This document shows, piece after piece, positions 1 through 64,000 of a stretch of DNA of 64,000 nucleotides. The DNA comes from Patescibacteria group bacterium. Lineage in GTDB: Bacteria; Patescibacteriota; Microgenomatia; Levybacterales; UBA12049. Positions within the stretch are counted from its first letter, which is position 1, and every line of letters starts with the position of its first letter. The notes under the pieces were generated by a model. That model ran no database searches, was not told the origin of the DNA, and saw only the letters and a list, made by a program, of their open reading frames with translations. The stretch spans positions 76,981-140,980 of the forward strand of contig JBBTTO010000002.1 in the NCBI GenBank assembly GCA_038064195.1, in the 5' to 3' direction. The position numbers and the translations under genes are program-made.

Positions 1-60
1 TATTGAGTGTTGCCATCTGAGTCTCCCGAGTATAGCAAAAGAGCGTCTGAGATACCAGCC

Positions 61-918
61 CTAGGCGGGTAAGCTCAATTTCCCTTCATAATAGACAATA
101 AGACCGTCTTTAACCATACTTTCGAGTATTTGTTCAAACCGGGACGGTTCGACAGGATTCCGCTCGGCAAAGTAATCCTGTAAGCCTGTAAATGAGATCG
201 ATGCTACCTCAAGTAATAACTTGACCGTTTGACCACGGAAGTAACGATCTGAGGTCAGAAAATGCGATTGCTTAGGTACCGGTATCTTTTTATCTTTAAG
301 TACCAAACTACTGTAGTCCATCAAGGCTTGATTCCATTCATACGCCCTGTTTTTAGGAAGAATCTGATAAGCAATTTCCTCAATCACCTTCTCCTCGGGT
401 AGCTGTCCGTTAAAAAACTCGTGGGTTATCACTTTGCGGATATTAGTATCAACGACCGGGATCTGCACATCAAAAGCAAAACAGGCAATCGCCGAAGCTG
501 TGTACTTACCAATTCCTGGGAGTTCAATCAGTTCTATAACTGTTCTGGGCCAGCGTATTGTTCGAGCCTGTCGAGAACTTCTCGACTCGTTTTTCTCGCT
601 CGAAGAATATTCATTTACAAGCACTTTTGCAGTTTTCTGCAGATTGAGCGCCCGGCTGTTATAACCAAGCCCGGACCAATAACGCAGAACTTCGTGCAGT
701 GACGCCTCTGCCAATTGAGTAACTGTCGGAAAACGCTTGATCCAAGCATTATATTTCGGAATGACACGGCCAAGTTGGGTTTGCTGGGACATTACTTCCG
801 AAACCAGAATCGGGTATGGGTCTCGTGTCTTACGCCACGGCAAATCCCGCTGATTATCTCTATACCAAAGCAATATTTTATCCTGAAATATTTTGATAGC
901 TGATTTATTAAGCTTCAT
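61..918 (-). CDS. mutY: HhH-GPD DNA glycosylase of the MutY (A/G-specific adenine glycosylase) type; short form without an Fe-S cluster loop or C-terminal NUDIX-like domain
   Basis: The N-terminus LPWRKTRDPYPILVSEVMSQQTQ closely matches MutY (catalytic Glu in SEVMSQQTQ). The HhH motif LPGIGKYTASAI and the catalytic Asp in VVDTNIRKV are present. The C-x6-C-x2-C-x5-C cysteines are absent, and the protein is only 285 aa. Confidence 0.7.
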   Translation of the reverse strand: MKLNKSAIKIFQDKILLWYRDNQRDLPWRKTRDPYPILVSEVMSQQTQLGRVIPKYNAWIKRFPTVTQLAEASLHEVLRYWSGLGYNSRALNLQKTAKVLVNEYSSSEKNESRSSRQARTIRWPRTVIELIELPGIGKYTASAIACFAFDVQIPVVDTNIRKVITHEFFNGQLPEEKVIEEIAYQILPKNRAYEWNQALMDYSSLVLKDKKIPVPKQSHFLTSDRYFRGQTVKLLLEVASISFTGLQDYFAERNPVEPSRFEQILESMVKDGLIVYYEGKLSLPA

Positions 919-963
919 AGGGGATGTACAAAACTAAAAACTTCTAATTCTTAACTTTGAATT

Positions 964-1980
964 CTAAATTGATATGAAGCCCATTTTTTCTTTAACTTCT
1001 TTAATGGTAATCTGTGCCTGTTCGCGACATTTAGCAGCGTGTTCACGTAGGATATCATCAACAAGCTTAGGGTTGTCTTCATATTCTTTGCGCTTCTCCT
1101 GGATAGGCTTTAGCTCCTCATAAATAACCTCTGCCAACTCTGCCTTCATCTCACTATAGCGGATCTTTTTGTCTTTATAATCCAGAACATATTTGTGATG
1201 TAATTCCTTACCTCCAAGCAGATACATCAAAGTAAACAAGTTGGCAACTCCGCCTGTTTGAGGGATCTGTCCGCCCACCTGCCCGCTGTCTGTCGGGACT
1301 TTGGCCAGCTTATTTTTGATAGTCTCTAAGTCATCTGTTAGGTTAAGAAAACTCCCTTCAACTGACTTGCTCATCTTCCCTTCCCCCGTTAGGGATGGTA
1401 CATACTCTCCCTCAGTCTTAAAACGCTGCGGCTCAGGAAATGTCTCCCCAAACATACTGTTAAACTTGCGGGCAATCTCTCGCGTCACTTCCAAATGCGG
1501 CTCCTGATCAATCCCGACAGGCACTAACTCACCCTTGTAAAGCATGATGTCTGCTGCCATGAGGACCGGATAATACAGTAAGCCCATATTGACATACTTT
1601 GGATGCTGGGCCTTTTTATCCTTGTAGGTTGGCAAATCCTCAAGGCGTGCGACCGGATAAATCGTGCTGAGGTAGTAGGACAGCTCCATATGTTCAGGCA
1701 CCATAGACTGGACTTCGATCAAACACTTTTCTGGATCAAGTCCTGCAGCTAAATAATCTAAAATAACACTGCGTGTTGCCTCAGCCAGTGTCTCTTTTTC
1801 GTAAGGGGTGGTGATGGCGTGTAAATCCACGACTGAAAAAACACAGTCATAGTCATCCTGTAATGAAAGCATGCCTTTGACAGCTCCCAGATAGTTACCT
1901 AAATGGAGTCTGCCTGTTGCTCTGATCCCTGAATAAACTTTTTTCTTCATAGTTAAATGATTATACCACGAGAGGCTCAA
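964..1980 (-). CDS. trpS: Tryptophan--tRNA ligase (class I aaRS)
   Basis: A HIGH-like motif (TGRLHLGNY) and KMSKS are present, and overall similarity is to TrpRS. The true start is probably the internal M at MKKKVYSG. Confidence 0.9.
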   Translation of the reverse strand: MSLSWYNHLTMKKKVYSGIRATGRLHLGNYLGAVKGMLSLQDDYDCVFSVVDLHAITTPYEKETLAEATRSVILDYLAAGLDPEKCLIEVQSMVPEHMELSYYLSTIYPVARLEDLPTYKDKKAQHPKYVNMGLLYYPVLMAADIMLYKGELVPVGIDQEPHLEVTREIARKFNSMFGETFPEPQRFKTEGEYVPSLTGEGKMSKSVEGSFLNLTDDLETIKNKLAKVPTDSGQVGGQIPQTGGVANLFTLMYLLGGKELHHKYVLDYKDKKIRYSEMKAELAEVIYEELKPIQEKRKEYEDNPKLVDDILREHAAKCREQAQITIKEVKEKMGFISI

Positions 1981-2001
1981 TAAATAAGCACATCTAAGTT
2001 A

Positions 2002-2010
2002 TGCTACAAT
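2002..2010 (+). promoter_or_regulatory. Candidate extended -10 promoter element (TGcTACAAT) 10 nt upstream of the 2020 start
   Basis: The sequence tgctacaat matches the TGn-TATAAT pattern. There is no strong -35. Confidence 0.3.
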
Positions 2011-2019
2011 GCTTCCCGC

Positions 2020-2898
2020 ATGAACGAATTTGAAACATCAATCCAGTTGAGTCGTCAAGCTAACCCAGGGCTTTTTCTTAGACATGATAGTGTCTTTGAC
2101 CAGGAGGCCAAAAATGTTAAGCGATTTCGCGACAATGAGATGATACACCAAACAAGCTTAGCTATTCACACAACTCGCCTTCGAGAACTTGCCACAAGCC
2201 TCGTTCCAACAATGACCTGCCCAGGCACTGATCTTAACCTTTATCGCATTATTGATCTAATTGATACGCATGATGTGCCTGAGGTAGTAACGGGAGATAT
2301 TCCTACGCCTCAAAAACGCAATTTATCACAGACAGCAAGGGCTGACCTGTCTCTGCTTGAAGCAAAAATAGCTAAAGAGTGGGCCCCTGTGTGCGTCCCG
2401 CCAGGATTGGAGGCTGAATTTATCTCACGCTACCAAGAAGCCGTAAGTAAACAAAGTCAAGAAGCACAATTTGTTGACATCATAGATAAATGGGACGGCT
2501 TAGGAGAGGCAGTCCATGAAGTCCGCTGTGGTAACACTCAATTTCTTGAAATTATTGAGAGATACCGCAACATCTTCCCTGAGTTTGCAGGATATCCTCT
2601 TTGGGACATTATGGCAACTGATCCAGACATTGGTCTTGGACAAATTCCCACGTCTGAAGAAGTGCAAAGATACTCAACGATTAGCCTTGCTGACTATTAT
2701 GCTGATCCCCAAACTTTTTGGCAAACCGTTATGGATCCAGCCCTACCACCTTTTATGAAGAGGTGGTTAAATGCTTCATTAACCGGCTTCAATTTTATCT
2801 GCGGAACAGCTTTATTTAGCGGATGGAAGTTTGAGTTAGGCTATCAATCTCCTGAGCTATGGGAGCCACTCTTGTTTGAGTCTGGCAAATCCTCCTAG
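2020..2898 (+). CDS. HD-domain phosphohydrolase, YfbR-like 5'-deoxynucleotidase with a C-terminal extension
   Basis: THDVPEVVTGDIPTP matches YfbR YHDASEVLTGDLPTP, and an upstream His-containing helix is present. The protein is 292 aa versus about 200 aa for YfbR. Confidence 0.6.
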   Translation: MNEFETSIQLSRQANPGLFLRHDSVFDQEAKNVKRFRDNEMIHQTSLAIHTTRLRELATSLVPTMTCPGTDLNLYRIIDLIDTHDVPEVVTGDIPTPQKRNLSQTARADLSLLEAKIAKEWAPVCVPPGLEAEFISRYQEAVSKQSQEAQFVDIIDKWDGLGEAVHEVRCGNTQFLEIIERYRNIFPEFAGYPLWDIMATDPDIGLGQIPTSEEVQRYSTISLADYYADPQTFWQTVMDPALPPFMKRWLNASLTGFNFICGTALFSGWKFELGYQSPELWEPLLFESGKSS

Positions 2899-2916
2899 TA
2901 AAATAGCTTCCCTAAT

Positions 2917-2990
2917 CCTCTTAACCAGATTTACGATGAAATAGACATTGTGATACGAGCCCAGACGTTGTGCGAGGAGCTCATCAACTA
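2917..2990. repeat. Degenerate duplicate of the tgt 3' coding end (39-bp perfect match, then about 75% identity over a further ~35 bp) lying in the intergenic space
   Basis: cttaaccagatttacgatgaaatagacattgtgatacga occurs at both 2918-2956 and 3969-4007. The flanking bases are still alignable. Confidence 0.6.
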
Positions 2991-3155
2991 TAAAAAGACA
3001 ACGAAAATACGCTCGAGTATGATACAGACAATTAGAAAACGTTCTATAAAGGCAAAATTATTTGGAGAACATTATCTAATATCGAAGAATAGCAAATAAA
3101 GATCAGAACAACCAACTATAGGATGAGCTGATGAGTTTGGAGTTTAAGTTAATCT

Positions 3156-3854
3156 TTAAATTACTGGATCAATCGCAGCGAGAGATGCATTCTGAGAAAA
3201 TCGCTCTACTACGTCTACATCTTCTGTAAAAGCAAGTATTCGTGGATTAATGGGAAGAGGATCTATGGGGATAGTAGTTATTGCCTCAATTGTTGCAAGT
3301 GGCCCAAATCCCCCATCAAAGAAAATCCCGCGCTCACCAGTCGTGCCGTCGCTATACTCAAGTCTCTTTTCGAGATCATCCTTCGCGACCCTACCCTGTG
3401 TCTGCTCGACCCTGTAATCATTAATGTTAGGATATGGGCCTTCAACCTTTGTCCATGTACCATCTTGCTCTACTCGCACGATACTAAATCCCCCTTCTGT
3501 CTCAAAATACACTGCTTTAAGATTATCAATCAATGTCGCATCTGGTTTAAAAAAATCCTCAAGAGGTACATAGGATCTACTATCTCCCTCATAACGATGC
3601 CCTGACATATTTGCTCCAATATTTACCTCATCCGGCCAAACAATCTCAACCGTATTTTCAGGATCCCATTCCTCTTCTTGATCTTCCCCAACTTCACCTT
3701 CATCAATATCCCTTTGAGCTTGAATTGGCAAGAGAACCTCCTCACCATAAAGCCAGAAGGGTAAGTGGCGATCACCTTGAAGATCTAGTTGGAAAACTTC
3801 ACTTTGAGAAGCTGGAAGGGCTGGTAGGACTGAGCCCTGTTCTTTTGCTAACAT
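3156..3854 (-). CDS. Hypothetical acidic protein, no recognisable domain
   Basis: A 232-aa ORF with coding-like composition, in the same orientation as tgt. Confidence 0.4.
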   Translation of the reverse strand: MLAKEQGSVLPALPASQSEVFQLDLQGDRHLPFWLYGEEVLLPIQAQRDIDEGEVGEDQEEEWDPENTVEIVWPDEVNIGANMSGHRYEGDSRSYVPLEDFFKPDATLIDNLKAVYFETEGGFSIVRVEQDGTWTKVEGPYPNINDYRVEQTQGRVAKDDLEKRLEYSDGTTGERGIFFDGGFGPLATIEAITTIPIDPLPINPRILAFTEDVDVVERFSQNASLAAIDPVI

Positions 3855-3896
3855 AAGATATATCTAGCGTGATAATAAAATCATTATGTACATATG

Positions 3897-5201
3897 TCAA
3901 GAAGCCCTTAATCTCCCAAGCCATTCAGCCTTGAGTTGCTGAAAAGACTCCTGAAGAATTGACTCCCTGATACGCTTAACCAGATTTACGATGAAATAGA
4001 CATTGTGATACGACCCGAGGCGCTGGGCGAGTAGTTCATCAGCCACGAACAGATGCCTGAGGTACGCCCGCGTATAGTGCTGACAGGTCAGACACTCACA
4101 CCCCGGATCGATGGGGTCTTGATCAAGCGCATATTTGGCATTAGTGATCTGGATAGTAAAGTTGTTTTCCTTCCGTCCACCATTCCCGGGAGATATATAC
4201 AAATTGCCATGTCTTCCTCTCCTGGTCGGGGCGACGCAGTCAAAAAAATCTATCCCCCGCGCCACCCCCTCAAAAAGATCTTCTACCTCGCCGATTCCGA
4301 GTAAGTGCCTCGGCTTATCATCCTGAAAATACGGCACGCACCAGTCAAGGACATTACGCAAAACTTGCTTTGAGGTATAGGATCCACCTATTGAGACAGC
4401 CGGGAAGTATTTATCGGTAAATTTTGCTGACTCGTGACGCAGATCTTCATAGTATCCCCCATGCACAACTCCATACATTAATTGATCCTGTCTTTTTTGC
4501 GCTGCAAGACTTGCTAGTGCCCATCTATTCGTCCGCTCAAGGGAGACTCTCGTCGTCTGATAGTCCCAGAGAGGCGACTCATGATCATCGAAGGCAACAA
4601 TGAGGTCTGCTCCCAACTTTTCCTGTGCCTGTATCGAGACATCCGCATCAAACCAGTGCTTTGACCCATCAATATGAGAATAAAACCACACCCCATCTTC
4701 ACTTATTTTGGCAGCTCTAAGCTTGTTAAGCTGCTTCTCCTCAGTCGTTTTGGTCACGGCTGGTAACAAGATGCTTTTCTCAATCGGGTCTGAAAAAACA
4801 GACTTTGAGAATTTACTCATCTTGCGCCCTTGACTATCCTTCAAAGTGACTTTTTTCTGGGCGACACCTAAAGAAAAGACCTGAAACCCTCCACTATCAG
4901 TCATGGTTGGTCCGCCTCGGATTGAAGAAGTCGAGACGGGCCCATTCCATCCCTGAAATTTTGCTAGTCCGCCTAATTTTTCAATAGTGTCGACTCCCGG
5001 TCGTAAAAAAAGATGATACGTATTGGAGAGGACGATTTGTGCCCCGATTGTCGCTAAATCCTGACTGGAAAGTGTTTTAACTGTGGCCTGAGTCCCAACC
5101 GGGTTAAAATGGGGGGTCAAAATATCACCGTGAGGAGTTGCGAGCCTTCCTGCTCTAGCCTTGGAACTTTTATCCTTTTGTAAAACTGAAAAATGAAACA
5201 T
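3897..5201 (-). CDS. tgt: Queuine tRNA-ribosyltransferase
   Basis: The N-terminal TPHGDILTPHFNPVGTQATVK matches the Tgt consensus. The zinc site CECLTCQHYTRAYLRHL (CxCxxC...H) is present. Confidence 0.85.
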   Translation of the reverse strand: MFHFSVLQKDKSSKARAGRLATPHGDILTPHFNPVGTQATVKTLSSQDLATIGAQIVLSNTYHLFLRPGVDTIEKLGGLAKFQGWNGPVSTSSIRGGPTMTDSGGFQVFSLGVAQKKVTLKDSQGRKMSKFSKSVFSDPIEKSILLPAVTKTTEEKQLNKLRAAKISEDGVWFYSHIDGSKHWFDADVSIQAQEKLGADLIVAFDDHESPLWDYQTTRVSLERTNRWALASLAAQKRQDQLMYGVVHGGYYEDLRHESAKFTDKYFPAVSIGGSYTSKQVLRNVLDWCVPYFQDDKPRHLLGIGEVEDLFEGVARGIDFFDCVAPTRRGRHGNLYISPGNGGRKENNFTIQITNAKYALDQDPIDPGCECLTCQHYTRAYLRHLFVADELLAQRLGSYHNVYFIVNLVKRIRESILQESFQQLKAEWLGRLRAS

Positions 5202-5248
5202 AATAATTAATTTTCCTCAGAAAAGATGCGTGAGTTTGAGCGATGAAA

Positions 5249-5941
5249 CTACTTGTCATCATAAGCACCGGCGTACATTCTATGATGTGCGTCTAACGCT
5301 TGAGCTACCCTTTCATGACCAAAAAGAGAATCAATCTCAGCATGCAATTGAGCTCGAGAAACGGGATCTGCTCTATAGACGCGAGGATAACGAGCCGCAT
5401 CAATAATATCAACCAAGTTTATAAAATCAATGTCTTCCCTTAGTTCTTTATCACTCAATGATTTGGGATCAAATTCATCATCACCAGGATATGGATCTCT
5501 TCCTTTCTTATGATGGCCATATGCAATCATCGCCTCCCGAGGTCGACCTACCTGTAACAGCATGTCACGTCCGTATTGGACGTGTCTACGAATCCTTGCA
5601 CGCTCCTCTGCAGTTAGCTCCTTTGGCGAGTCCAAAATTGCTTTTCCAACTTCGATTTTCCCGACATCATGCAGGAGTGCTCCTTGGATAAGTTGCGCAA
5701 TCCTTGCTTCTGACAATCCCATCTGAGTAGCTAAATCGACAGTTAATTCAGCCGTTCGGACACTATGTTGAGCGCCTCTCCGATCGACTTCAAGTAAATC
5801 CAGCAAAAAAGGCTCTACTACCCGCTTAAAGCCAGGAGTTTCAAATACAGCCCTTACCACACCGTCCTGCTTAAGGTTGAGGATATCTATATGAAGAGGC
5901 TGCAAATTCACACCAGCGGGGTTGCCCGTTTCAGCAGTCAT
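5249..5941 (-). CDS. HD-GYP-like HD-domain phosphohydrolase (degenerate GYP)
   Basis: LLHDVGK and a later HHKKGRDPYPG resemble the HD-GYP HHExxDGxGYP motif. An RxxRxH element is present. Confidence 0.5.
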   Translation of the reverse strand: MTAETGNPAGVNLQPLHIDILNLKQDGVVRAVFETPGFKRVVEPFLLDLLEVDRRGAQHSVRTAELTVDLATQMGLSEARIAQLIQGALLHDVGKIEVGKAILDSPKELTAEERARIRRHVQYGRDMLLQVGRPREAMIAYGHHKKGRDPYPGDDEFDPKSLSDKELREDIDFINLVDIIDAARYPRVYRADPVSRAQLHAEIDSLFGHERVAQALDAHHRMYAGAYDDK

Positions 5942-5942
5942 C

Positions 5943-7331
5943 TTAAAGCTTGCCTACCTCCATTTTAAATTGATCACCGCGGTCTGAATAGCTTTTAAAC
6001 ATATCAAAGCTTTTACAGGCAGGAGAAAGGAGCACGATGTCACCCTCCTTGGCAATTTTATGAGCCGCTTGAACGACCTGAGACATAGAGGTTGCACCTT
6101 CCAGGAGTAATAAATGCGGCTTGGGATTTTTAATAGCTGCCTTAATCGTCGGCCACTCGCGACCAATGCCGATAATTGCAAGTATAGTGGGATCTTGCGA
6201 AATAACTTCTCCGAGCGCAGTAAAGTCACTCCCCTCAGTTACACCCCCGAGAATGAGTACCTTAGGCTGAGTAAATGATTCAATTGCCGCAATCGCACTC
6301 TCAGGATTGGTCGCAATTGAGTCATCATAGTACTTCACCCCTCTCACCTCTCTCACTAACTCTAGTCTATGAGGTAATCCCCGAAACGTCTTGAGCACTT
6401 TGACAATATCTGCTTTACTTGCTCCGGCAAGTGTGGCAGCCATAGCTGCAGCTGCAGCATTTTCCCAGTTATGCTTACCGGGTAAGGCGATATCTTTGGT
6501 ATCAATAATCTTCCACTCCGTCCCCTCAACACGCATCCAGATGGCCCCGTCTTTAAGCGATGTTCCCTGTTCTGTAGTCGTTCTCTCACGGGTAATTTGG
6601 AAAACCTTCCCGTTAGTATACATATCTGATTCATGGGTGGGGAGATAGTCACGATTGAGGATAGCGAAATCCTCTTTCGCTTGATACCTGAGGACATTTC
6701 TCTTGGCGTCGACGTACTCACTCATGTCTTCGTGATAGATAAGGTGCTCAGGCACAGTCATGAGCATGACAGCAATATGCGGACTTTTCGTCAAATCCTG
6801 CAATTGGTATGAAGAGAGCTCCAGAACGACAACTGAACTTTCAGCTAAGTCCTCAAGAAAAGTCAAAGGAGGAATACCTATGTTACCGCCTAAATAAACA
6901 TCCCGTTCGCTTTCCTTAAGCATCTGATAAATAAGCATACTGGTCGTGCCTTTGCCTTTTGAGCCTGTGACCCCCACGATATAACAGGGACATAAATCAA
7001 AAAACAATTTTGTTTGGGAAGTAATAATCGCTCCATCCTTCTCAGCTTTCTCAAGAAATGCCTGCTTACTACTGATACCCGGACTGCGGACAATAAGATC
7101 AAAGCCAATTAGTTTTGTAAAAGCGTCTAGGGCGGCAACTACCTCCCCAAGTCCCCTAGCCTGACCCAAGATTTCTGGTGAGATATCCTTCTCGTCTTTT
7201 TGATCAAAAAACGTCAGATCAGCACCAAACTTACTCAGAAAAACACCCGTTGAGAGTCCTTCAGCTCCGAGACCTAGGATTGCTACCTTTTTGTTCTTAA
7301 AAACTGCCAACTGTTCCTCTGAATATTTCAT
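5943..7331 (-). CDS. murD: UDP-N-acetylmuramoylalanine--D-glutamate ligase (Mur ligase family)
   Basis: N-terminal dinucleotide-fold KKVAILGLGAEG and the Mur ligase P-loop GVTGSKGKGTT are present. The length is 462 aa. Confidence 0.75.
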   Translation of the reverse strand: MKYSEEQLAVFKNKKVAILGLGAEGLSTGVFLSKFGADLTFFDQKDEKDISPEILGQARGLGEVVAALDAFTKLIGFDLIVRSPGISSKQAFLEKAEKDGAIITSQTKLFFDLCPCYIVGVTGSKGKGTTSMLIYQMLKESERDVYLGGNIGIPPLTFLEDLAESSVVVLELSSYQLQDLTKSPHIAVMLMTVPEHLIYHEDMSEYVDAKRNVLRYQAKEDFAILNRDYLPTHESDMYTNGKVFQITRERTTTEQGTSLKDGAIWMRVEGTEWKIIDTKDIALPGKHNWENAAAAAMAATLAGASKADIVKVLKTFRGLPHRLELVREVRGVKYYDDSIATNPESAIAAIESFTQPKVLILGGVTEGSDFTALGEVISQDPTILAIIGIGREWPTIKAAIKNPKPHLLLLEGATSMSQVVQAAHKIAKEGDIVLLSPACKSFDMFKSYSDRGDQFKMEVGKL

Positions 7332-7411
7332 AACACCCGTATTGTAGCAAAAAGCCTAGTGTACTTCATGTCTGGCTGTTTGTCCAAGCTCATCCGTGCT
7401 ATGATCTAACT

Positions 7412-8944
7412 ATGTTGGCCAAGGTTTACTCTGGAGCCGTAATCGGACTTGACGCCGTACTCATTGAAGTTGAGATTGATATTGCCTCCCAAGGACTTCC
7501 TAATTTCACAATCGTTGGCCTGCCTGATAAAGCCGTTGAAGAGGCCAAAGAGCGCGTCCGCTCAGCCATACGTAACTCCGGAGCTGATTTTCCGGCCAGG
7601 CGGATCACTGTCAATTTGGCACCGGCTGATCTGCCAAAAGAAGGGCCCTCCTACGACCTGCCTATTGCGTTGGGGATACTTCTTGCCTCAGGTCAAATTC
7701 AAGCCGACGTCTCAAATGTCTTAGTCTCAGGCGAGTTAGCACTTGATGGCCGAATCCGTCCGATAACGGGAGTACTCTCTCAGGCGCTTTTGGCTCGCGA
7801 TCTGGGATTCAGTTCTTTTTACTTACCATCAGACAACGCCAAAGAGGCAGCCGTCATTGAGGACGTGACGATTCTCCCTGTCACAACTCTTCTGGAGCTT
7901 TTCAAACATCTCAGACAAGAAGCAGTTATTACACCACTTTCTGCTGCCCCAGAGCCCCTTGAAAAAGAGCTGATTTTTGAGTTTGATATGAAGGATATTA
8001 AAGGTCAGCACCAAGCCAAAAGAGCCTTAGAAATTGCAGCGGCTGGTGGCCACAATATCCTGATGAAAGGCCCACCCGGTGCAGGCAAGACACTCCTTGC
8101 CCGTACTCTGCCATCAATCCTGCCCCAGCTTACATTTTTTGAGGCAGTTGAGGTAACCAAGATCTATAGCATCGCGGGCATGCTCTCTAGTAAAGGGATC
8201 CTTTACGCAAGGCCTTTCCGCTCACCTCATCATACGACTTCCCTTGTCGGTCTGATTGGTGGCAGCAGTACGCCCCGCCCGGGTGAGATCACACTTGCTC
8301 ACCGCGGGGTATTATTCCTTGATGAATTTCCCGAGTTCCCCCGCAATGTTCTGGAGACACTTCGTCAACCGATTGAGGATGGCATTGTCCATATCGCTCG
8401 TGCCGCCGGCAAGGTCTCTTTTCCTGCCAAGTGCATGCTGGTAGCAGCTCAAAATCCCTGTCCATGCGGTTTTCTGGGAGATCCTAAAAAAGCCTGTATC
8501 TGTAATGCCAGCCAAATCAGTCGCTATCAGAAAAAAATCTCAGGTCCTCTACTTGACAGAATCGACATTCACTTAGATGTCCCGGCTGTGAAAGTAGAGC
8601 AATTAGTTGAGCAGTCAGATATATTGATTGAACCGTCAGAGGCTATACGCCAGCGAGTGCAAAAAGCCCGGGATCGTCAGACAAAGCGCTATCATGGGCG
8701 ATCCCTTATTAGCAACGCCGATCTCAGAAATAAAGATATTAAAGAATTCTGTGAGTTATCCAGTGCCTGTCTCACACTTCTCCAAACAGCCGTCACAAAA
8801 CTTAATCTTTCAGGCAGAGCCTATAATCGCACTATCAAAGTTGCCAGGACTATCGCCGACCTTGCAGAAAGTGAGATGCTTCAGCCTGAACATCTGGCCG
8901 AGGCATTACAATACAGAGCTAAAGAGCAGCGAGTGTTTGTTTGA
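7412..8944 (+). CDS. comM: Mg-chelatase-like AAA+ ATPase YifB/ComM
   Basis: The N-terminal Lon-like domain MLAKVYSGAVIGLDAVLIEVEIDIASQGLPNFTIVGLPD is present, followed by Walker A GPPGAGKT and C-terminal ChlI-like helices. Confidence 0.85.
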   Translation: MLAKVYSGAVIGLDAVLIEVEIDIASQGLPNFTIVGLPDKAVEEAKERVRSAIRNSGADFPARRITVNLAPADLPKEGPSYDLPIALGILLASGQIQADVSNVLVSGELALDGRIRPITGVLSQALLARDLGFSSFYLPSDNAKEAAVIEDVTILPVTTLLELFKHLRQEAVITPLSAAPEPLEKELIFEFDMKDIKGQHQAKRALEIAAAGGHNILMKGPPGAGKTLLARTLPSILPQLTFFEAVEVTKIYSIAGMLSSKGILYARPFRSPHHTTSLVGLIGGSSTPRPGEITLAHRGVLFLDEFPEFPRNVLETLRQPIEDGIVHIARAAGKVSFPAKCMLVAAQNPCPCGFLGDPKKACICNASQISRYQKKISGPLLDRIDIHLDVPAVKVEQLVEQSDILIEPSEAIRQRVQKARDRQTKRYHGRSLISNADLRNKDIKEFCELSSACLTLLQTAVTKLNLSGRAYNRTIKVARTIADLAESEMLQPEHLAEALQYRAKEQRVFV

Positions 8945-8983
8945 CAAAACTCCCCTTCCTTTGCTTAGATTGATACTACTCCT

Positions 8984-9832
8984 ATGCGAAAACTCGGTGC
9001 TTTTATCGCCTATACACTCCTCCTGCTTATCATCGGACGCAATTTGTCTTTCCTCCCGCTGCTTGGCTCCCCTCCTAAAACACAAGTAGAAGACACTTCC
9101 CTCAAAGAAAAAATCCAAAAACTCATCAAGGAACAAAAAGGCAACTACGCTGTGTCATTTAAAGATCTCAAAACTGGCAACTACTTTGGCATCAATCAGG
9201 AAATGATGGTGACGGCTGCCTCAGTTAATAAAGTTCCGATTATTGCCGTGCTTTATTACTTAGAAAACAAGGGTAAGATCAGCTTCAATGATCAGGTCAC
9301 TCTCCAAAAAGTGGATATTCAGGACTACGGAACAGGCAGTCTGCGCTATCAAAAACCGGGCGCCACATATTCTATCAAGACTTTAGCTAAGCTCACGCTC
9401 CAACAATCAGATAATACGGCTTCACATATCCTCGCCAATAAGATTGGGGAGGAGGTTATCCAGTCAACAATTAACAGCTGGGGACTCAAACAAACCGATA
9501 TGGTTAACAATCAGACGTCAAGTTCGGATATGCAACGCCTTTTTGAAAAAATTTACCGCCGCGAGATCACATCAGATGCCAAGACTCGTGAGCTTTTAAG
9601 TTTTATGACTGAGACCGAAAGCGAAGACAGACTCCCTTCACTCCTCCCCCCCAACGCCTCCGTTAGCCATAAAACAGGAGACGGTGTGGGCTTTATTCAT
9701 GATGTCGGGATCATAACAGTTAAGGGTCATACCTTCTTTTTGGGAGTTTTAACCTCAGATATCGGTTCACAGGAGATTCAGACCAGAAAAATTATTGCCG
9801 AGATTGCAAAAATAGTAGCTGATTCTTACTAA
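8984..9832 (+). CDS. Secreted serine hydrolase of the class A beta-lactamase / penicillin-binding fold
   Basis: A signal peptide is followed by SxxK (SVNK), SDN (QSDNTA) and KTG (HKTGDG) motifs at the expected spacing. Confidence 0.55.
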   Translation: MRKLGAFIAYTLLLLIIGRNLSFLPLLGSPPKTQVEDTSLKEKIQKLIKEQKGNYAVSFKDLKTGNYFGINQEMMVTAASVNKVPIIAVLYYLENKGKISFNDQVTLQKVDIQDYGTGSLRYQKPGATYSIKTLAKLTLQQSDNTASHILANKIGEEVIQSTINSWGLKQTDMVNNQTSSSDMQRLFEKIYRREITSDAKTRELLSFMTETESEDRLPSLLPPNASVSHKTGDGVGFIHDVGIITVKGHTFFLGVLTSDIGSQEIQTRKIIAEIAKIVADSY

Positions 9833-9835
9833 CCT

Positions 9836-11563
9836 ATGTCCCGATCCCTAGCCTTGAGTGTTTTCCTAATCTCTTGCCTCTTTCTTCTCCTCGGCTACCT
9901 TCATACAAGCACTGCTTTTGATCAGGATCTGGGCCGCCACCTTCTCACAGGTAAAATTATCACCTACTCCTTGCATGTCCCAACAACTAACCTTTTCTCT
10001 TATACCTACCCCGTCTTCCCTTTTATCAATCACCACTGGCTATCAGAGGTTGTTTTTTACAATCTCACGACAGTGACTGGCACAACCGGGCTCTTCCTCC
10101 TCTCTTTACTGCTGATAGTAGCTACTTGGGGACTTGTCGCACGTGATGCTTTACGAAAGGCGCACCCGCTTATTTTCCTGGTGTTATCTGTTATCTATCT
10201 TCGCATACTTTTCGAACGGACTGATATACGGCCGGAGCTTTTCAGTTTTCTTTTTTTGGCAACTGTTGTTACCATCCTTTACCGCTATAAGGAAAAATTC
10301 ACCAAACTCATCTTCCTGCTTATTCCCCTCGAGTTACTTTGGACCAACATGCATATTTACTTTCCTATCGGTATCCTGATCACACTCCTCTTTGTGATTG
10401 ATAACCTGGTCACACACAGAAAAAATCTCCTGAATCCTCAGACTAAAACCTTGATTGCGGTTTTATTCCTTATGGGGTTGACCACACTTCTCAATCCCCA
10501 CGGGATCAGTGGTGCGACCTATCCCCTGCGAGTCTTTCAAAACTATGGCTATACTATCGAGGAGAACCAGAATCCTTTTTTTCTCCTCTCACTTGGCTTT
10601 ACCAAGCCTTCCCTCCTCTACGTAGAATTAGCTGTAGGAATAGTACTCATAGCCTTTCTCGCCAGATTCAAAAAAACGAGGCTTATCGACTGGCTGCTTT
10701 TTATTACCTTCACTGCTATCGCTTTCAATGCTGTTCGTAACTTCCCTCTTTTTGTTTTTGCTACCTTTATTCCGGCTGTCAGGTCACTTTCAGAGTTACT
10801 TTTGACCTCCCTTAAAAATTTCAGTCCACAAAAACGCCTCATAATTATCCGGCTGGCTTATTTTTTAGTCCTCATCTTTATTGTCTGGCAAGGAAGGAGT
10901 GTTATAGCCCTGCATGGACTTGGTATTGGCTTTGCTGAGAGTGCTAAATCAGCCCTGACGTTTTTTGAGAAGGAGAAATTACACGGCCCGATCTTTAATA
11001 ACTTTGATATCGGGAGTTATATTGAATATCGTCTCTATCCGAGGGAAAAAGTCTTTATTGACGGCAGGCCTGAGGCGTATCCTGCCTCTTTTATTCAGGA
11101 TACCTATATAAAGATGCAGACAGACCCCGCTTTATTTGCCAAAGTAAGTAAAAAGCATAACTTCAACACTATCGTCTTTTCCCACACCGATCAGACTCCC
11201 TGGGCTGAGGCTTTTTTGCGTAGTATTGTCCATGACCCTGACTGGATCACTGTTTATTTGGACCCAATGATGATTATTCTGGTAAGGAACGTCCCGGATA
11301 ATCAAAAAGTGATTAAAGCCTTTGGAAAGCAACTCCAGAACTATTCTTTCCCTCTTCCTGGGGATGAGAAATCACTTCGAACGCTTGGACATTTTTACGG
11401 GGAAATTGGTCTGACAAAACAACTTGAAGAAATTCTCCTTCGCCTTGTGGGACTCGAAGCTAACAATTGCAATACCTTAACAGTCCTCGCGCAAATCTAC
11501 TCTCAGGAGAATAATCCGGCTGCAGGGCTCTACTCCCAACGAGCCCAAGCTGTCTGTCGTTAA
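9836..11563 (+). CDS. Polytopic integral membrane protein (at least 10 TM helices) with a C-terminal soluble, TPR-like region; function unknown
   Basis: Hydrophobic helices run through the first ~330 aa. The tail is hydrophilic. Confidence 0.5.
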
Positions 11564-12600
11564 AGAAGGGCTTGTTGATCAGTTGTCTGAGGCGGAGTCA
11601 GTCCGAGATGCTCATAGGCTCTCTTTGTCGCAACCCGACCCCGGGGTGATCTTTTGACAAAGCCTACCTGCATGAGATACGGCTCAACCATATCTTCAAG
11701 CGTGCCGATATCCTCAGACAGTGTCGAGGCGATGGTCTCAATCCCGACAGGCCCGCCGCTATGCTTCTCAATAATTGCCAAAAGGTATTTACTATCTAAC
11801 TGATCAAGCCCCAGCTGGTCAATCTCCAAAAGACTTAGTGCCTGCGTAGTCATGGAAGGAGTAATAACCCCTTCCCCATGCACTTGAGCAAAGTCACGGA
11901 TTCTTTTCAAAAGCTTGAGAGCAATACGGGGTGTCCCGCGAGCCCGTATAGCAATCTCGCCTATGCTTTCTCTATCCAGCTTTACCTGCAATTTCTCAGC
12001 GGCTTTTTGAATAATATGCCCGAGTTCATCAGGATTGTAAAAATTCAAACGATGTACCACCCCAAAACGATCCCTTAAAGGCCCCGCAATTAATCCCACG
12101 CGGGTAGTGGCGCCAACGATCGTGAATTGAGGCAAATCCAGACGCAAGGTTCGGGCTGATGGACCTTTGCCTAAAATAATATCGAGTGCATAATCCTCCA
12201 TCGCAGGATAGAGAGTCTCCTCAACTACCTTATTGAGACGATGAATCTCATCGATAAAAAGCACATCACCTTTCTCAAGGTTAGTGAGGATTGAAGCAAG
12301 ATCTCCCGCCCGCTCCAAAGCAGGCCCTGAGGTCACCCTGATAGTACTCCCCATCTCACGGGCTATAATATGGGAAAGAGTAGTCTTACCAAGCCCCGGT
12401 GGACCATATAAAAGCACATGTTCTAATGCTTCCTTTCTTTGCTTAGCAGCTTCAATTGCAATTTTGAGAGATTTTTTTATACCTTCCTGGCCATGGAATT
12501 CCTGCCAGCTACCTGCACGAAGCGAGGTCAGTACCACTTCCTCATCAGGCAGCTCCTCTTCAACTTTCTCAACTGTTTTCAGGCCTTTATCTTTTACCAT
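11560..12600 (-). CDS. ruvB: Holliday junction branch-migration ATPase RuvB
   Basis: [17 protein letters not shown] and the sensor motifs are present. It is co-linear with ruvA and ruvC. Confidence 0.95.
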
Positions 12601-12601
12601 A

Positions 12602-13177
12602 TTATTTTCCTAGTGCCTTCAACGCGAGGCGGACAAGCTCCTCAGTCTCCATGCCATCCTTACTCACTTTGTGAATCGCAACTTCCGCTTCACGCGGACT
12701 AAAACCAACAGTTTGCAAGGCAGCAATTGCCTCAAGCATCTCACTTGACTCACCCTCTGCCAAATTTAAATCGTCCGTGCCACCAAGCTTATTTTTGAGC
12801 TCAATAATAATTTTCTGCCCGTTTTTTTTACCAAGCCTGGGGACCGCCATAAAAAATCCGACATTGCCGGTAATTACCGCATTAGCAATTTCGCTGCGTG
12901 ACCCGATTGAGAGCACCCCTAGAGCCGACTTGCAGCCAACTCCGGAGACACTGATCAAAAGTTCAAATAGCCGTAAATCCTCAGCTGAGATAAATCCGTA
13001 CAGCTCGAGCGTGTCATCGCGAACATGCGTATAGGTAAAAAGAGTCAGCGCCTCACCCATAGTAGCTCTTGAGAGAAGATGGGTAGTGACGGAAACTTTG
13101 TAACCGACCCCGTTAACGTCAAGAATAAGAGAGGGAGGAATCTTTAAAGCAACTGTACCGCGTAGCATGCCGATCAT
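12602..13177 (-). CDS. ruvA: Holliday junction DNA helicase subunit RuvA
   Basis: The RuvA N-terminal OB fold MIGMLRGTV...GVGYKV and HhH motifs are present. It lies between ruvC and ruvB. Confidence 0.85.
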
Positions 13178-13215
13178 AGAGGAAAGTTATGCAATTATAA
13201 CACAGGGTGAGGTAA

Positions 13216-13725
13216 TTATTGCTTCAGCTTTAGCCCCATTTTACTTGAGAAAGCCTGCGCCAAGGCAACAGCTAAGGCGTCGGTCGTATCGTCAAGTTTG
13301 GGAATCTTCTCAAGCTTAAGAATTACCTTGACCATTTGGGCAATCTGCTTTTTCTCAGCATTGCCATAGCCTGTTACTGCCAGCTTGACTTGACTTGGGG
13401 CATGAGTCGCAACCGAAAGACCAGACTCGGCTGCTGCCAGGAGGATGACACCTCGTGCTTGTCCGACCATAAACGCCGTCGTCACATTGCGACTGAAAAA
13501 GAGTTCCTCAACTGCTACCACCTCAGGCTGATACGTTTTTATGAGTTCTTTAAGAGCTTTATAAATAATCAGTAACCGTTTTTCATCAGACATCCCAGTT
13601 GGTGTCTCAATACATCCATAGCTTATTGCTTTCTGCTTATTGCTTTCTGCTTCTATCACTCCCCACCCGAGTCTCCCAAGCCCAGGATCAACACCTAAGA
13701 TACGCATAAGGGCATTATAGTACAA
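13216..13725 (-). CDS. ruvC: Crossover junction endodeoxyribonuclease RuvC
   Basis: MRILGVDPGL matches the RuvC N-terminus, and the catalytic acidic residues are present. The likely start is the internal M at 13707. Confidence 0.85.
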   Translation of the reverse strand: MYYNALMRILGVDPGLGRLGWGVIEAESNKQKAISYGCIETPTGMSDEKRLLIIYKALKELIKTYQPEVVAVEELFFSRNVTTAFMVGQARGVILLAAAESGLSVATHAPSQVKLAVTGYGNAEKKQIAQMVKVILKLEKIPKLDDTTDALAVALAQAFSSKMGLKLKQ

Positions 13726-13755
13726 TTTTTAATTCAAAATTTGAAACCCTATAGT

Positions 13756-13784
13756 TTGACAGTGTTTGCAATTTTTGTTATACT
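13756..13784 (+). promoter_or_regulatory. Consensus sigma-70-type promoter (TTGACA-17-TATACT) upstream of rplY
   Basis: ttgaca lies at 13756-13761, followed by a 17-nt spacer and tatact at 13779-13784. Confidence 0.5.
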
Positions 13785-13840
13785 CACTTATCATATACTC
13801 TGTGGATATCGTAAATACGATATCCCGTACTATTTAACCT

Positions 13841-14548
13841 ATGAAACATCCAATTCTTAATGCTACTCCCCGAACAATCTTAGGGAAAAAAGTCAAAAAA
13901 CTTCGTCGCGAAGGTCAGTTGCCGGCAAATGTCTACGGTAAGTCACTCCCCTCTATTGCTCTACAAATTACCAGCAAGGATTTCAAAGATGTCTTTGCGG
14001 AAGTCGGTGAGACAGGGCTGATTGATCTTATGGTAGACGGTACCAAACACCCGGTTCTTGTCAAAAATCTGCAAATGAACTATCAATCGCATACTCCTCT
14101 GCATGTTGACTTCTATGAAGTTAATTTGAATGAAAAAGTAAAAGCTATGGTGCCGCTTGTCCTGATTGGCGAAGCCAAAGCAGTCACTGAGAATGTCGGG
14201 ACACTCCTTCAGACCTTAAATGAGGTCGAGGTTGAGGCATTACCTGAATCACTCCCTGAAAATATTGAGGTCAATATCGAAAACTTAGCTGCTGTTGATG
14301 ATCAAATCATGATCTCAGAGCTTAAAACACCTGAAGGCGTTACTATCCTCACAGATGAGAGTCAGGTTGTTGCCAAGATTGCTGAGATTGTCATTGAGGT
14401 CGCTCCTGAGCCGGTTGCTGAAGAGGGAGCCGAGGGTGAAGAAGGTGCTCCTGCAGCTGAGGGTGAAGAGACTAAGGCTAAAGAAGGCGAAGGAACCGAA
14501 GAAAAATCAACCAATGAAGAAAAACCGGCTGAAGAAAAAGCTGAGTAA
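13841..14548 (+). CDS. rplY: Ribosomal protein L25 / general stress protein Ctc with an acidic Glu/Ala-rich C-terminal tail
   Basis: The N-terminus is LNATPRTILGKKVKKLRREGQLPANVYGK. The length is typical of the Ctc form. Confidence 0.8.
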   Translation: MKHPILNATPRTILGKKVKKLRREGQLPANVYGKSLPSIALQITSKDFKDVFAEVGETGLIDLMVDGTKHPVLVKNLQMNYQSHTPLHVDFYEVNLNEKVKAMVPLVLIGEAKAVTENVGTLLQTLNEVEVEALPESLPENIEVNIENLAAVDDQIMISELKTPEGVTILTDESQVVAKIAEIVIEVAPEPVAEEGAEGEEGAPAAEGEETKAKEGEGTEEKSTNEEKPAEEKAE

Positions 14549-14549
14549 A

Positions 14550-14945
14550 CTAAAGCCCCACTTGCAGACTAAATTCCCGTGCCTCTTTAAAGTTAGGATC
14601 AATACTCAAGGTCGAATCTAGGTACGTTTTAGCCTGTTTTTTGTCCCCCAGCTGATATGACAACACGGCTAATTTGAAATAGGCATCACGGTACCCCGGA
14701 TAGTCTCTTATTACCCTGAGCCAATATGTCTTCTGATTTTCCAGAGACTGTCGCTGAATTGAGGCTGCGTGCAGTACCTTCTCCCCCTCCAATAGCTCAT
14801 AACTTCGTAAAAAGATACTGACCAGTAAAAAGGTCGTAACGAGGCTAAAAACTATGATTTTAAAATAGCTAAATATACTTACTTTTGCCAATTCGGTAAA
14901 AAGGCGGTTAATCCTCGGGGATTGTTTAGGAGGTTTAGAAAACAT
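14550..14945 (-). CDS. Small membrane-anchored TPR-repeat protein
   Basis: One TM helix is followed by a TPR-like segment DAYFKLAVLSYQLGDKKQAKTYLDSTLSIDPNF. Confidence 0.4.
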   Translation of the reverse strand: MFSKPPKQSPRINRLFTELAKVSIFSYFKIIVFSLVTTFLLVSIFLRSYELLEGEKVLHAASIQRQSLENQKTYWLRVIRDYPGYRDAYFKLAVLSYQLGDKKQAKTYLDSTLSIDPNFKEAREFSLQVGL

Positions 14946-14959
14946 ACTCTCAGTATAGC

Positions 14960-17167
14960 TTATTGAGTAGGCCAGGGTTCAATCATGATCGATTCTCCAT
15001 GTCCGGGCATCTTCTGATAGATTTCCTCTGTTACAAATGGCATGAAGGGATGCAGGAGCTTAATAAGTATTACGTATAAAGTAGTAAGTATTAAGTATGA
15101 ATTATCATCCATACGGTTTTTAACGTCCTCAATATATTTATCAGCGAACTCATGCCAGATAAACTCATACAGTCTCTCAGCCGCTAAATTAAACTGATAG
15201 TCATCAATATACCGCGTTATCTCTTTTACCAGCTGCTCAACCTTGTCCACCCACTCTCTATCAGTCGTGTTTTTTGCAGTCTTCTTTAATTCTTCAATAC
15301 TTAATACTTGATACTCAATACTTGATACTCGTTTCATCTCCAAAAAGCGTGCCATATTCCACAGCTTATTAGTGAATTTACGAGCTGCGTCCAGCTTGGG
15401 ATATGAGAGACTCTGATCATTACCTGTCGCATTACCATAAATGAGAGCAAAGCGTACGGCATCAGCTCCGTATTGCTCAATAAGCTCGAGCGGATTAATG
15501 ACATTCCCCTTGCTCTTACTCATCTTCTTTCCCAACGGATCATTGACGATACCGTGGAAAAGTACGTCTTTAAAAGGCACTTCACCTGTTCGATAAATCC
15601 CGAGCATCGCCATACGCGATACCCAAGCACGCAAAATATCATAGGCAGTCTCCAAAACTGCGGTCGGATAAAACTTCTCAAAGTCGCCGGGCTTTGCCGT
15701 CTGAAGCGTCACATAGGGCCACTGACCACTGGAGAACCAGGTGTCAAAGGTGTCAGAGTCTTGTTCTAATTTAGTTGAACTGCAAACTGGACATTTCTCT
15801 GGCTTCTCCCCTTCAGTCACAATCCATTCAGAATTATTGCTAAATTGCTCTATTGGTTCATTGTTAATTGCTTTCGAGTTTTGACTTGTGGTTTTGCGCT
15901 TTGCGCTTTGCGCTTTTGGCTCACTGCAATCTCTGCAACGCCAGGCAGGGATGCGCATACCCCAGACAATTTGACGTGAGATATTCCAATCCCTGAGATT
16001 CTCGAGCCACTGGAAATACTGTGTCTCAAAACTCTTTGGATGAATCCGTATTTTACCTTCCTTAACTGCCTTGACCGCCTCGTTTTTAAGTGATTCGACT
16101 TTGACAAACCACTGTTCAAGAGGAAGTGGCTCAAGAACTGTTTTACATTTATAACAAAGCCCTACACGATTGATATACCCTTCATCTATTTTTTCAATTA
16201 GTCCTTTGGCATGCATTTCCTCAATAATTGCACTTCGGGCTTGCTTCACATAAAGCCCGGCGAACTTTCCCGCATGTTCATTGAGCTTACCATCGAACCC
16301 TATAACTTGTTTCATCAGCAAATCATGTCGCTTGCCTATCTCAAAGTCATTAAAATCATGTGCAGGAGTGACTTTAACAACACCTGTCCCAAATTCAGGG
16401 TCTACCGCCTCATCTGCAACAACTCTAATAGTAGCTTTACCTAACACAGTCTCTATTTCTATGTCTTTACCGACATATTGTTTGTACCGCGCATCTTCGG
16501 GATGTACTGCTACCCCCGTATCACCAAATTTTGTCTCAGGACGAGTCGTAGCTAAGACCAATGGCCCGTACTTAATATAATAAAGAGGACTGTTACGCTC
16601 TTCGTGGGTGACTTCCAAGTCGGAAAAAGATGTCCCGTCTTTCGTGCAATAATTGACTAGTTTATACGCACGATAGACGAGCTTGTCATCGTGCATTTGT
16701 TTGAAGGTCTGATAAACCAGTTTTTGTATATCCGGATCGAGGGTAAATTTCTCACGCGACCAGTCAAGTGAAAAACCGAGTTTTCGGAGTTGATTCTCTA
16801 TCTTGCCGCCTGATTCACTCACAAACTCCCAGATCATTTGATAAAGCTGTTCCTGCGTATAGTCAAAGCGAGACTTACCTTCACTTTGAAGCTTCTTCTC
16901 GTAAACAAACTGCGTTTCAATTCCCGCATGATCTGTCCCGGGCAGCCAAAGCGTACTATCCCCCTTCATGCGGTGATAGCGAATCAGGATATCCTCAACC
17001 GTGAACATGGCATGACCGAAATGCAGGTCGCCGTTAGCATTAGGCGGGGGAAGGATAATACAATAGGGCTTACCATCAGGATGAATCTCAGGCTTGAAAT
17101 AGCCTTTTTCTTCCCATGTTTTATAGTGCTTATCCTCAACGTCTTTGTGGTTGTAGACTTTATCCAT
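14960..17167 (-). CDS. valS: Valine--tRNA ligase (short form, no C-terminal coiled-coil)
   Basis: PPPNANGDLHFGHA, GTDHAGIETQ and KMSKSKGNVI are present. A Cys-pair insertion region carries a low-complexity KAQSAKRK stretch. Confidence 0.9.
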   Translation of the reverse strand: MDKVYNHKDVEDKHYKTWEEKGYFKPEIHPDGKPYCIILPPPNANGDLHFGHAMFTVEDILIRYHRMKGDSTLWLPGTDHAGIETQFVYEKKLQSEGKSRFDYTQEQLYQMIWEFVSESGGKIENQLRKLGFSLDWSREKFTLDPDIQKLVYQTFKQMHDDKLVYRAYKLVNYCTKDGTSFSDLEVTHEERNSPLYYIKYGPLVLATTRPETKFGDTGVAVHPEDARYKQYVGKDIEIETVLGKATIRVVADEAVDPEFGTGVVKVTPAHDFNDFEIGKRHDLLMKQVIGFDGKLNEHAGKFAGLYVKQARSAIIEEMHAKGLIEKIDEGYINRVGLCYKCKTVLEPLPLEQWFVKVESLKNEAVKAVKEGKIRIHPKSFETQYFQWLENLRDWNISRQIVWGMRIPAWRCRDCSEPKAQSAKRKTTSQNSKAINNEPIEQFSNNSEWIVTEGEKPEKCPVCSSTKLEQDSDTFDTWFSSGQWPYVTLQTAKPGDFEKFYPTAVLETAYDILRAWVSRMAMLGIYRTGEVPFKDVLFHGIVNDPLGKKMSKSKGNVINPLELIEQYGADAVRFALIYGNATGNDQSLSYPKLDAARKFTNKLWNMARFLEMKRVSSIEYQVLSIEELKKTAKNTTDREWVDKVEQLVKEITRYIDDYQFNLAAERLYEFIWHEFADKYIEDVKNRMDDNSYLILTTLYVILIKLLHPFMPFVTEEIYQKMPGHGESIMIEPWPTQ

Positions 17168-17226
17168 TGAAGCTGATTGTAGCAGATATAAGGGGGCTCG
17201 GGAATAGATCGGGGTATCTTCGGGAA

Positions 17227-18537
17227 TTAGACACGCTCGGTGAGCATATAACCCCTGGTCCTTATCGTCCGGATTTCATACGGACTGGCTTGCTTCTTAA
17301 GCTTACTCCGGACACGGGCTACTAAGCGATCTATTGACCAGTCTGAGACACCGAATTCCTGGTACTCTGGCCAAACTGCCTCAATAATATCATCCCGCTC
17401 GCAAATCTCACCTGTATGCTCTTTAAGAAGGGTAAAAAGAAGATGCTCTTTTTTGCTAAAAACCAGCTCCCGATCCATTTTACCGACATGATGGAAGACA
17501 AGCGATACATACTGGGCAAAAAGCGGACTAAAAAGGCTTACTTTTTTCTTATTTGTCTCTACCATGCCCGTTTGAAAAATATAGTCTGCTTCTTTTTGTT
17601 CTTCATCACTAAGTTCTTCCTCTTGAAAGACTTTACCCACTGCTTCTTTCTCCACTGTGGTGAGACTTTCCCATAACTCTTCTGATTGCAGGGTTATCCG
17701 CTCATCCTGCACAAGAAGTGAAAAAAGTTGTTCCGGAGTATTTATGGTATCTTCTTTATGTTCATTAAGAATAATAAGAGCCAGCTGTAGATACTGAACA
17801 TATCCCCCTACCAATCTAAAAAGCTCCTGCTCTATCGTATCGCTAAAACTGAGACCGTAACGCTTTTTATAGTGATCTGCAATGACGCGTATATCGGATT
17901 GATTTGAGGGGCGGATATGTAATGTATGACAAAAGGCTGAAAGATCTGCCTTAGTGAATGCTTTAGGTGAAAGCGCGTCCAAACTTCTGAAGCTAGTAAA
18001 AACATAGGCTATCTTGCCATGGGATCCGTCGCGCAAGCCCTGAAGATTATCGAAGAACTCCGGTGTCACCACATCCTTAATACGGTCAAAACGAAGGAAA
18101 AACAACGTAGGATAGATTCCCTCTGCAACTATCATATTGAGAGAGCGACGAATACCGTCGATAAGTAAGAAAAGGTCGTTTGTCTGAATTGATGATAAAA
18201 ACGAGCTGGCAATTTTTTGCTGGACTACGGCTGGTAACTTTGAACGCTCAACCTCATCTATTATTCTTTTAAAAGTTAGGGTCCAGAAGGGATATAATTC
18301 CCGCTCCACCAGATCGTTAAGATCAACTCTGATAAAAAGATGCCCTTCGTCTTTACTGATAAATTTTGCTTTAACCTCCGGATGATAGAGAAAATAACGC
18401 AGGAAATTACTGATTCCAACTCGTTTCATACCAATTAAATCAACTGAATGACGATGATGAAGATGTTCACCTAAAACCTGGCTGTCTTCCTCACGAAAGC
18501 TCAACGGGTAGCCTAACTCATTACCTCCTATTTCCAT
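17227..18537 (-). CDS. Putative transcriptional regulator: degenerate P-loop NTPase-like N-domain fused to a C-terminal OmpR/PhoB-type winged-helix (Trans_reg_C) domain; paralog of 47977-49344
   Basis: The C-terminus IIEAVWPEYQEFGVSDWSIDRLVARVRSKLKK...IRTIRTRGYML matches the OmpR wHTH. The N-terminal GMKRVGISNFL aligns to the Walker A-like GLPGVGRSTIL of the paralog. Confidence 0.55.
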   Translation of the reverse strand: MEIGGNELGYPLSFREEDSQVLGEHLHHRHSVDLIGMKRVGISNFLRYFLYHPEVKAKFISKDEGHLFIRVDLNDLVERELYPFWTLTFKRIIDEVERSKLPAVVQQKIASSFLSSIQTNDLFLLIDGIRRSLNMIVAEGIYPTLFFLRFDRIKDVVTPEFFDNLQGLRDGSHGKIAYVFTSFRSLDALSPKAFTKADLSAFCHTLHIRPSNQSDIRVIADHYKKRYGLSFSDTIEQELFRLVGGYVQYLQLALIILNEHKEDTINTPEQLFSLLVQDERITLQSEELWESLTTVEKEAVGKVFQEEELSDEEQKEADYIFQTGMVETNKKKVSLFSPLFAQYVSLVFHHVGKMDRELVFSKKEHLLFTLLKEHTGEICERDDIIEAVWPEYQEFGVSDWSIDRLVARVRSKLKKQASPYEIRTIRTRGYMLTERV

Positions 18538-18622
18538 GAGGCTAATTCTAGTCTGTTTTTGTCAGTTTAGCAAGAAATATGTCTAGTATAGGCTTCTTGA
18601 GCTATGGTATACTCGATCCCAT

Positions 18623-19957
18623 ATGGCACGTCTTTTCAGTTCTCTCTCCGAACTTACAGAGCAAGCAACGGGTGCAATCGGGGATTTGAATGACCCCCTC
18701 ATCAGCAATCGGGCCATACTCCAGGCAACGCTTATTGACGATCTGGTCTACACCGCACTCTTCAGTCAGGACAAGGATCTTAAGCAGCAATGCGCAGATC
18801 TGATCTATCGCCTATCTGAATTAGCAGGCTGTCCATCCACCTCAATCTATGAACTCTACAAGGCTTTTGGTGAGCAAAAAGTTGAAGGCTTTACTGTCCC
18901 TGCAATCAATGTCCGCGCGCTCACCTATGATACAGCTCGTCTTATCTTTCGCCTGATGAAGGAGAAAAAAATCGGAGCCGTTGTTTTTGAGATTGCCCGA
19001 TCTGAGATTGAGTATACTCATCAACGCCCCCGGGAATACGCGCTGGCCGTATTGGCAGGGGCTATTAAGGAAGGGTATAAGGGGCCTGTTTTTTTACAAG
19101 GAGACCATTATCAATTCAGTAAAAAAAAGTTTAGTGAAGACCGGAACGCAGAAATAAACAAAATTAAAGATCTTATTAAAGAGTCAATTGAAGCACGCTT
19201 TTACAATATCGATATCGACGCATCAACACTTGTCGACCTGGATAAAGAGAGTCTGACTGACCAACAACAAAATAACAGCGACATGACCGCACTCTTAACT
19301 ACCTATATTCATCAGATACAGCCAGAAAATATAACCGTCTCAATTGGCGGTGAAATCGGACATATCGGCGGTAAAAATAGTACTGCCCAAGATTTTGAAG
19401 CCTTTATGGAGCTGTACCAGCAACAAATAAAAGATCGGGGCATTACTAAGGTCAGTGTCCAGACAGGAACAAGTCATGGCGGTATCCCCCTTCCTGATGG
19501 AACAATTCAGGAAGTCAGTCTGGATTTCTCAGTTCTTAAAGCTATCAGCAATCTTTGTCGCGAGAAATATCATATGGGTGGTTCTGTCCAACATGGGGCA
19601 TCAACTCTCCCACTCTCTGCCTTTGATCATTTTGTTGAAAATCTGACTCTTGAGATTCACCTGGCAACCGGCCTGCAAAATATTGTCTATGACACTATGC
19701 CTGCAGATCTTAAAGAAGAAATGTATGAATGGATAAAAACAAATTTAAGCACCGAACGCGAAGAGGGCTGGACTGATGACCAATTCATCTATAAAACCCG
19801 CAAAAAAGCCCTTGGACCCTTCAAACAAAGACTCTGGGATCTCCCGTATGCCGACAAAGAACCAATCATTGCCGGATTGACTCAGCAGCTCTCAACAATC
19901 TTTGAAAAATTACACATCTTTAATACAGAGACAGATGTCAAAAAATATGTCAAATAA
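18623..19957 (+). CDS. fba: Class II (metal-dependent) fructose/tagatose-bisphosphate aldolase family protein, long form
   Basis: VPAINVRAL, QGDHYQF, HMGGSVQHGAST and EIHLATG resemble class II FBA motifs. The gene is adjacent to fbp and pgk. Confidence 0.5.
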   Translation: MARLFSSLSELTEQATGAIGDLNDPLISNRAILQATLIDDLVYTALFSQDKDLKQQCADLIYRLSELAGCPSTSIYELYKAFGEQKVEGFTVPAINVRALTYDTARLIFRLMKEKKIGAVVFEIARSEIEYTHQRPREYALAVLAGAIKEGYKGPVFLQGDHYQFSKKKFSEDRNAEINKIKDLIKESIEARFYNIDIDASTLVDLDKESLTDQQQNNSDMTALLTTYIHQIQPENITVSIGGEIGHIGGKNSTAQDFEAFMELYQQQIKDRGITKVSVQTGTSHGGIPLPDGTIQEVSLDFSVLKAISNLCREKYHMGGSVQHGASTLPLSAFDHFVENLTLEIHLATGLQNIVYDTMPADLKEEMYEWIKTNLSTEREEGWTDDQFIYKTRKKALGPFKQRLWDLPYADKEPIIAGLTQQLSTIFEKLHIFNTETDVKKYVK

Positions 19958-20903
19958 ACCCCTTAGCCTGACAGAGTTTATTCTTAAGGAACAGCAGGCC
20001 TTCCCCAAAGCGCACGGCAACTTCTCACTTCTCATGGAACAGATTGAATATGCTTGTAAAATTATTGCAAGTCATGTCCGTCAGGCAGGACTGGTCGATA
20101 TTTTGGGGGTGACCGGTGAAAAAAACACGTTTCAGGACGAGGTAAAAAAAATCGATGTCTTCAGCAATGACCTCCTGATAGAGGTCCTCAAAACCTCCGG
20201 GCAAGTAGCGATGATCGCCTCTGAGGAACTGACAGAACCGATTGCCCTTAAGGAGAACGCGCCGTATATTGTATTTTTTGATCCGCTTGACGGGTCTTCC
20301 AATACCGATATCAATGCACCGATCGGAACAATTTTCTCAATATACCACACAAAGGGAGGACTCCTGCAAAAAGGTTCCGAGCAAGTAGCCGCAGGATACG
20401 TCCTTTATGGGACAAGTACGATATTTGTTTATACATCCGGGAAAGGGGTCAATGGATTTACTCTGGACCCGGCAATCGGCACATTTCTCCTTTCCCACCC
20501 GGATATTAAAATCCCCGAATTTAACAACCTCTATAGCGTTAATGAGGGAGAGAGTTTAACCTTTAATAAAACAACTCAAAAATTTCTCCATTGGATTAAG
20601 CAGTCCGATCCAACGACTAAACGCCCCTATAAACTCCGTTATATCGGGGCCATGATTGCGGACGTGCATCGCACACTCTTAAAAGGCGGACTTTTCCTCT
20701 ACCCTGCAACTGGGAAAAACCCCAAAGGCAAACTACGACTTATGTATGAGGCTAATCCGGCAGCTCTCATTCTTCGTGAGGCAGGAGGTCTGGCTTTTTC
20801 AGATAAGACTCCTATCCTTGATCTGATGCCGGAGCATGTCCATCAACAAGTCCCCGTTGTCTTAGGGAGTAAAGGTAATCTCGAAGTTTTCCAAGAATTT
20901 TAA
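19902..20903 (+). CDS. fbp: Fructose-1,6-bisphosphatase class 1
   Basis: LTEFIL...GNFSLLM and the metal-site FDPLDGSSN are present. The real start is probably an internal M near 19935-19947. Confidence 0.85.
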   Translation: MKNYTSLIQRQMSKNMSNKPLSLTEFILKEQQAFPKAHGNFSLLMEQIEYACKIIASHVRQAGLVDILGVTGEKNTFQDEVKKIDVFSNDLLIEVLKTSGQVAMIASEELTEPIALKENAPYIVFFDPLDGSSNTDINAPIGTIFSIYHTKGGLLQKGSEQVAAGYVLYGTSTIFVYTSGKGVNGFTLDPAIGTFLLSHPDIKIPEFNNLYSVNEGESLTFNKTTQKFLHWIKQSDPTTKRPYKLRYIGAMIADVHRTLLKGGLFLYPATGKNPKGKLRLMYEANPAALILREAGGLAFSDKTPILDLMPEHVHQQVPVVLGSKGNLEVFQEF

Positions 20904-20906
20904 TAT

Positions 20907-22088
20907 ATGCACTATATCGACGAGGCGCACTTACAGAATAAGCGTGTTTTATTACGCGTTGATTTTAATGTACCTATCAACAAGCAGCTAGAAGTTATCA
21001 ATGATGAACGCATTCGTCAATCGATCCCGACAATAAAATATCTATTAAGTAATAATAATCTCCCCGTTCTTCTTGCCCATCTTGGTCAACCAAAAGGGAT
21101 TGACAAGGCTCTATCTTTAGAGCCGATTGCAAAAAGATTGCAGGAGTTATTGCCGGATGTAAAAGTCATGTTTGTCCCGGATTTACAATCCGTACCAAGA
21201 GAAAATACCCGAAAGGGCATTACAAAAGTAATCGTTTTACTTGAGAATATCCGCTTTTTTGCAGGTGAGACAAATAATGATCCGGCATTTACCAAACAAC
21301 TCGCAGGCCTTGGTGATGTCTATATCAACGACGCCTTCAGTGTTTCTCATCGCAAAGAAGCATCTATTATCGGACTGCCTACCCTTCTCCCTGCCTTTGG
21401 CGGATTGCTGATGAAAAAAGAAATTGAGATGGTCCATAAGCTTTTGGATAATCCCGCACATCCCTTTGTCGCGATTTTGGGGGGGGCTAAAATCTCAACC
21501 AAAATTTCTTTTCTGAATAAACTTATTGAGATAGCAGATACCATACTCCTGGGTGGGGGCTTGGCAAATACCTTTTTACTTGCTGAAAATAAACAGGTCG
21601 GAGAAAGCTTGGCTGAAGCAGATGAAATTAACGCCGCCAGTGAGCTGCTTGCTTTAGCTAAAGAAAAAGGTAAACAACTCCTTCTTCCTACTGATGTCCT
21701 CATAGGGGAAAAAGACGCTAAACAAAGTCTAACAAAAGTAATTAATGAACTCTCTTCTAAAGATACAATTTTTGATATCGGTCCACAGACAGTCATCTTG
21801 TATACAGAAGTCATTGCTCAAGCTAAGACGCTTCTTTGGAATGGACCGCTCGGGTACTTTGAAAATCCTGCTTTTGCGCAAGGTACAGATGGAATCTTTC
21901 AGGCACTGGTAAACAATACCGGCGCGATCTCAGTTATCGGGGGTGGGGAGACAATCACCTCTATCGCAGATGAAACTGACCGCAATAAAATAACTCATAT
22001 CTCAACCGGTGGTGGGGCTCTCCTTGACTATATTGCGAATGGGACACTTCCGGGCATTGAAGCGCTCAACACGTCAGAATTGTCGTAA
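20907..22088 (+). CDS. pgk: Phosphoglycerate kinase
   Basis: KRVLLRVDFNVP and the hinge and C-terminal ATP-binding motifs GGGA and TGGGA are present. Confidence 0.95.
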   Translation: MHYIDEAHLQNKRVLLRVDFNVPINKQLEVINDERIRQSIPTIKYLLSNNNLPVLLAHLGQPKGIDKALSLEPIAKRLQELLPDVKVMFVPDLQSVPRENTRKGITKVIVLLENIRFFAGETNNDPAFTKQLAGLGDVYINDAFSVSHRKEASIIGLPTLLPAFGGLLMKKEIEMVHKLLDNPAHPFVAILGGAKISTKISFLNKLIEIADTILLGGGLANTFLLAENKQVGESLAEADEINAASELLALAKEKGKQLLLPTDVLIGEKDAKQSLTKVINELSSKDTIFDIGPQTVILYTEVIAQAKTLLWNGPLGYFENPAFAQGTDGIFQALVNNTGAISVIGGGETITSIADETDRNKITHISTGGGALLDYIANGTLPGIEALNTSELS

Positions 22089-22717
22089 TGTTGTCTGACA
22101 TGAGTACTCCTCCTGTCAAGCTTTTCTCTCTTGTCTCTTTTATGATTAGTCCATGAATCCTGAAAAAGGACTTGATTGGGGAGCCGGCTTTGGTAGAGGG
22201 AGAATTTATAGGCCTCCTCGTACGCCTCGGACTGATGCCGGGGTGGAAAATTATCCAATTGCTGGACTTGAAGATACAACCACGGGAGAAGGTGAGCCTC
22301 TCCGACTTTATCTTGACGGATTTGATGGTATTCCCCCTCACAGAGCTGGCCAGACATTAAGACCGCAAAGAAACGGCAAGCACTAGTATCCACCTACCAA
22401 CTCCTCCCTACTACGTAGATGAACCTGATCTCATCCGTCCGAACCCTAACCCTTAAAGCCTTACACTCTCTTGTAATGCGGCTATCTAAGACTCTCCAAC
22501 TGACCCTTATTTTACTCACAGACGACGAGATCTCCCTTTTCAACCGAATGACCTTCCACCATCTGTCTACCCAATTCTGACCTGGGAAGGAACAAACCTA
22601 GATAATCCTGAGGAGCCCTATGAGCATGTACCTGAACATATGTATGATCCAAATTCACGAATTGGTGCGAAACGTTCGACCTAGTATTCCTCTTAACAAT
22701 TCTTTATAATTAACTCC

Positions 22718-23377
22718 ATGCCTGATATATTTAACGTTGAGCACTTCGTTCAAAGCTCAGGACAGCTGATTGCGCTCATAGCCTTATTTGGTATTGTTTT
22801 TGCTGAAACCGGTCTCCTTATTGGCTTTTTCCTCCCAGGAGATAGCCTCCTTTTTACAGCTGGGATTCTCTCATCTCAGGGGTATCTAAATATTTTTTTC
22901 CTCATACCCGTACTTTTTGTAGCAGCAGTTGCTGGTGATACGGCAGGGTATTTTTTTGGACATAGAGTAGGACGGAGACTATTCCAGCGTAAAGAATCAT
23001 TTCTTTTTAGAAAAGATCACCTTATGAAAGCAGAAGCTTTTTATGAAAAACATGGTGGTAAAACAATTATTTTGGCTCGCTTTATGCCTGTAATTCGCAC
23101 ATTCGCTCCTATTGTAGCCGGAATTAGTCAAATGCATTATCGTAGTTTTATTTCCTATAACCTCATTGGGGCTGCTCTATGGGCAATTGGGCTTCCTCTT
23201 TTTGGATATTTTCTAGGCAAGCTCATCCCTGATATCGACAAGTATCTTCTCCCTATCATCGGCCTTATTGTGATAGTCTCAGTTGCTCCTCCAATACTTG
23301 AGGTTCTTAAGTCAAAAGAGGGAAGAACAAAGCTTCTCCAGTCCAGTAGGTCTATACTCAAGCGATTCTCTAAATAG
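22718..23377 (+). CDS. dedA: DedA / SNARE-associated (TVP38) family membrane protein
   Basis: The FFLPGDSLLFTAGIL signature is present, with four or more TM helices. Confidence 0.75.
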   Translation: MPDIFNVEHFVQSSGQLIALIALFGIVFAETGLLIGFFLPGDSLLFTAGILSSQGYLNIFFLIPVLFVAAVAGDTAGYFFGHRVGRRLFQRKESFLFRKDHLMKAEAFYEKHGGKTIILARFMPVIRTFAPIVAGISQMHYRSFISYNLIGAALWAIGLPLFGYFLGKLIPDIDKYLLPIIGLIVIVSVAPPILEVLKSKEGRTKLLQSSRSILKRFSK

Positions 23378-23421
23378 CTGGTAAAATTTCTTCCAAGGTC
23401 TCTTGCTCAGGCTGGGCGTTA

Positions 23422-24378
23422 CTACTTATTTTGCTTCTTACTGGGAGCGTCTTGAAAGGATACTTCAATTGCCTTCAAGCTGATGCGGGATTTATAGAAA
23501 AAGTATCCTACAGTTCCAAAGGTTGCTAAAGGAGACAGCCAGTGAGGAATATGCATACCAAAACTATCCAGTATCATAATCACACCAAGAATGAGAATTG
23601 AGTACATTGCACCATTCTTAAGATATTTATACTGCTTAATTCGTTCAATGTTACTCACTGTTAATTTACGAAGGATGAGTGCTCCAATGCCATTGCCAAG
23701 GAGGATAAGCGGAACAGAAAAAGTGAAGGCAAAGGCCCCAATTACACCATCGATTGAAAACGTTGAATCAAGAACTTCAAGGTACGCGATCTTACTGACA
23801 TCAGACATATTCTCACTCATAAGTTTTCTTTCCTGATTCTCAGCAAATTGACGGAATCCGTGAATAATAAAAAACGCTGTTGAACCAAGAACAGCCGAGA
23901 AGGCGAGAAGAGGATTCTTTTGAAGGGCAAACCAGACAATCGCTGTAAGAAGAATTGATACAATAGCAAAGAACCACGCCCCTTGTGCCTGAAAAAAGCG
24001 TTCACCTTTGAGTCCGAAATGTTTTGGTTCAAGAAACAACCAATTAAAGAATAGAAAAACAAGGAACACTCCCCCACCCAACAACAGCAATGGGGAAGAA
24101 GATTCAATCGCCTCAGCAATACGGGGATCATTTGAGAAAGCAGCGGTGAGAATGCCGATGGGACCTATCCCTGGATTAGCAAACCAAATAATAAGAAAGG
24201 GCAACAGGCCACGGACGACAAGAACTGCAAAAAGGAAACCCCACAGGAGGAACCACTTACGAGCTTTCTTACTCATGCCCGACAGAACCTCAGCATTGAT
24301 AATGGCGTTGTCAATACTCGTGATCACCTCAAAAAGGCCAAGTCCGCCAATGATTAACCCTAGAGCTAGAAAATCCAT
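23422..24378 (-). CDS. Integral membrane protein, TerC/DUF475-like
   Basis: N-terminal ITSIDNAIINAEVL and multiple TM helices are present. Confidence 0.4.
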   Translation of the reverse strand: MDFLALGLIIGGLGLFEVITSIDNAIINAEVLSGMSKKARKWFLLWGFLFAVLVVRGLLPFLIIWFANPGIGPIGILTAAFSNDPRIAEAIESSSPLLLLGGGVFLVFLFFNWLFLEPKHFGLKGERFFQAQGAWFFAIVSILLTAIVWFALQKNPLLAFSAVLGSTAFFIIHGFRQFAENQERKLMSENMSDVSKIAYLEVLDSTFSIDGVIGAFAFTFSVPLILLGNGIGALILRKLTVSNIERIKQYKYLKNGAMYSILILGVIMILDSFGMHIPHWLSPLATFGTVGYFFYKSRISLKAIEVSFQDAPSKKQNK

Positions 24379-24446
24379 ATCGAAGAATTATACCATGAAT
24401 AGCAGGATAATTTATGAGCTACTATCCTTTGTTTATTCCAATTTGC

Positions 24447-27104
24447 TTAACGTTCAACAAAGGATAGTTGTAACTCCTGGTCAGTCGCTAGTGTTGACTC
24501 AAAAACTAGTTTCCCTCCCAAATCATTGACAGGAGAACTTGATCTGAGCAACTTACTATCAACAGGATAAGTCAGATTTAGCCGGTAAGGATCCGAAAGT
24601 GTCCCCGGTTGCTTAGCAACTAAGAGACCATAACTCCATTCCTGCTTATCAATTGCTGCCTTAGCATTAAGGGTATAACTGAGGGAGACTGTCCGTGTTT
24701 GCCCCATCGGGACAGTCACTAATAAACCAAAGACCGTCCTCCCCTTCTCACTTTCCTGCTCGACCTCAAGCCCGACAGGAGTTTTAAATCCCCGGGCCCG
24801 GTAAACCCTCGGATCAGTTGCCATCGCGGTTATTCTCTGCTCCTGATGATCTACCATAACTCCGGTTAAGGTTGTGTCTTGAGGAACAAGGACCCTCAGA
24901 TATGCTTTATAATCTCCGCCAAATTTGCTTGCCTTAGTGCTGGTGTTGGTATACTTATAAGTAACGACATCCATTACCTGCCCCTCCCCGTCAATTGTAG
25001 CTTGTTGCTCAACTGAGCGCTTCAGATAAAAGTTACTTTTGTTTTGACCAATATTTGCCTCACTTGCCTGCAGACTATCCAACACAGTACCACTTTGAAC
25101 AAGTCGCTTCTCTGTGATATCTCCTGAAAGATTATTCACGCTAAAAAGCTTTTGCATGGTCGGATCCGGAAAAGCAAAAAGCAGGTGCTTTTGAGCTAAT
25201 GCATCAGCAAGAACGCTTACCATCTTTTGGTGGGAGAATTGACGGTTTTGTAAATGAGAAAGAAGAGCCTGCTCGGCAGAACGAAGGAAATCCTGCTTTT
25301 GGGTTGAACCGGGGAAGGAGTTGTCTTCCGCATGTGATTGAGTCAGGAGATAAAAGTTGTCTTTAGTAAGCCTCTGTTGATAATCCGGGAGTGTAATCGG
25401 CCCGGTAGCACCTAGAAGGTTAGACAGAAAGCTGACATCAATACCGATAACCCCATCGACATTCTGGCCCGTTTCAAGTTTTAAGAATGAAGCAGCTTGT
25501 GAGGCACTGGTCGGGAAATCAGGATCGAAATTGCTGTCACGCAAGAACCAGTGTGAGGCTCCCATAAACCGCTGGAGAGGGAAGGGAGGAGCAATATCAG
25601 CCGTCAGCTTACCGTCGGCATCATACACATTATGGATTGACATATCCTTCACCCTCCCATTTTGTATGGTCAGTAACCCATATGACCCGATAAAACCCCC
25701 TCCGGGTCGTAACTCAAAGTTATTTTGAAAAAGCACCAGGTAGTGTCTTTCTCCGTCAAACCCCAAAAGAACTGGTGTAGCATCAAGTGTGTTAGCAAGG
25801 AGACTAATAGGAGCCTGGAGAGAATCGAGTTGTTTTTTGTAATTTTGCGGCAGTGAATCTTCTGCTTGAATAGCCTGCAGTGAGCTGAGACCCTCCTTAA
25901 GATTATTCACTGCATCAAGATATGCTTGCTTGGTGGGCTCCTGTGATGACCCTAACAATGTCTGAAAAGCCACGCCACTACTGAGGAGTTGCGCCCCTGC
26001 CTCGGATATTTCATGGCCTGTATGCACAAGTCGCTGAATATACTCTGTTTCACGCCCCAAACCAACCCTACTACCCATAGAGCCAAGCAATGAGGCTGCC
26101 TGATCAGCAAGCAAGAAAGATGAACTCGCAGCTCTAACTGATGCAAGCGCTGACTCAAGTTGCCCGCGATCAACTTGTTGTTCAGCTGCCTTTAAGAAGA
26201 CACCGCCGACCATACTTCCTCCCAGGGTCAGAAGCAAGGGGAGTGTGAGAACAAAAAAGAGACAGGCAAAGGTAAATGCGATTTTATTTTTAACACTTTT
26301 TCGCTGTTTTCCGGGCCGTGTCCGTTTACTTGCCTTAGCAGGTATTTTCGGGTTAAAGTCTAGCGGAAACTCTGTTAGCCTTCTTTCTAAAGGATAGTCT
26401 GTCAAGACAGGTTGTGCTGAGGAGGGAAGATGATAAAGAGAAGCTTGTTGTTTTTGTTTGCTGAAATCAATACCTAAAAGAGGGTGGTGTTTTTGCAGTA
26501 GTCTGGCAAAAGACAGCTGCGTGACGGGGTGGGCGGGGAATACGGCATAGACAGTTCCATTTTCACCCTGGGTAAAGGCGACCATAATAGTTGCCTGGAC
26601 AACATCTATAAGAGCTATAGGAAAAAGAATATCTAATCCGCTGTTAGTTAGCTGCAGACGGCCTTCATGTTTTACCTGCATGAGTAGGGAAGTAACAGGC
26701 GTAGACGCCTCCCCGACTGTCTCCGTAAACAAATCGCCAACCACAAGCAGACAGGCTCGCGCATACAAACTAAAAAGATAGCCCGGGAGTTTGTCGCGGT
26801 AATGAAAAATCGAGGTAATCAGGAGCAGGTCAGCCCTTGTCTGACTCGCCTTTGCCGCGAAAGCCGGTAATGACTCCTCTATCTCACGCTCTCCGGAATA
26901 AATAACAAAAATCTTTGAAAATGAATTATCGGGAATTCTGGGGATCTTTTTATTAAAAGGAACTGAAATAATATTTTTCCCGGCAAGATGCTGACTGCTG
27001 ACAAAGATGACAATATGACCTGCCTCAAGCTCACGCGCTAAGGCCTGACCGATAACTCCTTTTTTATCAACAATAAGAATAGGGGAGGATGAAAGACTGG
27101 ACAT
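24447..27104 (-). CDS. Large membrane-anchored DUF4012-family protein with an N-terminal Rossmann-like domain
   Basis: FELRPGGGFIGSYGLL is a DUF4012-like signature. A single TM helix is followed by a long extracytoplasmic region. Confidence 0.5.
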   Translation of the reverse strand: MSSLSSSPILIVDKKGVIGQALARELEAGHIVIFVSSQHLAGKNIISVPFNKKIPRIPDNSFSKIFVIYSGEREIEESLPAFAAKASQTRADLLLITSIFHYRDKLPGYLFSLYARACLLVVGDLFTETVGEASTPVTSLLMQVKHEGRLQLTNSGLDILFPIALIDVVQATIMVAFTQGENGTVYAVFPAHPVTQLSFARLLQKHHPLLGIDFSKQKQQASLYHLPSSAQPVLTDYPLERRLTEFPLDFNPKIPAKASKRTRPGKQRKSVKNKIAFTFACLFFVLTLPLLLTLGGSMVGGVFLKAAEQQVDRGQLESALASVRAASSSFLLADQAASLLGSMGSRVGLGRETEYIQRLVHTGHEISEAGAQLLSSGVAFQTLLGSSQEPTKQAYLDAVNNLKEGLSSLQAIQAEDSLPQNYKKQLDSLQAPISLLANTLDATPVLLGFDGERHYLVLFQNNFELRPGGGFIGSYGLLTIQNGRVKDMSIHNVYDADGKLTADIAPPFPLQRFMGASHWFLRDSNFDPDFPTSASQAASFLKLETGQNVDGVIGIDVSFLSNLLGATGPITLPDYQQRLTKDNFYLLTQSHAEDNSFPGSTQKQDFLRSAEQALLSHLQNRQFSHQKMVSVLADALAQKHLLFAFPDPTMQKLFSVNNLSGDITEKRLVQSGTVLDSLQASEANIGQNKSNFYLKRSVEQQATIDGEGQVMDVVTYKYTNTSTKASKFGGDYKAYLRVLVPQDTTLTGVMVDHQEQRITAMATDPRVYRARGFKTPVGLEVEQESEKGRTVFGLLVTVPMGQTRTVSLSYTLNAKAAIDKQEWSYGLLVAKQPGTLSDPYRLNLTYPVDSKLLRSSSPVNDLGGKLVFESTLATDQELQLSFVER

Positions 27105-27148
27105 AGGCAGTTATTCTATTGTACATCATCTTTGCCTCTCATTTAGGT

Positions 27149-28756
27149 TTAACTTAACCTGCGCATTCGAGGAATTTTCACAGCATGAGAACCTGCAATT
27201 TTTCTTGAATTCTCAACTTGTTTGCCTGTTCTGAGATTTTTCGCTTCACGTGAGGACAAAGCTCTGTTTCCACCAGGCAACGGGTCATCCGCGAAGATCA
27301 CTCCGAAAACAAAAGCTGTCAGCAACTGCCCCTGGTGAAGGGTATAAAGGTAATGATCGGTTGTTCCGAGTAATAAAAACACACCCAATACTATTAATTT
27401 ACCAAGTCGAGTCGATGGATTTGACCGGGAGATACGGAGTAAAGAAACACTAAGAAAAACAAAAAAAATACCCAGGCCGATTCCGCCTGTCTCACTCAAA
27501 AGAAGCAGATAAAATGAATGAACCGGCTGGAAGAAAGCCGGGGGAGCTGGAACAAGCTGTTGACCGAGAACAGGAAGAAAATTCTGCATACCAACACCAA
27601 CCCAAAAGTTGTGGCTAATCATAGTTATAGTCTGCGTTAATAAAAACTCACGAATACTGACTGCTTCATCAATGAAGCTTAGGCTGGTAAAACGGTTAAT
27701 AAGCCCTGTTTGAAAGACAAGAATCGCTAAGAGAACCATGCTGGCTACAAGCAGGCTTTTTTGTAACCGCGTCTTAATGGTAGCTTTCAGTAACCAGACA
27801 AAAAGAATCAGCCCCATCACAACTGTTGCAGTGCGGCTTAAGGTAAGAATAAGCGATACAATCCCGAGGAGAATTGCTACGCTAGGCAGATAACGTCTTA
27901 ACCGATTTTGAGGTCTGGAGAGGGAGGGGGGAAATAATAAGTAAGCCAGCATGATGACCAAAAAACCGGCCAGGACATTCGGGTGAGGGAAGGCTGCATA
28001 AGGCCTGAGAATAAGACTCCCCTGAAGAGATGCGTTTGCAATCCCCGGCGTGACACTGGTAAAGGTTCGTTCTCCCATAAAATACCATATCCCGCCAACT
28101 GAGCTTTGGACTACAGACTGCCAGACAGTAAGCCAGGAGACAAGGATGACACTCAGGCCAACAACAGTACGTATAGTCGTTTGGAGCTTCTTCTGACCGA
28201 TAAACCAGCTGATATAAAGACTGAGAAAAACTATTTCCACAAAACGCGCTACACCGAACAAACTGTTAGACGGAGAGGGAGAACTTAAAGCACGAGAGAT
28301 TAAAAAAATAACAATAAGTAAAACCACCATCCCCCGAAAAGAAAAAAGACTGCGGAATACCCGAGGGAGAGTCTCAATAAAAGCCAATATAATCAAAAAA
28401 TCTGTCAGATAAAACGTGGGGGAGAGATAGTCGATGCGAAGACCGTTAACAAACGCAAAGTCCGGCCAAAAATGCTTACCAAGTTGTACTGGAATACATA
28501 AGAGGATGAGGAAAAAAAGGCTAAGCGCGGGCTTATTCGCGAGGCTTAACAACCAAGACGCGATCTCTTCCTTCCCCCATTGACTCTGAGGTGACTTCAT
28601 CATCATCTTGTAGCGCCAGATGAACAATACGTCGCTCCCATGATTTAAGCTCTGAAAGTGTGTGCGCTCGATTCTCATCCAAGACGCGATCTTTAGTCTG
28701 TTGAGCAAGCCTCTCAAGATATTCGGTGCGATTTTTCTTATAATCGCCAACCTCAA
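27149..28756 (-). CDS. Polytopic membrane protein, O-antigen ligase (Wzy_C)-like
   Basis: There are at least 10 TM helices and a LILTLSRTATVVMGLIL-type loop. The start overlaps jag, so the real start is likely an internal M. Confidence 0.4.
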   Translation of the reverse strand: MRLAIIRKIAPNILRGLLNRLKIASWMRIERTHFQSLNHGSDVLFIWRYKMMMKSPQSQWGKEEIASWLLSLANKPALSLFFLILLCIPVQLGKHFWPDFAFVNGLRIDYLSPTFYLTDFLIILAFIETLPRVFRSLFSFRGMVVLLIVIFLISRALSSPSPSNSLFGVARFVEIVFLSLYISWFIGQKKLQTTIRTVVGLSVILVSWLTVWQSVVQSSVGGIWYFMGERTFTSVTPGIANASLQGSLILRPYAAFPHPNVLAGFLVIMLAYLLFPPSLSRPQNRLRRYLPSVAILLGIVSLILTLSRTATVVMGLILFVWLLKATIKTRLQKSLLVASMVLLAILVFQTGLINRFTSLSFIDEAVSIREFLLTQTITMISHNFWVGVGMQNFLPVLGQQLVPAPPAFFQPVHSFYLLLLSETGGIGLGIFFVFLSVSLLRISRSNPSTRLGKLIVLGVFLLLGTTDHYLYTLHQGQLLTAFVFGVIFADDPLPGGNRALSSREAKNLRTGKQVENSRKIAGSHAVKIPRMRRLS

Positions 28757-29042
28757 CTGAAACCCTGATAAAGCGCCCGATTTTTTTGGAGGCCATAAGA
28801 GAAACCATCAGCTGAAGTGCTTCTAGTATCTCGCCGTGATAGCCGATGATAAGCCCACTCTCCTCAGTCTCAACAACTATATCAGCACTATCATCATGGG
28901 GCTCAATTACTGGTGTCCCTGATACCTCAAGACGGGAGAGTAACTCTTCAGTCACTTCCTGTAAGATTGTTTGTTCTTTTTGAGTAAGTTCTGGCATATT
29001 ATTTCTTTCGTTTTTTACCTGTCGGCTTTGGGGCCTTTTCAA
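28533..29042 (-). CDS. jag: Jag/KhpB RNA-binding protein (KH + R3H)
   Basis: GYHGEILEALQ (KH-like) and a C-terminal R3H-like RRIVHLAL are present. The position downstream of yidC is conserved. Confidence 0.7.
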   Translation of the reverse strand: MKRPQSRQVKNERNNMPELTQKEQTILQEVTEELLSRLEVSGTPVIEPHDDSADIVVETEESGLIIGYHGEILEALQLMVSLMASKKIGRFIRVSVEVGDYKKNRTEYLERLAQQTKDRVLDENRAHTLSELKSWERRIVHLALQDDDEVTSESMGEGRDRVLVVKPRE

Positions 29043-29853
29043 CCACTGCCGGTATAGCTACAACAGTCTTGTTCTCTTGCTGCATTAAATACTGCTGTAT
29101 GATACCAAAAAACGTGAAGGTAATCCAGTAGAAAGACAGGCCTGCCGGAAAACTGTATGAGAAAAAGGCAATCATCAGGGGGAAGATATAAAGAGACTGT
29201 GTCTGAAAGGCAGTTGCAAAGTCTGATGTACCGCCTTTTTTCTTAGCTGCCGGCTCGCTAGACGGAGGTGGTAACATCATTTTTGATTGGATAAACTGAG
29301 AAACACCGGTCAAAATAGGCAGGATTAATATCCCAACGCCGACAACACCGATAAGCTCCCCGGGAGTCTTACCTAAAGGAATACCGAAAAAATGACTGTC
29401 CCAAATCGTGTGCAGTTTTAACGCGTCTGTATAAAGCAGTTTATTAATTTCCTGAACTGAGGTTTGCTTGACAACATCCTGAAGAACAGAATAAAGCCCC
29501 CAAATAACCGGTAACTGAATAATAAGGGGGATACACCCTGCCGCCGGGTTAATACCATGCTCTTTATAAAGAAGCATAGTCTCTGATTGAAGTCTCTGTG
29601 GATTGCCTTTATGCTGTTCCCGCAGGCGGGATAAATGAGGAGAGACTCTTTGCATCTTACCGGCTGAACGGAGCTGTGCTGCCATCAAGGGGAAAAGTGC
29701 CAAACGAATAATAATTGTTAAAATAATAATCGCAAATCCAAGCGGGGAGGGGATATGAAGAATAAGGAGGAGCTGGTAAACTCCGACCAAAACATTGATA
29801 ATCGGTTGGACTAAAAGGATTGTAAAAATATCTCCCATAAGTTTATTTCGCAA
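28999..29853 (-). CDS. yidC: Membrane protein insertase YidC (short form)
   Basis: Five TM helices and conserved YidC/Oxa1 core helices are present. The synteny is rnpA-yidD-yidC-jag. Confidence 0.85.
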   Translation of the reverse strand: MRNKLMGDIFTILLVQPIINVLVGVYQLLLILHIPSPLGFAIIILTIIIRLALFPLMAAQLRSAGKMQRVSPHLSRLREQHKGNPQRLQSETMLLYKEHGINPAAGCIPLIIQLPVIWGLYSVLQDVVKQTSVQEINKLLYTDALKLHTIWDSHFFGIPLGKTPGELIGVVGVGILILPILTGVSQFIQSKMMLPPPSSEPAAKKKGGTSDFATAFQTQSLYIFPLMIAFFSYSFPAGLSFYWITFTFFGIIQQYLMQQENKTVVAIPAVVEKAPKPTGKKRKK

Positions 29854-30049
29854 AAGGCTGACAACGTAAAATTCTCTTTATCGCCAATTGAGATCCGTAT
29901 AGTATACCATACTGCCTGATCATTCTCTCTGTATAAACTGAACATGTCTCCTCATATCGACAGGCTGACTTCACTCCGACCAGTTGATGAAGCAGAGGTG
30001 AAATAATTATTTTATAAAATCTGATAAGAAGTACTCCTACGATTTTCAT
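29843..30049 (-). CDS. yidD: Membrane protein insertion efficiency factor YidD
   Basis: The 68-aa protein LIRFYKIIISPLL...CRYEETCSVY matches the YidD signature. Confidence 0.8.
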   Translation of the reverse strand: MKIVGVLLIRFYKIIISPLLHQLVGVKSACRYEETCSVYTERMIRQYGILYGSQLAIKRILRCQPFAK

Positions 30050-30366
30050 AGCGAACTTTGCTTAATAAGGCTCACGAGACTGTTTTTTATATCCTCACTG
30101 AGTTCTGGAAATGGCTGATGAATAATAAAAAGATAATCTTTATTTACTGAGAACTCATGCATATGTTCCTGTATAAATTGATGGAGAAGGCGACGGATAC
30201 GATTACGAATCGTAGCCCGCTTGTCAACCTTCTTGGAGATAATTATCCCAAACCTGGGATACCCTAATCCATTTGAGGTATATTTGACCAGGAAAAACGG
30301 GCTGGGAAAACTACTACCACCGGCAATACGCCTGGAATGGGGAAGCCTGTTTAGCTTAGGGAGCAT
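30046..30366 (-). CDS. rnpA: RNase P protein component
   Basis: A 106-aa basic protein with RNRIRRLL sits directly downstream of rpmH. Confidence 0.7.
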   Translation of the reverse strand: MLPKLNRLPHSRRIAGGSSFPSPFFLVKYTSNGLGYPRFGIIISKKVDKRATIRNRIRRLLHQFIQEHMHEFSVNKDYLFIIHQPFPELSEDIKNSLVSLIKQSSL

Positions 30367-30369
30367 GAC

Positions 30370-30504
30370 TTAGATAGTTAAATGCTTTCTGCCTGTTGCG
30401 CGACGACGTGCAACAACTTTTCGTCCGCCATGAGTTGCCATCTTCGACATAAATCCGTGTTTGCGTTGGCGTTTTACTTTTTTGAGGGTTACAAACTTTT
30501 CCAT
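30370..30504 (-). CDS. rpmH: Ribosomal protein L34
   Basis: The 44-aa [44 protein letters not shown] is a close L34 match. The track ORF is over-extended at its N-terminus. Confidence 0.85.
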
Positions 30505-30578
30505 AAAGAGTAGTATATCAGATTTCCGGTCTCTTGCAAAGCCTGATAGCCTCAGCCAAAAAACCATCTTGACATAAG

Positions 30579-30587
30579 TTATCCACA
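30579..30587 (+). promoter_or_regulatory. Perfect DnaA box TTATCCACA in the rpmH-dnaA intergenic region
   Basis: Exact 9-mer match, 67 nt upstream of the dnaA start. Confidence 0.5.
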
Positions 30588-30653
30588 TTAGTAGACTGAC
30601 TGATACTGCCGCCGGTCTTACTTTTCCTGCTGGAGCCACCACATACAATAACT

Positions 30654-32036
30654 ATGACTGATCAACTGACAACCCTCTGGGATGAGGTGCTTACTGAAAT
30701 TAAAAAAAAGGTATCAACTGCCAACTTCCTTACTCTTTTTAGACATACGGCTCTTATCTCACTTGAAGACAATATCGCAACCATTGCAGCTCCTTCAACA
30801 ATGATTTGTGACATGCTGCAAAAACGGTTCGGGGCTGAGATAAAATCACTTCTTGACCAAAAGTCACACCTTGACAATGATATCCTTTTTATTACCAAAA
30901 CAGTCATACGTCCGGAAACTGAAAAGGGCAAAGAAAGTCCGCTCTTCGCCCAAACAATCAGTGAGGATAAAGGGGAGCAGCCTGCATCCCCGAAGGCTCA
31001 ACCTCTGGCTGTCGGTCATCTCCCCCGCGTCCGCTCAGAGTATACTTTTGCCACCTTTGCAGTCTCTGGCAGTAATCAGCTGGCGTTTACCGCAGCCTCA
31101 ACCGTTGCCAAACATTTAGGCAACTACTACAATCCACTATTTATCTATGGCCCGGTCGGGGTGGGGAAGACCCATCTCATGCATGCCATTGCCAATTCTG
31201 TCTATCAGCAGGCGCCTGATAAAAAAATTATTTATATAACCAGTGAGGAATTCACCAATGAGGTGGTTGAAGCAATCCGCACTAACTCAACAGCTCAAAT
31301 GAAAAGGCGTTTTCGCTCAGCGATCCTCCTGCTTATTGACGATATCCAATTTATTGAAGGCAAAGAAAAAGTACAGGAGGAGCTTTTCCATACCTTTAAT
31401 ATCCTGATCGATAACCACGCTCAGATCTGCCTCTCCTCAGATAGGCCACCACATGAGATCAAAAAACTGGAAAAGAGGCTTTCATCCCGCTTTGCCGGAG
31501 GACTGACGGTTGATATCGAGTCTCCGGATATTGAGCTTAAGACAGCAATTCTCAGAATGAAAGCTGAGAAGTTCGGCTATACGCTTCCGCTAGATATCGC
31601 AACACTTCTGGCTGAGAAGGTACAGGATACCCGTAGTCTGGAGGGGCTCCTCCTGCGTGTTATCACCCAGGCCACAACATCAGGCAGTGAGATATCGCTG
31701 GAATTGACCCACAAAGCACTCGGTATGATGAAGGAGGAAAGAACTTCGACTATTCACGCTGATGATATTATCAAAAATGTTTGTGAGTTCTATGCTGTTA
31801 AGCCCACCCAGCTACGGGGACCAAAACGTGATGCCTCACTTGTTAAAGCCCGACAAATCGTCATGTATCTTTTAAAAACTGAGCTGGGAATGACGTTTAT
31901 GGAAATCGGCAATCTTCTTGGGGGCAGAGACCATACAACCATTATGCATGGTGTGGATAAGATTGAAGGCCTTGTGGAAAACAAAGCTAGAATCAGTGAC
32001 GATATCATGGGGATAACTAAGACACTGCATGGGTAA
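30654..32036 (+). CDS. dnaA: Chromosomal replication initiator DnaA
   Basis: AAA+ GPVGVGKTHL and the box VII and C-terminal DNA-binding domains are present. Confidence 0.95.
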   Translation: MTDQLTTLWDEVLTEIKKKVSTANFLTLFRHTALISLEDNIATIAAPSTMICDMLQKRFGAEIKSLLDQKSHLDNDILFITKTVIRPETEKGKESPLFAQTISEDKGEQPASPKAQPLAVGHLPRVRSEYTFATFAVSGSNQLAFTAASTVAKHLGNYYNPLFIYGPVGVGKTHLMHAIANSVYQQAPDKKIIYITSEEFTNEVVEAIRTNSTAQMKRRFRSAILLLIDDIQFIEGKEKVQEELFHTFNILIDNHAQICLSSDRPPHEIKKLEKRLSSRFAGGLTVDIESPDIELKTAILRMKAEKFGYTLPLDIATLLAEKVQDTRSLEGLLLRVITQATTSGSEISLELTHKALGMMKEERTSTIHADDIIKNVCEFYAVKPTQLRGPKRDASLVKARQIVMYLLKTELGMTFMEIGNLLGGRDHTTIMHGVDKIEGLVENKARISDDIMGITKTLHG

Positions 32037-32290
32037 AAGTTGGGGGAAAGTAGAAGTCGGTAAGTAATCCCTACCTTATCCCAAATTTTATACACATCTT
32101 ACCCACAGGGGGTAGTGCCTAATTAAAAAAATGAAATCAAGTATTATAGAACCTCAACTATTTAAAAACCTGCCACTGTTAGCCTGTAAAGGAAAGTTTT
32201 TTCGTTTTTTAAGTAGTTATTATGGGGTGAAATCTCATTGATTTTTCCCACTTTTCCCTATACACTACTACAACGACAAATAGATATATT
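32037..32290. promoter_or_regulatory. Candidate oriC between dnaA and dnaN, with DnaA-box-like 9-mers and an AT-rich unwinding stretch
   Basis: ttatcccaa (32076), ttatacaca (32088) and ttacccaca (32099) sit beside ttaaaaaaatgaaatcaagtattataga. Confidence 0.45.
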
Positions 32291-33403
32291 ATGAAGATAA
32301 CGTTACTCTCCGAAAATCTCCAGAAAAAAATAGGCTACCTTAATCACGCTATTTCTACACGATCTGACCTACCGATATTATTAAATGTTTTGATAGAAAC
32401 GGAAAGTTCAGGAATACGACTCAGCACAACTGATCTTGAAGTAGGTATTCAATGTCATATTCCAGCCACGGTTGAAGAAGAAGGAGCAATAACAATCCCG
32501 GCTAAGACTTTCACTGAGTTAATAAATTCACTGCCGGCGGAAAAAATCACCCTGAGCACAAATGATAATTCGTTTATAGTTCAAAGTAAAAGAACCAAGA
32601 GTTCTTTTCAAACATCCCCTGCCACAGAATTCCCTAAATTATATGAAGAAAAAGGTGAGACTCTGGCAAAGGTTAAGTTTAGCGATATTAGAAATGATGC
32701 AAGTACAGTTGTCTTCTCATCAAGTACCGATACTGCCAGACCTGCATTGTCAGGTATTTTGATGAAAAAAGAGCCGACGGGATTCTTGCTTGTGGGAACC
32801 GATGGTTACCGTTTGTCACTAAAACATCACACGACTCTTGACTCCAATCCCGGTGGGGACGAGCAGACAGTAATAGTACCCGCACGTGTCATCAGAGAGG
32901 TTCTGGCGATGAAAGAAGAGGGAGAGGAGATATCTATCCACATCGCCAAACAAAGCAACCAGATCATGTTTGAGCAAGGTCAGACACTCCTTATCGGTCG
33001 TCTGATCGAGGCGGAGTTCCCTAATTATGAAAGGATTATTCCCTCAGATCATAATTCACGGATTCTTTTTCAACGTGAAGAGCTTTTAAAAGCTGTGAAG
33101 ATCTGTTCAATTTTTGCCCGTGAAGCGGCTAACATCATTAAATTATCTCTTAAGAAAGATAAGCTTATTGTTTCGTCTCAGACACCCTCAGTCGGTGATA
33201 ACGAAGTTGAGGTCGAGGCAAGTCTCACCGGTGAGGAAAATGACATAGCCTTTAATGCCCGCTACCTCCTTGATGTTTTATCCAACCTCCCAAACCCAGA
33301 GCTTACATTTGAGATGACCGGGCCACTAAACCCAGGAGTCTTTAAAATAAAAGACGACGCATCATATCTTCACCTCATCATGCCTATTCGGGTTCAGGAG
33401 TAG
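32291..33403 (+). CDS. dnaN: DNA polymerase III beta sliding clamp
   Basis: The N-terminal MKITLLSENLQKKIGYLNHAIS...ILLNVLIE matches DnaN. It has three domains and is 370 aa. Confidence 0.9.
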   Translation: MKITLLSENLQKKIGYLNHAISTRSDLPILLNVLIETESSGIRLSTTDLEVGIQCHIPATVEEEGAITIPAKTFTELINSLPAEKITLSTNDNSFIVQSKRTKSSFQTSPATEFPKLYEEKGETLAKVKFSDIRNDASTVVFSSSTDTARPALSGILMKKEPTGFLLVGTDGYRLSLKHHTTLDSNPGGDEQTVIVPARVIREVLAMKEEGEEISIHIAKQSNQIMFEQGQTLLIGRLIEAEFPNYERIIPSDHNSRILFQREELLKAVKICSIFAREAANIIKLSLKKDKLIVSSQTPSVGDNEVEVEASLTGEENDIAFNARYLLDVLSNLPNPELTFEMTGPLNPGVFKIKDDASYLHLIMPIRVQE

Positions 33404-33406
33404 AGA

Positions 33407-34051
33407 CTATAAATCTTGGAATTCCTTTGGCATTGCGGGAGCAGGGGAGAGAGTCTGGCCATATTGTTTTTTATATTCAGCCAGTGTCATAGGGAGGAAG
33501 CGCTGTATCTCATAGACGCTTCCTGTATATTTATTTGCATAGATTGCAAATCCTCTCTCAGGATAGAGGTACGCTGACATATAGAATCCCTCGCCGACTT
33601 TATCAAGCGTTTCCTCGGGCTCTCCGTATTGGCTTTCTATACTCGTGAGTTTAGGCAGGGGAGCGGCGTTCGTCTTAGTGGATGTCTTCTCAAAGATCAC
33701 AACGCCGTCTATTGTGCGTATCTCGTCTGTCTTTCCCGGTTCTTTCGAACGGATTGAGTAGATGGTAGTATCCCCGACAGTCCTTTTGGAAAGAATGATA
33801 TTTTGTTGAGTGATCTGTTCATCTGTTGTTTGTCCAATTGAGCTTATTTGAAGCGGGGTAAATTGGTAGGTTTGAGGGGCGCTCGGAGTGGGCGAGGTCC
33901 GTACGGGTGTTGGTGTTGCATCGGAGTTAGGAGTAGTGGACTGTGACGGTGCAAATGTGTTAAAAAGCGCGATTCCAATAATACTAATGGCGATAAGTAT
34001 CAAAATACCTATACCGACAAGTTTTAATTTCATTTGTGCTTGGTTTATCAT
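33407..34051 (-). CDS. Membrane-anchored hypothetical protein (N-terminal TM, Pro/Thr-rich linker, small globular domain)
   Basis: An N-terminal TM helix is followed by a TPNSDATPTPVRTSPTPSAPQ linker. Confidence 0.4.
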   Translation of the reverse strand: MINQAQMKLKLVGIGILILIAISIIGIALFNTFAPSQSTTPNSDATPTPVRTSPTPSAPQTYQFTPLQISSIGQTTDEQITQQNIILSKRTVGDTTIYSIRSKEPGKTDEIRTIDGVVIFEKTSTKTNAAPLPKLTSIESQYGEPEETLDKVGEGFYMSAYLYPERGFAIYANKYTGSVYEIQRFLPMTLAEYKKQYGQTLSPAPAMPKEFQDL

Positions 34052-34881
34052 CTTCCGAGTCCTCTCTGAGCAACGCCCCTATGAAGTGGATGTCTACCGC
34101 CTAAGAATGGATTTGGAGCCCCATTTCCACAGGTGAGTTCACCGACATTTGGATTTAAGTAGAGTGCAATAGTGTCTGCCTGATCCTCATGATAAATGCG
34201 ATCAAAGCCTGGCGCAAAGTTCGGGCATTCACGTCGCGAGTATTTTGTTAGACCACGTTCCCCACTATAAGCAGCCGGGATCTGAAGAAGGTTTGCTTCC
34301 CCCCGCTGGCTACAAAATTGCCAGACATGGGTCAACTCATGAACAAGAATTGCTCCCATAAACTCCCCAACCCATTGGTTACTGAACATAACATCTGTAG
34401 GTCCATATTCCCCACTACCTCCAGGACAAGAAAATTGTTGTGCATAACCGTTGCTCCAGCTGTTTACGAGGGTACCTCTTAGATCCTGCAGGAAGCCAGT
34501 ACAGTCTATTGAGTAAAATTCTTTCCATGCCCACTGCAACTGATTTTGGGGAAGGTTTAAGGTGATGCCCCATCTACTTAAGATAGCACCCCGTATGTCT
34601 CCGGGGGGTACTGGGGCTTGTTGACACGGGCCTGCCGGTCCGCCTCCACCACTTGGTCCGGGGTTTGTACTTGATGGAGCGTTACAGCCTGGGGTTGGTT
34701 GTCCGGGGGCGACCGTCCCAACTGCTGTAGTACAAGTATTACTTGTGGCAGCATGAATATGAGTAGTAAAGGCAGGGAAAAGGCAGATAGAACTTATCAA
34801 AAAGAATAGAGTTGAAGCTTTGCTGGGAAACGATAGGAATATTTTGTTCATAGATACTTTACTGACAATAGCTCGGATCAA
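34048..34881 (-). CDS. Secreted putative zincin-like metallopeptidase (HExxH)
   Basis: A signal peptide, a Gly/Pro-rich linker, HELTH in AILVHELTHVWQ and a downstream Glu are present. Confidence 0.4.
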   Translation of the reverse strand: MIRAIVSKVSMNKIFLSFPSKASTLFFLISSICLFPAFTTHIHAATSNTCTTAVGTVAPGQPTPGCNAPSSTNPGPSGGGGPAGPCQQAPVPPGDIRGAILSRWGITLNLPQNQLQWAWKEFYSIDCTGFLQDLRGTLVNSWSNGYAQQFSCPGGSGEYGPTDVMFSNQWVGEFMGAILVHELTHVWQFCSQRGEANLLQIPAAYSGERGLTKYSRRECPNFAPGFDRIYHEDQADTIALYLNPNVGELTCGNGAPNPFLGGRHPLHRGVAQRGLGR

Positions 34882-35365
34882 GGCTGATTGCTATGCCTGT
34901 CTGTGTCTTAGCATAGAAAAAAACAGGCAGCTTGCAAATCCCGTTATGACTAAATCCCTGTGTCCCCAGCCAAGAAAGAGCATGTTGTTTGGCAGTCGTG
35001 AGGTCGACTGAGTTAAGGCGTATCTGAAAAGCGTCATAATCGTTAATGTAAACGATACTAAAATCTTTTTCGCTATAAACGTATCCAAACTTATCGGCCT
35101 TGTTTATAAGCGTATTTCGAATTGCGCTTTCGGATGCTGTCAGCGGTTTTGCCTGACTTGCTTGTGTCTCAATTTTTTTAAGGAGGGGAACTCGGGAGAG
35201 ACTCGGCCGGCGCTCAATTATGGGGGTGGGAGTAGTAAATATAGTAGTAATCTGCTTAGGGACAGTTCGTTGATTAGATATAAAAAGGACGATCGAGAGC
35301 ACAACATAAAGGACAATGATTATTGTCGAGATTATGATATAGAGTAATTTTTTATGATTTGACAT
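34859..35365 (-). CDS. Membrane-anchored hypothetical protein with architecture like 33407-34051
   Basis: An N-terminal TM helix is followed by a TTPTPII linker. Confidence 0.4.
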   Translation of the reverse strand: MSNHKKLLYIIISTIIIVLYVVLSIVLFISNQRTVPKQITTIFTTPTPIIERRPSLSRVPLLKKIETQASQAKPLTASESAIRNTLINKADKFGYVYSEKDFSIVYINDYDAFQIRLNSVDLTTAKQHALSWLGTQGFSHNGICKLPVFFYAKTQTGIAISLDPSYCQ

Positions 35366-35374
35366 AGGTTTAGC

Positions 35375-38300
35375 TTAGAGCCCCCAAACAATTTTTGCAC
35401 ATTCCCAGTACCCCCAGCCACCGCCCAGGTTTTTTAAGTGATAGTTCACGGCGTTACTCACCTGTGTTTTCCAGTTGACATCGCCCCTGTCATATTGTCC
35501 ATTTAACCCAACCCCTTCACCAAAAGGCGATTCTTGTCCATTGACAAAGCGTGAGCCCATTTGGAAGAGTCCGTAAGCGCTTCCATTCACCGCAACGGAA
35601 ACGTTGTTGGGGTCAAAACCTGGCGCCTCACAGGCAGAGATGCCGATCCAATAGCCAACTCCCGCCGGGTCGAGTTGCTTAAGAAGATCAACCATAGCCT
35701 TGGGCACATTACTCCAATGCCTCCCATTAAAGTCATAGGATATACGTTGAGACTGAGCCAGTTCACAGTCCGGGTCGCCAAAATTATTGCCGTCATGCTG
35801 GCCTCCATTCAAAACATAAGCACCACTACAGTTTGAGGTGTTCGGAGGAGGATTTGAGCCGATGTTTATGGTGCCGGATGTGTCAGAGCTAGAGTCATCG
35901 GAGGTGTTTCCGCCTATTGTATTATCTCCACCAACTCCTCCGATGACGTCCGCGCTTGCCGGTTGACTGGTGAAAGCGAAGTCTTTCTTAATCGGGAGGA
36001 TTTTAATTTGAAAGGTTATGGGAGAAAAAGACGCCTTCCCCGTAGAAATACCGGGCGGATTCGGGTCAGACGATGAGCTGCCTGTGTATCGGTCGGCTAT
36101 TGCTTTGGCGCGATTTGAGAAATTCTGCATATTATCTCCATAATAACTCCCCCAACTCCTCATGGTTGATGCCCAGTTGTCTTTAGCAGCTATATCACCG
36201 GCTACTTCCCGAGCCATTGCGATCGCTCCCAGCTCTTTATCCATGAGGAGAATAGCAATTGCTTGTTGGGCAGTGGCATTGCCCTGGCTTACCTCTGAGG
36301 CTAATTGCCGAACAGATTTGCTTGGAAAGACTGATGGATTTCGAATAAGTCCATTAGAAGCGGCAATTACTCCCTGTCCTACCTGTTGTGTTTTTTGAGC
36401 ATTATTTGAAGTGTTGGCGCCATAAGCTTCATCAAAGTCCTCGCCCAGATGTCCTACTGCTTGAGATACTTGCATACCGTAACCAACCTGCCAACCCCCT
36501 GAGTAAAAGCCGCCTGCGCAGCCGGCATTGATGTCATGGCTTCTGTCCTGACAGTTCCAAAAATAGGGATTATCACCAATACCCTCTATGGCGCCGGTCC
36601 AAATAACAGAAAGAAAAGGATCGACATACCTAGCCCCTCTTGTTTTGCCGATAAGATAGGCTTGATGCCTCGCGACGCGTGCCCCTAAGTCATTAAGATA
36701 ATGTATTGTAGTAGTTGAATACTGGGTATCCGATGTCCCTGGTGAGGGAAGATAGTAAGGAGCCTGTGTGTAGGTTGAAAAGACAATTTTTTGTGTAGAG
36801 GTTCCCCTTACGCCCTTTTCCGGAGTCGGAGTCGGAGTCGGAGTCGGAGTAAGGGTAGGGGTTGGCGTTGTCCCCAGGGTACATTTAGTAAACTCGGCTT
36901 GGGAGGTGTTCTGGTTTTCTTTAACTGACCACTCAACGAGAGTTACTCTACCTTGTCCGTCTTTTGTTAGATGACAGAGCCCTGTCGCACTGACAAAGGC
37001 AGCCTCTGAGGGGATGATGGGGTAGGTGACGCGGATATCGTCTGCCTGTCCATCGTAGGACACGTGGATCTGGTAAGTAATAATGTGTTTTGTCAGTTCG
37101 GCTATCAGTTTCTTGAGCTGCTCAGGGCTATATCCATTCAGTCCAAGTACTCGTGGTGTATCTTTTATCCCAAGAACTGATTGTCCTGATTGAGCAATGA
37201 CGGTTCCTAAGCTGCCCAGGACAGGTCCGCTAGGAGAAGAAGGAGCATCTACTTGATTAGCACACTCTTGGGCTTGCGCATCACCTTGGCAATCCGGTGG
37301 TGGGCTATCTACTGTCGTTTGAGCAGTCTCAAGTTTGATGTTCGCGTCTCCACCCTCGCCTGGCTTAACGAGCAGAACGACGACGAGTAAAATAATCGCA
37401 GCTATCCCCATAGCTGCCAAAACATAAGGATTAGCTAACAGAGGCGCGGCTCGGGCTAAGGTGGCAATACCTCTTGCTGCTTGTGCTGCACCGCGTGCTC
37501 CTTGGGCAGCTCCTCTTACTCCACTACCTCCACCCCCAAGTCTGGGTATGCGTGGGAGCAGCCTACTACCTAGTCGCCCGCCTACTCGTTGGGGAGAGGG
37601 GCGCATCGGCCTTTCGCCTGCAGGTGATGGTTCAGAAGGTGCCCGTGGTGTCTCAGGCGCTTCTCCTTGAGTCGTCCTCTCGCTTGGCCGACGGTCTTCG
37701 CGTAATCGTCTGCGTCGTCTGTCTTCTTCCTCGTCTTCTTCATTATTGCTTTCCTCTTCGATCTCATAGCCTAGTGTGGCTGGGAGGGGCATAGGTCTTA
37801 GAGGTGTTATATGAGAGGTAGTAGACTTAATATCTTGCGCTTTCTGATCGAAAGCAGCGAACTTGCTGTTGGAGTTACCTGCGAGTGCAGGGCGATTATC
37901 TCCTTGAGAAGGAGTATTGGTGGCGTTGGCTTGTATTTCCTGCATGTTTTGTGCTGTCTTTGCATGCTGTTCAAGCTGAGCTGCTTTAGCTTTGATGTCT
38001 TCTGGCGCAATTGGAGCAGGTTGAGTAGGATGCTGGGATGCTTCGAGTTCTTTTTTTGCTTGCTCTGCAAAAACTGGTTGGGCAGGAGTTTCTGGTTGAG
38101 CGCTATGAGAGATAGTGTGCTCCTCCGCTGTCGGGCTTGTTTGGTTGATTTTACTGGTATAGTCAAGGACTATTTGTTGAATCTTGGCATCCTCAGAGAT
38201 AGGGCCATAGAGCCAGATTTCAGAATCGTCGATTGCCGGCCGGTTACGGTTGGTGATGATCGGGTTGAATAAGCGTCTGTCCTTCTCGTCTTTTGTGATT

Positions 38301-38491
38301 GACGCATAGATCTCCTGCCATTGTGGCTCGGTGATTTTTTTTAAGTTAACCCCGTTGAACTCTTTTCTTTTCTTAAGAAGGTTTTTAACCAAGCTCCATG
38401 TCTGTGAGACTTCATAGGCAAAGCCCGGGTTGTTTCGTAGCTCTTCAAACATCTCGTCTGAGGATAGCTTGGTGGTGTAGCTTGTCGCCAT
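35375..38491 (-). CDS. Giant (1038 aa) bitopic membrane protein: cytoplasmic Pro/Arg/Gly-rich N-region, one TM helix, a (TP)n linker and an extracytoplasmic C-terminal lysozyme/lytic-transglycosylase-like domain; candidate VirB1-like peptidoglycan hydrolase of the T4SS-like locus
   Basis: The TM helix is LLANPYVLAAMGIAAIILLVVVLLV and the linker is TPTPTLTPTPTPTPTP. The C-terminus SAYGLFQM...VNGQESPFGEG resembles SLT/lysozyme-like GLxQ motifs. It sits immediately upstream of virB4. Confidence 0.45.
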   Translation of the reverse strand: MATSYTTKLSSDEMFEELRNNPGFAYEVSQTWSLVKNLLKKRKEFNGVNLKKITEPQWQEIYASITKDEKDRRLFNPIITNRNRPAIDDSEIWLYGPISEDAKIQQIVLDYTSKINQTSPTAEEHTISHSAQPETPAQPVFAEQAKKELEASQHPTQPAPIAPEDIKAKAAQLEQHAKTAQNMQEIQANATNTPSQGDNRPALAGNSNSKFAAFDQKAQDIKSTTSHITPLRPMPLPATLGYEIEEESNNEEDEEEDRRRRRLREDRRPSERTTQGEAPETPRAPSEPSPAGERPMRPSPQRVGGRLGSRLLPRIPRLGGGGSGVRGAAQGARGAAQAARGIATLARAAPLLANPYVLAAMGIAAIILLVVVLLVKPGEGGDANIKLETAQTTVDSPPPDCQGDAQAQECANQVDAPSSPSGPVLGSLGTVIAQSGQSVLGIKDTPRVLGLNGYSPEQLKKLIAELTKHIITYQIHVSYDGQADDIRVTYPIIPSEAAFVSATGLCHLTKDGQGRVTLVEWSVKENQNTSQAEFTKCTLGTTPTPTLTPTPTPTPTPEKGVRGTSTQKIVFSTYTQAPYYLPSPGTSDTQYSTTTIHYLNDLGARVARHQAYLIGKTRGARYVDPFLSVIWTGAIEGIGDNPYFWNCQDRSHDINAGCAGGFYSGGWQVGYGMQVSQAVGHLGEDFDEAYGANTSNNAQKTQQVGQGVIAASNGLIRNPSVFPSKSVRQLASEVSQGNATAQQAIAILLMDKELGAIAMAREVAGDIAAKDNWASTMRSWGSYYGDNMQNFSNRAKAIADRYTGSSSSDPNPPGISTGKASFSPITFQIKILPIKKDFAFTSQPASADVIGGVGGDNTIGGNTSDDSSSDTSGTINIGSNPPPNTSNCSGAYVLNGGQHDGNNFGDPDCELAQSQRISYDFNGRHWSNVPKAMVDLLKQLDPAGVGYWIGISACEAPGFDPNNVSVAVNGSAYGLFQMGSRFVNGQESPFGEGVGLNGQYDRGDVNWKTQVSNAVNYHLKNLGGGWGYWECAKIVWGL
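36821..36850. repeat. Hexanucleotide microsatellite (ggagtc)4-5 encoding the (TP)n linker
   Basis: The repeat is read directly from the sequence. It stays in-frame because the unit is 6 bp. Confidence 0.8.
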
Positions 38492-38504
38492 AGTAGTATC
38501 CTAT

Positions 38505-40505
38505 TTAAGGAATTTGTTGTTCTTTTGGTGACTGAGGTGTTACAGGAGGTAGCACCGGAGGCGCTGCTGATTCAGGCGCGACAGGAGTAGCTATATCCGG
38601 TGAAGTATTATCTGGCACAGGTTGGGGAGCTGGAGAGGCAGCTTCTGTAGTAACATTAGTTTGTCTTTGTAGTTCTTCAGGATTTGCGGCCATCTGGGCT
38701 GCATCGTCAGCTCTGTTTTTAAGTACCTCTTCAGGATTTGAGGTAATAATCTCGTGCTCAAAGGGTGCGCCTAAGGCTTTCATGGCTACATGATTTTGTC
38801 CGGCAAAGAATAGCCCTTCTCCGATATCAGCCGAGAGTAGCAGCTCCCGTTCACCCTCTGAAAGATAAAATGTCTCGCCGACCATATCTACCTCAGCTGT
38901 GCCTTGCTTGAGGAGGACCTGAATTGAGGAGTTGGTAAGTACGGCCTTGCCGTAGTCTGTTTTGAGGAAGTCTTCGACGTCCTGTGTCGCAGTTGTGAGT
39001 CCAAGATAGTATTTTCGTGCCCTTTTGGCAATAGAATAAACAAATGAGGCTGAGTCTTCGTATTTCATCATATACCATGCTTCATCCAGAACAAGAACCC
39101 GTTTCTTCAGTGATTTCTTCACTCTCGTCCAGACGAAGTCAAGGATAATATGCATGGCGATCGGCCGCAGTTCGTCCTCGAGGTTTTTGATCGAGAAAAT
39201 AGTTAAAGGATTGGTAATATCAAAGTTAGACGGTTGATTAAAGATGCCAGACGCGCTTCCTTTAATGAATTTCTCCAGCTGAAAAGCCATTTCTTTAGCC
39301 GGGGTGGTCTCAGCCCCTAAAAGTGTCTTGTACAAGTCCTCAAGGAGGGGGGGTGTATTCTTTTGGGTCGCAGGATCAGTGGTGATCCCTTTTTGTCTAT
39401 ACGTTTCCACTAGCGCTCGATCTAAGATCGCGTCATGCTCTGCATCCAGTGGTCCTGTAATTAATTTCATTAGCGCATGAAGGGAAAGAATCTTCAGGCC
39501 AAGCTCATTCTCCCCTGCCTCATAGAGATCTGAAAGGTCGAAGGGATTTATTTTAACAGGAGAGTTAGATGAGAATTCTAAGACTTCCCCACCTAACTGT
39601 TCAGCCAGTTTGCTGTATTCACCTTCAGGGTCTACCACAATGACCTCTGTCCCGAGCATAAATTGACGCATGATTTCAAGCTTGATCAAATATGATTTTC
39701 CTGAACCGGATTTACCAAGTACCACCTCGTTGGCATTCTCAAGTGAAAATCTGTCAAAAATGATGAGTGAACCGTTTTGCTGGTTGATGCCATACATAAC
39801 CCCCTTATTCTGTGTCAGGATCGCAGAGGTGAAAGGGAATGTAGAGGCAAGGGATGTGGTATCCATATTGCGGGTTATATATAGCCTGTCTGAGGCAAAA
39901 GGCACTGTTGCTTTAAAGCCTTCTTCCATCTGCAGTGTGGCTGTCTTGGCAGTCAGGAGAAGTGAGGCGAGAGTTGTTCGTAACTGTTTGGTTCCTTCTT
40001 CAAGCTCATTAAGATTGTCGGCTGAGAGAGTAATATAGAAGCTGAACTGGAAGAATCGCTCCACACCTTTGGCTAATTCTTCCTGCAGCCCCATCGCATC
40101 CTCAAGTGCTGCCTCTACTTTAGGATCTGCCGGTTTGCCATTCTCAGCATCACTGGCAAGGGTTGCCTCCATCTCGGATATTTTTCGTCTGATGTCAGTT
40201 AAGACATCTCCTGACTGAGTCGGATAACAAAACATTGAGATATCCAGTGTATGGTCATAATCAATGATCGGCTCAAGCCAGCTGGGAGAGACATAGCGGG
40301 GGTAGCCGACAACAAAAAGAGTTGAATAGAATTTCTCGCCGACCCTGATATAACGGAAATCGACCTCAACGCTGGATGGCGCGATCAGATCGACAAGGGA
40401 GAGCATGCCTTTTTCAAGCTTGGCAATGCCCGCGCCTACTGCTGTAGGCGCGGTCTGGGGGGTAGCAGGTGCTATGGGTGTTGTCTTTTTCTTAAATAAA
40501 CTCAT
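38505..40505 (-). CDS. virB4: Type IV secretion system ATPase VirB4/TrbE/CagE family
   Basis: Walker A VVLGKSGSGKSYL, Walker B VLVLDEAWYMM and the N-terminal VirB4-like domain are present. There is a Pro-rich C-terminal tail. Confidence 0.8.
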   Translation of the reverse strand: MSLFKKKTTPIAPATPQTAPTAVGAGIAKLEKGMLSLVDLIAPSSVEVDFRYIRVGEKFYSTLFVVGYPRYVSPSWLEPIIDYDHTLDISMFCYPTQSGDVLTDIRRKISEMEATLASDAENGKPADPKVEAALEDAMGLQEELAKGVERFFQFSFYITLSADNLNELEEGTKQLRTTLASLLLTAKTATLQMEEGFKATVPFASDRLYITRNMDTTSLASTFPFTSAILTQNKGVMYGINQQNGSLIIFDRFSLENANEVVLGKSGSGKSYLIKLEIMRQFMLGTEVIVVDPEGEYSKLAEQLGGEVLEFSSNSPVKINPFDLSDLYEAGENELGLKILSLHALMKLITGPLDAEHDAILDRALVETYRQKGITTDPATQKNTPPLLEDLYKTLLGAETTPAKEMAFQLEKFIKGSASGIFNQPSNFDITNPLTIFSIKNLEDELRPIAMHIILDFVWTRVKKSLKKRVLVLDEAWYMMKYEDSASFVYSIAKRARKYYLGLTTATQDVEDFLKTDYGKAVLTNSSIQVLLKQGTAEVDMVGETFYLSEGERELLLSADIGEGLFFAGQNHVAMKALGAPFEHEIITSNPEEVLKNRADDAAQMAANPEELQRQTNVTTEAASPAPQPVPDNTSPDIATPVAPESAAPPVLPPVTPQSPKEQQIP

Positions 40506-40506
40506 A

Positions 40507-41166
40507 TTAAGCAGGCTTGACTAACGGTGTATTAATATCGGAATCAGCTTGCGATCCCTGGATCGGACCGTCATTAAAGACATCATAAAACAGTTTAATG
40601 AGTTCTTCTTTGCCCAGTATTTTTGAGGAGATCGCCAGCTTGAGGAGCTGTTGATTGACCGAGTCAGCTTTACCGAGAAGTGACTTTTGGGCTGACTGGA
40701 AGAACGCGTCTTTTTGGTGGAGGTCTTTGCTGATTGATTGTTTGACGCCGCTTAATCCCGCTTCAAGGGCAGTATAAGGGATCGCCACATAGAAGGTCTT
40801 ATTCAAAACGACATTGACTTTGACCATTTCCCGCACGAATTCACGGTAAAGCCTGATATGTTGGGCGAGGAGCTCGTTTTTGGTCTCCCTTTCCTCCTCT
40901 TCAAGCTCTTTTATATAGGAGGAGATATCAATGCGCTTATTGCGGATAATAATCTGAATAGGGAAGGTCAGGGAGTTAAGAAGTGCCGCGTAAGCATAAA
41001 TCTTAGCGTCCTGTTCTTTTTTTGAGAGCAGTGCGAAGTTGCTGGCTGTAATTTCAATGACCAAACAGGCATTTCCGCCCTCAAGCAGAACGACGTTATC
41101 AATAATATCAATGATCTCAGTGAATTTTTGGGTAGACGCCTGACCTTTGTGAGCTGAATTTTTCAC
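40507..41166 (-). CDS. Hypothetical soluble protein translationally coupled to virB4 (possible T4SS accessory)
   Basis: The ORF is 219 aa and its stop abuts the virB4 start. Confidence 0.4.
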   Translation of the reverse strand: MKNSAHKGQASTQKFTEIIDIIDNVVLLEGGNACLVIEITASNFALLSKKEQDAKIYAYAALLNSLTFPIQIIIRNKRIDISSYIKELEEEERETKNELLAQHIRLYREFVREMVKVNVVLNKTFYVAIPYTALEAGLSGVKQSISKDLHQKDAFFQSAQKSLLGKADSVNQQLLKLAISSKILGKEELIKLFYDVFNDGPIQGSQADSDINTPLVKPA

Positions 41167-42377
41167 GCGAACAGCTCCTTTCGTAATGCTTCCCGCGCGT
41201 CATGCGAGATGACTTCAATCGGGAGCATAATCTCCCCCTTGGCTTCAACCAGGACAGTCTCAAACTGATGAATCCCCTTAGGGTCTTCAAAACTCATGGT
41301 GTAGGCGCCATTGGCGAGTTTAGTAGCGGAGGCAAAGTGACCAAGCCCGTTGGTTTTAAAAGCGCGAACCGGGTTGTCGTCTTTATCTTTGAGCTCAACG
41401 AGTATATTTGGCAACACATTACCCCGGGCGTCTCTCACAATTCCCAGGACCACATTGGGGACATCCGGGATAGAGGGGAGTCCGAGGCTACTTGCTTTAT
41501 CAGTCGGAACAATTCTGACGTTTTGTGATGAGGCAAGAGGTTGATCAGGCACAGCTTGAGGTGTTGGCTGCTGTGGTTTGGTAGTTTGCTCTTTAAGTTT
41601 TAAGAGCTCCTGTTCGAGTTGTTGCTTTTGAGCCATGACATCACTGAGTTGTTTTTCAAGATCAGTCACGTGGGTATGTGTTTGGACGACAGGTTTATGC
41701 GCCTGCTCTAGCTGTTGTTCTTGCTGCATTGCCTCACTGAGTTCACGTTTGATTGCCTCAGCTTCTGCTTCTAATTCATGTTCCGCATCTAGGGGCGAGT
41801 GCATCATTTTTATACGCATAGCCTCATCGCTTGAGAGAGTATGTCCGATAGGGCCGGTATCTTCACTCAGCGTCAGCAGGCCCGGTTTGGCATTGGGGTC
41901 AAAAAGCGCAGTCATAAAGAAATCTTCCTTATCATCTAATTTGCTATGTGTTGAGCGGGTGAGTTGGGAGAGCATTTGCTTGAGCTGAACTTGTCTTGTC
42001 TCCTCAAGGGCAGTCACGCTTCCTTTCCTGTCTTTTTCCGGATGAGCGGGAAGCTTTTGGACACTAATAAGTGAGATAGCTAAATGACCGCCCGCCTGCT
42101 GGTAGAGATACTGCGTGGGTGCGAAGAGATCCTTAAAGAAATTGGCAATCATCAGGTCCATGGGGCGGCCTTCAATCGGCAAAAAAGCCAGAGCGGCTCC
42201 CATACCGATAAAGAAAGGGATAGTCAGTATTTTGACAAGGACAAAAATAGGCGCGTAGTAAAAAATAACCGCGATGATACTGCCTGTTGCCAGGAAGGCA
42301 AATTGTTTGACGGTCATGTTCCCGATCAGCTTGAACTGAAATCCGGTAACATCTTGTGGTATAGGATGGTTGTCCAT
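41163..42377 (-). CDS. Membrane protein: two N-terminal TM helices (VirB3-like topology), a Q/E-rich coiled coil and a C-terminal beta-sandwich (carboxypeptidase-regulatory-like) domain
   Basis: The TM pair lies at residues ~25-70. The coiled coil is EQQLEQAHK...QQLEQELLKLKEQ, followed by a C-terminal ~110-aa beta-rich domain. Confidence 0.45.
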   Translation of the reverse strand: MDNHPIPQDVTGFQFKLIGNMTVKQFAFLATGSIIAVIFYYAPIFVLVKILTIPFFIGMGAALAFLPIEGRPMDLMIANFFKDLFAPTQYLYQQAGGHLAISLISVQKLPAHPEKDRKGSVTALEETRQVQLKQMLSQLTRSTHSKLDDKEDFFMTALFDPNAKPGLLTLSEDTGPIGHTLSSDEAMRIKMMHSPLDAEHELEAEAEAIKRELSEAMQQEQQLEQAHKPVVQTHTHVTDLEKQLSDVMAQKQQLEQELLKLKEQTTKPQQPTPQAVPDQPLASSQNVRIVPTDKASSLGLPSIPDVPNVVLGIVRDARGNVLPNILVELKDKDDNPVRAFKTNGLGHFASATKLANGAYTMSFEDPKGIHQFETVLVEAKGEIMLPIEVISHDAREALRKELFA

Positions 42378-42570
42378 AGTTAATTAGTTCTCAATTTTCA
42401 CTGAGTTTTCAACTGAGAACTAAGAGATAGTCTTAACCACTGCCTTAATGAGAATCTATAGGGGTGGGCAGTGAAGAAGACACTCTAGTACTTACATGGT
42501 ATAACGTGAAAAATGTGCTTTCAAGGGCGTCAAAGTAGGTCAAAGCACCCTCTTACTGGATAAGATTTCC

Positions 42571-42999
42571 GTGAAAAGTCGCGCTCCTTTAGATTCAGAA
42601 GGAAGTCTTTTTAACTTGACTTTTATTGACAAATCAGGGCACAATGAGAGCATGGACCAGATTACGCCTGAATATAAAGAACAGGTTCAGGGGCAGATTT
42701 TGAGCATTATGAGCGCGGCGCTTGAGGCAAATACTCTCAAGACAGATCAAACGCCTGTCATTGCCGGTTTTGTGAGAGAAAAAATTGAAGCAGTCCAAAC
42801 CCACGTTCAGTTAGTTGAATTCCTTGCAGAGCTTGCGCAAAAGTGGCCGATTTTTGCATCGCTTGGTAATATGGAGATGGGTCGCGCAATTGAGGCACAC
42901 AAGGGTGAATTCACCCATGGTGTCATAGATAAAGTCAAGTCAGGCGATATAGATGGAGCTCTTAAAATGGCTCAGGGGTTGACTCCCCATGCACAATAA
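42571..42999 (+). CDS. Hypothetical protein
   Basis: A 142-aa ORF whose end overlaps the next ORF by 11 nt. Confidence 0.35.
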   Translation: MKSRAPLDSEGSLFNLTFIDKSGHNESMDQITPEYKEQVQGQILSIMSAALEANTLKTDQTPVIAGFVREKIEAVQTHVQLVEFLAELAQKWPIFASLGNMEMGRAIEAHKGEFTHGVIDKVKSGDIDGALKMAQGLTPHAQ

Positions 43000-45040
43000 T
43001 ATGGCTAGCACAACAGATCAACTCTATGGTGAACAGGGTAAAGAGACCGTGGCACGGGCGGCGTTTTCTGGTTCGGGTCGGGTTCATAGTCCAAGCGAGC
43101 GTATGGCACAGGATCTGCGCCGACGGCGGGAGGCCCAAGAACAGCCATCACACATCGTAGCAGATCTTGAGATCAAGCCTGTTTCCTCATCCCAGGTAGC
43201 CGGAGCTATTGAAAAAACAATTGGAGGGAAGTGGGTGGATGTCAAAGATTCTTCAGGTGCTATAGTTGGCAGAAAAAAAGAGCGTATTTCAGGCTCAGTC
43301 GAAGAGACGCGTTTTAAGGATGCAAGCAAAGCAGCTGAGTTCGTCCAGGAATTCCTCAAAAATAACTATGCCAATGTCCTCACCAGGCGTGATCGGGTAA
43401 CGCCTGTCTACAAAGCAAAAGATCCGGTTACCGGTAGGGAGACGCCTGTATTCCCTGACCAATTCATCGAGGCCTACAGAAAAAAAACCTTAGCAGCAGT
43501 AGAGGTGATCTGGCCGGATGCCAAGAAAGCCATGTCTGGCATGAGTGATCAGGCCAAGGAAAAAATGATGGATCGTATGCTCTCAGATCCTGCTTTTGCC
43601 AAGCATGTGCAGGCAAAGCTGCAGGAGGTCGTCGAGAGTACCCAGGAGGGGAAAGCTCTCCCACAAGAGCTTATTGATCGAGTGAGTAGTGCTAAGCTTG
43701 ATCACGATACTAAGGCGAAAGAGGTTGAGTGGACAGAGGCTGATTTGGAGGCAAAAAAAGAGGAATTCAAAAAGGAGTTCACAGATAAAGGTTCTGGGTC
43801 AATGGGGAGAGAGTATGATGCCATGCCAAGTATGGCATCATTGGAAGCAGATCTTGTTTCACATGACGACGATGTGCGAAAAAAGATGCGTGAGTTGGCC
43901 GATCTGAATAGGCAGTACGCGACAGCAGATAGGGCTAAGAATGCAGCTGAGGTAGCTAGGATTAGTCCATTGATAGGTACGAAAGAGGGGGAGATTGACG
44001 ACGCTAAGGATAGGAAGAAAGAAATAGAGCATAAGATTGCGCGTAGAAAAGAGATTGAGGATCGTCGAGCAGCTCTTGAGACAAGCGTTAGAGAGCTTGA
44101 GCGGAGTCTAGCCAAGAAGCAAATTGAGAGGGATCAGGCTCAAAATACGTATTATCTGACTCTTGCCAGTAAAAATGAGGCAGAGGAAGATCTTGCCAGG
44201 GGTGAAAAATCTTTTGTGTCGAAGCTGAACAATGTTACGACGGAGGCTGTGCGGGAATACTTGAAGGGTGAGATAGGTAACTATGAACAGACACGGGACA
44301 CGATCATCACAGAGCACGGGGATGATGCTCTGGTTAAAGGCCTGCAGGATCGCTGGAATAAGAAAGGTAAGCGTAATGAGTTCAACAAAGACACCATCAA
44401 TAGTGACTACAAGCTCTTTATCAATCAAGGGCCTAACGCTATTGTTCGTGCGACTTTGAGGGAAGGCGGGATGAGTGATGCTGAGATTGATGCCAAGTTG
44501 GCATCATACCCTGACTTCAAAAAGCGGGCTGAGTCAGAGGTCATAGAGCGTCTTTTGACCAGAAGACTCCAGACCGGGAAGATCTCTGAGGGGGAGGCGC
44601 GGCGTATTGTAGATATGCCAGGCAGCGAGGATGTTATTACGACCGCGCTTGAGAACAGAGCTAAATACGATGGGACGTATGAGGAATTAAAAAAGAAGGG
44701 CTTACTGGGTGGTGAGTTCATGCGTAAGCTACGTGCCTTACCCCACAATCGTATCGTGCAAATCCTCATGCTGATTTTCGGACTGGGAGGGTTGTTAGCT
44801 GTCGATGCTCTGGGTGGATTTGGTGTGGCAACTGCCGCAGGGGCAAAAATTGCAACAGGTGCTGGCTACGCAGCACATATAGGAGGAGTAGCAGCTGATA
44901 AGGCAGCACCTTTTGTGGGTGATGCTCTCGATAAGGCCGGAGCAGCAGTGAGTTATGCAGGTGATAAAGGCGGAGATGCTCTTAGCTATGCCGGAGATAA
45001 GCTAAGTGCGGGAGCCGACGCAGCAGATAAATATCGGTAA
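42989..45040 (+). CDS. Large coiled-coil protein with a C-terminal membrane/Gly-Ala-rich repetitive tail
   Basis: A charged heptad-rich body ends in ILMLIFGLGGLLAV and GDKGGDALSYAGDK repeats. Confidence 0.45.
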   Translation: MHNNMASTTDQLYGEQGKETVARAAFSGSGRVHSPSERMAQDLRRRREAQEQPSHIVADLEIKPVSSSQVAGAIEKTIGGKWVDVKDSSGAIVGRKKERISGSVEETRFKDASKAAEFVQEFLKNNYANVLTRRDRVTPVYKAKDPVTGRETPVFPDQFIEAYRKKTLAAVEVIWPDAKKAMSGMSDQAKEKMMDRMLSDPAFAKHVQAKLQEVVESTQEGKALPQELIDRVSSAKLDHDTKAKEVEWTEADLEAKKEEFKKEFTDKGSGSMGREYDAMPSMASLEADLVSHDDDVRKKMRELADLNRQYATADRAKNAAEVARISPLIGTKEGEIDDAKDRKKEIEHKIARRKEIEDRRAALETSVRELERSLAKKQIERDQAQNTYYLTLASKNEAEEDLARGEKSFVSKLNNVTTEAVREYLKGEIGNYEQTRDTIITEHGDDALVKGLQDRWNKKGKRNEFNKDTINSDYKLFINQGPNAIVRATLREGGMSDAEIDAKLASYPDFKKRAESEVIERLLTRRLQTGKISEGEARRIVDMPGSEDVITTALENRAKYDGTYEELKKKGLLGGEFMRKLRALPHNRIVQILMLIFGLGGLLAVDALGGFGVATAAGAKIATGAGYAAHIGGVAADKAAPFVGDALDKAGAAVSYAGDKGGDALSYAGDKLSAGADAADKYR

Positions 45041-45079
45041 AGTAATGGACCAACCCCAATAGAAGATTTAATTTAGAGG

Positions 45080-45427
45080 TTAAGAAGTTGGTGCGGGGCA
45101 GGTGTCAAAGCCGAAATTCTGGATACATTTGATGCCGATGATATTGGTGATGAAATAGAAAAGCACTATTGATGTCAGGACAATGATGAGGCCGATGAGA
45201 GCATAGGTCAGGATTTGGCGGGCTTCCTGGACTTGTTTGGTATCACCGCGTGAGACGATAAGTCTGATAGCCGCGTAAAGAATCAACGCTAGAGCTACTA
45301 TTCCGACAAAATAAAACGCCCAGTGGATGATTACTTGTAGAAAAGGCCCAATACACTTAAGTTGTGGTATAACACCGATTTTTTTACCAGTTGAATCAAA
45401 AGCATCTGCTGCACATGACCAGTTCAT
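45080..45427 (-). CDS. Small pilin-like protein (two hydrophobic helices separated by a short polar GDTKQVQEAR loop; VirB2/TrbC-like topology)
   Basis: It shares the TM - G(G)D/NxxKVxxAR - TM module with the three neighbouring paralogs. Confidence 0.45.
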   Translation of the reverse strand: MNWSCAADAFDSTGKKIGVIPQLKCIGPFLQVIIHWAFYFVGIVALALILYAAIRLIVSRGDTKQVQEARQILTYALIGLIIVLTSIVLFYFITNIIGIKCIQNFGFDTCPAPTS

Positions 45428-45473
45428 ATATTTACGTTAGCAAAGAAAGTAAGCAAGCACAATAGAGAAGAAG

Positions 45474-45884
45474 CTATTGAAGGAGTGAGGGCAAGGTAAA
45501 TGATCCAATGTCATTCCCGGTAAGGAGTTTAAAGACAAAGTTGATGACAAAGAATGATAAGAAGACGACTACGAGTCCGATAATTGCACCAACAATAGTG
45601 TTGCGAGCAGCCTCAACCTTCGTCTTATCACCACCAGCTGTAATCCATTTAAATCCACCAATAATGAGGAAAATTAACGCTGCAGCTGCACCGAGAAGAA
45701 GTAAAAGATTGAGGATTCTACTGAGCAGAGTTTGAGGGTCTGCTGAACTCGTTTTACAGAGACTATCAAATCCAGCCCCAGCAGGGCATAATTTTACAGT
45801 ACTGTCTGCAAAAGCGAGAGTGGCTACTGAAAGATAAAGAGAGGTTGCGGATACAGTAGCGATTAATTTTTGGGCAGATTTCAT
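45474..45884 (-). CDS. Pilin-like secreted protein (signal peptide, Cys pair, TM-GGDKTKVEAAR-TM module)
   Basis: IIGGFKWITAGGDKTKVEAARNTIVGAIIGLVVV is nearly identical to the motif in 45984-46361. Confidence 0.5.
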   Translation of the reverse strand: MKSAQKLIATVSATSLYLSVATLAFADSTVKLCPAGAGFDSLCKTSSADPQTLLSRILNLLLLLGAAAALIFLIIGGFKWITAGGDKTKVEAARNTIVGAIIGLVVVFLSFFVINFVFKLLTGNDIGSFTLPSLLQ

Positions 45885-45983
45885 AAATGTATTTAGTAAC
45901 TCTCTATCTATTTAGTCATATCTATTTTTACTTGTCAAGACCCATTTTCAAGCTGGAATTGTAAGAATATGGCTGAGGTATTA

Positions 45984-46361
45984 TTAACAAGGACTAGTAT
46001 TAGGTGATGAACAGTCCGGAGGATTTACGAGCATCGGGAAATTAAGAGAGCCTCCTGTGATCAGCTGGCCGACGAAGCCAATAATAAGGAAAGATAAAAG
46101 GGCTAATACTAGACCGACTATTGCATAGGTGAGTGTCCCACGCGCTGATTGAACTTTGGTCTTGTCACCGCCGGCTGTAATCCACTTGATGCCAGAGATG
46201 ATAATAAAGATGAGTGCTAAAACGAAGATAAAGAATAGGGCTACCTGAACTGCACGTTCTGCAATAATAATAAATATAGGTAGTCCACCTGTAGGTATCC
46301 CCTCGGGAACAGCTATTTTCTGGTTATCAATTGCGAGAGCGAGTAAGTGCTGCATAAGCAT
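45984..46361 (-). CDS. Pilin-like protein paralog (TM-GGDKTKVQSAR-TM)
   Basis: IISGIKWITAGGDKTKVQSARGTLTYAIVGLVLALL is present. Confidence 0.5.
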   Translation of the reverse strand: MLMQHLLALAIDNQKIAVPEGIPTGGLPIFIIIAERAVQVALFFIFVLALIFIIISGIKWITAGGDKTKVQSARGTLTYAIVGLVLALLSFLIIGFVGQLITGGSLNFPMLVNPPDCSSPNTSPC

Positions 46362-46373
46362 AGTGTATAGGAA

Positions 46374-46751
46374 TTAGTGCTCAGTGTGTAGTAGGCGCAT
46401 TTTTCGGACCAGTGAATTGAGCATGCGCAGTACTTCCTCAAGTAATGGAGTTATCTTTTCAAACTGTTCTTTAGATATATAGGTAAGCTCGTGACAAATG
46501 ATCAGCTGTGTCTCTAGCTCTAAAGCTGACCCATATGCTATCGCGTAAAATTGCGCGAACTCCCTAGATGATTTTCGGCCATATCCTTCGGCAATATTTG
46601 AGGGTATAGATACTGCAGCCCGTCGCATTTGCGAGACTAGACTATACATTTCATGATTGGGAAACCTTGATGTGATTTGGTAGATAGCCTTTACAAGCAA
46701 TATAGATTTTTGCCATACAATAAGATCCTTATAATTATGAATCTCACTCAT
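46374..46751 (-). CDS. Four-helix-bundle protein (family often encoded in 23S rRNA intervening sequences; TIGR02436-like)
   Basis: The 125-aa protein contains LIVWQKS...SIPSNIAEGYGR...ELETQLII, matching this family. Confidence 0.65.
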   Translation of the reverse strand: MSEIHNYKDLIVWQKSILLVKAIYQITSRFPNHEMYSLVSQMRRAAVSIPSNIAEGYGRKSSREFAQFYAIAYGSALELETQLIICHELTYISKEQFEKITPLLEEVLRMLNSLVRKMRLLHTEH

Positions 46752-46788
46752 CTTTGTGGTTTCTACACACTAATAACTACACACTTGC

Positions 46789-47958
46789 CTACTTAGTCAG
46801 TCCCGGGAGGTTGAGGAGATCAACTCCTATTACTTCCAGAATAATGATTGAGAGAACCAAAAACAAGAGGCCGACAAAGACAGAGGTGAGGCGTTCCCTG
46901 GCCTCTTTGACTTTCTCAGGATTGCCTTGAGAGGTCATGAGTTGATAGCCGCTGCGGATGATGAGAAGGAGGGCTATCCCGCCTGAGATACTCAGGAGGA
47001 TTGCAAAAAGCTGCCCGATAAAGCTAAAGGAGTCTGTATTAAGAGGTCCTATCGCACTCCAGATAGAAGTACAACCTTCGTTGGTGTTAAGTGTTTGAGC
47101 GCAAGGAGGAGGTGGGGGAAGAGGAGTTGGCGTAGGAAGACTCTTAGCTTGGTTAATCCAGATAGTAATTGGCTCAAGATATTGGTCATTGTCTCCATAA
47201 AGCACAATAGAGGTTGTCCCCTTACTAAAATCCTTTGGAAGAGTAAATATTACGCTACCACATGCATCCGTGTCGCATTTGGCTGTAGCGATTGCAGGTT
47301 CACCAAGAGCAGTTAAAACCAGATATTCTTTACTCGATGCGCCAGTAAGATGGATGCCGATGTCTTCTCCTGGTTGGGCAGGGTTATCTACCGCATTCGT
47401 CCTCCCATTCGTATTAAAAGCATCGATCATTTTATGATCAGTTGAGCCGCCACTCCCTTTGGTGACCACCGTAAATTTGTCTGCGGCAGGCGTGTCAGTG
47501 CCTTCCGAAGGTATTTTGTACACGCAGACGTGTAAGGTATTACTTCCATCATTTATATTATCCCCAATCTCTTGAGTACTTACCTGCCCTGAAAATGTAT
47601 TATTTGAACAAGAGGTATTGGTGAAATGCTGCGATGTTTTGTCGGGATCCATAATACATGTTCCATCGTCTGCTATACCAACTGTTTCTTGTGCAATAAT
47701 TATAGGTGCGGTGGTCTCGCAGGTCATGTTAGGGCCAAGAAGATTAATTACGTATGCCTCCGACTTTGGAATATTACCTAGCGAGATGTTGATAGGGTTG
47801 GGGTAGGTTACCGTCTGGTCGACTGAGAGGTTGCCCTGCATGCCTCCAACTGCTTCAGCAGTAAAGACCACCAGTGGATAAGGAATGATTATGCCTACTA
47901 AAAAGATGAGGGAATAGGAAAAACTTAGCAGGGATTTTTTCATACTTGTAATTATCAT
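46789..47958 (-). CDS. Pilin-like protein with a large N-terminal extracellular domain and Pro-rich linker (candidate tip or adhesin pilin)
   Basis: A signal peptide and ~280-aa N-domain are followed by a PTPTPLPPPPP linker and the shared C-terminal TM-QGNPEKVKEAR-TM module. Confidence 0.45.
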   Translation of the reverse strand: MIITSMKKSLLSFSYSLIFLVGIIIPYPLVVFTAEAVGGMQGNLSVDQTVTYPNPINISLGNIPKSEAYVINLLGPNMTCETTAPIIIAQETVGIADDGTCIMDPDKTSQHFTNTSCSNNTFSGQVSTQEIGDNINDGSNTLHVCVYKIPSEGTDTPAADKFTVVTKGSGGSTDHKMIDAFNTNGRTNAVDNPAQPGEDIGIHLTGASSKEYLVLTALGEPAIATAKCDTDACGSVIFTLPKDFSKGTTSIVLYGDNDQYLEPITIWINQAKSLPTPTPLPPPPPCAQTLNTNEGCTSIWSAIGPLNTDSFSFIGQLFAILLSISGGIALLLIIRSGYQLMTSQGNPEKVKEARERLTSVFVGLLFLVLSIIILEVIGVDLLNLPGLTK

Positions 47959-47976
47959 ACGAGGTTAGAGGATTGT

Positions 47977-49344
47977 TTGCAATTTCTAGGTTTGGTGATG
48001 AAAGTATATTACAATAGTAGTATGGAATCGAAATACTTTGAGTCTCTTTATCCAGTAGAGGCGCGGGATCAGGAGCTCGAAAAAATTGTCGGGTATATCC
48101 GCGAAGGGGTCTCCTCTCAGGTAGTCGGATTGCCCGGAGTCGGGCGGAGTACCATACTCGGGCTTTTGGCATACAATCGTGAGATTCGTCTTCGGCATTT
48201 TCCCAAGTATCACGGAAGTATTCATTTCGTCATGGTCAATTTTTCAGAGGTCAAGACTCGCCCATACCCAGAAGTTGTCAAATTCCTCTTCCTGTGCCTG
48301 AGTAATTCACTGCGCGAGCGGGAAATGCCTGAGGAGTATGAACATGTAGATACGTTATTCAAAGAGGCTTTGAATTATAATGATGAGTTGGTGATCAGTC
48401 AGGGCCTCAAAAATGCTATCGAGTATCTGGCGGTTGAGAGGAAATTGACGCTGGTATTATTGTTTGATCGTTTTGATGAGTATATCCCTCAGGTATCCAT
48501 GGAGTTTTTTACGCTTCTCCGCAGCCTTCGGGATCGGGCCAAATATCGTTTTTCAGTGGTCTTTTCACTCGACCGTCCCCTTGAGGAGACAGTAGAGCCC
48601 TCCTTAGTGGCAGATTTCAGCGACTTTATCAGCGGACATGTGATCTATCTTCCGCTTCTTGATGAGCCAAGTAGCTCCTTCAGGCTATCCTATCTGGAGA
48701 AATTAACTGCCAAGACATTGTCTGTTGAGCAAAAAAAAGAGGTCCTAAGACTGACTGCCGGCCATATTCGACTCCTCAAAGTCGCAGCTGAGGCGATGCT
48801 AGCTGAAGGTACGATACCGGCTGATATTGAGGCATTTTTACTTTCGCAAAAGACTGTCCATGGAGCGCTCATGAGCATCTGGAAGAGTCTGACTCCAGGT
48901 GATCAAGTCGATTTAAGTAAGGGTGAGATCCATGACCACCAGGGGGAGAGTTATTTACAAAAGGTGGGTCTTTTGGAGGGGGACCGGATTACGATTCCGC
49001 TTTTCGCCAAAGCGCTTGCGGACAAGCTTTTTCAGGAAAATGAAGCCAAAATAGTTTATGACGAGGCGGCAAATATTATCAAAAAAGGTGATCTAGTCCT
49101 CTCAGACAGCCTGACCAAGGCTGAGTTTCGTCTCCTTCGCTATTTGCTCCAGCACCCACAGGAGATCGTGGATCGTGAGACGGTGATCAGTGAAGTTTGG
49201 CAGGAGGCAAAGACTACACTTGGTGTGACTGAGCAGGCTGTCGACCAGCTGATTTTTCGTCTCAGGCATAAGATTGAAGAAGATCCCAATAATTCAAGGC
49301 ATTTGTTAACTATAAAAGGAAGAGGAATAAAATTTATGCCTTGA
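47977..49344 (+). CDS. Putative regulator: P-loop NTPase-like domain (Walker A with Arg in place of Lys, GLPGVGRST) plus a C-terminal OmpR/PhoB-type winged helix; paralog of 17227-18537
   Basis: The C-terminus VISEVWQEAKTTLGVTEQAVDQLIFRLRHKIEE...LLTIKGRGIKF matches the Trans_reg_C family. The N-domain resembles AAA/ORC-like ATPases. Confidence 0.55.
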   Translation: MQFLGLVMKVYYNSSMESKYFESLYPVEARDQELEKIVGYIREGVSSQVVGLPGVGRSTILGLLAYNREIRLRHFPKYHGSIHFVMVNFSEVKTRPYPEVVKFLFLCLSNSLREREMPEEYEHVDTLFKEALNYNDELVISQGLKNAIEYLAVERKLTLVLLFDRFDEYIPQVSMEFFTLLRSLRDRAKYRFSVVFSLDRPLEETVEPSLVADFSDFISGHVIYLPLLDEPSSSFRLSYLEKLTAKTLSVEQKKEVLRLTAGHIRLLKVAAEAMLAEGTIPADIEAFLLSQKTVHGALMSIWKSLTPGDQVDLSKGEIHDHQGESYLQKVGLLEGDRITIPLFAKALADKLFQENEAKIVYDEAANIIKKGDLVLSDSLTKAEFRLLRYLLQHPQEIVDRETVISEVWQEAKTTLGVTEQAVDQLIFRLRHKIEEDPNNSRHLLTIKGRGIKFMP

Positions 49345-49389
49345 AGTTAAAATTCGAATATCAAAGCACGAAATCCGAAATAAATCCTA

Positions 49390-49755
49390 ATGACCCAAGA
49401 ACAAATTACAAAACTTTATGATTTAGAAGAACGAACATTTGTGTTTGCGAAAGACACGAGATCGTTTGTTAAAAAGCTCCCCAAAACAGTAGGTAACATC
49501 GAAGATGGCTCACAACTCATCCGTTCTTCTGGCTCGGTAGGCGCTAATTATATCGAGGCAAATGAAGCATTTAGCAAAAAGGACTTTCTAATGAGAACAA
49601 AGATTTGTAGAAAAGAAGCAAAGGAGAGCAGGTTTTGGCTACGTCTGGTAGATACAAAAGACGATCCTCTACTTGAAAAGGAAAGAATAAGGTTAATAGC
49701 TGAGGCAACAGAATTGATGAATATTTTCGGTGCGATTATTAGAAAATCTGAATAA
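49390..49755 (+). CDS. Four-helix-bundle protein (23S IVS protein family), second copy
   Basis: The 121-aa protein contains GSVGANYIEANEAFSKKDF, typical of the family. Confidence 0.65.
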   Translation: MTQEQITKLYDLEERTFVFAKDTRSFVKKLPKTVGNIEDGSQLIRSSGSVGANYIEANEAFSKKDFLMRTKICRKEAKESRFWLRLVDTKDDPLLEKERIRLIAEATELMNIFGAIIRKSE

Positions 49756-49939
49756 CTATTAGTTTTGAGAATTTATATTTTGAATTTGTTTCGAGTTTCG
49801 ATATTCGTATTTCGGATTTAAACCTCGACTTATCAGCGTAGTTCTGCGTAATATTCTGTAAGGTTCCGCGATTTGCCTTGTAAGGTATCTAAAAGGTTGT
49901 TATCAAGTGAAAAAAGGGGAATACAGGTAGACTGTCCCC

Positions 49940-52900
49940 ATGAATGAACGTTTGACTTCGGAGGCTGCTACCACGTATGCTAAAGATGGAGAATTGTTTA
50001 TGGCCTCAGAAAACACCAAAGACCAAGAGAATCAGCCCTGGGATCCAATCGAGACTCCTTTAACTATAGCTAACGTCATGGATATCCCGGTTAAGACGAG
50101 AGAACAGCTTGAGGCAAAAGCTGCCTGGAGTCAGTTATATGGCGGGAAGATGCCAAATGATCCTACCGAGCGGCAGATGCTAGGGGATTCGATTCGAGAT
50201 GGGAAGCTCCCTGATGCCTCAATGCGCTCGGCAGGCAGACAGGACTCCGCAACCCAGCGTGAGCGCGAGGCACGTCAAAATACTGATCGGGATCCACAAC
50301 GAGTCCAAGAAGGGAAAAGAACAAAAAGCAATAGAAAAGAGCAACTGCACCGCCCTGAGGATGACGGCCCACAAATTACTCGGGATATGACCGAGGAGCA
50401 ACAACAGGCCGAAATTGCCCGTTGGCAAGCCAGCATGGACACTCTACTGAGGCAGGAGATGGCCAATCCCAACAAAGATAGGACATATTTTGAAGTTATG
50501 GGGGATCGGTTCAACCAGCGAAAAAGTTGGTCAGAGGACCCAAGTACGGCAGATTCGCTTGAGCGGGAGTTCCAAGCGCAAAACAAACGGTTCAGTGATC
50601 GAGAGGCAGCAATTGAGTTCCTTGTGAAGCAAGGCTTTCGCCGAGAGGAAATTACTGATGAGCAGGTGGATTTGGCTATCGACCAAATCCAGGAATCCCT
50701 CACTATCCCCAGCAGAATGGAGAGGATAAAGGAGCAGATTCTCAAAACGGATGACCTGAAAGTAGCCCGTAATCTGTTTGAGAGGCTGCGTAACTATGTG
50801 CGAGAGATCAATGATAGTAGTCAGGCGCCCGGTAGTAAGCTCCAGCTTAAAGATCAAACACGGACAACGTTGCAAAAAATAGCCAATCTTGGAGAAAGCG
50901 ATCTTGATACCCTCGAAAAAGTTAGGGCGCAGACGCAACGTATTCTGGCTGATGATCCGAAAGCAGGCTTAAATATCAAAAATTTCTTCTTTGAGGCTGA
51001 GACGGTTGATACAAAGAGGCGTGGTAGTAGAGGGGTACAAATCCGCTCGCTTGAGGAATTAGTCGAACTCATCGCTGAGTCCCAGGGAGGCAAGTTCTCT
51101 GCGGGCGGGGAATTTGAGATCATGAATGAGCGGGGCGAGATCCAGCTGCAGAATCTCGTTGCCTGGATTCGTCAAAGGATTTTAACCCTCCATGAAAATG
51201 AGCCAGATGATCCGATCAACACCTTTACCAATATCGCAGTTCCAACTTTTTTCCGTCAAATTAGTCTTAATGAAATGTTTTTGACACCAACCTACTTCCA
51301 GAAGAGAAAAATGGTAATTGAAGGTTCAGAAGAAAAGGGCAACCTTTCTATGCGTCAGGAAAGTGTTGATGATCAGCAGTATGAGAATTTTAAGATGAAC
51401 CTTCTCTATGAGTCATGGCTTTTTGGTGTCTCGCATAGTAATAATGCTGAGTATCGAGCAGTACGTGGGCAGGAAGAGCCTCTTTTTAACAAAATCGCCT
51501 CGCTCTATACCAAAAATCATTTCACCAAAGATCGCAATCGTTTCTTAAATATCTTCAGCCTTGCTAAAGTTGATAAAAGTGAATTTGATGCTGTAGGTAA
51601 AAAAGAAGAACAGGGGAGTGTTGGTAAGGCGATACAGAGAGGAGTCTTGGCTTACTATCACCTGTGGGAGTTAGTAGCTGAGAATAAAGTCAAAAGAGGT
51701 AGAGATGGTAAGCCTCAGAAAGGCAAGGATGGTAAGCCTATTTATGATCTAAGTCAAGGTGATATCACCAAAATAGAAAATAACAATTTCTATTCTACCT
51801 TGGGAGAGGATGGGACGAAGTATTTCTATCATTCAATTGTAGATCAACTCTTAACAGCCAAAGGCAAAATTGAGCTTGACTTTAAAGAGGCTTTAGGCGC
51901 TCTTGCAAGTGATCTGACACGTGGCGAGAGTGAGAAAGATCTCACGGATCTAGAGCTAGTCTTTAAGCATAAGAGAGATAAGTTCGATGCATTTATGACA
52001 ACACAGTTGGATATGAAGCCTGAGGATATAGCTAAATATGAGAGTAGCCCACGTGATTTCGCTACAGTTGTGATGGACAAAGTTTGGGCAATCAAACATA
52101 AAGACTTAAATATCTTTGATGATGTCAATAAGGAGCAGCGGATTATTAGCTTAGTCAATCATGCTGTTTCCTCAGCTATTGGAAGAAAAGAGGGGCTAGG
52201 TGTTCAGGACACAGAATACGCCGGAGAGTGGGCCTATACGATGCGAGACTGGACAGGGATAGCAGCACGTAATGATACCAGTGGTATTGGCTTTGATGCC
52301 TGGTCTAAGCTTATCAATTTCCAAGATTACAGAGGTCGTCAGGGGCGAGGAAGAAGTGGGGCTGGCAATATGTACAATTTTCCTGGATTTAAGCGTTTGG
52401 GGGCAACACTGCTTGATGGGTTGTTGGTACGTATTGATGGGGACGAGCGGAAAGATGAGAACAAGAAGTCTCTGATTAGCGTTTTGGAAGAATCCAATCG
52501 TAACAATACCAGGCTGAAGACTTTTGATTTTGATGGTGAGGCGATGAGACAGTTCTCGGCCAATCATATTAACAATGCCTTTAAAGTCTTTCAATTTATT
52601 CTTGAGAAGATGGAGACCAAGATGAACTCAATTGTCTCAATTGATAGAGCAGGAAGACCGGTCTTCAATCATGAAGCAGCTTTGCAGATCATGGATGGTC
52701 TTTGGCATGACCTCAGATACGCTTTTGATCAGCCCCGCTTTAATTTTGACACCACGGTTATTGAAGGCTGGGAAAATAGAACTGTCTATGATGCTAAAGG
52801 GAAGCCTGTTTTTGATGATGAGGGGAAGCTAGTCATGGAGCGTGTCAAGACCAATCAGTCGATGCGCCATCATATGTTCGGCGATGAAATGATAGAGCTG

Positions 52901-53299
52901 GGGCATAAAATGCATCATCGTGATATTACGAAGAATGCTTGGGGAAGGCAAATGGGGCGTTCGGCTTTTGCCTATTTGGTTGCTAAGGAAATATTTGCCC
53001 ATCGTCAATTTAATAGTGGGTATGTGAAATGGCCGGTTGAGCAGATAGAGTTGATTCAAGCTTTCTTCCACCATCAAGCATTAGAATTTGGTCAAAAAGG
53101 TGAACAGGATTATGATATGAAGATCTTTGCGGAGTTTTTCGATCATCATGAGTGGAAAGAGATTCTAGGTTTGGCTAAGTCGAGCTATCTGAGGATGTAT
53201 ACCGGAGAATATGCTGCGCAAGGAGCGGGTCTGGTTGGGGGAATGATAGGCAAGACAATTGGTGAGACTATCAAGCAGGTTGCAACGGTAGCTAAGTAG
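49940..53299 (+). CDS. Giant (1119 aa) hypothetical soluble protein with no P-loop and no recognisable catalytic motif; candidate T4SS-associated or effector protein
   Basis: A long uninterrupted ORF with coding-like composition, convergent on the VirB6-like gene. Confidence 0.45.
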   Translation: MNERLTSEAATTYAKDGELFMASENTKDQENQPWDPIETPLTIANVMDIPVKTREQLEAKAAWSQLYGGKMPNDPTERQMLGDSIRDGKLPDASMRSAGRQDSATQREREARQNTDRDPQRVQEGKRTKSNRKEQLHRPEDDGPQITRDMTEEQQQAEIARWQASMDTLLRQEMANPNKDRTYFEVMGDRFNQRKSWSEDPSTADSLEREFQAQNKRFSDREAAIEFLVKQGFRREEITDEQVDLAIDQIQESLTIPSRMERIKEQILKTDDLKVARNLFERLRNYVREINDSSQAPGSKLQLKDQTRTTLQKIANLGESDLDTLEKVRAQTQRILADDPKAGLNIKNFFFEAETVDTKRRGSRGVQIRSLEELVELIAESQGGKFSAGGEFEIMNERGEIQLQNLVAWIRQRILTLHENEPDDPINTFTNIAVPTFFRQISLNEMFLTPTYFQKRKMVIEGSEEKGNLSMRQESVDDQQYENFKMNLLYESWLFGVSHSNNAEYRAVRGQEEPLFNKIASLYTKNHFTKDRNRFLNIFSLAKVDKSEFDAVGKKEEQGSVGKAIQRGVLAYYHLWELVAENKVKRGRDGKPQKGKDGKPIYDLSQGDITKIENNNFYSTLGEDGTKYFYHSIVDQLLTAKGKIELDFKEALGALASDLTRGESEKDLTDLELVFKHKRDKFDAFMTTQLDMKPEDIAKYESSPRDFATVVMDKVWAIKHKDLNIFDDVNKEQRIISLVNHAVSSAIGRKEGLGVQDTEYAGEWAYTMRDWTGIAARNDTSGIGFDAWSKLINFQDYRGRQGRGRSGAGNMYNFPGFKRLGATLLDGLLVRIDGDERKDENKKSLISVLEESNRNNTRLKTFDFDGEAMRQFSANHINNAFKVFQFILEKMETKMNSIVSIDRAGRPVFNHEAALQIMDGLWHDLRYAFDQPRFNFDTTVIEGWENRTVYDAKGKPVFDDEGKLVMERVKTNQSMRHHMFGDEMIELGHKMHHRDITKNAWGRQMGRSAFAYLVAKEIFAHRQFNSGYVKWPVEQIELIQAFFHHQALEFGQKGEQDYDMKIFAEFFDHHEWKEILGLAKSSYLRMYTGEYAAQGAGLVGGMIGKTIGETIKQVATVAK

Positions 53300-53303
53300 T
53301 TAG

Positions 53304-55388
53304 TTAATGGCCTGCTACTGGTTTGACCTCATTCGGACTAAATGATCCAACAATTGGTTTAATAATTCTCCTTCTAAATCCCCCGCCATCATTAACTCCA
53401 CCGATTAAGAATTTACGAGCAAAACCGATACTTTGATTCGGGCCTTGAGGTCTAAAGGCACGCCCAAGCCCCCAACGGGTAGGCCCGCTGGCTAGTTGTT
53501 TGCCGGCCAAAAATCCGCCAGCGATAACGCCACCGACAGGGCCCGGCTTGGCATTAAAGGCTGCACGTACCCAGTTGAGCACCTCAGGAGTGATGAGGAT
53601 GAGGCCAAAAGCAACCAATAACCCGAAGTTATCAAAGGTATTGGTATTGACTATAAGTGGAGGGAGAAAGCTTGTCCCCTGGGGGTTATTAGAAGCAGTA
53701 TTGCTGGCCATAATCCGTGCCAGAACGAAGACAAAGATAGTTGCCGGGAAGACCATCAGATGTGCCAGCAGTGCTCGTATCCACCTCGAAAAGCTATATG
53801 GACTGCCCGGGAAAAGGCCGATCACTATCATCAGCGGACCAATAACTGTGTAGATAACGACATATACCAGCGCTCTTAAGAGGTTAAACCAGACCTTCAA
53901 AAGTGCAATAAATATCGCGGCGAGGATTATGAGGATTGTAAAGACAGTTGCTACCCATTTGATAGTAGACTGTAGAATATTCTTTGCGCAGTTAGCATAA
54001 TTCCAGAATCTGAGAGTAAAACCAGGGCAGTCAGATGTATCAAGTCCTAATGCTCCTGTTATCGTACGGGCAATAACATCCCCAAGCGTACTTGCTACAC
54101 TCGTTGATAGCCCTACGATACCATCGTGGTCTGTGATACCTCCCCCCCAGGACAGAGCCCCATTTAGGAAGACTAGGGGATTACTATTTAAGTGTAGTGT
54201 AAGTTGCTGGCGCAAAGAGTTATTGTCGCTATACTGATCAATGATTGAGGATAGCGATACACCAGAAGTAGAATACTTAACAAAGTCTGCATAAAGATGA
54301 TCTGCGATAGCTTCATCCGCTACCTTTTGACTGTCAACTAATTGGGCGAGAGAATTGTCAGAGATTGCCAAAAAGATCTCCCTGAGCGATCCACTACAGT
54401 TGGGGATATTTTTACAGATTGCTATTTTGGTAATGTCAAGTTTATTCTTACATTCAGGTATATTGTTACATCCAGTTTCATAGTCATCGACATCCTTAAG
54501 AGTTGCCTGAGATGCTGCAGTGAAACGACCCAAGTCGGCACCTTTGTATTGTGTTAAGATAGCATCCTCTTTGGCTTTCACATCTCCTACATTCCCAGCG
54601 CTTATGCCATCTCGATATTCATAAAGGATAAGATCATTTTTAAGATCACTAGGAGCAGTTTTATCTGTCGTAAAAGTATTAATAACGACATAGCTAAAAA
54701 ACCACATCGTGTCGATGAGGAAGCCGACTATAGCGTAGGAAAAAGTGATCATGATGACCGCCACGACGATTTTTGGAATTTGATTTTGGATGCTCATGAC
54801 AGTGCGCGGATCGATATGCACTCGTATCATGATGGCAAAGCCGATAACGACAAAAAGAATAGTCAGCAGAAGGTAGGCGAGGTTACGCATGATCAGCCAG
54901 GTAGACTGGAGTGATGACAGACCTTTAAAGCCTTGATTGTCAGGATTATCTTGGGCATAGATGTGCTGTCCTATCCCAAAGTTCTGAGCCAGATATCTGA
55001 CTGATTCGCTAGTCGAAGCAGGCTTAGTGTAAAGTGAGCCGATCATCGTACTCGTCGTCCCGAGTATCCCGCCGATTTGCGGGAGTCCGTTTTGTTGAGG
55101 GGCGTAGGTGAGTTTGTGATTGATCGGATCGAGGACGACACAGCCTTTTTGCGGATCTACAGGATCAATTCCGACTAACTGGCAAATAATTGCTGAGCTG
55201 ATATCAATGAGTAGGGACTGTGCCCGGGTGTGGTCGTCAGTCGCTAAGGGTGTAGTAGGGGGGGCGGGGCTGTAAGCATCTGATTGGGCATGACTAAGGG
55301 AGGTGGACTGAATAGTGAGGCCAGTAACGACAAGTACTAGAAGGAAAAAACGAACAATATAATAACTAAAGCGTCGGGGCAGAGACAT
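53304..55388 (-). CDS. Polytopic membrane protein with a signal peptide and large periplasmic loops; possible VirB6/TrbL-like T4SS channel component
   Basis: A signal peptide, at least 8 TM helices in clusters and a Gly-rich C-terminus are present. It lies within the T4SS-like locus. Confidence 0.35.
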   Translation of the reverse strand: MSLPRRFSYYIVRFFLLVLVVTGLTIQSTSLSHAQSDAYSPAPPTTPLATDDHTRAQSLLIDISSAIICQLVGIDPVDPQKGCVVLDPINHKLTYAPQQNGLPQIGGILGTTSTMIGSLYTKPASTSESVRYLAQNFGIGQHIYAQDNPDNQGFKGLSSLQSTWLIMRNLAYLLLTILFVVIGFAIMIRVHIDPRTVMSIQNQIPKIVVAVIMITFSYAIVGFLIDTMWFFSYVVINTFTTDKTAPSDLKNDLILYEYRDGISAGNVGDVKAKEDAILTQYKGADLGRFTAASQATLKDVDDYETGCNNIPECKNKLDITKIAICKNIPNCSGSLREIFLAISDNSLAQLVDSQKVADEAIADHLYADFVKYSTSGVSLSSIIDQYSDNNSLRQQLTLHLNSNPLVFLNGALSWGGGITDHDGIVGLSTSVASTLGDVIARTITGALGLDTSDCPGFTLRFWNYANCAKNILQSTIKWVATVFTILIILAAIFIALLKVWFNLLRALVYVVIYTVIGPLMIVIGLFPGSPYSFSRWIRALLAHLMVFPATIFVFVLARIMASNTASNNPQGTSFLPPLIVNTNTFDNFGLLVAFGLILITPEVLNWVRAAFNAKPGPVGGVIAGGFLAGKQLASGPTRWGLGRAFRPQGPNQSIGFARKFLIGGVNDGGGFRRRIIKPIVGSFSPNEVKPVAGH

Positions 55389-55500
55389 AGTCTTAGTGTG
55401 CGTGATTTGAGGTTTTCTGTCAAGTTAGGCGGAACATAAGAAATTTTAACAAATTTCAACGTTCCAGCCACGTTTAAATTTCTAGCGAAATTTATTACGT

Positions 55501-55590
55501 GGCGGAGAGAGCGAGATTCGAACTCGCGGAGGGCGTGAACCCTCAGATGTTTTCAAGACATCCGCACTAGACCACTATGCGACCTCTCCG
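55501..55590 (-). tRNA. tRNA-Ser (anticodon UGA), class II with long variable arm, CCA encoded
   Basis: Hand-folded: acceptor ggagagg/cctctcc, anticodon loop cuUGAaa, variable arm tgagggttcacgccctccg, T-loop gttcgaatc. Confidence 0.8.
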
Positions 55591-55759
55591 AGCAAAGCGA
55601 GGAGAGGGAGTACTCTTGAGTACGACCTCACCTCTATTATTTCTTAAATCCAGTAGTTACTTCTAAGGAGCTTCCTTAGGCTCAAAGTATACCAGATCAG
55701 AGGTGCTCCAACAACATTTTCAGCTTGACCATTATCGTTTACTCGGTTAGAGTATAACT

Positions 55760-56344
55760 ATGGATCACAACGAAGAACTGCTTTTACCCGCTCCGCATGA
55801 AGAACTACTTCCGGCACACGCAGGCAATACGTCACAGTATGCTCTCAAAACACTGATTTCATGGTCAGCTCCGGGGAGACCTTTTCAGAAACGTAATAAA
55901 GAATATTTTTTTAACATTCTTATTATTATGCTGTTGGTTGAGGTAATTCTTTTCCTCTTTTCCCAATATATTCTGATGGTTTTAGTTCTTTCACTTGTTT
56001 TTTTAACCTATGCCTTAAATACGGTTGCTCCGCATGACTTCCAATATAAAGTAACATCTGAAGGAATTCAGGTCGAGGATCATTTTTTTCTGTGGCAGGA
56101 ACTCTATGACTTTTATCTAAAAAAACAAGGCGGAGTAGATGTTGTCGTGATCGGAACGAAGATGTGGTACCCAGGCGAGCTGATATTGGTGCTTGGTGAG
56201 CTCCATCCCGAACAAATCAGAGATGTTCTTATCCAGTTCCTGCCATATAGAGAGTATGTAAAGCCGACTTTCATGGACAAATCCGCACATTGGATGGAAA
56301 AAAACTTCCCTCTAGATCGGTCTTCTAATTCATCAACGAAGTAA
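55760..56344 (+). CDS. Hypothetical membrane protein (2 TM helices)
   Basis: The ORF is 194 aa with two central hydrophobic helices. Confidence 0.4.
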   Translation: MDHNEELLLPAPHEELLPAHAGNTSQYALKTLISWSAPGRPFQKRNKEYFFNILIIMLLVEVILFLFSQYILMVLVLSLVFLTYALNTVAPHDFQYKVTSEGIQVEDHFFLWQELYDFYLKKQGGVDVVVIGTKMWYPGELILVLGELHPEQIRDVLIQFLPYREYVKPTFMDKSAHWMEKNFPLDRSSNSSTK

Positions 56345-56395
56345 GTTTTATTTGCTTCAGATTCGTATATTAGGTACAATACGCATACTCTTTTT

Positions 56396-56469
56396 GCTCT
56401 CGTAGCTCAGCTGGATAGAGCGCAACGTTGCGGACGTTGAGGTCGGAAGTTCGAATCTTCTCGAGAGTA
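56396..56469 (+). tRNA. tRNA-Arg (anticodon GCG by hand-fold)
   Basis: Acceptor gctctcg/cgagagt (G1-U72 wobble), D-arm gctcagctggatagagc, anticodon stem caacg/cgttg with loop ttGCGga, T-loop ttcgaat. Confidence 0.65.
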
Positions 56470-56474
56470 CTTGA

Positions 56475-56559
56475 GGAAGGGTAGCCAAGCGGTTTACGGC
56501 ACCGCTTTCGAAAAGCGGCGTGAGTCACATCACCGCGAGTTCGAATCTCGCCCCTTCCG
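56475..56559 (+). tRNA. tRNA-Ser (anticodon CGA), long variable arm
   Basis: Acceptor ggaaggg/cccttcc, anticodon loop ttCGAaa, variable arm cgtgagtcacatcaccgcg, T-loop gttcgaatc. Confidence 0.75.
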
Positions 56560-56640
56560 CAATGTCGGAAGATTCAGCATAAGCTGCAATTTGGGCGAGA
56601 TGAGAAGCGACACTACGGAGTAGTTAGTCCTCTTGTAGGA

Positions 56641-56657
56641 AATCTCGCCCCTTCCGC
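56641..56657 (+). repeat. 17-bp direct repeat of the tRNA-Ser(CGA) 3' end (aatctcgccccttccgc), 80 bp downstream of the intact copy
   Basis: Exact match to 56544-56560. Its reverse complement, ggcgagat, lies nearby at 56594-56601, giving a hairpin potential. Confidence 0.6.
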
Positions 56658-56662
56658 CAAGG

Positions 56663-56734
56663 GCCTCCGTAGTCTAATGGATAAAACAGGGGCTTCCGGA
56701 GCCTCAGCTGTGGGTCCGATTCCCGCCGGAGGCA
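56663..56734 (+). tRNA. tRNA-Arg (anticodon CCG by hand-fold)
   Basis: Acceptor gcctccg/cggaggc, anticodon stem ggggc/gcctc (one G-U) with loop ttCCGga, T-arm gtggg-tccgatt-cccgc. Confidence 0.6.
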
Positions 56735-56763
56735 CCGTGTCAAACGCGGCTTTAGCAAGATTT

Positions 56764-57192
56764 ATGAAATTAGAATTCTCAGCCGGCGGTATCGTCGTAA
56801 AAAAAGAAGGCAATAAAATTTCTGTGCTGATCTGTCAGCACTCACGTTATAATCACTTAGGCTTTCCCAAAGGTCATATCGGGGATAAGATTAAAGGTGA
56901 GACAAAGGAGCAAGCGGCAGTTAGAGAGGTAAAAGAAGAAACAGGCGCTGAAGCAGTAATTCTTAAAGAGCTGAAGCCCATCACCTATTTTTATACGTTT
57001 GAAGGAGAAAAGCGCAAAAAAACAGTCTATTTTTTCTTAATGAAATATAGAGGCGGGGATATCACGAAGCATGATTTTGAGACGGAGAAAGTAGAATGGA
57101 TTCCCGCCCCCGATGTGGTAAAGGTTATTACCTATAAAGATGAAAAAGAAGCTTTTATTGAGTCACAAAAGTATTTTGAGATATTAATTTAA
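56764..57192 (+). CDS. NUDIX hydrolase
   Basis: The Nudix box GFPKGHIGDKIKGETKEQAAVREVKEETG fits the Gx5Ex7REUxEExGU pattern. The start is set at the internal M because the longer ORF would overlap the upstream tRNA. Confidence 0.7.
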   Translation: MKLEFSAGGIVVKKEGNKISVLICQHSRYNHLGFPKGHIGDKIKGETKEQAAVREVKEETGAEAVILKELKPITYFYTFEGEKRKKTVYFFLMKYRGGDITKHDFETEKVEWIPAPDVVKVITYKDEKEAFIESQKYFEILI

Positions 57193-57199
57193 TAATTAA

Positions 57200-57255
57200 G
57201 GAGGAGTCGTCCACTAAAGGGACTATCCACCATTTTGAATTTATTTAACAATCAA
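57200..57255 (+). repeat. Conserved ~56-bp tRNA-Ser leader containing a partial copy of the tRNA 5' end (ggaggagtcg) plus tccactaaagggactatcc; second copy at 59257-59312
   Basis: ggaggagtcgtccactaaagggactatcc is identical at both loci. It is followed by AT-rich tttaacaat and then the real tRNA start ggaggagtcg. Confidence 0.55.
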
Positions 57256-57339
57256 GGAGGAGTCGGATAGTGGTCCATTCCACGCGCTTGGAAAGCGCGC
57301 GGGCGTAAGCCCACGTGGGTTCAAATCCCACCTCCTCCG
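57256..57339 (+). tRNA. tRNA-Ser (anticodon GGA)
   Basis: Acceptor ggaggag/ctcctcc, anticodon stem cgcgc/gcgcg with loop ttGGAaa, variable arm cgggcgtaagccc, T-loop gttcaaatc. Confidence 0.75.
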
Positions 57340-57342
57340 CAT

Positions 57343-59136
57343 CTAGCCTTGACTGGCGCGAAGCGCGTTGAGGATCACGGCTACATCAATTGCTTCCTGA
57401 AGTCCGGCACCCAGGAGTGGGGGGATGAGGCCAAAGGCAGCAAGGATCATCCCGACTATACTTATACCAATTCCCCACAAGATACTTTGTAGCGCGATAC
57501 GGATAGTTCTCTTAGCGATCGTAAATGTCTCTGAAGCTAGCGCGAAATTACCTCCAAGCAGGACAATATCCGCCGCTTCAGATGCGGCTGTTTGCTCCTC
57601 GTCACTAAAGACCATGCCCACATCAGCTAAGGCCAGTGCCGGAGCGTCATTAATCCCGTCTCCGATCATAGCAATAACTCTTTTTTCTTTTCTCAGATCC
57701 TGAATACCCTGCTGCTTATCCTCAGGCTTCATCTCGGCTTGTACATGTACACTCGTCCCTAACTGCTTGGTGATTGCCTCAGCGGCAGTTTTTTTATCTC
57801 CGGTGAAGATATAAAGTTGATAGCCAAGTTTTTTCAGTCGGGATATGATCGGCCTGGAGTCGCTTTTTAAAACGTCTGTGAAGGTGAGAACAGCCACCTG
57901 CTTACTCCCTGCTCGAAGCTCGACCTGCATGCCCTGGGCCTCACTCTCATTGAGTTTTTGAATATGATAAATAGTATTTTCGATCTTACCCCGTATCCCT
58001 TTACCCAGTTCTTCTTTGACATCCCGGACATGAAGGAGGGGGACTTTTTGCTCAGTTGCTCTTTGGATAATTGCTTTAGCTAAGGGATGAAGGGAGTTGC
58101 GTTCAATGGCGAGGGCTATAGCTAAAATCTTTTGCTGAGTATAATTTTTGTCCTTGATAGTAATTGTTGTCAGTTGGGGTTGTCCCAGAGTAATCGTTCC
58201 GGTTTTATCAAAAACAATAGTATTGACGCGTTGCAGACTCTCAAGGACTGCCAGCTTTTTGATAATAATTCGCTTTTTGGCCGCGGCATTAACTCCTCCC
58301 AAAAGAGCGATAGGCGTTGCGATAATAAGCGGACAGGGTGTGGCAATGACGAGGACTGCGAGTGCTCCATGCAGGCCGCCTAAGTGAAAGTAGGCGAAAG
58401 TGGCAATAATCGTCGTTATGATCGTAAAAAAAGTACTATACCTATCGGCCAGGCGTACCAGGGGTGCTTTCTCAACTTGTGCATCCTGGACCATCTTGAT
58501 AATTTTGTGATACGTTGAATCAGCTTCAGCTTTCGTTACTTTAATAATGATGGGTTCGCCGATATTGATCGTGCCACTTCTGATCAGATCACCTTTGACT
58601 TTTTCGATAAAATAAGGCTCACCTGTGAGTGAGGATTCATCAGTATTGCCTCTCTCCGAGACGAGTTCTCCGTCAAGGGGGATAACTTCACCTTTACGAA
58701 TAAAGATTTCCTGACCAACTGTTACTTTACTGAGCTTAACTTTCTCCCCAGGGGTATTATTTTGCCAGAGTATCACGTCTTGGGGGATTCGGTCTATGAG
58801 GCTCGTCAGGGATTTTTTGGCTTGTTTGGCTCCGTATGCTTCAAGGGTGACACCGCTTGAGATCATAAGGGCAATAATTGAGGCTACTAAATACTCACCG
58901 GTGATGACTGAGACAATGACGGCTAATATGGCAATATAGTCAAGCGCGAACTGCTTTTTTAAAAGGCTGGATATGGTTTCAAGGAAAAGTGAATAACTGC
59001 CGATAGTAATCGCGATCAAAATAACGACGATCGCGGGGAGTTGAAGATGGAGGAGCGAGAGTGCTCCATAGATAATAATCCCCAGCAATACCAATAGCGG
59101 GATGAGAAAGTTAGTATAGATTGTTTTTAGATTCAC
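57343..59136 (-). CDS. P-type cation-transporting ATPase (P1B-like, no N-terminal metal-binding domain)
   Basis: DKTGTIT phosphorylation site, GDGINDAPAL, TGEP actuator motif and TPCPL in a TM helix are all present. Confidence 0.85.
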   Translation of the reverse strand: MNLKTIYTNFLIPLLVLLGIIIYGALSLLHLQLPAIVVILIAITIGSYSLFLETISSLLKKQFALDYIAILAVIVSVITGEYLVASIIALMISSGVTLEAYGAKQAKKSLTSLIDRIPQDVILWQNNTPGEKVKLSKVTVGQEIFIRKGEVIPLDGELVSERGNTDESSLTGEPYFIEKVKGDLIRSGTINIGEPIIIKVTKAEADSTYHKIIKMVQDAQVEKAPLVRLADRYSTFFTIITTIIATFAYFHLGGLHGALAVLVIATPCPLIIATPIALLGGVNAAAKKRIIIKKLAVLESLQRVNTIVFDKTGTITLGQPQLTTITIKDKNYTQQKILAIALAIERNSLHPLAKAIIQRATEQKVPLLHVRDVKEELGKGIRGKIENTIYHIQKLNESEAQGMQVELRAGSKQVAVLTFTDVLKSDSRPIISRLKKLGYQLYIFTGDKKTAAEAITKQLGTSVHVQAEMKPEDKQQGIQDLRKEKRVIAMIGDGINDAPALALADVGMVFSDEEQTAASEAADIVLLGGNFALASETFTIAKRTIRIALQSILWGIGISIVGMILAAFGLIPPLLGAGLQEAIDVAVILNALRASQG

Positions 59137-59256
59137 TAGCTCAGTATAGCAAGAAAGCTAAGGATCAGAGTTGATCAAGATCACAAGGGAATATTGATAA
59201 GTACTCAGAGCAAGTATGGCTTAGGTATGTTCTAGATGGTATAATTAACCACTCTT

Positions 59257-59312
59257 GGAGGAGTCGTCCACTAAAGGGACTATCCGCTATTTTTAATTAA
59301 TTTAACAATTTA
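59257..59312 (+). repeat. Second copy of the tRNA-Ser leader repeat
   Basis: See 57200-57255. Confidence 0.55.
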
Positions 59313-59404
59313 GGAGGAGTCGCATAGCTTGGTCCATTGCGGAGGGTTGCTATCCCTCTGAGCTTTTAAAAGGGCTCGCGCAGGTTCAAATCCTGTCTCC
59401 TCCG
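59313..59404 (+). tRNA. tRNA-Ser (anticodon GCU), long variable arm
   Basis: Acceptor ggaggag/ctcctcc, anticodon stem gaggg/ccctc with loop ttGCTat, variable arm gagcttttaaaagggctc, T-arm gcagg-ttcaaat-cctgt. Confidence 0.75.
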
Positions 59405-59415
59405 CAGTTTAGATA

Positions 59416-62127
59416 TTAGGCGAAGTTGCCAGCAGTGGCCTCAAAGATGTCTGTTGCATTATTTGCAGCAATGACACCAAGGGTTCTTGCTCCGAAGGCC
59501 ATATTATATAGGACACCATGGGTTCCGAGCTTGCGATGTATCCAGCCACGGAGTTGTAAGCTTTTTTCGCGTGCTTCTCTTCCTTGTTTTTTGACCTCTT
59601 CAGTTGAAGTTTGGTATTGGGCTAGTCGTTGTGAGGTATATTGCCAAAGATTATATTTGCGTTGCTTTTCTGCGACATTGTCTTCGCTCTCTCTTACCCA
59701 TTCTCCCTCGGCTTTATTAACTGCTGTTTTCAAAGCGTCTTCATTTTTATTTCTCTCCTCAACAAGTCGTTTGAGCTGCTTGATAAGCATCATTTGTTTG
59801 CCAAGCTCAGTGAATTTCTCCCGAATAGCTTTCATGCGCCCTATTTCTTGTCCTTCAACCGCTACACCATTAAAAATCCCTTGCATGAGATTACGATCGT
59901 ATTTTTCTTGAGCATCGGAGTAGGTAAATCCTTGTTGCTCAGCCATCTTTTTCTGATAATCAATCATAGTCTCTGTTGCATCTTCGCCTTTGCTCATTTG
60001 CTCATAAGCTTGATCTTCTAATCCTTGAAGCTCGGCTTTTCTTGCGGCAGCAATCTCTACAGGTGTCCTTGTCTCAACATCCGGGATATCTTCATCCTCT
60101 TTACCCATGAGAACTGCTTTTCGTTCTTCGGTCATAGGTTGTCCTGCCTTTAATTCCTCGAGCACTCTTTGTCGTCTGGCCTCAGGGCTTTGTCCAAGCG
60201 CGCTGCGTTCGCCCAGAGCAGTAGTGAGTCGGGATGTTTGTTCAGCGCTAAGAGGACCTTGCTTGGATGCCTCCGTTAAATCAGCAATTTCTTTATCAAG
60301 TCTCTGTCGTGCTTCTTGTCGTTGGGCTTCATCTACTGGTTGCGCGGCGCGAGCCTCAGGTGATCCAGGGGGTCTAAATTCAGCTCTGGTTTTATTTTTT
60401 AGGTCATCGATTTCACGTTGGCGGAGCTGACGAGCTTCCTCAATTGTGGCAACTGGTCTCTTGAGGCTGGGATCATACTCCTGCCTAGATAAGACATCCT
60501 GGTCAGTACTATTTTGTAGCGTGACGAGACGTTGAGCGTTCAATGGATAATTGGTTCTATTTTCTGCTAAGAGTTGATCTGCCTGTAATTGGGTTATCTC
60601 ACCAGCTTTTACTCTATCTTGAAGCGTGGGAGTCACATCGTTACGCGCGACTGCCTCAGCGTGGGCCTGGCGTGCCTCTGGAGTTCCACGGTCGACTAGA
60701 GGTGTAGTTTGAGGTCGGGCAGCCTGACCACGTCTTTCTCGTTGCGTTAGTCTTCGAGATCCTCGTATTTCTCCAAGAGCACTTTTAGCGGCAGTGACTG
60801 TTCCAGGTTCTGAGTCAGCGGGAGCCACGACAGAAGCTGCTTCAGGAGCAGGAGTCGGTCCTCCAGCCGGAGCGGTTTGAATAGTATTGGAATCTAAGCT
60901 TATTCCTTGATCCAGATCTTCAACTAACTGCGGTTGAGTTGTAGCAGGACTCGGGCTAGTATCTGAAGTAGTAGCATTACCTGCCTCATTATCGTTAGTG
61001 GATGGTTCTGCGGTTGCACCATCTTCTGCTGCTACTACCGGAGGCGCTTCTGTCACTGGAACAGTTCCTGCGTCTGGCGTCGTAGTTGGTGCAGATGTTT
61101 CTTTTACAGCTTCAGTGTCTTCTGTAGATGCCGCGTCTCTTGGTGCTGGGGTTTCTGTTGGAGGAACTACTGTAGACTCATTATTCGGTGCAGCTTCCGG
61201 AGGGGGTGTAGTTGTCTCTGCAGCAGGATTTCCAAACTGCCCCAAACGGCGATGTTTTCGAACGCCTTGCACAGGGACTCCTCCTTCTACTGGAGTGTTG
61301 AGTGGGGAAGCGACTGGATTCACATCTGCGGTTTCACCGGAGGGAGCAATAGGAGCATTGTCCGTCGTAGTCTCAGCGCCTGTCAGGACTGTGGCTGTTG
61401 TCGGGGTCTCAGTTGTTGCTGCCGGGACTGTCGTCGTGTCAGTAGCTGTTGATTGATCTTCCCCTCTCCGCCTGAAAAGTCCTCTAACCTTATTGATTCC
61501 AGATTCGGCGAGGCTTGGTTGGCGGGGGACAGTACGCGTATCCAGAGGACCGGGAGGGATATTGTCAAGCTCAGCCTGCTGTTGGGAAGTCATAGTAAAG
61601 GTAGGTCCGGGTTGAACAGGGCTATTCGTACGATTGTTAATAGCTGTTCTTAGCATGCTTGGTTGGTGAGGAGCATCAGTTAATGGCGTATGGATATTAT
61701 CAAGCGCAGCTTGTTCTTCTGCTGAGAGAGTATATTGAGGTCCAGGGAGAGTCTCTCGTTTTTGAGCTAGTGGCTGACTATCCTTTACAGATAGTCGTTG
61801 CCTCTGGGTAGCTTCAACGGCTGCTTGGGAAGAGCCATTGAGAGCAGCATCTTCGGCTATGATATCTCTATCAGCTGTAGTCTCTCGAGGGCCGGCGAGG
61901 ATACTTGCACTTCGGGGGTCTAAGTCAGAATTAGATTGTCCAACAGATCCTAAATCCGAAGCATTGGCCAGTTCACTGACTGCTTTATGAGCACTGCCCA
62001 TACCACCGAGCGTGTCGGCTGCAACGTCAAAAGGGTTTTTAGTAGAGCTATTAGTTCCACTACCTTCTAACTTTCCAGCTTCTGCTCCTTGGTTTTTTAC
62101 GCCTGATTCTGTATCTCCAGCTGCCAT
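59416..62127 (-). CDS. Large (903 aa) low-complexity Thr/Pro/Ala/Glu-rich protein with a coiled-coil C-terminal half; hypothetical
   Basis: A long ORF with strongly biased composition (TTTPDAGT, APPVVAAEDGA) and then charged heptad-like segments. Confidence 0.45.
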   Translation of the reverse strand: MAAGDTESGVKNQGAEAGKLEGSGTNSSTKNPFDVAADTLGGMGSAHKAVSELANASDLGSVGQSNSDLDPRSASILAGPRETTADRDIIAEDAALNGSSQAAVEATQRQRLSVKDSQPLAQKRETLPGPQYTLSAEEQAALDNIHTPLTDAPHQPSMLRTAINNRTNSPVQPGPTFTMTSQQQAELDNIPPGPLDTRTVPRQPSLAESGINKVRGLFRRRGEDQSTATDTTTVPAATTETPTTATVLTGAETTTDNAPIAPSGETADVNPVASPLNTPVEGGVPVQGVRKHRRLGQFGNPAAETTTPPPEAAPNNESTVVPPTETPAPRDAASTEDTEAVKETSAPTTTPDAGTVPVTEAPPVVAAEDGATAEPSTNDNEAGNATTSDTSPSPATTQPQLVEDLDQGISLDSNTIQTAPAGGPTPAPEAASVVAPADSEPGTVTAAKSALGEIRGSRRLTQRERRGQAARPQTTPLVDRGTPEARQAHAEAVARNDVTPTLQDRVKAGEITQLQADQLLAENRTNYPLNAQRLVTLQNSTDQDVLSRQEYDPSLKRPVATIEEARQLRQREIDDLKNKTRAEFRPPGSPEARAAQPVDEAQRQEARQRLDKEIADLTEASKQGPLSAEQTSRLTTALGERSALGQSPEARRQRVLEELKAGQPMTEERKAVLMGKEDEDIPDVETRTPVEIAAARKAELQGLEDQAYEQMSKGEDATETMIDYQKKMAEQQGFTYSDAQEKYDRNLMQGIFNGVAVEGQEIGRMKAIREKFTELGKQMMLIKQLKRLVEERNKNEDALKTAVNKAEGEWVRESEDNVAEKQRKYNLWQYTSQRLAQYQTSTEEVKKQGREAREKSLQLRGWIHRKLGTHGVLYNMAFGARTLGVIAANNATDIFEATAGNFA

Positions 62128-62128
62128 A

Positions 62129-62455
62129 TTATTTGTCTTGAGCTATTTGGATAGCTTGATCGATCTCTCCTTTCTTTAAGTGGACTCGCATTTTCTCAAT
62201 AAGCACGCTTTTTTGTTGTTCAGTATGGAATGCATCAATAAATTCTGCTAAGTGACCGAACTGCTCCCGCATTCGTACAAAGTTGCCAATCTTTTGTTTG
62301 GCGTCTTCAAATGATGCGAAAGGTTCCATCTCAAGAAATTTTTTTGCTAAGTCCTGAGCTGTCGGGAAATCAATTGTTCTTTCCCTAAAACCTTCAATAA
62401 TTCTTTTTAAGAAGAGGAACTCCAATTGATTGGTAAGCTTGGGCAGATCCTCCAT
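62129..62455 (-). CDS. Hypothetical small helical protein, translationally adjacent to the 903-aa ORF
   Basis: The ORF is 108 aa and its stop is 1 nt from the upstream start. Confidence 0.35.
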   Translation of the reverse strand: MEDLPKLTNQLEFLFLKRIIEGFRERTIDFPTAQDLAKKFLEMEPFASFEDAKQKIGNFVRMREQFGHLAEFIDAFHTEQQKSVLIEKMRVHLKKGEIDQAIQIAQDK

Positions 62456-62514
62456 GCTCTTTCTAGCATAGAACAGAATCTTTCAATAAATCAAGTTTTT
62501 GTTAGACTTGAGGA

Positions 62515-63198
62515 GTGGACTTACTGAGCTTTATTTTTCCCAAGAAATGTATTAGTTGCAGGCAGTTCGGGAGCTATCTCTGTTCTGACTGTTTTGCCAG
62601 GTTAGATATGCATGTGACCCTCATCTGCGCGGTCTGCGGCCGGCAGGCGGTAAGTGGTATTACACACCCTATCTGTCGTGGTCGATATGATATCGATGGA
62701 GTATTTGCCAGCCTTGTTTATAAAGGTGTGGCCAAGAGATTAATCTATCAATTTAAGTTCGAGCCGTATCTTACCGATCTGCGTCATATCGTAGCAGATC
62801 TTTTTTATGAAGGACTTATTCAGCAAGAGGCTTTCTTTAGGATTGCTTTGGATAAGGCTGTGCTTGTCCCGGTCCCGCTTCACAGTCAGCGCGAGCGGAA
62901 TCGCGGATACAATCAGGCAGAGATATTAGCTGTCGATTTAGGTAAGAGGTTAGGCGTACCCGTTAAAGACATACTCACCCGAGTGAAGCCGACTACTTCT
63001 CAGGTTGGCAAAACTCAGAAAGAACGACGGGAAAATATCAAAGGGGTATTTCAGTTAAGGGGTACTGTTGATGCGAAAACTGTTTTGCTGGTCGATGATG
63101 TCCTCACCTCGGGTGCGACCCTCAATGAAGCAGCCAAAACTCTTAAAAAAGCAGGTGTAAAGAGTGTCTGGGGTTTGGCTTTAGCACACGGGACGTGA
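62515..63198 (+). CDS. comFC: ComF-family phosphoribosyltransferase (ComFC-like)
   Basis: An N-terminal 4-Cys zinc ribbon CISCRQ...CSDCF...CAVCG...HPICRGR is followed by a C-terminal PRTase fold VLLVDDVLTSGATL. Confidence 0.75.
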   Translation: MDLLSFIFPKKCISCRQFGSYLCSDCFARLDMHVTLICAVCGRQAVSGITHPICRGRYDIDGVFASLVYKGVAKRLIYQFKFEPYLTDLRHIVADLFYEGLIQQEAFFRIALDKAVLVPVPLHSQRERNRGYNQAEILAVDLGKRLGVPVKDILTRVKPTTSQVGKTQKERRENIKGVFQLRGTVDAKTVLLVDDVLTSGATLNEAAKTLKKAGVKSVWGLALAHGT

Positions 63199-63267
63199 TT
63201 TTGACCTCACCTCTTCCGATAACATCGGAAGGTCCTCTCCTTCAAGGAGAGGAATAAAGGGAAGAGG

Positions 63268-64000
63268 TTATTTTAGGGGTAATTGGGCGGCGACTAGAAT
63301 TCGTCCGTTACGTTTAGGCTGGTTGGTTACAGTACTATATCGATAGGAAAAAGCCTCAGGCGGATTTTTGGCGGCTAACGTATAGGTATCCACAGCCTCC
63401 GCGTGTCCATAAGCCTCAATGTTACTTCCAGGGATTCCCTGATTTTTAAGGATACTCAGTATTTTACCCAAAACATCCACCTTGATGATTTTTTCGCCGT
63501 CCAGCTCATCATCAGTTGCGAATTTCCCCCAGTAGGCTAGGTCCAGAAAGTTTTTCTCCAGCTGATCTCTGGCTTTTATAAAATAATACTTCGGGCCGAT
63601 ACTGGGTGCAATGCCTATATAAATGTTTTCAGGTTTTACCTGGTAATGCTTAAAAAGATGTTCAAGAGCAGCCTCGAGTACGCGATCGTTGATCTGAGGT
63701 CTGCCTAAATGGACAATTCCCAGTACTCGTTCAGCTGAACCGGTCACGGCTTTGATAATAGCCGTTGGGCAGTCGGCCGGTCTATGGATAAGGGGAGTAT
63801 CAGGAAGTGTTGTAAAGAGACCTTCCGCCTCAATAATCGTCGGACCAGTTGACAAAGGAGAGGCAATATCAACAATGTGAGGCAGGGTGTTCGTAGGTTT
63901 GATACTTATAAAAGATTGAGAGAGTGGAGCTAAATTGTTTTTGGCCAGGAATTTTTCCTGACGGCTCGTGATCTCCTCTCGGGTAGTATCTAAGTGAAAC
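63268..64000 (-). CDS. pgeF: PgeF/YfiH (DUF152) laccase-domain protein; 5' end runs off the window
   Basis: HRPADCPTAII resembles the YfiH TADCxPV motif, and GIVHLG resembles AHAGWRG. The track ORF starts at a TTG, and manual extension of the frame stays open to the window edge. Confidence 0.45.
   Translation of the reverse strand, partial: FHLDTTREEITSRQEKFLAKNNLAPLSQSFISIKPTNTLPHIVDIASPLSTGPTIIEAEGLFTTLPDTPLIHRPADCPTAIIKAVTGSAERVLGIVHLGRPQINDRVLEAALEHLFKHYQVKPENIYIGIAPSIGPKYYFIKARDQLEKNFLDLAYWGKFATDDELDGEKIIKVDVLGKILSILKNQGIPGSNIEAYGHAEAVDTYTLAAKNPPEAFSYRYSTVTNQPKRNGRILVAAQLPLK

What the first reader, a model, noticed from the sequence alone, without database searches (positions are those of the whole stretch)
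47977..49344. Paralogous regulator pair: degenerate P-loop NTPase fused to a C-terminal OmpR-type winged helix
ORFs 47977-49344 and 17227-18537 share the same architecture and alignable blocks (LVLLFDRFDEYIP...FFTLLRSLRD versus LFFLRFDRIKDVV...FFDNLQGLRD). In both, the OmpR/PhoB DNA-binding domain sits at the C-terminus, and the usual receiver domain is replaced by an AAA/ORC-like domain. The Walker A lysine is Arg in one copy (GVGRST) and lost in the other (GMKRVGISN), which suggests nucleotide sensing or scaffolding rather than ATP hydrolysis. One copy sits inside the T4SS-like locus next to the pilin genes.
Basis: seen in the sequence. Interest (0 to 1): 0.6.

Follow-up and report, generated by a model that had tools for sequence, protein, structure and literature searches.

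The report
STAND-type winged-helix regulator pair

Summary
ORF A (47977-49344 +, real start probably ATG 48022, 440 aa) and ORF B (17227-18537 -, 436 aa) are full-length paralogs (22% identity, E 5e-25). Both end in a Trans_reg_C (OmpR/PhoB) winged helix that scores above Pfam's threshold.

- A-clade: Walker-A Lys is Arg in 108 of 109.
- B-clade: Lys is Ile in 112 of 113, and the Walker-B Asp is lost.

Each paralog keeps its own neighbourhood. A abuts the T4SS pilin array in 73 of 81 species loci. B precedes valS in 47 of 49. B's upstream regions carry 11-bp-phased CTGACA direct repeats in many lineages, an operator signature typical of the OmpR family.

Best reading: these are one-component, STAND-gated transcription regulators, a new variant of the MalT/AfsR kind. 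DNA targets, nucleotide binding and oligomerisation remain inferred.

The parts
48022..49344 (+). Regulator A (440 aa; the mechanical ORF starts at TTG 47977): STAND-type NOD plus C-terminal OmpR/PhoB winged helix.
48127..48153 (+). A P-loop GLPGVGRST (residues 36-44), with Arg42 at the Walker-A Lys position.
   Evidence: R42 is invariant in alignment A1. R in 108 of 109 A-clade clusters.
48454..48480 (+). A Walker-B region LLFDRFDEY. Asp149 is kept; the next residue is Arg150 instead of the catalytic Glu/Gln.
   Evidence: (DR in 96 of 115).
49108..49332 (+). A Trans_reg_C winged helix-turn-helix (residues 363-437).
17227..18537 (-). Regulator B (436 aa), a paralog with the same architecture.
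18406..18432 (-). B degenerate P-loop GMKRVGISN (residues 36-44), with Ile42 at the Walker-A Lys position.
   Evidence: Invariant in alignment A3. Ile in 112 of 113 B-clade clusters.
18082..18108 (-). B Walker-B-equivalent region LFFLRFDRI. The Asp position is Leu148.
   Evidence: [LI]R in 116 of 120.
17242..17472 (-). B Trans_reg_C winged helix-turn-helix (residues 356-432).
47954..48021 (.). Divergent control region between the large pilin gene and regulator A. It holds a pilin promoter-like site (minus strand: -35 TTGCAA 47982-47977, -10 TATGAT 47959-47954) and the regulator A -10 box TACAAT at 48010-48015, 6 nt before the ATG.
   Evidence: TACAAT(A) is enriched upstream of regulator A across species.
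45080..47958 (-). T4SS pilin array, the presumed target of A: pilin genes at 45080-45427, 45474-45884 and 45984-46361, and the 389-aa pilin-domain protein at 46789-47958. A 23S_rRNA_IVP gene lies inside the array at 46374-46751.
   Evidence: Pfam T4SS_pilin hits. Adjacency to regulator A in 73 of 81 species loci.
18545..18573 (-). B promoter-like site (TTGCTA, 17 nt, TAGAAT). Its spacer holds a tandem CTGACA / CAGAC pair, the best match in the whole window to the 11-bp-phased repeat found upstream of B in other species.
   Evidence: Family-wide phasing. The site is not conserved in the nearest relatives.
14960..17167 (-). valS, the conserved downstream same-strand neighbour of B. It has its own TACAAT box 8 nt before the ATG.
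   Evidence: Follows B in 47 of 49 loci. Sequence.
18623..22088 (+). Class II FBP aldolase, FBPase and PGK, transcribed divergently from B.
   Evidence: A divergent PGK, FBA or FBPase gene is upstream of B in 24 of 47 loci.

Best explanation
A and B are two anciently duplicated one-component transcription regulators of a Levybacteria (Patescibacteria) genome. Each has a STAND-class nucleotide-binding/oligomerisation module (P-loop core, helical lid, winged helix; related to nSTAND1). This module is fused directly to a C-terminal OmpR/PhoB-type winged helix-turn-helix, with no receiver domain and no repeat-type sensor domain.

Shown here: the architecture; homology to canonical Walker-A/B relatives; clade-wide degeneration of the ATP site (A: Lys to Arg and catalytic Glu to Arg; B: Lys to Ile and Walker-B Asp to Leu/Ile); and a separate, strongly conserved gene neighbourhood for each paralog.

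Inferred: as in MalT and AfsR, the NOD holds the DNA-binding domain inactive or monomeric. On a signal, it drives the side-by-side multimerisation that OmpR-type domains need to occupy phased direct repeats.
- A probably still binds a nucleotide or phosphate ligand, because Arg and Lys interchange within the T4SS-linked clade and the Walker-B Asp is kept. It probably hydrolyses little. It probably controls the adjacent T4SS pilin array, which in half of the species is the operon it heads.
- B has lost canonical Mg-NTP binding and works as a pseudo-NTPase scaffold. It probably binds the 11-bp-phased (A/T)ACCTGACAAA repeats found upstream of its own gene, giving autoregulation and perhaps control of neighbouring promoters.
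For: - Paralogy: E 5e-25.
- Trans_reg_C scores above threshold in all 54 aligned members, and the PDB profile search hits only OmpR-family DNA-binding domains.
- The family profile reaches 684 clusters (50% identity) at E <= 1e-30. Distant members keep GxxGxGK[ST] and hhhhD[EQ]FD and pass Pfam nSTAND1 (30-43 bits against 27.1).
- Motif census.
- A abuts the pilin array in 73 of 81 loci, co-directional in 39 and divergent in 34. A-type relatives that keep Lys are also next to pilin, VirB4 or PrgI genes.
- B is followed by valS in 47 of 49 loci.
- A and B co-occur on the same contigs.
- Upstream of B, repeat spacings of 11, 22 and 33 nt occur 19, 9 and 8 times against 0.6, 0.3 and 0.4 expected, on one strand only.
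- For AfsR, the NOD and TPR inhibit the OmpR-type DNA-binding domain and ATP binding relieves this (PMC10936776).
- There is no defence-system match.
Against: - No binding, nucleotide or oligomerisation data exist.
- No operator was found for A in the divergent arrangement that the window has. k-mer enrichment returned only -35 and -10 boxes. The phased TTGAYA/TTAYA/TTACAAT element is limited to about 10-12 related loci and coincides with the core promoter.
- The B repeat array is seen in 19 of 50 lineages only. In the window it lies inside the promoter spacer and is not conserved in the closest relatives. The same element also occurs elsewhere, so a different factor could bind it.
- The loci are phylogenetically related, so the counts overstate independence.
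- A and B themselves do not reach any Pfam NTPase threshold.
- Arg at the Walker-A Lys position abolishes function in many engineered ATPases, so A may not bind nucleotide at all.
Confidence: 0.6

Rival explanations
1. Both paralogs are nucleotide-independent scaffolds. The NOD fold survives only as a constitutive oligomerisation platform, so A and B are unregulated, or regulated only through their abundance, as DNA-binding factors.
For: The canonical Lys is missing in both. The catalytic Glu/Gln is replaced by Arg in both clades. There is no sensor repeat domain. Leaderless-type promoters with possible autoregulatory repeats would allow control through abundance.
Against: In the A-clade the P-loop glycines, Ser/Thr and Walker-B Asp are still conserved, and Arg alternates with Lys among T4SS-linked relatives. 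That pattern is expected if a phosphate ligand is still bound.
Confidence: 0.2
2. A is not a transcription factor. It is a DNA-handling accessory of the Patescibacteria T4SS, for example a substrate-DNA or origin-like recognition factor that stands in for the missing relaxase or coupling functions.
Against: Paralog B has the same architecture in a housekeeping context with no T4SS genes. Trans_reg_C is essentially a transcription-factor domain, and its recognition helix is conserved. A has no membrane or T4SS-interaction domain. Its ATP site is degenerate, which fits poorly with a motor or loader.
Confidence: 0.1
3. The pair belongs to a STAND-based conflict or defence system (NLR-like or Avs-like), with the winged helix as an effector or sensor.
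For: Canonical relatives match nSTAND1, a clade first described in conflict systems. One relative is fused to TCAD9 and TIR, and another is next to a TCAD9-receiver gene.
Against: A and B have no PADLOC match, no toxic effector domain and no variable sensor. They are single-copy, hold syntenic core-genome positions in more than 100 species, and sit next to housekeeping or T4SS genes.
Confidence: 0.04

Closest known systems
MalT / LAL-type STAND transcription activators
   Different: MalT has a LuxR-type HTH, a large SUPR/TPR-like sensor arm and a canonical ATP site. A and B have an OmpR-type winged helix, no sensor domain, about half the length, and a degenerate Walker A/B.
AfsR and large SARP regulators (OmpR-type DBD + BTAD + NB-ARC NOD + TPR)
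   Same: This is the only well-studied case of an OmpR/PhoB-type winged helix gated by a STAND NOD. The NOD inhibits the DNA-binding domain until ATP binds, and the domain binds direct repeats as a side-by-side dimer (PMC10936776; bioRxiv 10.64898/2026.09.02.748808).
   Different: The domain order is reversed (DBD N-terminal in AfsR, C-terminal here). A and B have no BTAD and no TPR. The NOD belongs to a different STAND clade (related to nSTAND1, not NB-ARC). The ATP site is not canonical. The lineage is Patescibacteria rather than Actinomycetota.
OmpR/PhoB-family response regulators
   Same: The C-terminal Trans_reg_C fold and recognition-helix pattern are the same. B's upstream regions carry 11-bp-phased direct repeats like pho or OmpR boxes.
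   Different: There is no receiver domain and no phospho-acceptor. Dimerisation control must come from the NOD.
Pfam nSTAND1 (PF20703) NTPases of conflict systems
   Same: Full-length homologs of A and B with canonical motifs pass the nSTAND1 threshold. The NBD, lid and winged-helix layout is the same.
   Different: A and B do not reach the threshold themselves (best E 0.014 in 6 of 54 members). They lack effector and sensor domains and are housekeeping-type regulators.
Archaeal PABY2304 / SSO1545-type ATPases and Orc1/Cdc6
   Different: Sequence identity is 8-16%. They have no OmpR-type domain. A genuine dnaA is present in the window.

Membership tests
OmpR/PhoB winged-helix DNA-binding domain (Trans_reg_C, PF00486) | Match to the family HMM above the curated threshold. 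| tested here: met
   64.9 bits (A) and 53.3 bits (B) against 26.2. All 54 aligned members match.
OmpR/PhoB winged-helix DNA-binding domain (Trans_reg_C, PF00486) | Winged-helix fold superposable on solved OmpR-family DNA-binding domains. | tested here: met
OmpR/PhoB response regulators (two-component systems) | N-terminal receiver (Response_reg) domain with a phospho-acceptor Asp. | tested here: not met
   No Response_reg hit. Residues 1-335 fold as an AAA+/STAND module.
STAND NTPases (NOD module) | NBD, helical domain and winged-helix domain fold. | tested here: met
STAND NTPases (NOD module) | Canonical Walker A GxxxxGK[ST]. | tested here: not met
   A has GLPGVGRST (Arg in 108 of 109). B has GMKRVGISN (Ile in 112 of 113).
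STAND NTPases (NOD module) | Walker B hhhhD[DE]. | tested here: not met
   A has hhhhDR (Asp kept, second acidic residue replaced by Arg). B has hhh[LI]R (Asp lost).
STAND NTPases (NOD module) | Nucleotide-dependent oligomerisation switch. | not testable with these tools
   Needs biochemistry (binding, SEC-MALS, cryo-EM).
Pfam nSTAND1 (PF20703) | HMM score at or above the gathering threshold (27.1 bits). | tested here: not met
   A and B are not listed at E <= 1. 6 of 54 family members have weak hits, best E 0.014. Distant full-length homologs P0361-P0383 pass with 30-43 bits, so the link is transitive only.
AfsR / large SARP regulators | N-terminal OmpR-type DBD plus BTAD, then NB-ARC, then TPR. 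| tested here: not met
   The DBD is C-terminal. There is no BTAD, NB-ARC or TPR Pfam hit.
MalT / LAL regulators | C-terminal LuxR-type HTH and a SUPR/TPR sensor domain after the NOD. | tested here: not met
   The C-terminus is Trans_reg_C. The proteins end about 100 residues after the NOD winged helix.
Anti-phage STAND systems (Avs / bacterial NLR-like) | Match to known defence-system models, with effector and sensor domains. | tested here: not met
   PADLOC gives only a 17-bit VakA fragment for A and nothing for B. The core-genome synteny is conserved.
Orc1/Cdc6- or DnaA-type initiators | Sequence membership and a role as the replication initiator. | tested here: not met

The most novel reading that the evidence does not exclude
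A-type proteins are the dedicated switch of the Patescibacteria type IV secretion/pilin apparatus. A minimal NLR-like NOD with an arginine P-loop senses a nucleotide or host-derived cue and turns on the pilin-PrgI-VirB4 operon needed for epibiotic attachment. B-type proteins are true pseudo-NTPases that have turned the same switch into a nucleotide-independent autoregulator acting on 11-bp-phased CTGACA boxes. Together they would be two of the few global regulators in these reduced genomes, and a natural series from active STAND, to bind-only, to dead.
Probability: 0.3. Interest if true: 0.7.

Novelty: new variant of a known kind. Interest (0 to 1): 0.5.

Why it matters
Patescibacteria have very few recognisable transcription factors. 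How they control the T4SS and pilin machinery is unknown, although this machinery is essential for epibiotic growth in cultivated relatives (as cited in PMC12102498).

A regulator that sits next to the pilin array in essentially every Levybacteria genome examined gives a concrete, clonable handle on that question. Candidate DNA targets are short, defined intergenic regions.

The family also offers a natural evolutionary series of a STAND switch: canonical Lys/Asp-Glu, then Arg P-loop, then fully degenerate. This series is attached to the simplest possible output, a DNA-binding domain, which makes it useful for understanding how NLR-like NODs work without hydrolysis.

The N-terminal module is not covered by any Pfam model at threshold, so these proteins are currently annotated only as 'winged helix-turn-helix domain-containing'.

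Tried and rejected
- Sequence search of PDB with the family profile found nothing for the N-domain, only C-terminal hits.
- The afdb50 fold library was unavailable.
- PADLOC gave no meaningful hit.
- The Rfam scan of the window found only tRNAs, and no riboswitch or T-box near valS.
- Tandem Repeats Finder found nothing relevant around A.
- k-mer enrichment upstream of regulator A returned only promoter hexamers (TACAATA, TTGATAT). No operator was found for the divergent arrangement. A 'TGCAA' theme there is explained as the -35 box (TTGCAA) of the opposing pilin promoter.
- Inspection of the other T4SS intergenic regions of the window gave no shared motif.
- The CTGACA pair inside the window's B promoter was considered as an autorepression site. 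It is kept only as a lead, because the nearest relatives lack it.
- Literature searches found no description of this architecture or of a T4SS-linked regulator in Patescibacteria.
- The ORC-like initiator idea was rejected because dnaA-dnaN are present.

Full report
**What is there.** The window encodes two ORFs of the stated kind. A is at 47977-49344 on the plus strand (455 aa from TTG). B is at 17227-18537 on the minus strand (436 aa). The true start of A is most likely ATG 48022, giving 440 aa. The evidence is an identical 440-aa protein in the public collection, the N-terminus then matching B, and a TACAAT box six bases upstream. A family HMM finds only these two ORFs in the 64 kb.

**N-terminal module.** Pfam gives only sub-threshold AAA_16, AAA_22 and AAA_35 hits. 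AlphaFold2 models built on a 54-sequence alignment are confident (A: pLDDT 88.4, pTM 0.76; B: 90.4, 0.77). Both show the same order of elements: a beta-alpha-beta P-loop core (to about residue 210), a helical lid (about 215-262), a winged helix (about 269-335), then the OmpR-type domain.
- Next come plant NB-ARC NLRs (15.9 / 17.7), CED-4 (13.8 / 15.8), SSO1545, Orc1/Cdc6 (about 14-15) and MalT (11.8 / 14.8).
- The receiver domain of classical OmpR-family proteins is therefore replaced by a STAND/ORC-type NOD.

**The ATP site is degenerate, and this is a derived state.**
- In the A-clade, the P-loop is G-[LI]-P-G-x-G-R-[ST], with Arg42 invariant in the 26-sequence alignment. Arg occupies the Lys position in 108 of 109 of the top clusters. 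The Walker-B stretch is hhhhD-R in 96 of 115.
- In the B-clade, the loop is GMKRVGISN, with Ile at the Lys position in 112 of 113. The Walker-B Asp position is Leu or Ile in 116 of 120.
- A profile search of 1.84 billion representative proteins finds 684 clusters at E <= 1e-30.
- Among the 116 full-length representatives, 63 are B-like and none has Lys. 28 are A-like: 19 Arg, 8 Lys, 1 Gln. 27 belong to neither clade, and 24 of these have canonical GxxGxGK[ST] with hhhhD[EQDG].
- Those canonical relatives pass Pfam nSTAND1 (30-43 bits against 27.1) in addition to Trans_reg_C. At least one cluster comes from Chloroflexota/Anaerolineae.
- A and B themselves do not reach the nSTAND1 threshold, so membership is transitive.

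**Genomic context.** Around A lie a VirB4-like ATPase, PrgI, TrbL/VirB6, three small T4SS_pilin genes and a 389-aa pilin-domain protein. That last gene is transcribed divergently from A across about 60 bp.
- A scan of one genome per GTDB species found 134 species with an A-type gene. In 81 loci examined, A is directly next to the pilin array in 73. It is divergent, as here, in 34. In 39 it is co-directional as the first gene of a pilin-PrgI-TraC-like-VirB4 string, often with gaps of a few bases. The other 8 are almost all contig ends.
- More distant A-type relatives that still carry Lys are also next to pilin genes or to VirB4/PrgI. The T4SS link is therefore older than the Lys-to-Arg change.
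- B has a different conserved context. It is followed by valS on the same strand in 47 of 49 testable metagenome loci. It is preceded by a divergent PGK, aldolase or FBPase gene in 24 of 47.
- A and B occur together on the same contigs in at least six cases, about 30 genes apart. In the window they flank the dnaA-dnaN origin region. This agrees with the reported origin-proximal position of Patescibacteria T4SS genes (PMC12102498). That paper and its supplements do not mention such a regulator.

**Candidate DNA targets.** Regulator A, regulator B, the large pilin gene, the aldolase gene and valS all have -10 boxes 6-10 nt before the ATG, which indicates leaderless-type mRNAs.
- Upstream of B, 50 non-identical regions from different lineages show a core [ACT][TA]GAC (unit consensus AACCTGACAAAA) recurring at 11, 22 and 33 nt. 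The counts are 19, 9 and 8 against 0.6, 0.3 and 0.4 in control windows, with none on the opposite strand. The arrays lie mostly at -50 to -95 from the ATG. This is the classic layout of OmpR/PhoB-family operators.
- The array is present in only 19 of 50 lineages, the lineages are related, and similar arrays occur elsewhere in some loci.
- In the window itself, the best tandem match in the 64 kb lies inside B's promoter spacer (18545-18568). It is absent in the closest relatives.
- For A, no operator emerged in the divergent arrangement. A three-unit phased element, TTGAYA-N5-TTAYA-N6-TTACAAT, overlaps the promoter in 10-12 co-directional loci whose proteins are a median 59% identical. I treat this as a lead only.

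**How it most likely works.** The shown parts are the architecture, the derived loss of catalytic residues, and the two conserved neighbourhoods. The rest is inferred from established STAND biology. MalT multimerises on inducer plus ATP. In AfsR, the NOD and TPR inhibit an OmpR-type DNA-binding domain until ATP binds, and that domain binds direct repeats side by side (PMC10936776).
- I propose that the NOD replaces the receiver as the device that controls multimerisation of the winged helices.
- A probably keeps a phosphate-binding pocket, given Arg/Lys interchange, conserved glycines and Ser/Thr, and the retained Walker-B Asp. It would act as a bind-only switch for the adjacent pilin/T4SS genes.
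- B has lost both the Lys and the Mg-coordinating Asp. It is a pseudo-NTPase scaffold, probably autoregulatory.
- Confidence is about 0.95 for the architecture and about 0.5 for the regulatory assignments.

**Rivals.**
- Both copies could be pure scaffolds.
- A could be a DNA-handling T4SS accessory rather than a transcription factor. The operon position supports this. Against it are paralog B in a housekeeping context and the nature of Trans_reg_C.
- The pair could have a defence-system role. nSTAND1 relatives are linked or fused to TCAD9 and TIR. However, there is no PADLOC hit and the core synteny is stable.
- An ORC-like initiator role is rejected because dnaA is present.

**Comparison and novelty.** Functionally the closest systems are MalT/LAL (same domain order, different DNA-binding domain, with a sensor arm) and AfsR/large SARPs (same DNA-binding domain type, opposite order, with BTAD and TPR). 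Neither family's defining features are met. The proteins are not response regulators, since they have no receiver.
- I found no description of a NOD followed by a C-terminal OmpR winged-helix architecture, nor of a T4SS-linked regulator in Patescibacteria, in the searchable literature. Databases call these proteins only 'winged helix-turn-helix domain-containing'.
- I rate the finding as a new variant of a known kind (STAND-gated transcription regulators). Its interest is moderate: a clear candidate regulator for a machine central to the epibiotic lifestyle of the candidate phyla radiation, and a natural series of ATP-site decay in an NLR-like switch.

Noticed in passing
window 46374-46751 (-) and 49390-49755 (+); loci L016, L021-L024, L051, L055, L057, L069, L074 and others: Small 23S_rRNA_IVP / bAvd-like four-helix-bundle genes sit at variable intergenic positions inside the T4SS locus, often directly flanking regulator A. 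In other species they are followed by short AT-rich periodic DNA (for example CTAGTTGCTAGT..., TTTGAATTTTGA...). They look like a small mobile or selfish cassette.
   Followed up: partly
window 28999-33403: The window contains the replication-origin neighbourhood: yidC (28999-29853, -), dnaA (30654-32036, +) and dnaN (32291-33403, +). B lies about 13 kb to one side and A with the T4SS locus about 16 kb to the other.
   Followed up: partly
B-upstream regions of L095-L166; window 18545-18568 (-): 11-bp-phased direct repeats (unit AACCTGACAAAA, often three units beginning GCTTGAC) lie upstream of B in 19 of 50 lineages. They also occur at other upstream positions in L120, L128, L143 and L163, which suggests a small regulon or a shared operator.
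   Followed up: partly
window 48010-48024, 18537-18550, 47940-47959, 18600-18625, 17167-17178: Regulator A, regulator B, the large pilin gene, the aldolase gene and valS all have TACAAT-, TAGAAT- or TATACT-like -10 boxes only 6-10 nt before the start codon. This implies leaderless or near-leaderless mRNAs as a common mode in this genome.
   Followed up: partly
P0369 (1784 aa); L168:3987-7368: Outside the candidate phyla radiation, the canonical nSTAND1 plus Trans_reg_C module is fused to TCAD9 and TIR domains, or follows a receiver-TCAD9 gene next to histidine kinases. This links the ancestral family to signalling or conflict systems.
   Followed up: no
window 49940-53299 (+), 35375-38491 (-), 42989-45040 (+): Large conserved proteins of the T4SS locus (1119, 1038 and 683 aa) have no Pfam or PADLOC match. 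The 1119-aa gene is syntenic between regulator A and VirB6 in many species.
   Followed up: no
window 55500-59405: There is a cluster of six tRNA genes (four tRNA-Ser and two tRNA-Arg isoacceptors) next to the VirB6-like gene. They are interleaved with short ORFs and a P-type ATPase gene.
   Followed up: no
L143:4800-4925: A ~130-nt GC-rich insert (cattgcgagcgtagcgaagcc...cgcgatgacaagc) separates the CTGACA array from B's promoter in one lineage. Toxin-antitoxin genes and an AAA_14/DUF4143 gene are inserted upstream. It is possibly a miniature mobile element.
   Followed up: no

Follow-up and report, generated by a model that had tools for sequence, protein, structure and literature searches.

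In the window, by which we mean the whole 64,000-nucleotide stretch of Patescibacteria DNA analysed here, the end of a tRNA-Ser(CGA) gene recurs a short distance downstream, just before a tRNA-Arg(CCG) gene. What produced the second tRNA end, and what is the DNA between the two copies? A first-pass annotation read the repeat as an att-like scar, the remnant of a lost island, with a very small integrated sequence as the other option. The analysis presented below makes it likely that a miniature mobile element, non-autonomous and aimed at tRNA 3′ ends, lies in the window, the 17-nt repeat being a target-derived duplication.

Hereafter, X denotes the last 16–17 bases of a tRNA and X′ a short complement of the start of X. 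Six tRNA genes are present in the window, between 55.5 and 59.4 kb; those that matter here are listed in Table 1. The 17-mer AATCTCGCCCCTTCCGC occurs twice on the forward strand (copies X1 and X2), 97 nt apart start to start, and no further site was found in the 64 kb when up to two mismatches were allowed. In shuffled sequence the mean number of matches was 0.03, and two matches were seen in 0 of 100 shuffles. X2 is identical to the tRNA-Ser(CGA) end at 17 of 17 nucleotides, from A58 on. The 80-bp offset duplication described in the annotation is thus borne out: the match is exact and well beyond chance expectation. The two nucleotides after X1 are AA and those after X2 are CA, so that copy 2 reads ...CCG-CCA and has an encoded CCA; the end of X2 lies 5 nt from tRNA-Arg(CCG). 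No terminator or promoter-like site was found between the three tRNA genes Arg(GCG), Ser(CGA) and Arg(CCG). Two matches of the 17-mer in viral contigs were discarded: the one in L002 is a chance match inside a coding sequence, and the one in L001 belongs to a tRNA-Ser 3′ half located by a DDE transposase among Planctomycete-type genes, with no integrase.

Table 1. Coordinates of the tRNA genes, repeat copies and element parts at the tRNA-Ser(CGA) locus of the window.
Feature	Position	Strand	Remarks
tRNA-Arg(GCG)	56396-56470		First of the Arg-Ser-Arg run
tRNA-Ser(CGA), intact target gene	56475-56560	+	ARAGORN; Rfam tRNA model 56475-56559, 55.1 bits
X1, repeat copy 1	56544-56560	+	T-loop A58, T-stem 3′ strand, acceptor 3′ strand, G73, C74
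Linker	56561-56592	+	Without recognisable family left end
CGGAAG in linker	56566-56571	+	Complementary to CUUCCG of X2, 56652-56657
Linker hairpin AUUCAGC-AUAA-GCUGCAAU	56572-56589	+	Fold
X′ = GGGCGAGAT	56593-56601	+	Perfect complement of 56642-56650 (ATCTCGCCC); basal stem of element
GAGAAGC motif	56602-56608	+	Directly 3′ of X′ in every member examined
Core hairpin C, ACUAC/GUAGU	56612-56624	+	Core region 56609-56640; consensus fold
Core hairpin B, UCCU/AGGA	56628-56640	+	Core region 56609-56640; consensus fold
X2, repeat copy 2	56641-56657	+	Next bases CA (CCA at 56657-56659), AGG, tRNA-Arg(CCG)
tRNA-Arg(CCG), downstream neighbour	56663-56736	+	ARAGORN

The 80 nt between the copies contain X′, a GAGAAGC motif and two small hairpins, and no ORF. 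X′ is 9 nt long and pairs with X2 from just past its leading A. The module starts 33 nt past tRNA-Ser(CGA), on the same strand, and the fold of 56561-56662 has a predicted energy of −35.1 kcal/mol (z = −2.85). The inserted DNA ends with X′, GAGAAG, one or two small hairpins and an A abutting the distal tRNA-end copy. We infer an ORF-less insertion of 97 bp with exact boundaries at 56561-56657 or, equivalently, 56544-56640, so the annotation's option of a very small integrated sequence was essentially right. The tRNA-Ser gene is intact because its last 17 nt (positions 58–74) flank the insert on both sides. A likeness of the linker to the left end of the family described below, noticed by eye, gained no support from a profile search (nhmmer, left-end profile on 56561-56592, no match). 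The core was also compared by eye with consensus sequences of the hammerhead, hairpin and twister ribozymes, with no convincing match. Searches of the window with tblastn revealed no GIY-YIG gene in the whole 64 kb, and a scan of 39 of the 41 window ORFs with at least 180 aa yielded no integrase, recombinase or reverse transcriptase. The exact product of a NUDIX gene in the window is not on record.

To compare related genomes, 80 genome loci were collected via homologues of the neighbouring 194-aa ORF (55760-56344); these number over 1,000 in Patescibacteria, and most are from Levybacteria. The Arg(GCG)-Ser(CGA)-Arg(CCG) cluster beside this gene is widely conserved in the collected loci. In 29 relatives Ser(CGA) and Arg(CCG) are adjacent; the spacer between them is 2–18 nt long in 15 and 35–314 nt in 14. 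The spacer is an insertion hotspot in these relatives, and occupancy of the orthologous site is patchy. Conservation of the spacer with its repeat in all relatives, which the first-pass annotation named as the outcome that would speak against it, is not what was found. The comparison favours an insertion: a tRNA-end repeat at this site was present in only one of the 29 relatives, L006, where it matches a different tRNA end. The neighbouring gene of L006 is 72% identical to that of the window, its repeat is the end of its own tRNA-Ser(CGA), AATCTCCCTCCCTCCGC, and the X′ before GAGAAGC is altered to match, GGAGGGAGAT. A 99% twin contig from Hainich groundwater (L083) is identical to the window across the element region.

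All tRNAs in the loci fetched via the 194-aa ORF homologues were surveyed for similar units. In the units found, a linker of 4–60 nt leads to X′; then come GAGAAG with C or T as the next base, up to two hairpins (or none), AA and a copy of the end of the tRNA concerned. This plan is present behind tRNA-Ser of all four anticodons, one tRNA-Met and one tRNA-Arg; seven loci (L003, L004, L005, L007, L011, L013 and L061) have the element at Ser-TGA, Ser-GGA or Ser-GCT genes. The minimal member, in L013, is ACAGGATGAGAAGAAATCCTGTCTCCTCCG, and in short members only 4–5 nt separate the tRNA from X′. Locus L061 contains two elements with an identical insert of ~60 nt, the ends of each being matched to its own, different tRNA. 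In L084, where the product of the neighbouring gene is 84% identical, a core near-identical to that of the window stands behind a different Ser tRNA, and both arms of hairpin C differ with pairing fully preserved (window, ACUAC/GUAGU; L084, GGUAU/AUACC). Decayed copies were seen, e.g. in L004 (at Ser-GGA), L005 and L063. Like the patchy occupancy of orthologous sites, the pair in L061, the core in L084 and the decayed copies point to mobility. The window element is of a local form, with GAGAAGC and simple hairpins. The consensus fold of nine local-form elements is a three-way junction with double changes in 11 of 16 pairs. None of the local-form elements found was seen to contain an ORF. L061 has the sole long local-form element, whose left end was weakly detected (E 0.48), and L007 and L011 contain forms intermediate between the local and a distant form. 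A search of viral contigs with the local-form pattern gave no matches.

The distant form has a longer and more conserved core, GAGAAGTTTAY-CCTGAGC-loop-GYCGAAGG-RA, which also occurs in several Levybacteria elements. GAGAAG is invariant in the distant-form alignment A6; of its six positions, the mixed alignment A3 shows four without variation and two with hardly any. The distant-core pattern was found in at least 120 metagenome contigs. Among the matches listed, 102 of 142 cores have a same-strand tRNA within 200 nt upstream; these tRNAs cover twenty amino-acid identities (e.g. Trp, Thr, Leu, Met, Lys, Asn and His) and one that ARAGORN could not assign, and most cores are then followed by an exact 16–18 nt copy of the end of their own tRNA. 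Among the same matches, the copy starts 2 nt (T-loop 59–60) before the T-stem strand in 84 of 97, tandem arrays of up to five units are present in 13 of 120 loci, and 31 of 97 modules are separated from their tRNA by a terminator with a T-run. Because terminators intervene in many metagenome loci, the module is often outside the tRNA transcript. In viral contigs the distant-form pattern gave 18 matches, 16 of which were chance matches in coding sequence and two real elements (L094 and L095); the element in L095 is at a provirus edge, behind tRNA-Lys.

This recurrence bears on the reading preferred in the first-pass annotation, according to which a tyrosine-integrase island in tRNA-Ser(CGA) was almost wholly deleted, so that attL and attR came to stand 80 bp from each other. 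Att duplications classically take the form of a direct repeat that extends from the T-loop to the tRNA 3′ end, and the Ser-Arg spacer is a hotspot of insertion in relatives. However, the 80-nt interior is a conserved, structured unit that recurs behind dozens of tRNA genes, which independent random deletions cannot yield. Precise excision would leave one copy of the repeat, and only 80 nt lie between the copies present. The integrase reading thus fails because the interior recurs, no integrase was found in the window ORFs scanned, and the autonomous relatives described below contain a GIY-YIG gene and not an integrase; we consider it very improbable. What stands of the annotation is an insertion-derived repeat at a tRNA 3′ end, and what does not is the att-like scar left by island loss.

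X′ is the complement of the 3′ strand of the T-stem, and not of the 5′ strand, wherever the two strands differ and X′ pairs with the whole 5-nt stem; many other X′ pair with the first 3–5 nt only. Pairing most often extends over 5 nt and reaches 10 nt at most. Stems of at least 5 bp reach at least 7 bp in 43% of cases, compared to ~6% expected by chance. In cases where X1 and X2 have diverged, X′ is a better fit to copy 1 in 10, to copy 2 in six and fits both equally in four. Maintenance of X′ by compensatory change gains no support, X′ not tracking X2 once the copies differ; the match therefore seems to be fixed at insertion and not by later selection. In several long forms an upstream segment pairs with the acceptor 3′ strand (e.g. 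GATCTG/CAGATC in L095). Pairing of the left end with the core as a covarying helix was also considered, with no consistent covariation found. In four loci the duplication extends from T-loop position 59 to about the U-run of the terminator, ending at the U-run in L139 and L183 and 12–14 nt past it in L112 and L125.

These regularities can be set against another account of the repeat, a second tRNA-Ser(CGA) of which all but the 3′ end has decayed. Spacer and repeat together measure 97 nt, near the length of one tRNA-Ser, and the GCGAG in X′ is that of the T-stem 5′ strand. Against this, the family X′ is a complement of the 3′ strand, the place of the supposed T-loop is taken by a GAGAAG and hairpin module common to elements at unrelated tRNAs, and in short members tRNA and X′ are only 4–5 nt apart. 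Neither ARAGORN nor Rfam detected a second tRNA or pseudogene in the spacer, with no tRNA-like or other Rfam family in 56561-56660 at E values up to 10. A decayed duplicate is an extremely improbable explanation.

The distant form is linked to a nuclease gene. In full-length copies the order is tRNA, left end ACTTCGGCAAGCTCAGTGC, GIY-YIG ORF, X′ and core overlapping the stop codon, and tRNA-end copy. The left end of this GIY-YIG-linked form, ACTTCGRCAAGCTCAGTGC, abuts the tRNA 3′ end, and its core, GAGAAGTTTAYCCTGAGC..GYCGAAGGRA, has a hairpin CCUGAG..CGAAGG with tandem G.A pairs. The ORF codes for a stand-alone GIY-YIG nuclease (UPF0213/Slx1-like) of 95–102 aa. L143 and L207 are full-length copies and L130 is an interrupted one; their ORFs, of 99–102 aa, match Pfam PF01541 with E values of 1e-13 to 1e-17. 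The insert measures 60–130 nt in ORF-less copies and about 450–500 nt in those with an ORF, and the former outnumber the latter by more than 30:1 in the pattern-selected set. No element seen encodes a reverse transcriptase.

The same layout was found independently of the DNA pattern, through four proteins, behind tRNA-Glu or tRNA-Lys in L223, L229, L233 and L234/L235; the upstream tRNA of L223 is decayed. A covariance model of the right-end module, R1, described below, finds the module at the 3′ end of the ORF in all of these (20.6–54.8 bits). In the loci examined, a same-strand tRNA lies within ~200 nt (4–197, mostly 35–150) upstream of 30 of 40 GIY-YIG ORFs. Hundreds of homologues of the family nuclease are named only "GIY-YIG nuclease family protein" and are mostly from Patescibacteria, and several further sub-families have other leaders. 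Among solved structures the UPF0213 proteins 1ZG2 and 1YWL come closest, and the 95-aa GIY-YIG domain has no obvious DNA-binding part. A 2006 survey regards the stand-alone Slx1-like branch of GIY-YIG proteins as repair enzymes without auxiliary domains (PMC1564403).

The 70 elements behind model R1 comprise 57 metagenomic ones and 13 of Levybacteria; the window, L083, L006, L061 and L084 contributed none. Its sole significant match in the window is 56593-56657 (30.9 bits, E ~1.5e-5); the next-best matches are T-arms of real tRNAs, with at most 13 bits. The model also recovers the held-out elements of L006, L061 (twice) and L084. Across the family 90% of cells are paired, compared to 73% after shuffling, and double-change cells number 151 compared to 47; much the same was obtained with the distant form by itself and with the local form. 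A second and stricter model, R2, was made of the distant form only, and just 9 nt of the tRNA-end copy were kept in it. The window element is still its top match, but with only 16.6 bits (E ~0.02) and with only the stem and GAGAAG aligned.

The window element has the traits of the family: it stands behind a same-strand tRNA, has a copy of that tRNA's end, has X′ followed by GAGAAG and scores with R1. Compared to the GIY-YIG-linked form it lacks the core hairpin with tandem G.A pairs, the left end and the nuclease ORF, and its hairpins are simpler; the missing nuclease gene is expected of a non-autonomous copy. These results give good support to its place among the local mini-elements that duplicate tRNA ends. 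Its descent from the GIY-YIG-bearing family is probable because position, architecture and GAGAAG are shared, intermediates exist (L007 and L011) and the clade is the same. Within the family the window copy is unremarkable and degenerate. Since no such nuclease gene was found in the 64 kb, any movement of this copy would need a nuclease provided in trans.

How the element enters a tRNA gene can be proposed from the form of the products. The nuclease would cut tRNA genes in or near the T-loop or the 3′ end, and the element would be copied in through repair of the break or through a staggered cut. In the first version, after a cut in the T-loop, a filled allele would be the repair template for X1, element and X2, with annealing at X2; in the second, staggered cuts at 58|59 and 74|75 would give the same product. 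X′ may stem from base pairing or microhomology between element and target during insertion. In an empty allele ...TTCGAATCTCGCCCCTTCCGCCAAGG would be joined straight to tRNA-Arg, the insert being 97 bp and the duplication 17 bp. A T-loop cut with repair copying would account for the second tRNA end, the survival of the tRNA and the growth of arrays, tandem arrays arising because each insertion recreates the target. The window element would be co-transcribed with the Arg-Ser-Arg cluster and trimmed off by tRNA processing, and it is probably neutral to the host.

A different route, which concerns the mechanism only and not the identity of the element, is SINE-like copying through RNA. The tRNA-end at the 3′ end of a transcript would anneal to a nicked tRNA gene and prime reverse transcription by an enzyme provided in trans; the nick itself would be made by the GIY-YIG protein, as in Penelope-like elements. 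The 3′-terminal segment of tRNAs is the priming segment of retroelements, and the duplicated segment is exactly the 3′-terminal 16–18 nt of the tRNA. In the four loci where the duplication extends to about the U-run (L112, L139, L125 and L183) it roughly matches the span of a transcript, the 5-nt mode of X′:X pairing is such as microhomology priming would give, and tandem arrays fit as well. The absence of a reverse transcriptase from the elements seen and from the window ORFs scanned, and the location of many elements past terminators, argue against this route, which we hold to be quite improbable.

According to another reading, there is no mobile element, and the trailer of tRNA-Ser is a host RNA element, a tRNA-like minihelix in which CGGAAG:CUUCCG would form an acceptor-like stem, stacked on X′:X2 and ending in CCA. 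It would be kept for processing of the tRNA operon, for stability or for 3′-end maturation, or as a decoy for a tRNA-binding enzyme. Consistent with this are the predicted fold of 56561-56662 with its energy and z-score, the encoded CCA on copy 2, covariation of the hairpins, the pairing of upstream segments with the acceptor strand in long forms such as that of L095, and the lack of a terminator between the element and the tRNAs in the window. However, occupancy is patchy and decayed copies exist, X′ does not track the adjacent copy (10 versus 6, with 4 ties), a T-run terminator precedes the module in 31 of the 97 cases among the matches listed, and tandem arrays together with linkage to a nuclease gene are marks of selfish elements. 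We therefore regard a host RNA function as unlikely and retain the miniature mobile element as the preferred reading.

By analogy with guided nucleases, there is also a slim chance that the right-end module, with the tRNA-end copy and/or X′, acts as a nucleic-acid guide leading the ~95-aa GIY-YIG domain to tRNA genes. If this were true, the family would be a new and extremely small guide-dependent GIY-YIG homing or transposition system, with the window copy as an ORF-less satellite of it.

Several known systems resemble the present family in part. In phage T4, SegB is encoded by a free-standing GIY-YIG homing endonuclease gene in a tRNA cluster (PMC2330249). Seg genes are likewise selfish GIY-YIG genes among tRNA genes, with a presumed spread by cutting of alleles that lack them and repair copying. 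In contrast to the present nuclease, which is of the minimal UPF0213/Slx1-like type, Seg proteins are larger and have DNA-binding domains; their genes belong to phages and not to bacterial chromosomes, and they come without duplication of a tRNA 3′ end, without a terminal hairpin module and without ORF-less miniatures. Islands and prophages of tyrosine integrases share with the present family a tRNA 3′ direct repeat that starts in or near the T-loop and keeps the gene intact. The present family differs from them in having no integrase, a tiny insert, structured ends, a target-complementary X′ and tandem arrays.

The TnpB/OMEGA elements of the IS200/IS605 group are similar in that a small nuclease ORF overlaps with its 3′ end a conserved structured right end, the ~16 nt after the right end are identical to the target, and ORF-less copies are far commoner. 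In the present family, however, the nuclease is GIY-YIG and not RuvC, there is no TnpA, the target segment is duplicated on the left, and an intact target persists; we mean the likeness as an analogy and do not claim membership. Like MITEs, the present elements are short, ORF-less, multi-copy derivatives of an autonomous element with a target duplication at their flanks. In contrast to MITEs, the duplication is 16–18 bp long and always of the same functional tRNA segment, the window copy has no terminal inverted repeats, and complementarity between left and right ends of full copies is partial and without covariation. Penelope-like retroelements, too, are mobile elements with a GIY-YIG nuclease and occur as tandem or partial-tandem copies; unlike the present family, they are eukaryotic and encode a reverse transcriptase.

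Rfam 15 returned only tRNAs and chance matches (the window at the gathering threshold, the region at E up to 10 and eight element loci at E up to 1). Searches of the literature outside subscription journals brought up no account of tRNA-end-duplicating GIY-YIG elements and no paper with the core sequence. The element family is thus apparently widespread and undescribed. Selfish elements borne by a nuclease and insertions targeting tRNA genes are kinds already known, and the present family is a variant of these.

The family adds a minimal GIY-YIG nuclease (UPF0213/Slx1-like) that gains, through the structured end and the target-matched segment, a testable biological role; if the choice of target were guided by nucleic acid, it could be a very small programmable nuclease. 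Its members live on tRNA genes without breaking them and abound even in genomes as small as those of Patescibacteria, whose tRNA clusters are hotspots of insertion. The family also accounts for "partial tRNA" repeats that would otherwise be read as prophage att sites or pseudogenes. Two such remnants are present in the window alone.

Complementarity between distant parts of the element was observed in three full-length members of the family (L229, L233 and L234; L-numbers denote loci from relatives' genomes or metagenome contigs). The left end of these elements, the conserved start that abuts the tRNA 3' end (ACTTCGGCAAGCTCAG), is complementary to the 3' coding region of the ORF (ACTGAGTTCGCTGAAG, encoding TEFAEE), and the ORF therefore lies inside a long-range stem. 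Exactly this stem is retained, as a hairpin, in the long forms that lack the ORF.

At two loci the distal tRNA-end copy is followed by a further left end, belonging to another element of the same family in L234 and to a second-family element (TTCGTCCGTCGAAGCGGAC...) in L084. Elements thus stack at the regenerated target. In L054, L135, L189 and L214, a GIY-YIG ORF whose 3' end resembles the core is immediately followed by the 5' end of a complete tRNA gene rather than by a 3' fragment. Six GIY-YIG ORFs alternate with tRNAs in L189.

The extent of the duplication was delimited in four metagenome loci (L112, L125, L139 and L183). It begins at T-loop position 59 and extends approximately to the U-run of the tRNA terminator (60-75 nt), and the duplicated stretch flanks on either side ~45 nt consisting of X', the short complement of the start of the tRNA-end copy, and the core (GAGAAG and hairpin or hairpins). 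Its far end coincides with the U-run in two of the loci (L139, L183) and lies 12-14 nt past it in the other two (L112, L125). In rough terms, the duplicated unit seems to be defined by a transcript.

Long spacers between tRNA-Ser(CGA) and tRNA-Arg(CCG) in three loci (L017, L066 and L074) contain tRNA-Arg-like or other tRNA-like fragments. These fragments, which were not called by ARAGORN, are degenerate extra tRNA copies.

Features were also noted at other tRNA flanks in the window. The conserved leader behind tRNA-Ser(TGA) also follows tRNA ends in two loci (L036, L080) and stands ahead of another small GIY-YIG ORF in a third (L037). It looks like a second ORF-less tRNA-flank remnant within the window. 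On the 5' side of two tRNA-Ser genes, an 86-nt repeat duplicates 12 nt of the tRNA start (AAGGAGGAGTCG) at a distance of 56 nt upstream from the true start. It also contains GGGACTATCC, complementary to the D-arm of the tRNA. The repeat may be a 5'-end mirror image of the tRNA 3'-end phenomenon.

Coordinates of features in the window and in individual loci
Feature	Positions	Strand	Remarks
Conserved leader, ~75 nt, ACGTAAnAAATT...AACGTTGCTGGAACGTTGAAATTT...TTACGTTYCGCC	window 55395-55499	-	immediately 3' of tRNA-Ser(TGA)
86-nt repeat	window 57185-57270 and 59242-59327		copies 84% identical; upstream of tRNA-Ser(GGA) and tRNA-Ser(GCT)
Stacked elements, same family	L234 978-1100		
Stacked elements, second family	L084 127-230		
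GIY-YIG ORF at complete tRNA gene	L054 3643-3911		
dnaA, dnaN and probable replication origin region	window 30654-33403 and about 26-34 kb		
Secretion/pilus-type genes	window 41163-55388		just upstream of tRNA cluster

The secretion-type region contains type IV secretion/pilus-type genes (PrgI-like, T4SS pilin and TrbL/VirB6) and also large ORFs without a Pfam match. The dnaA and dnaN genes adjoin the turning point of the cumulative GC skew, and this region is probably that of the chromosomal replication origin.
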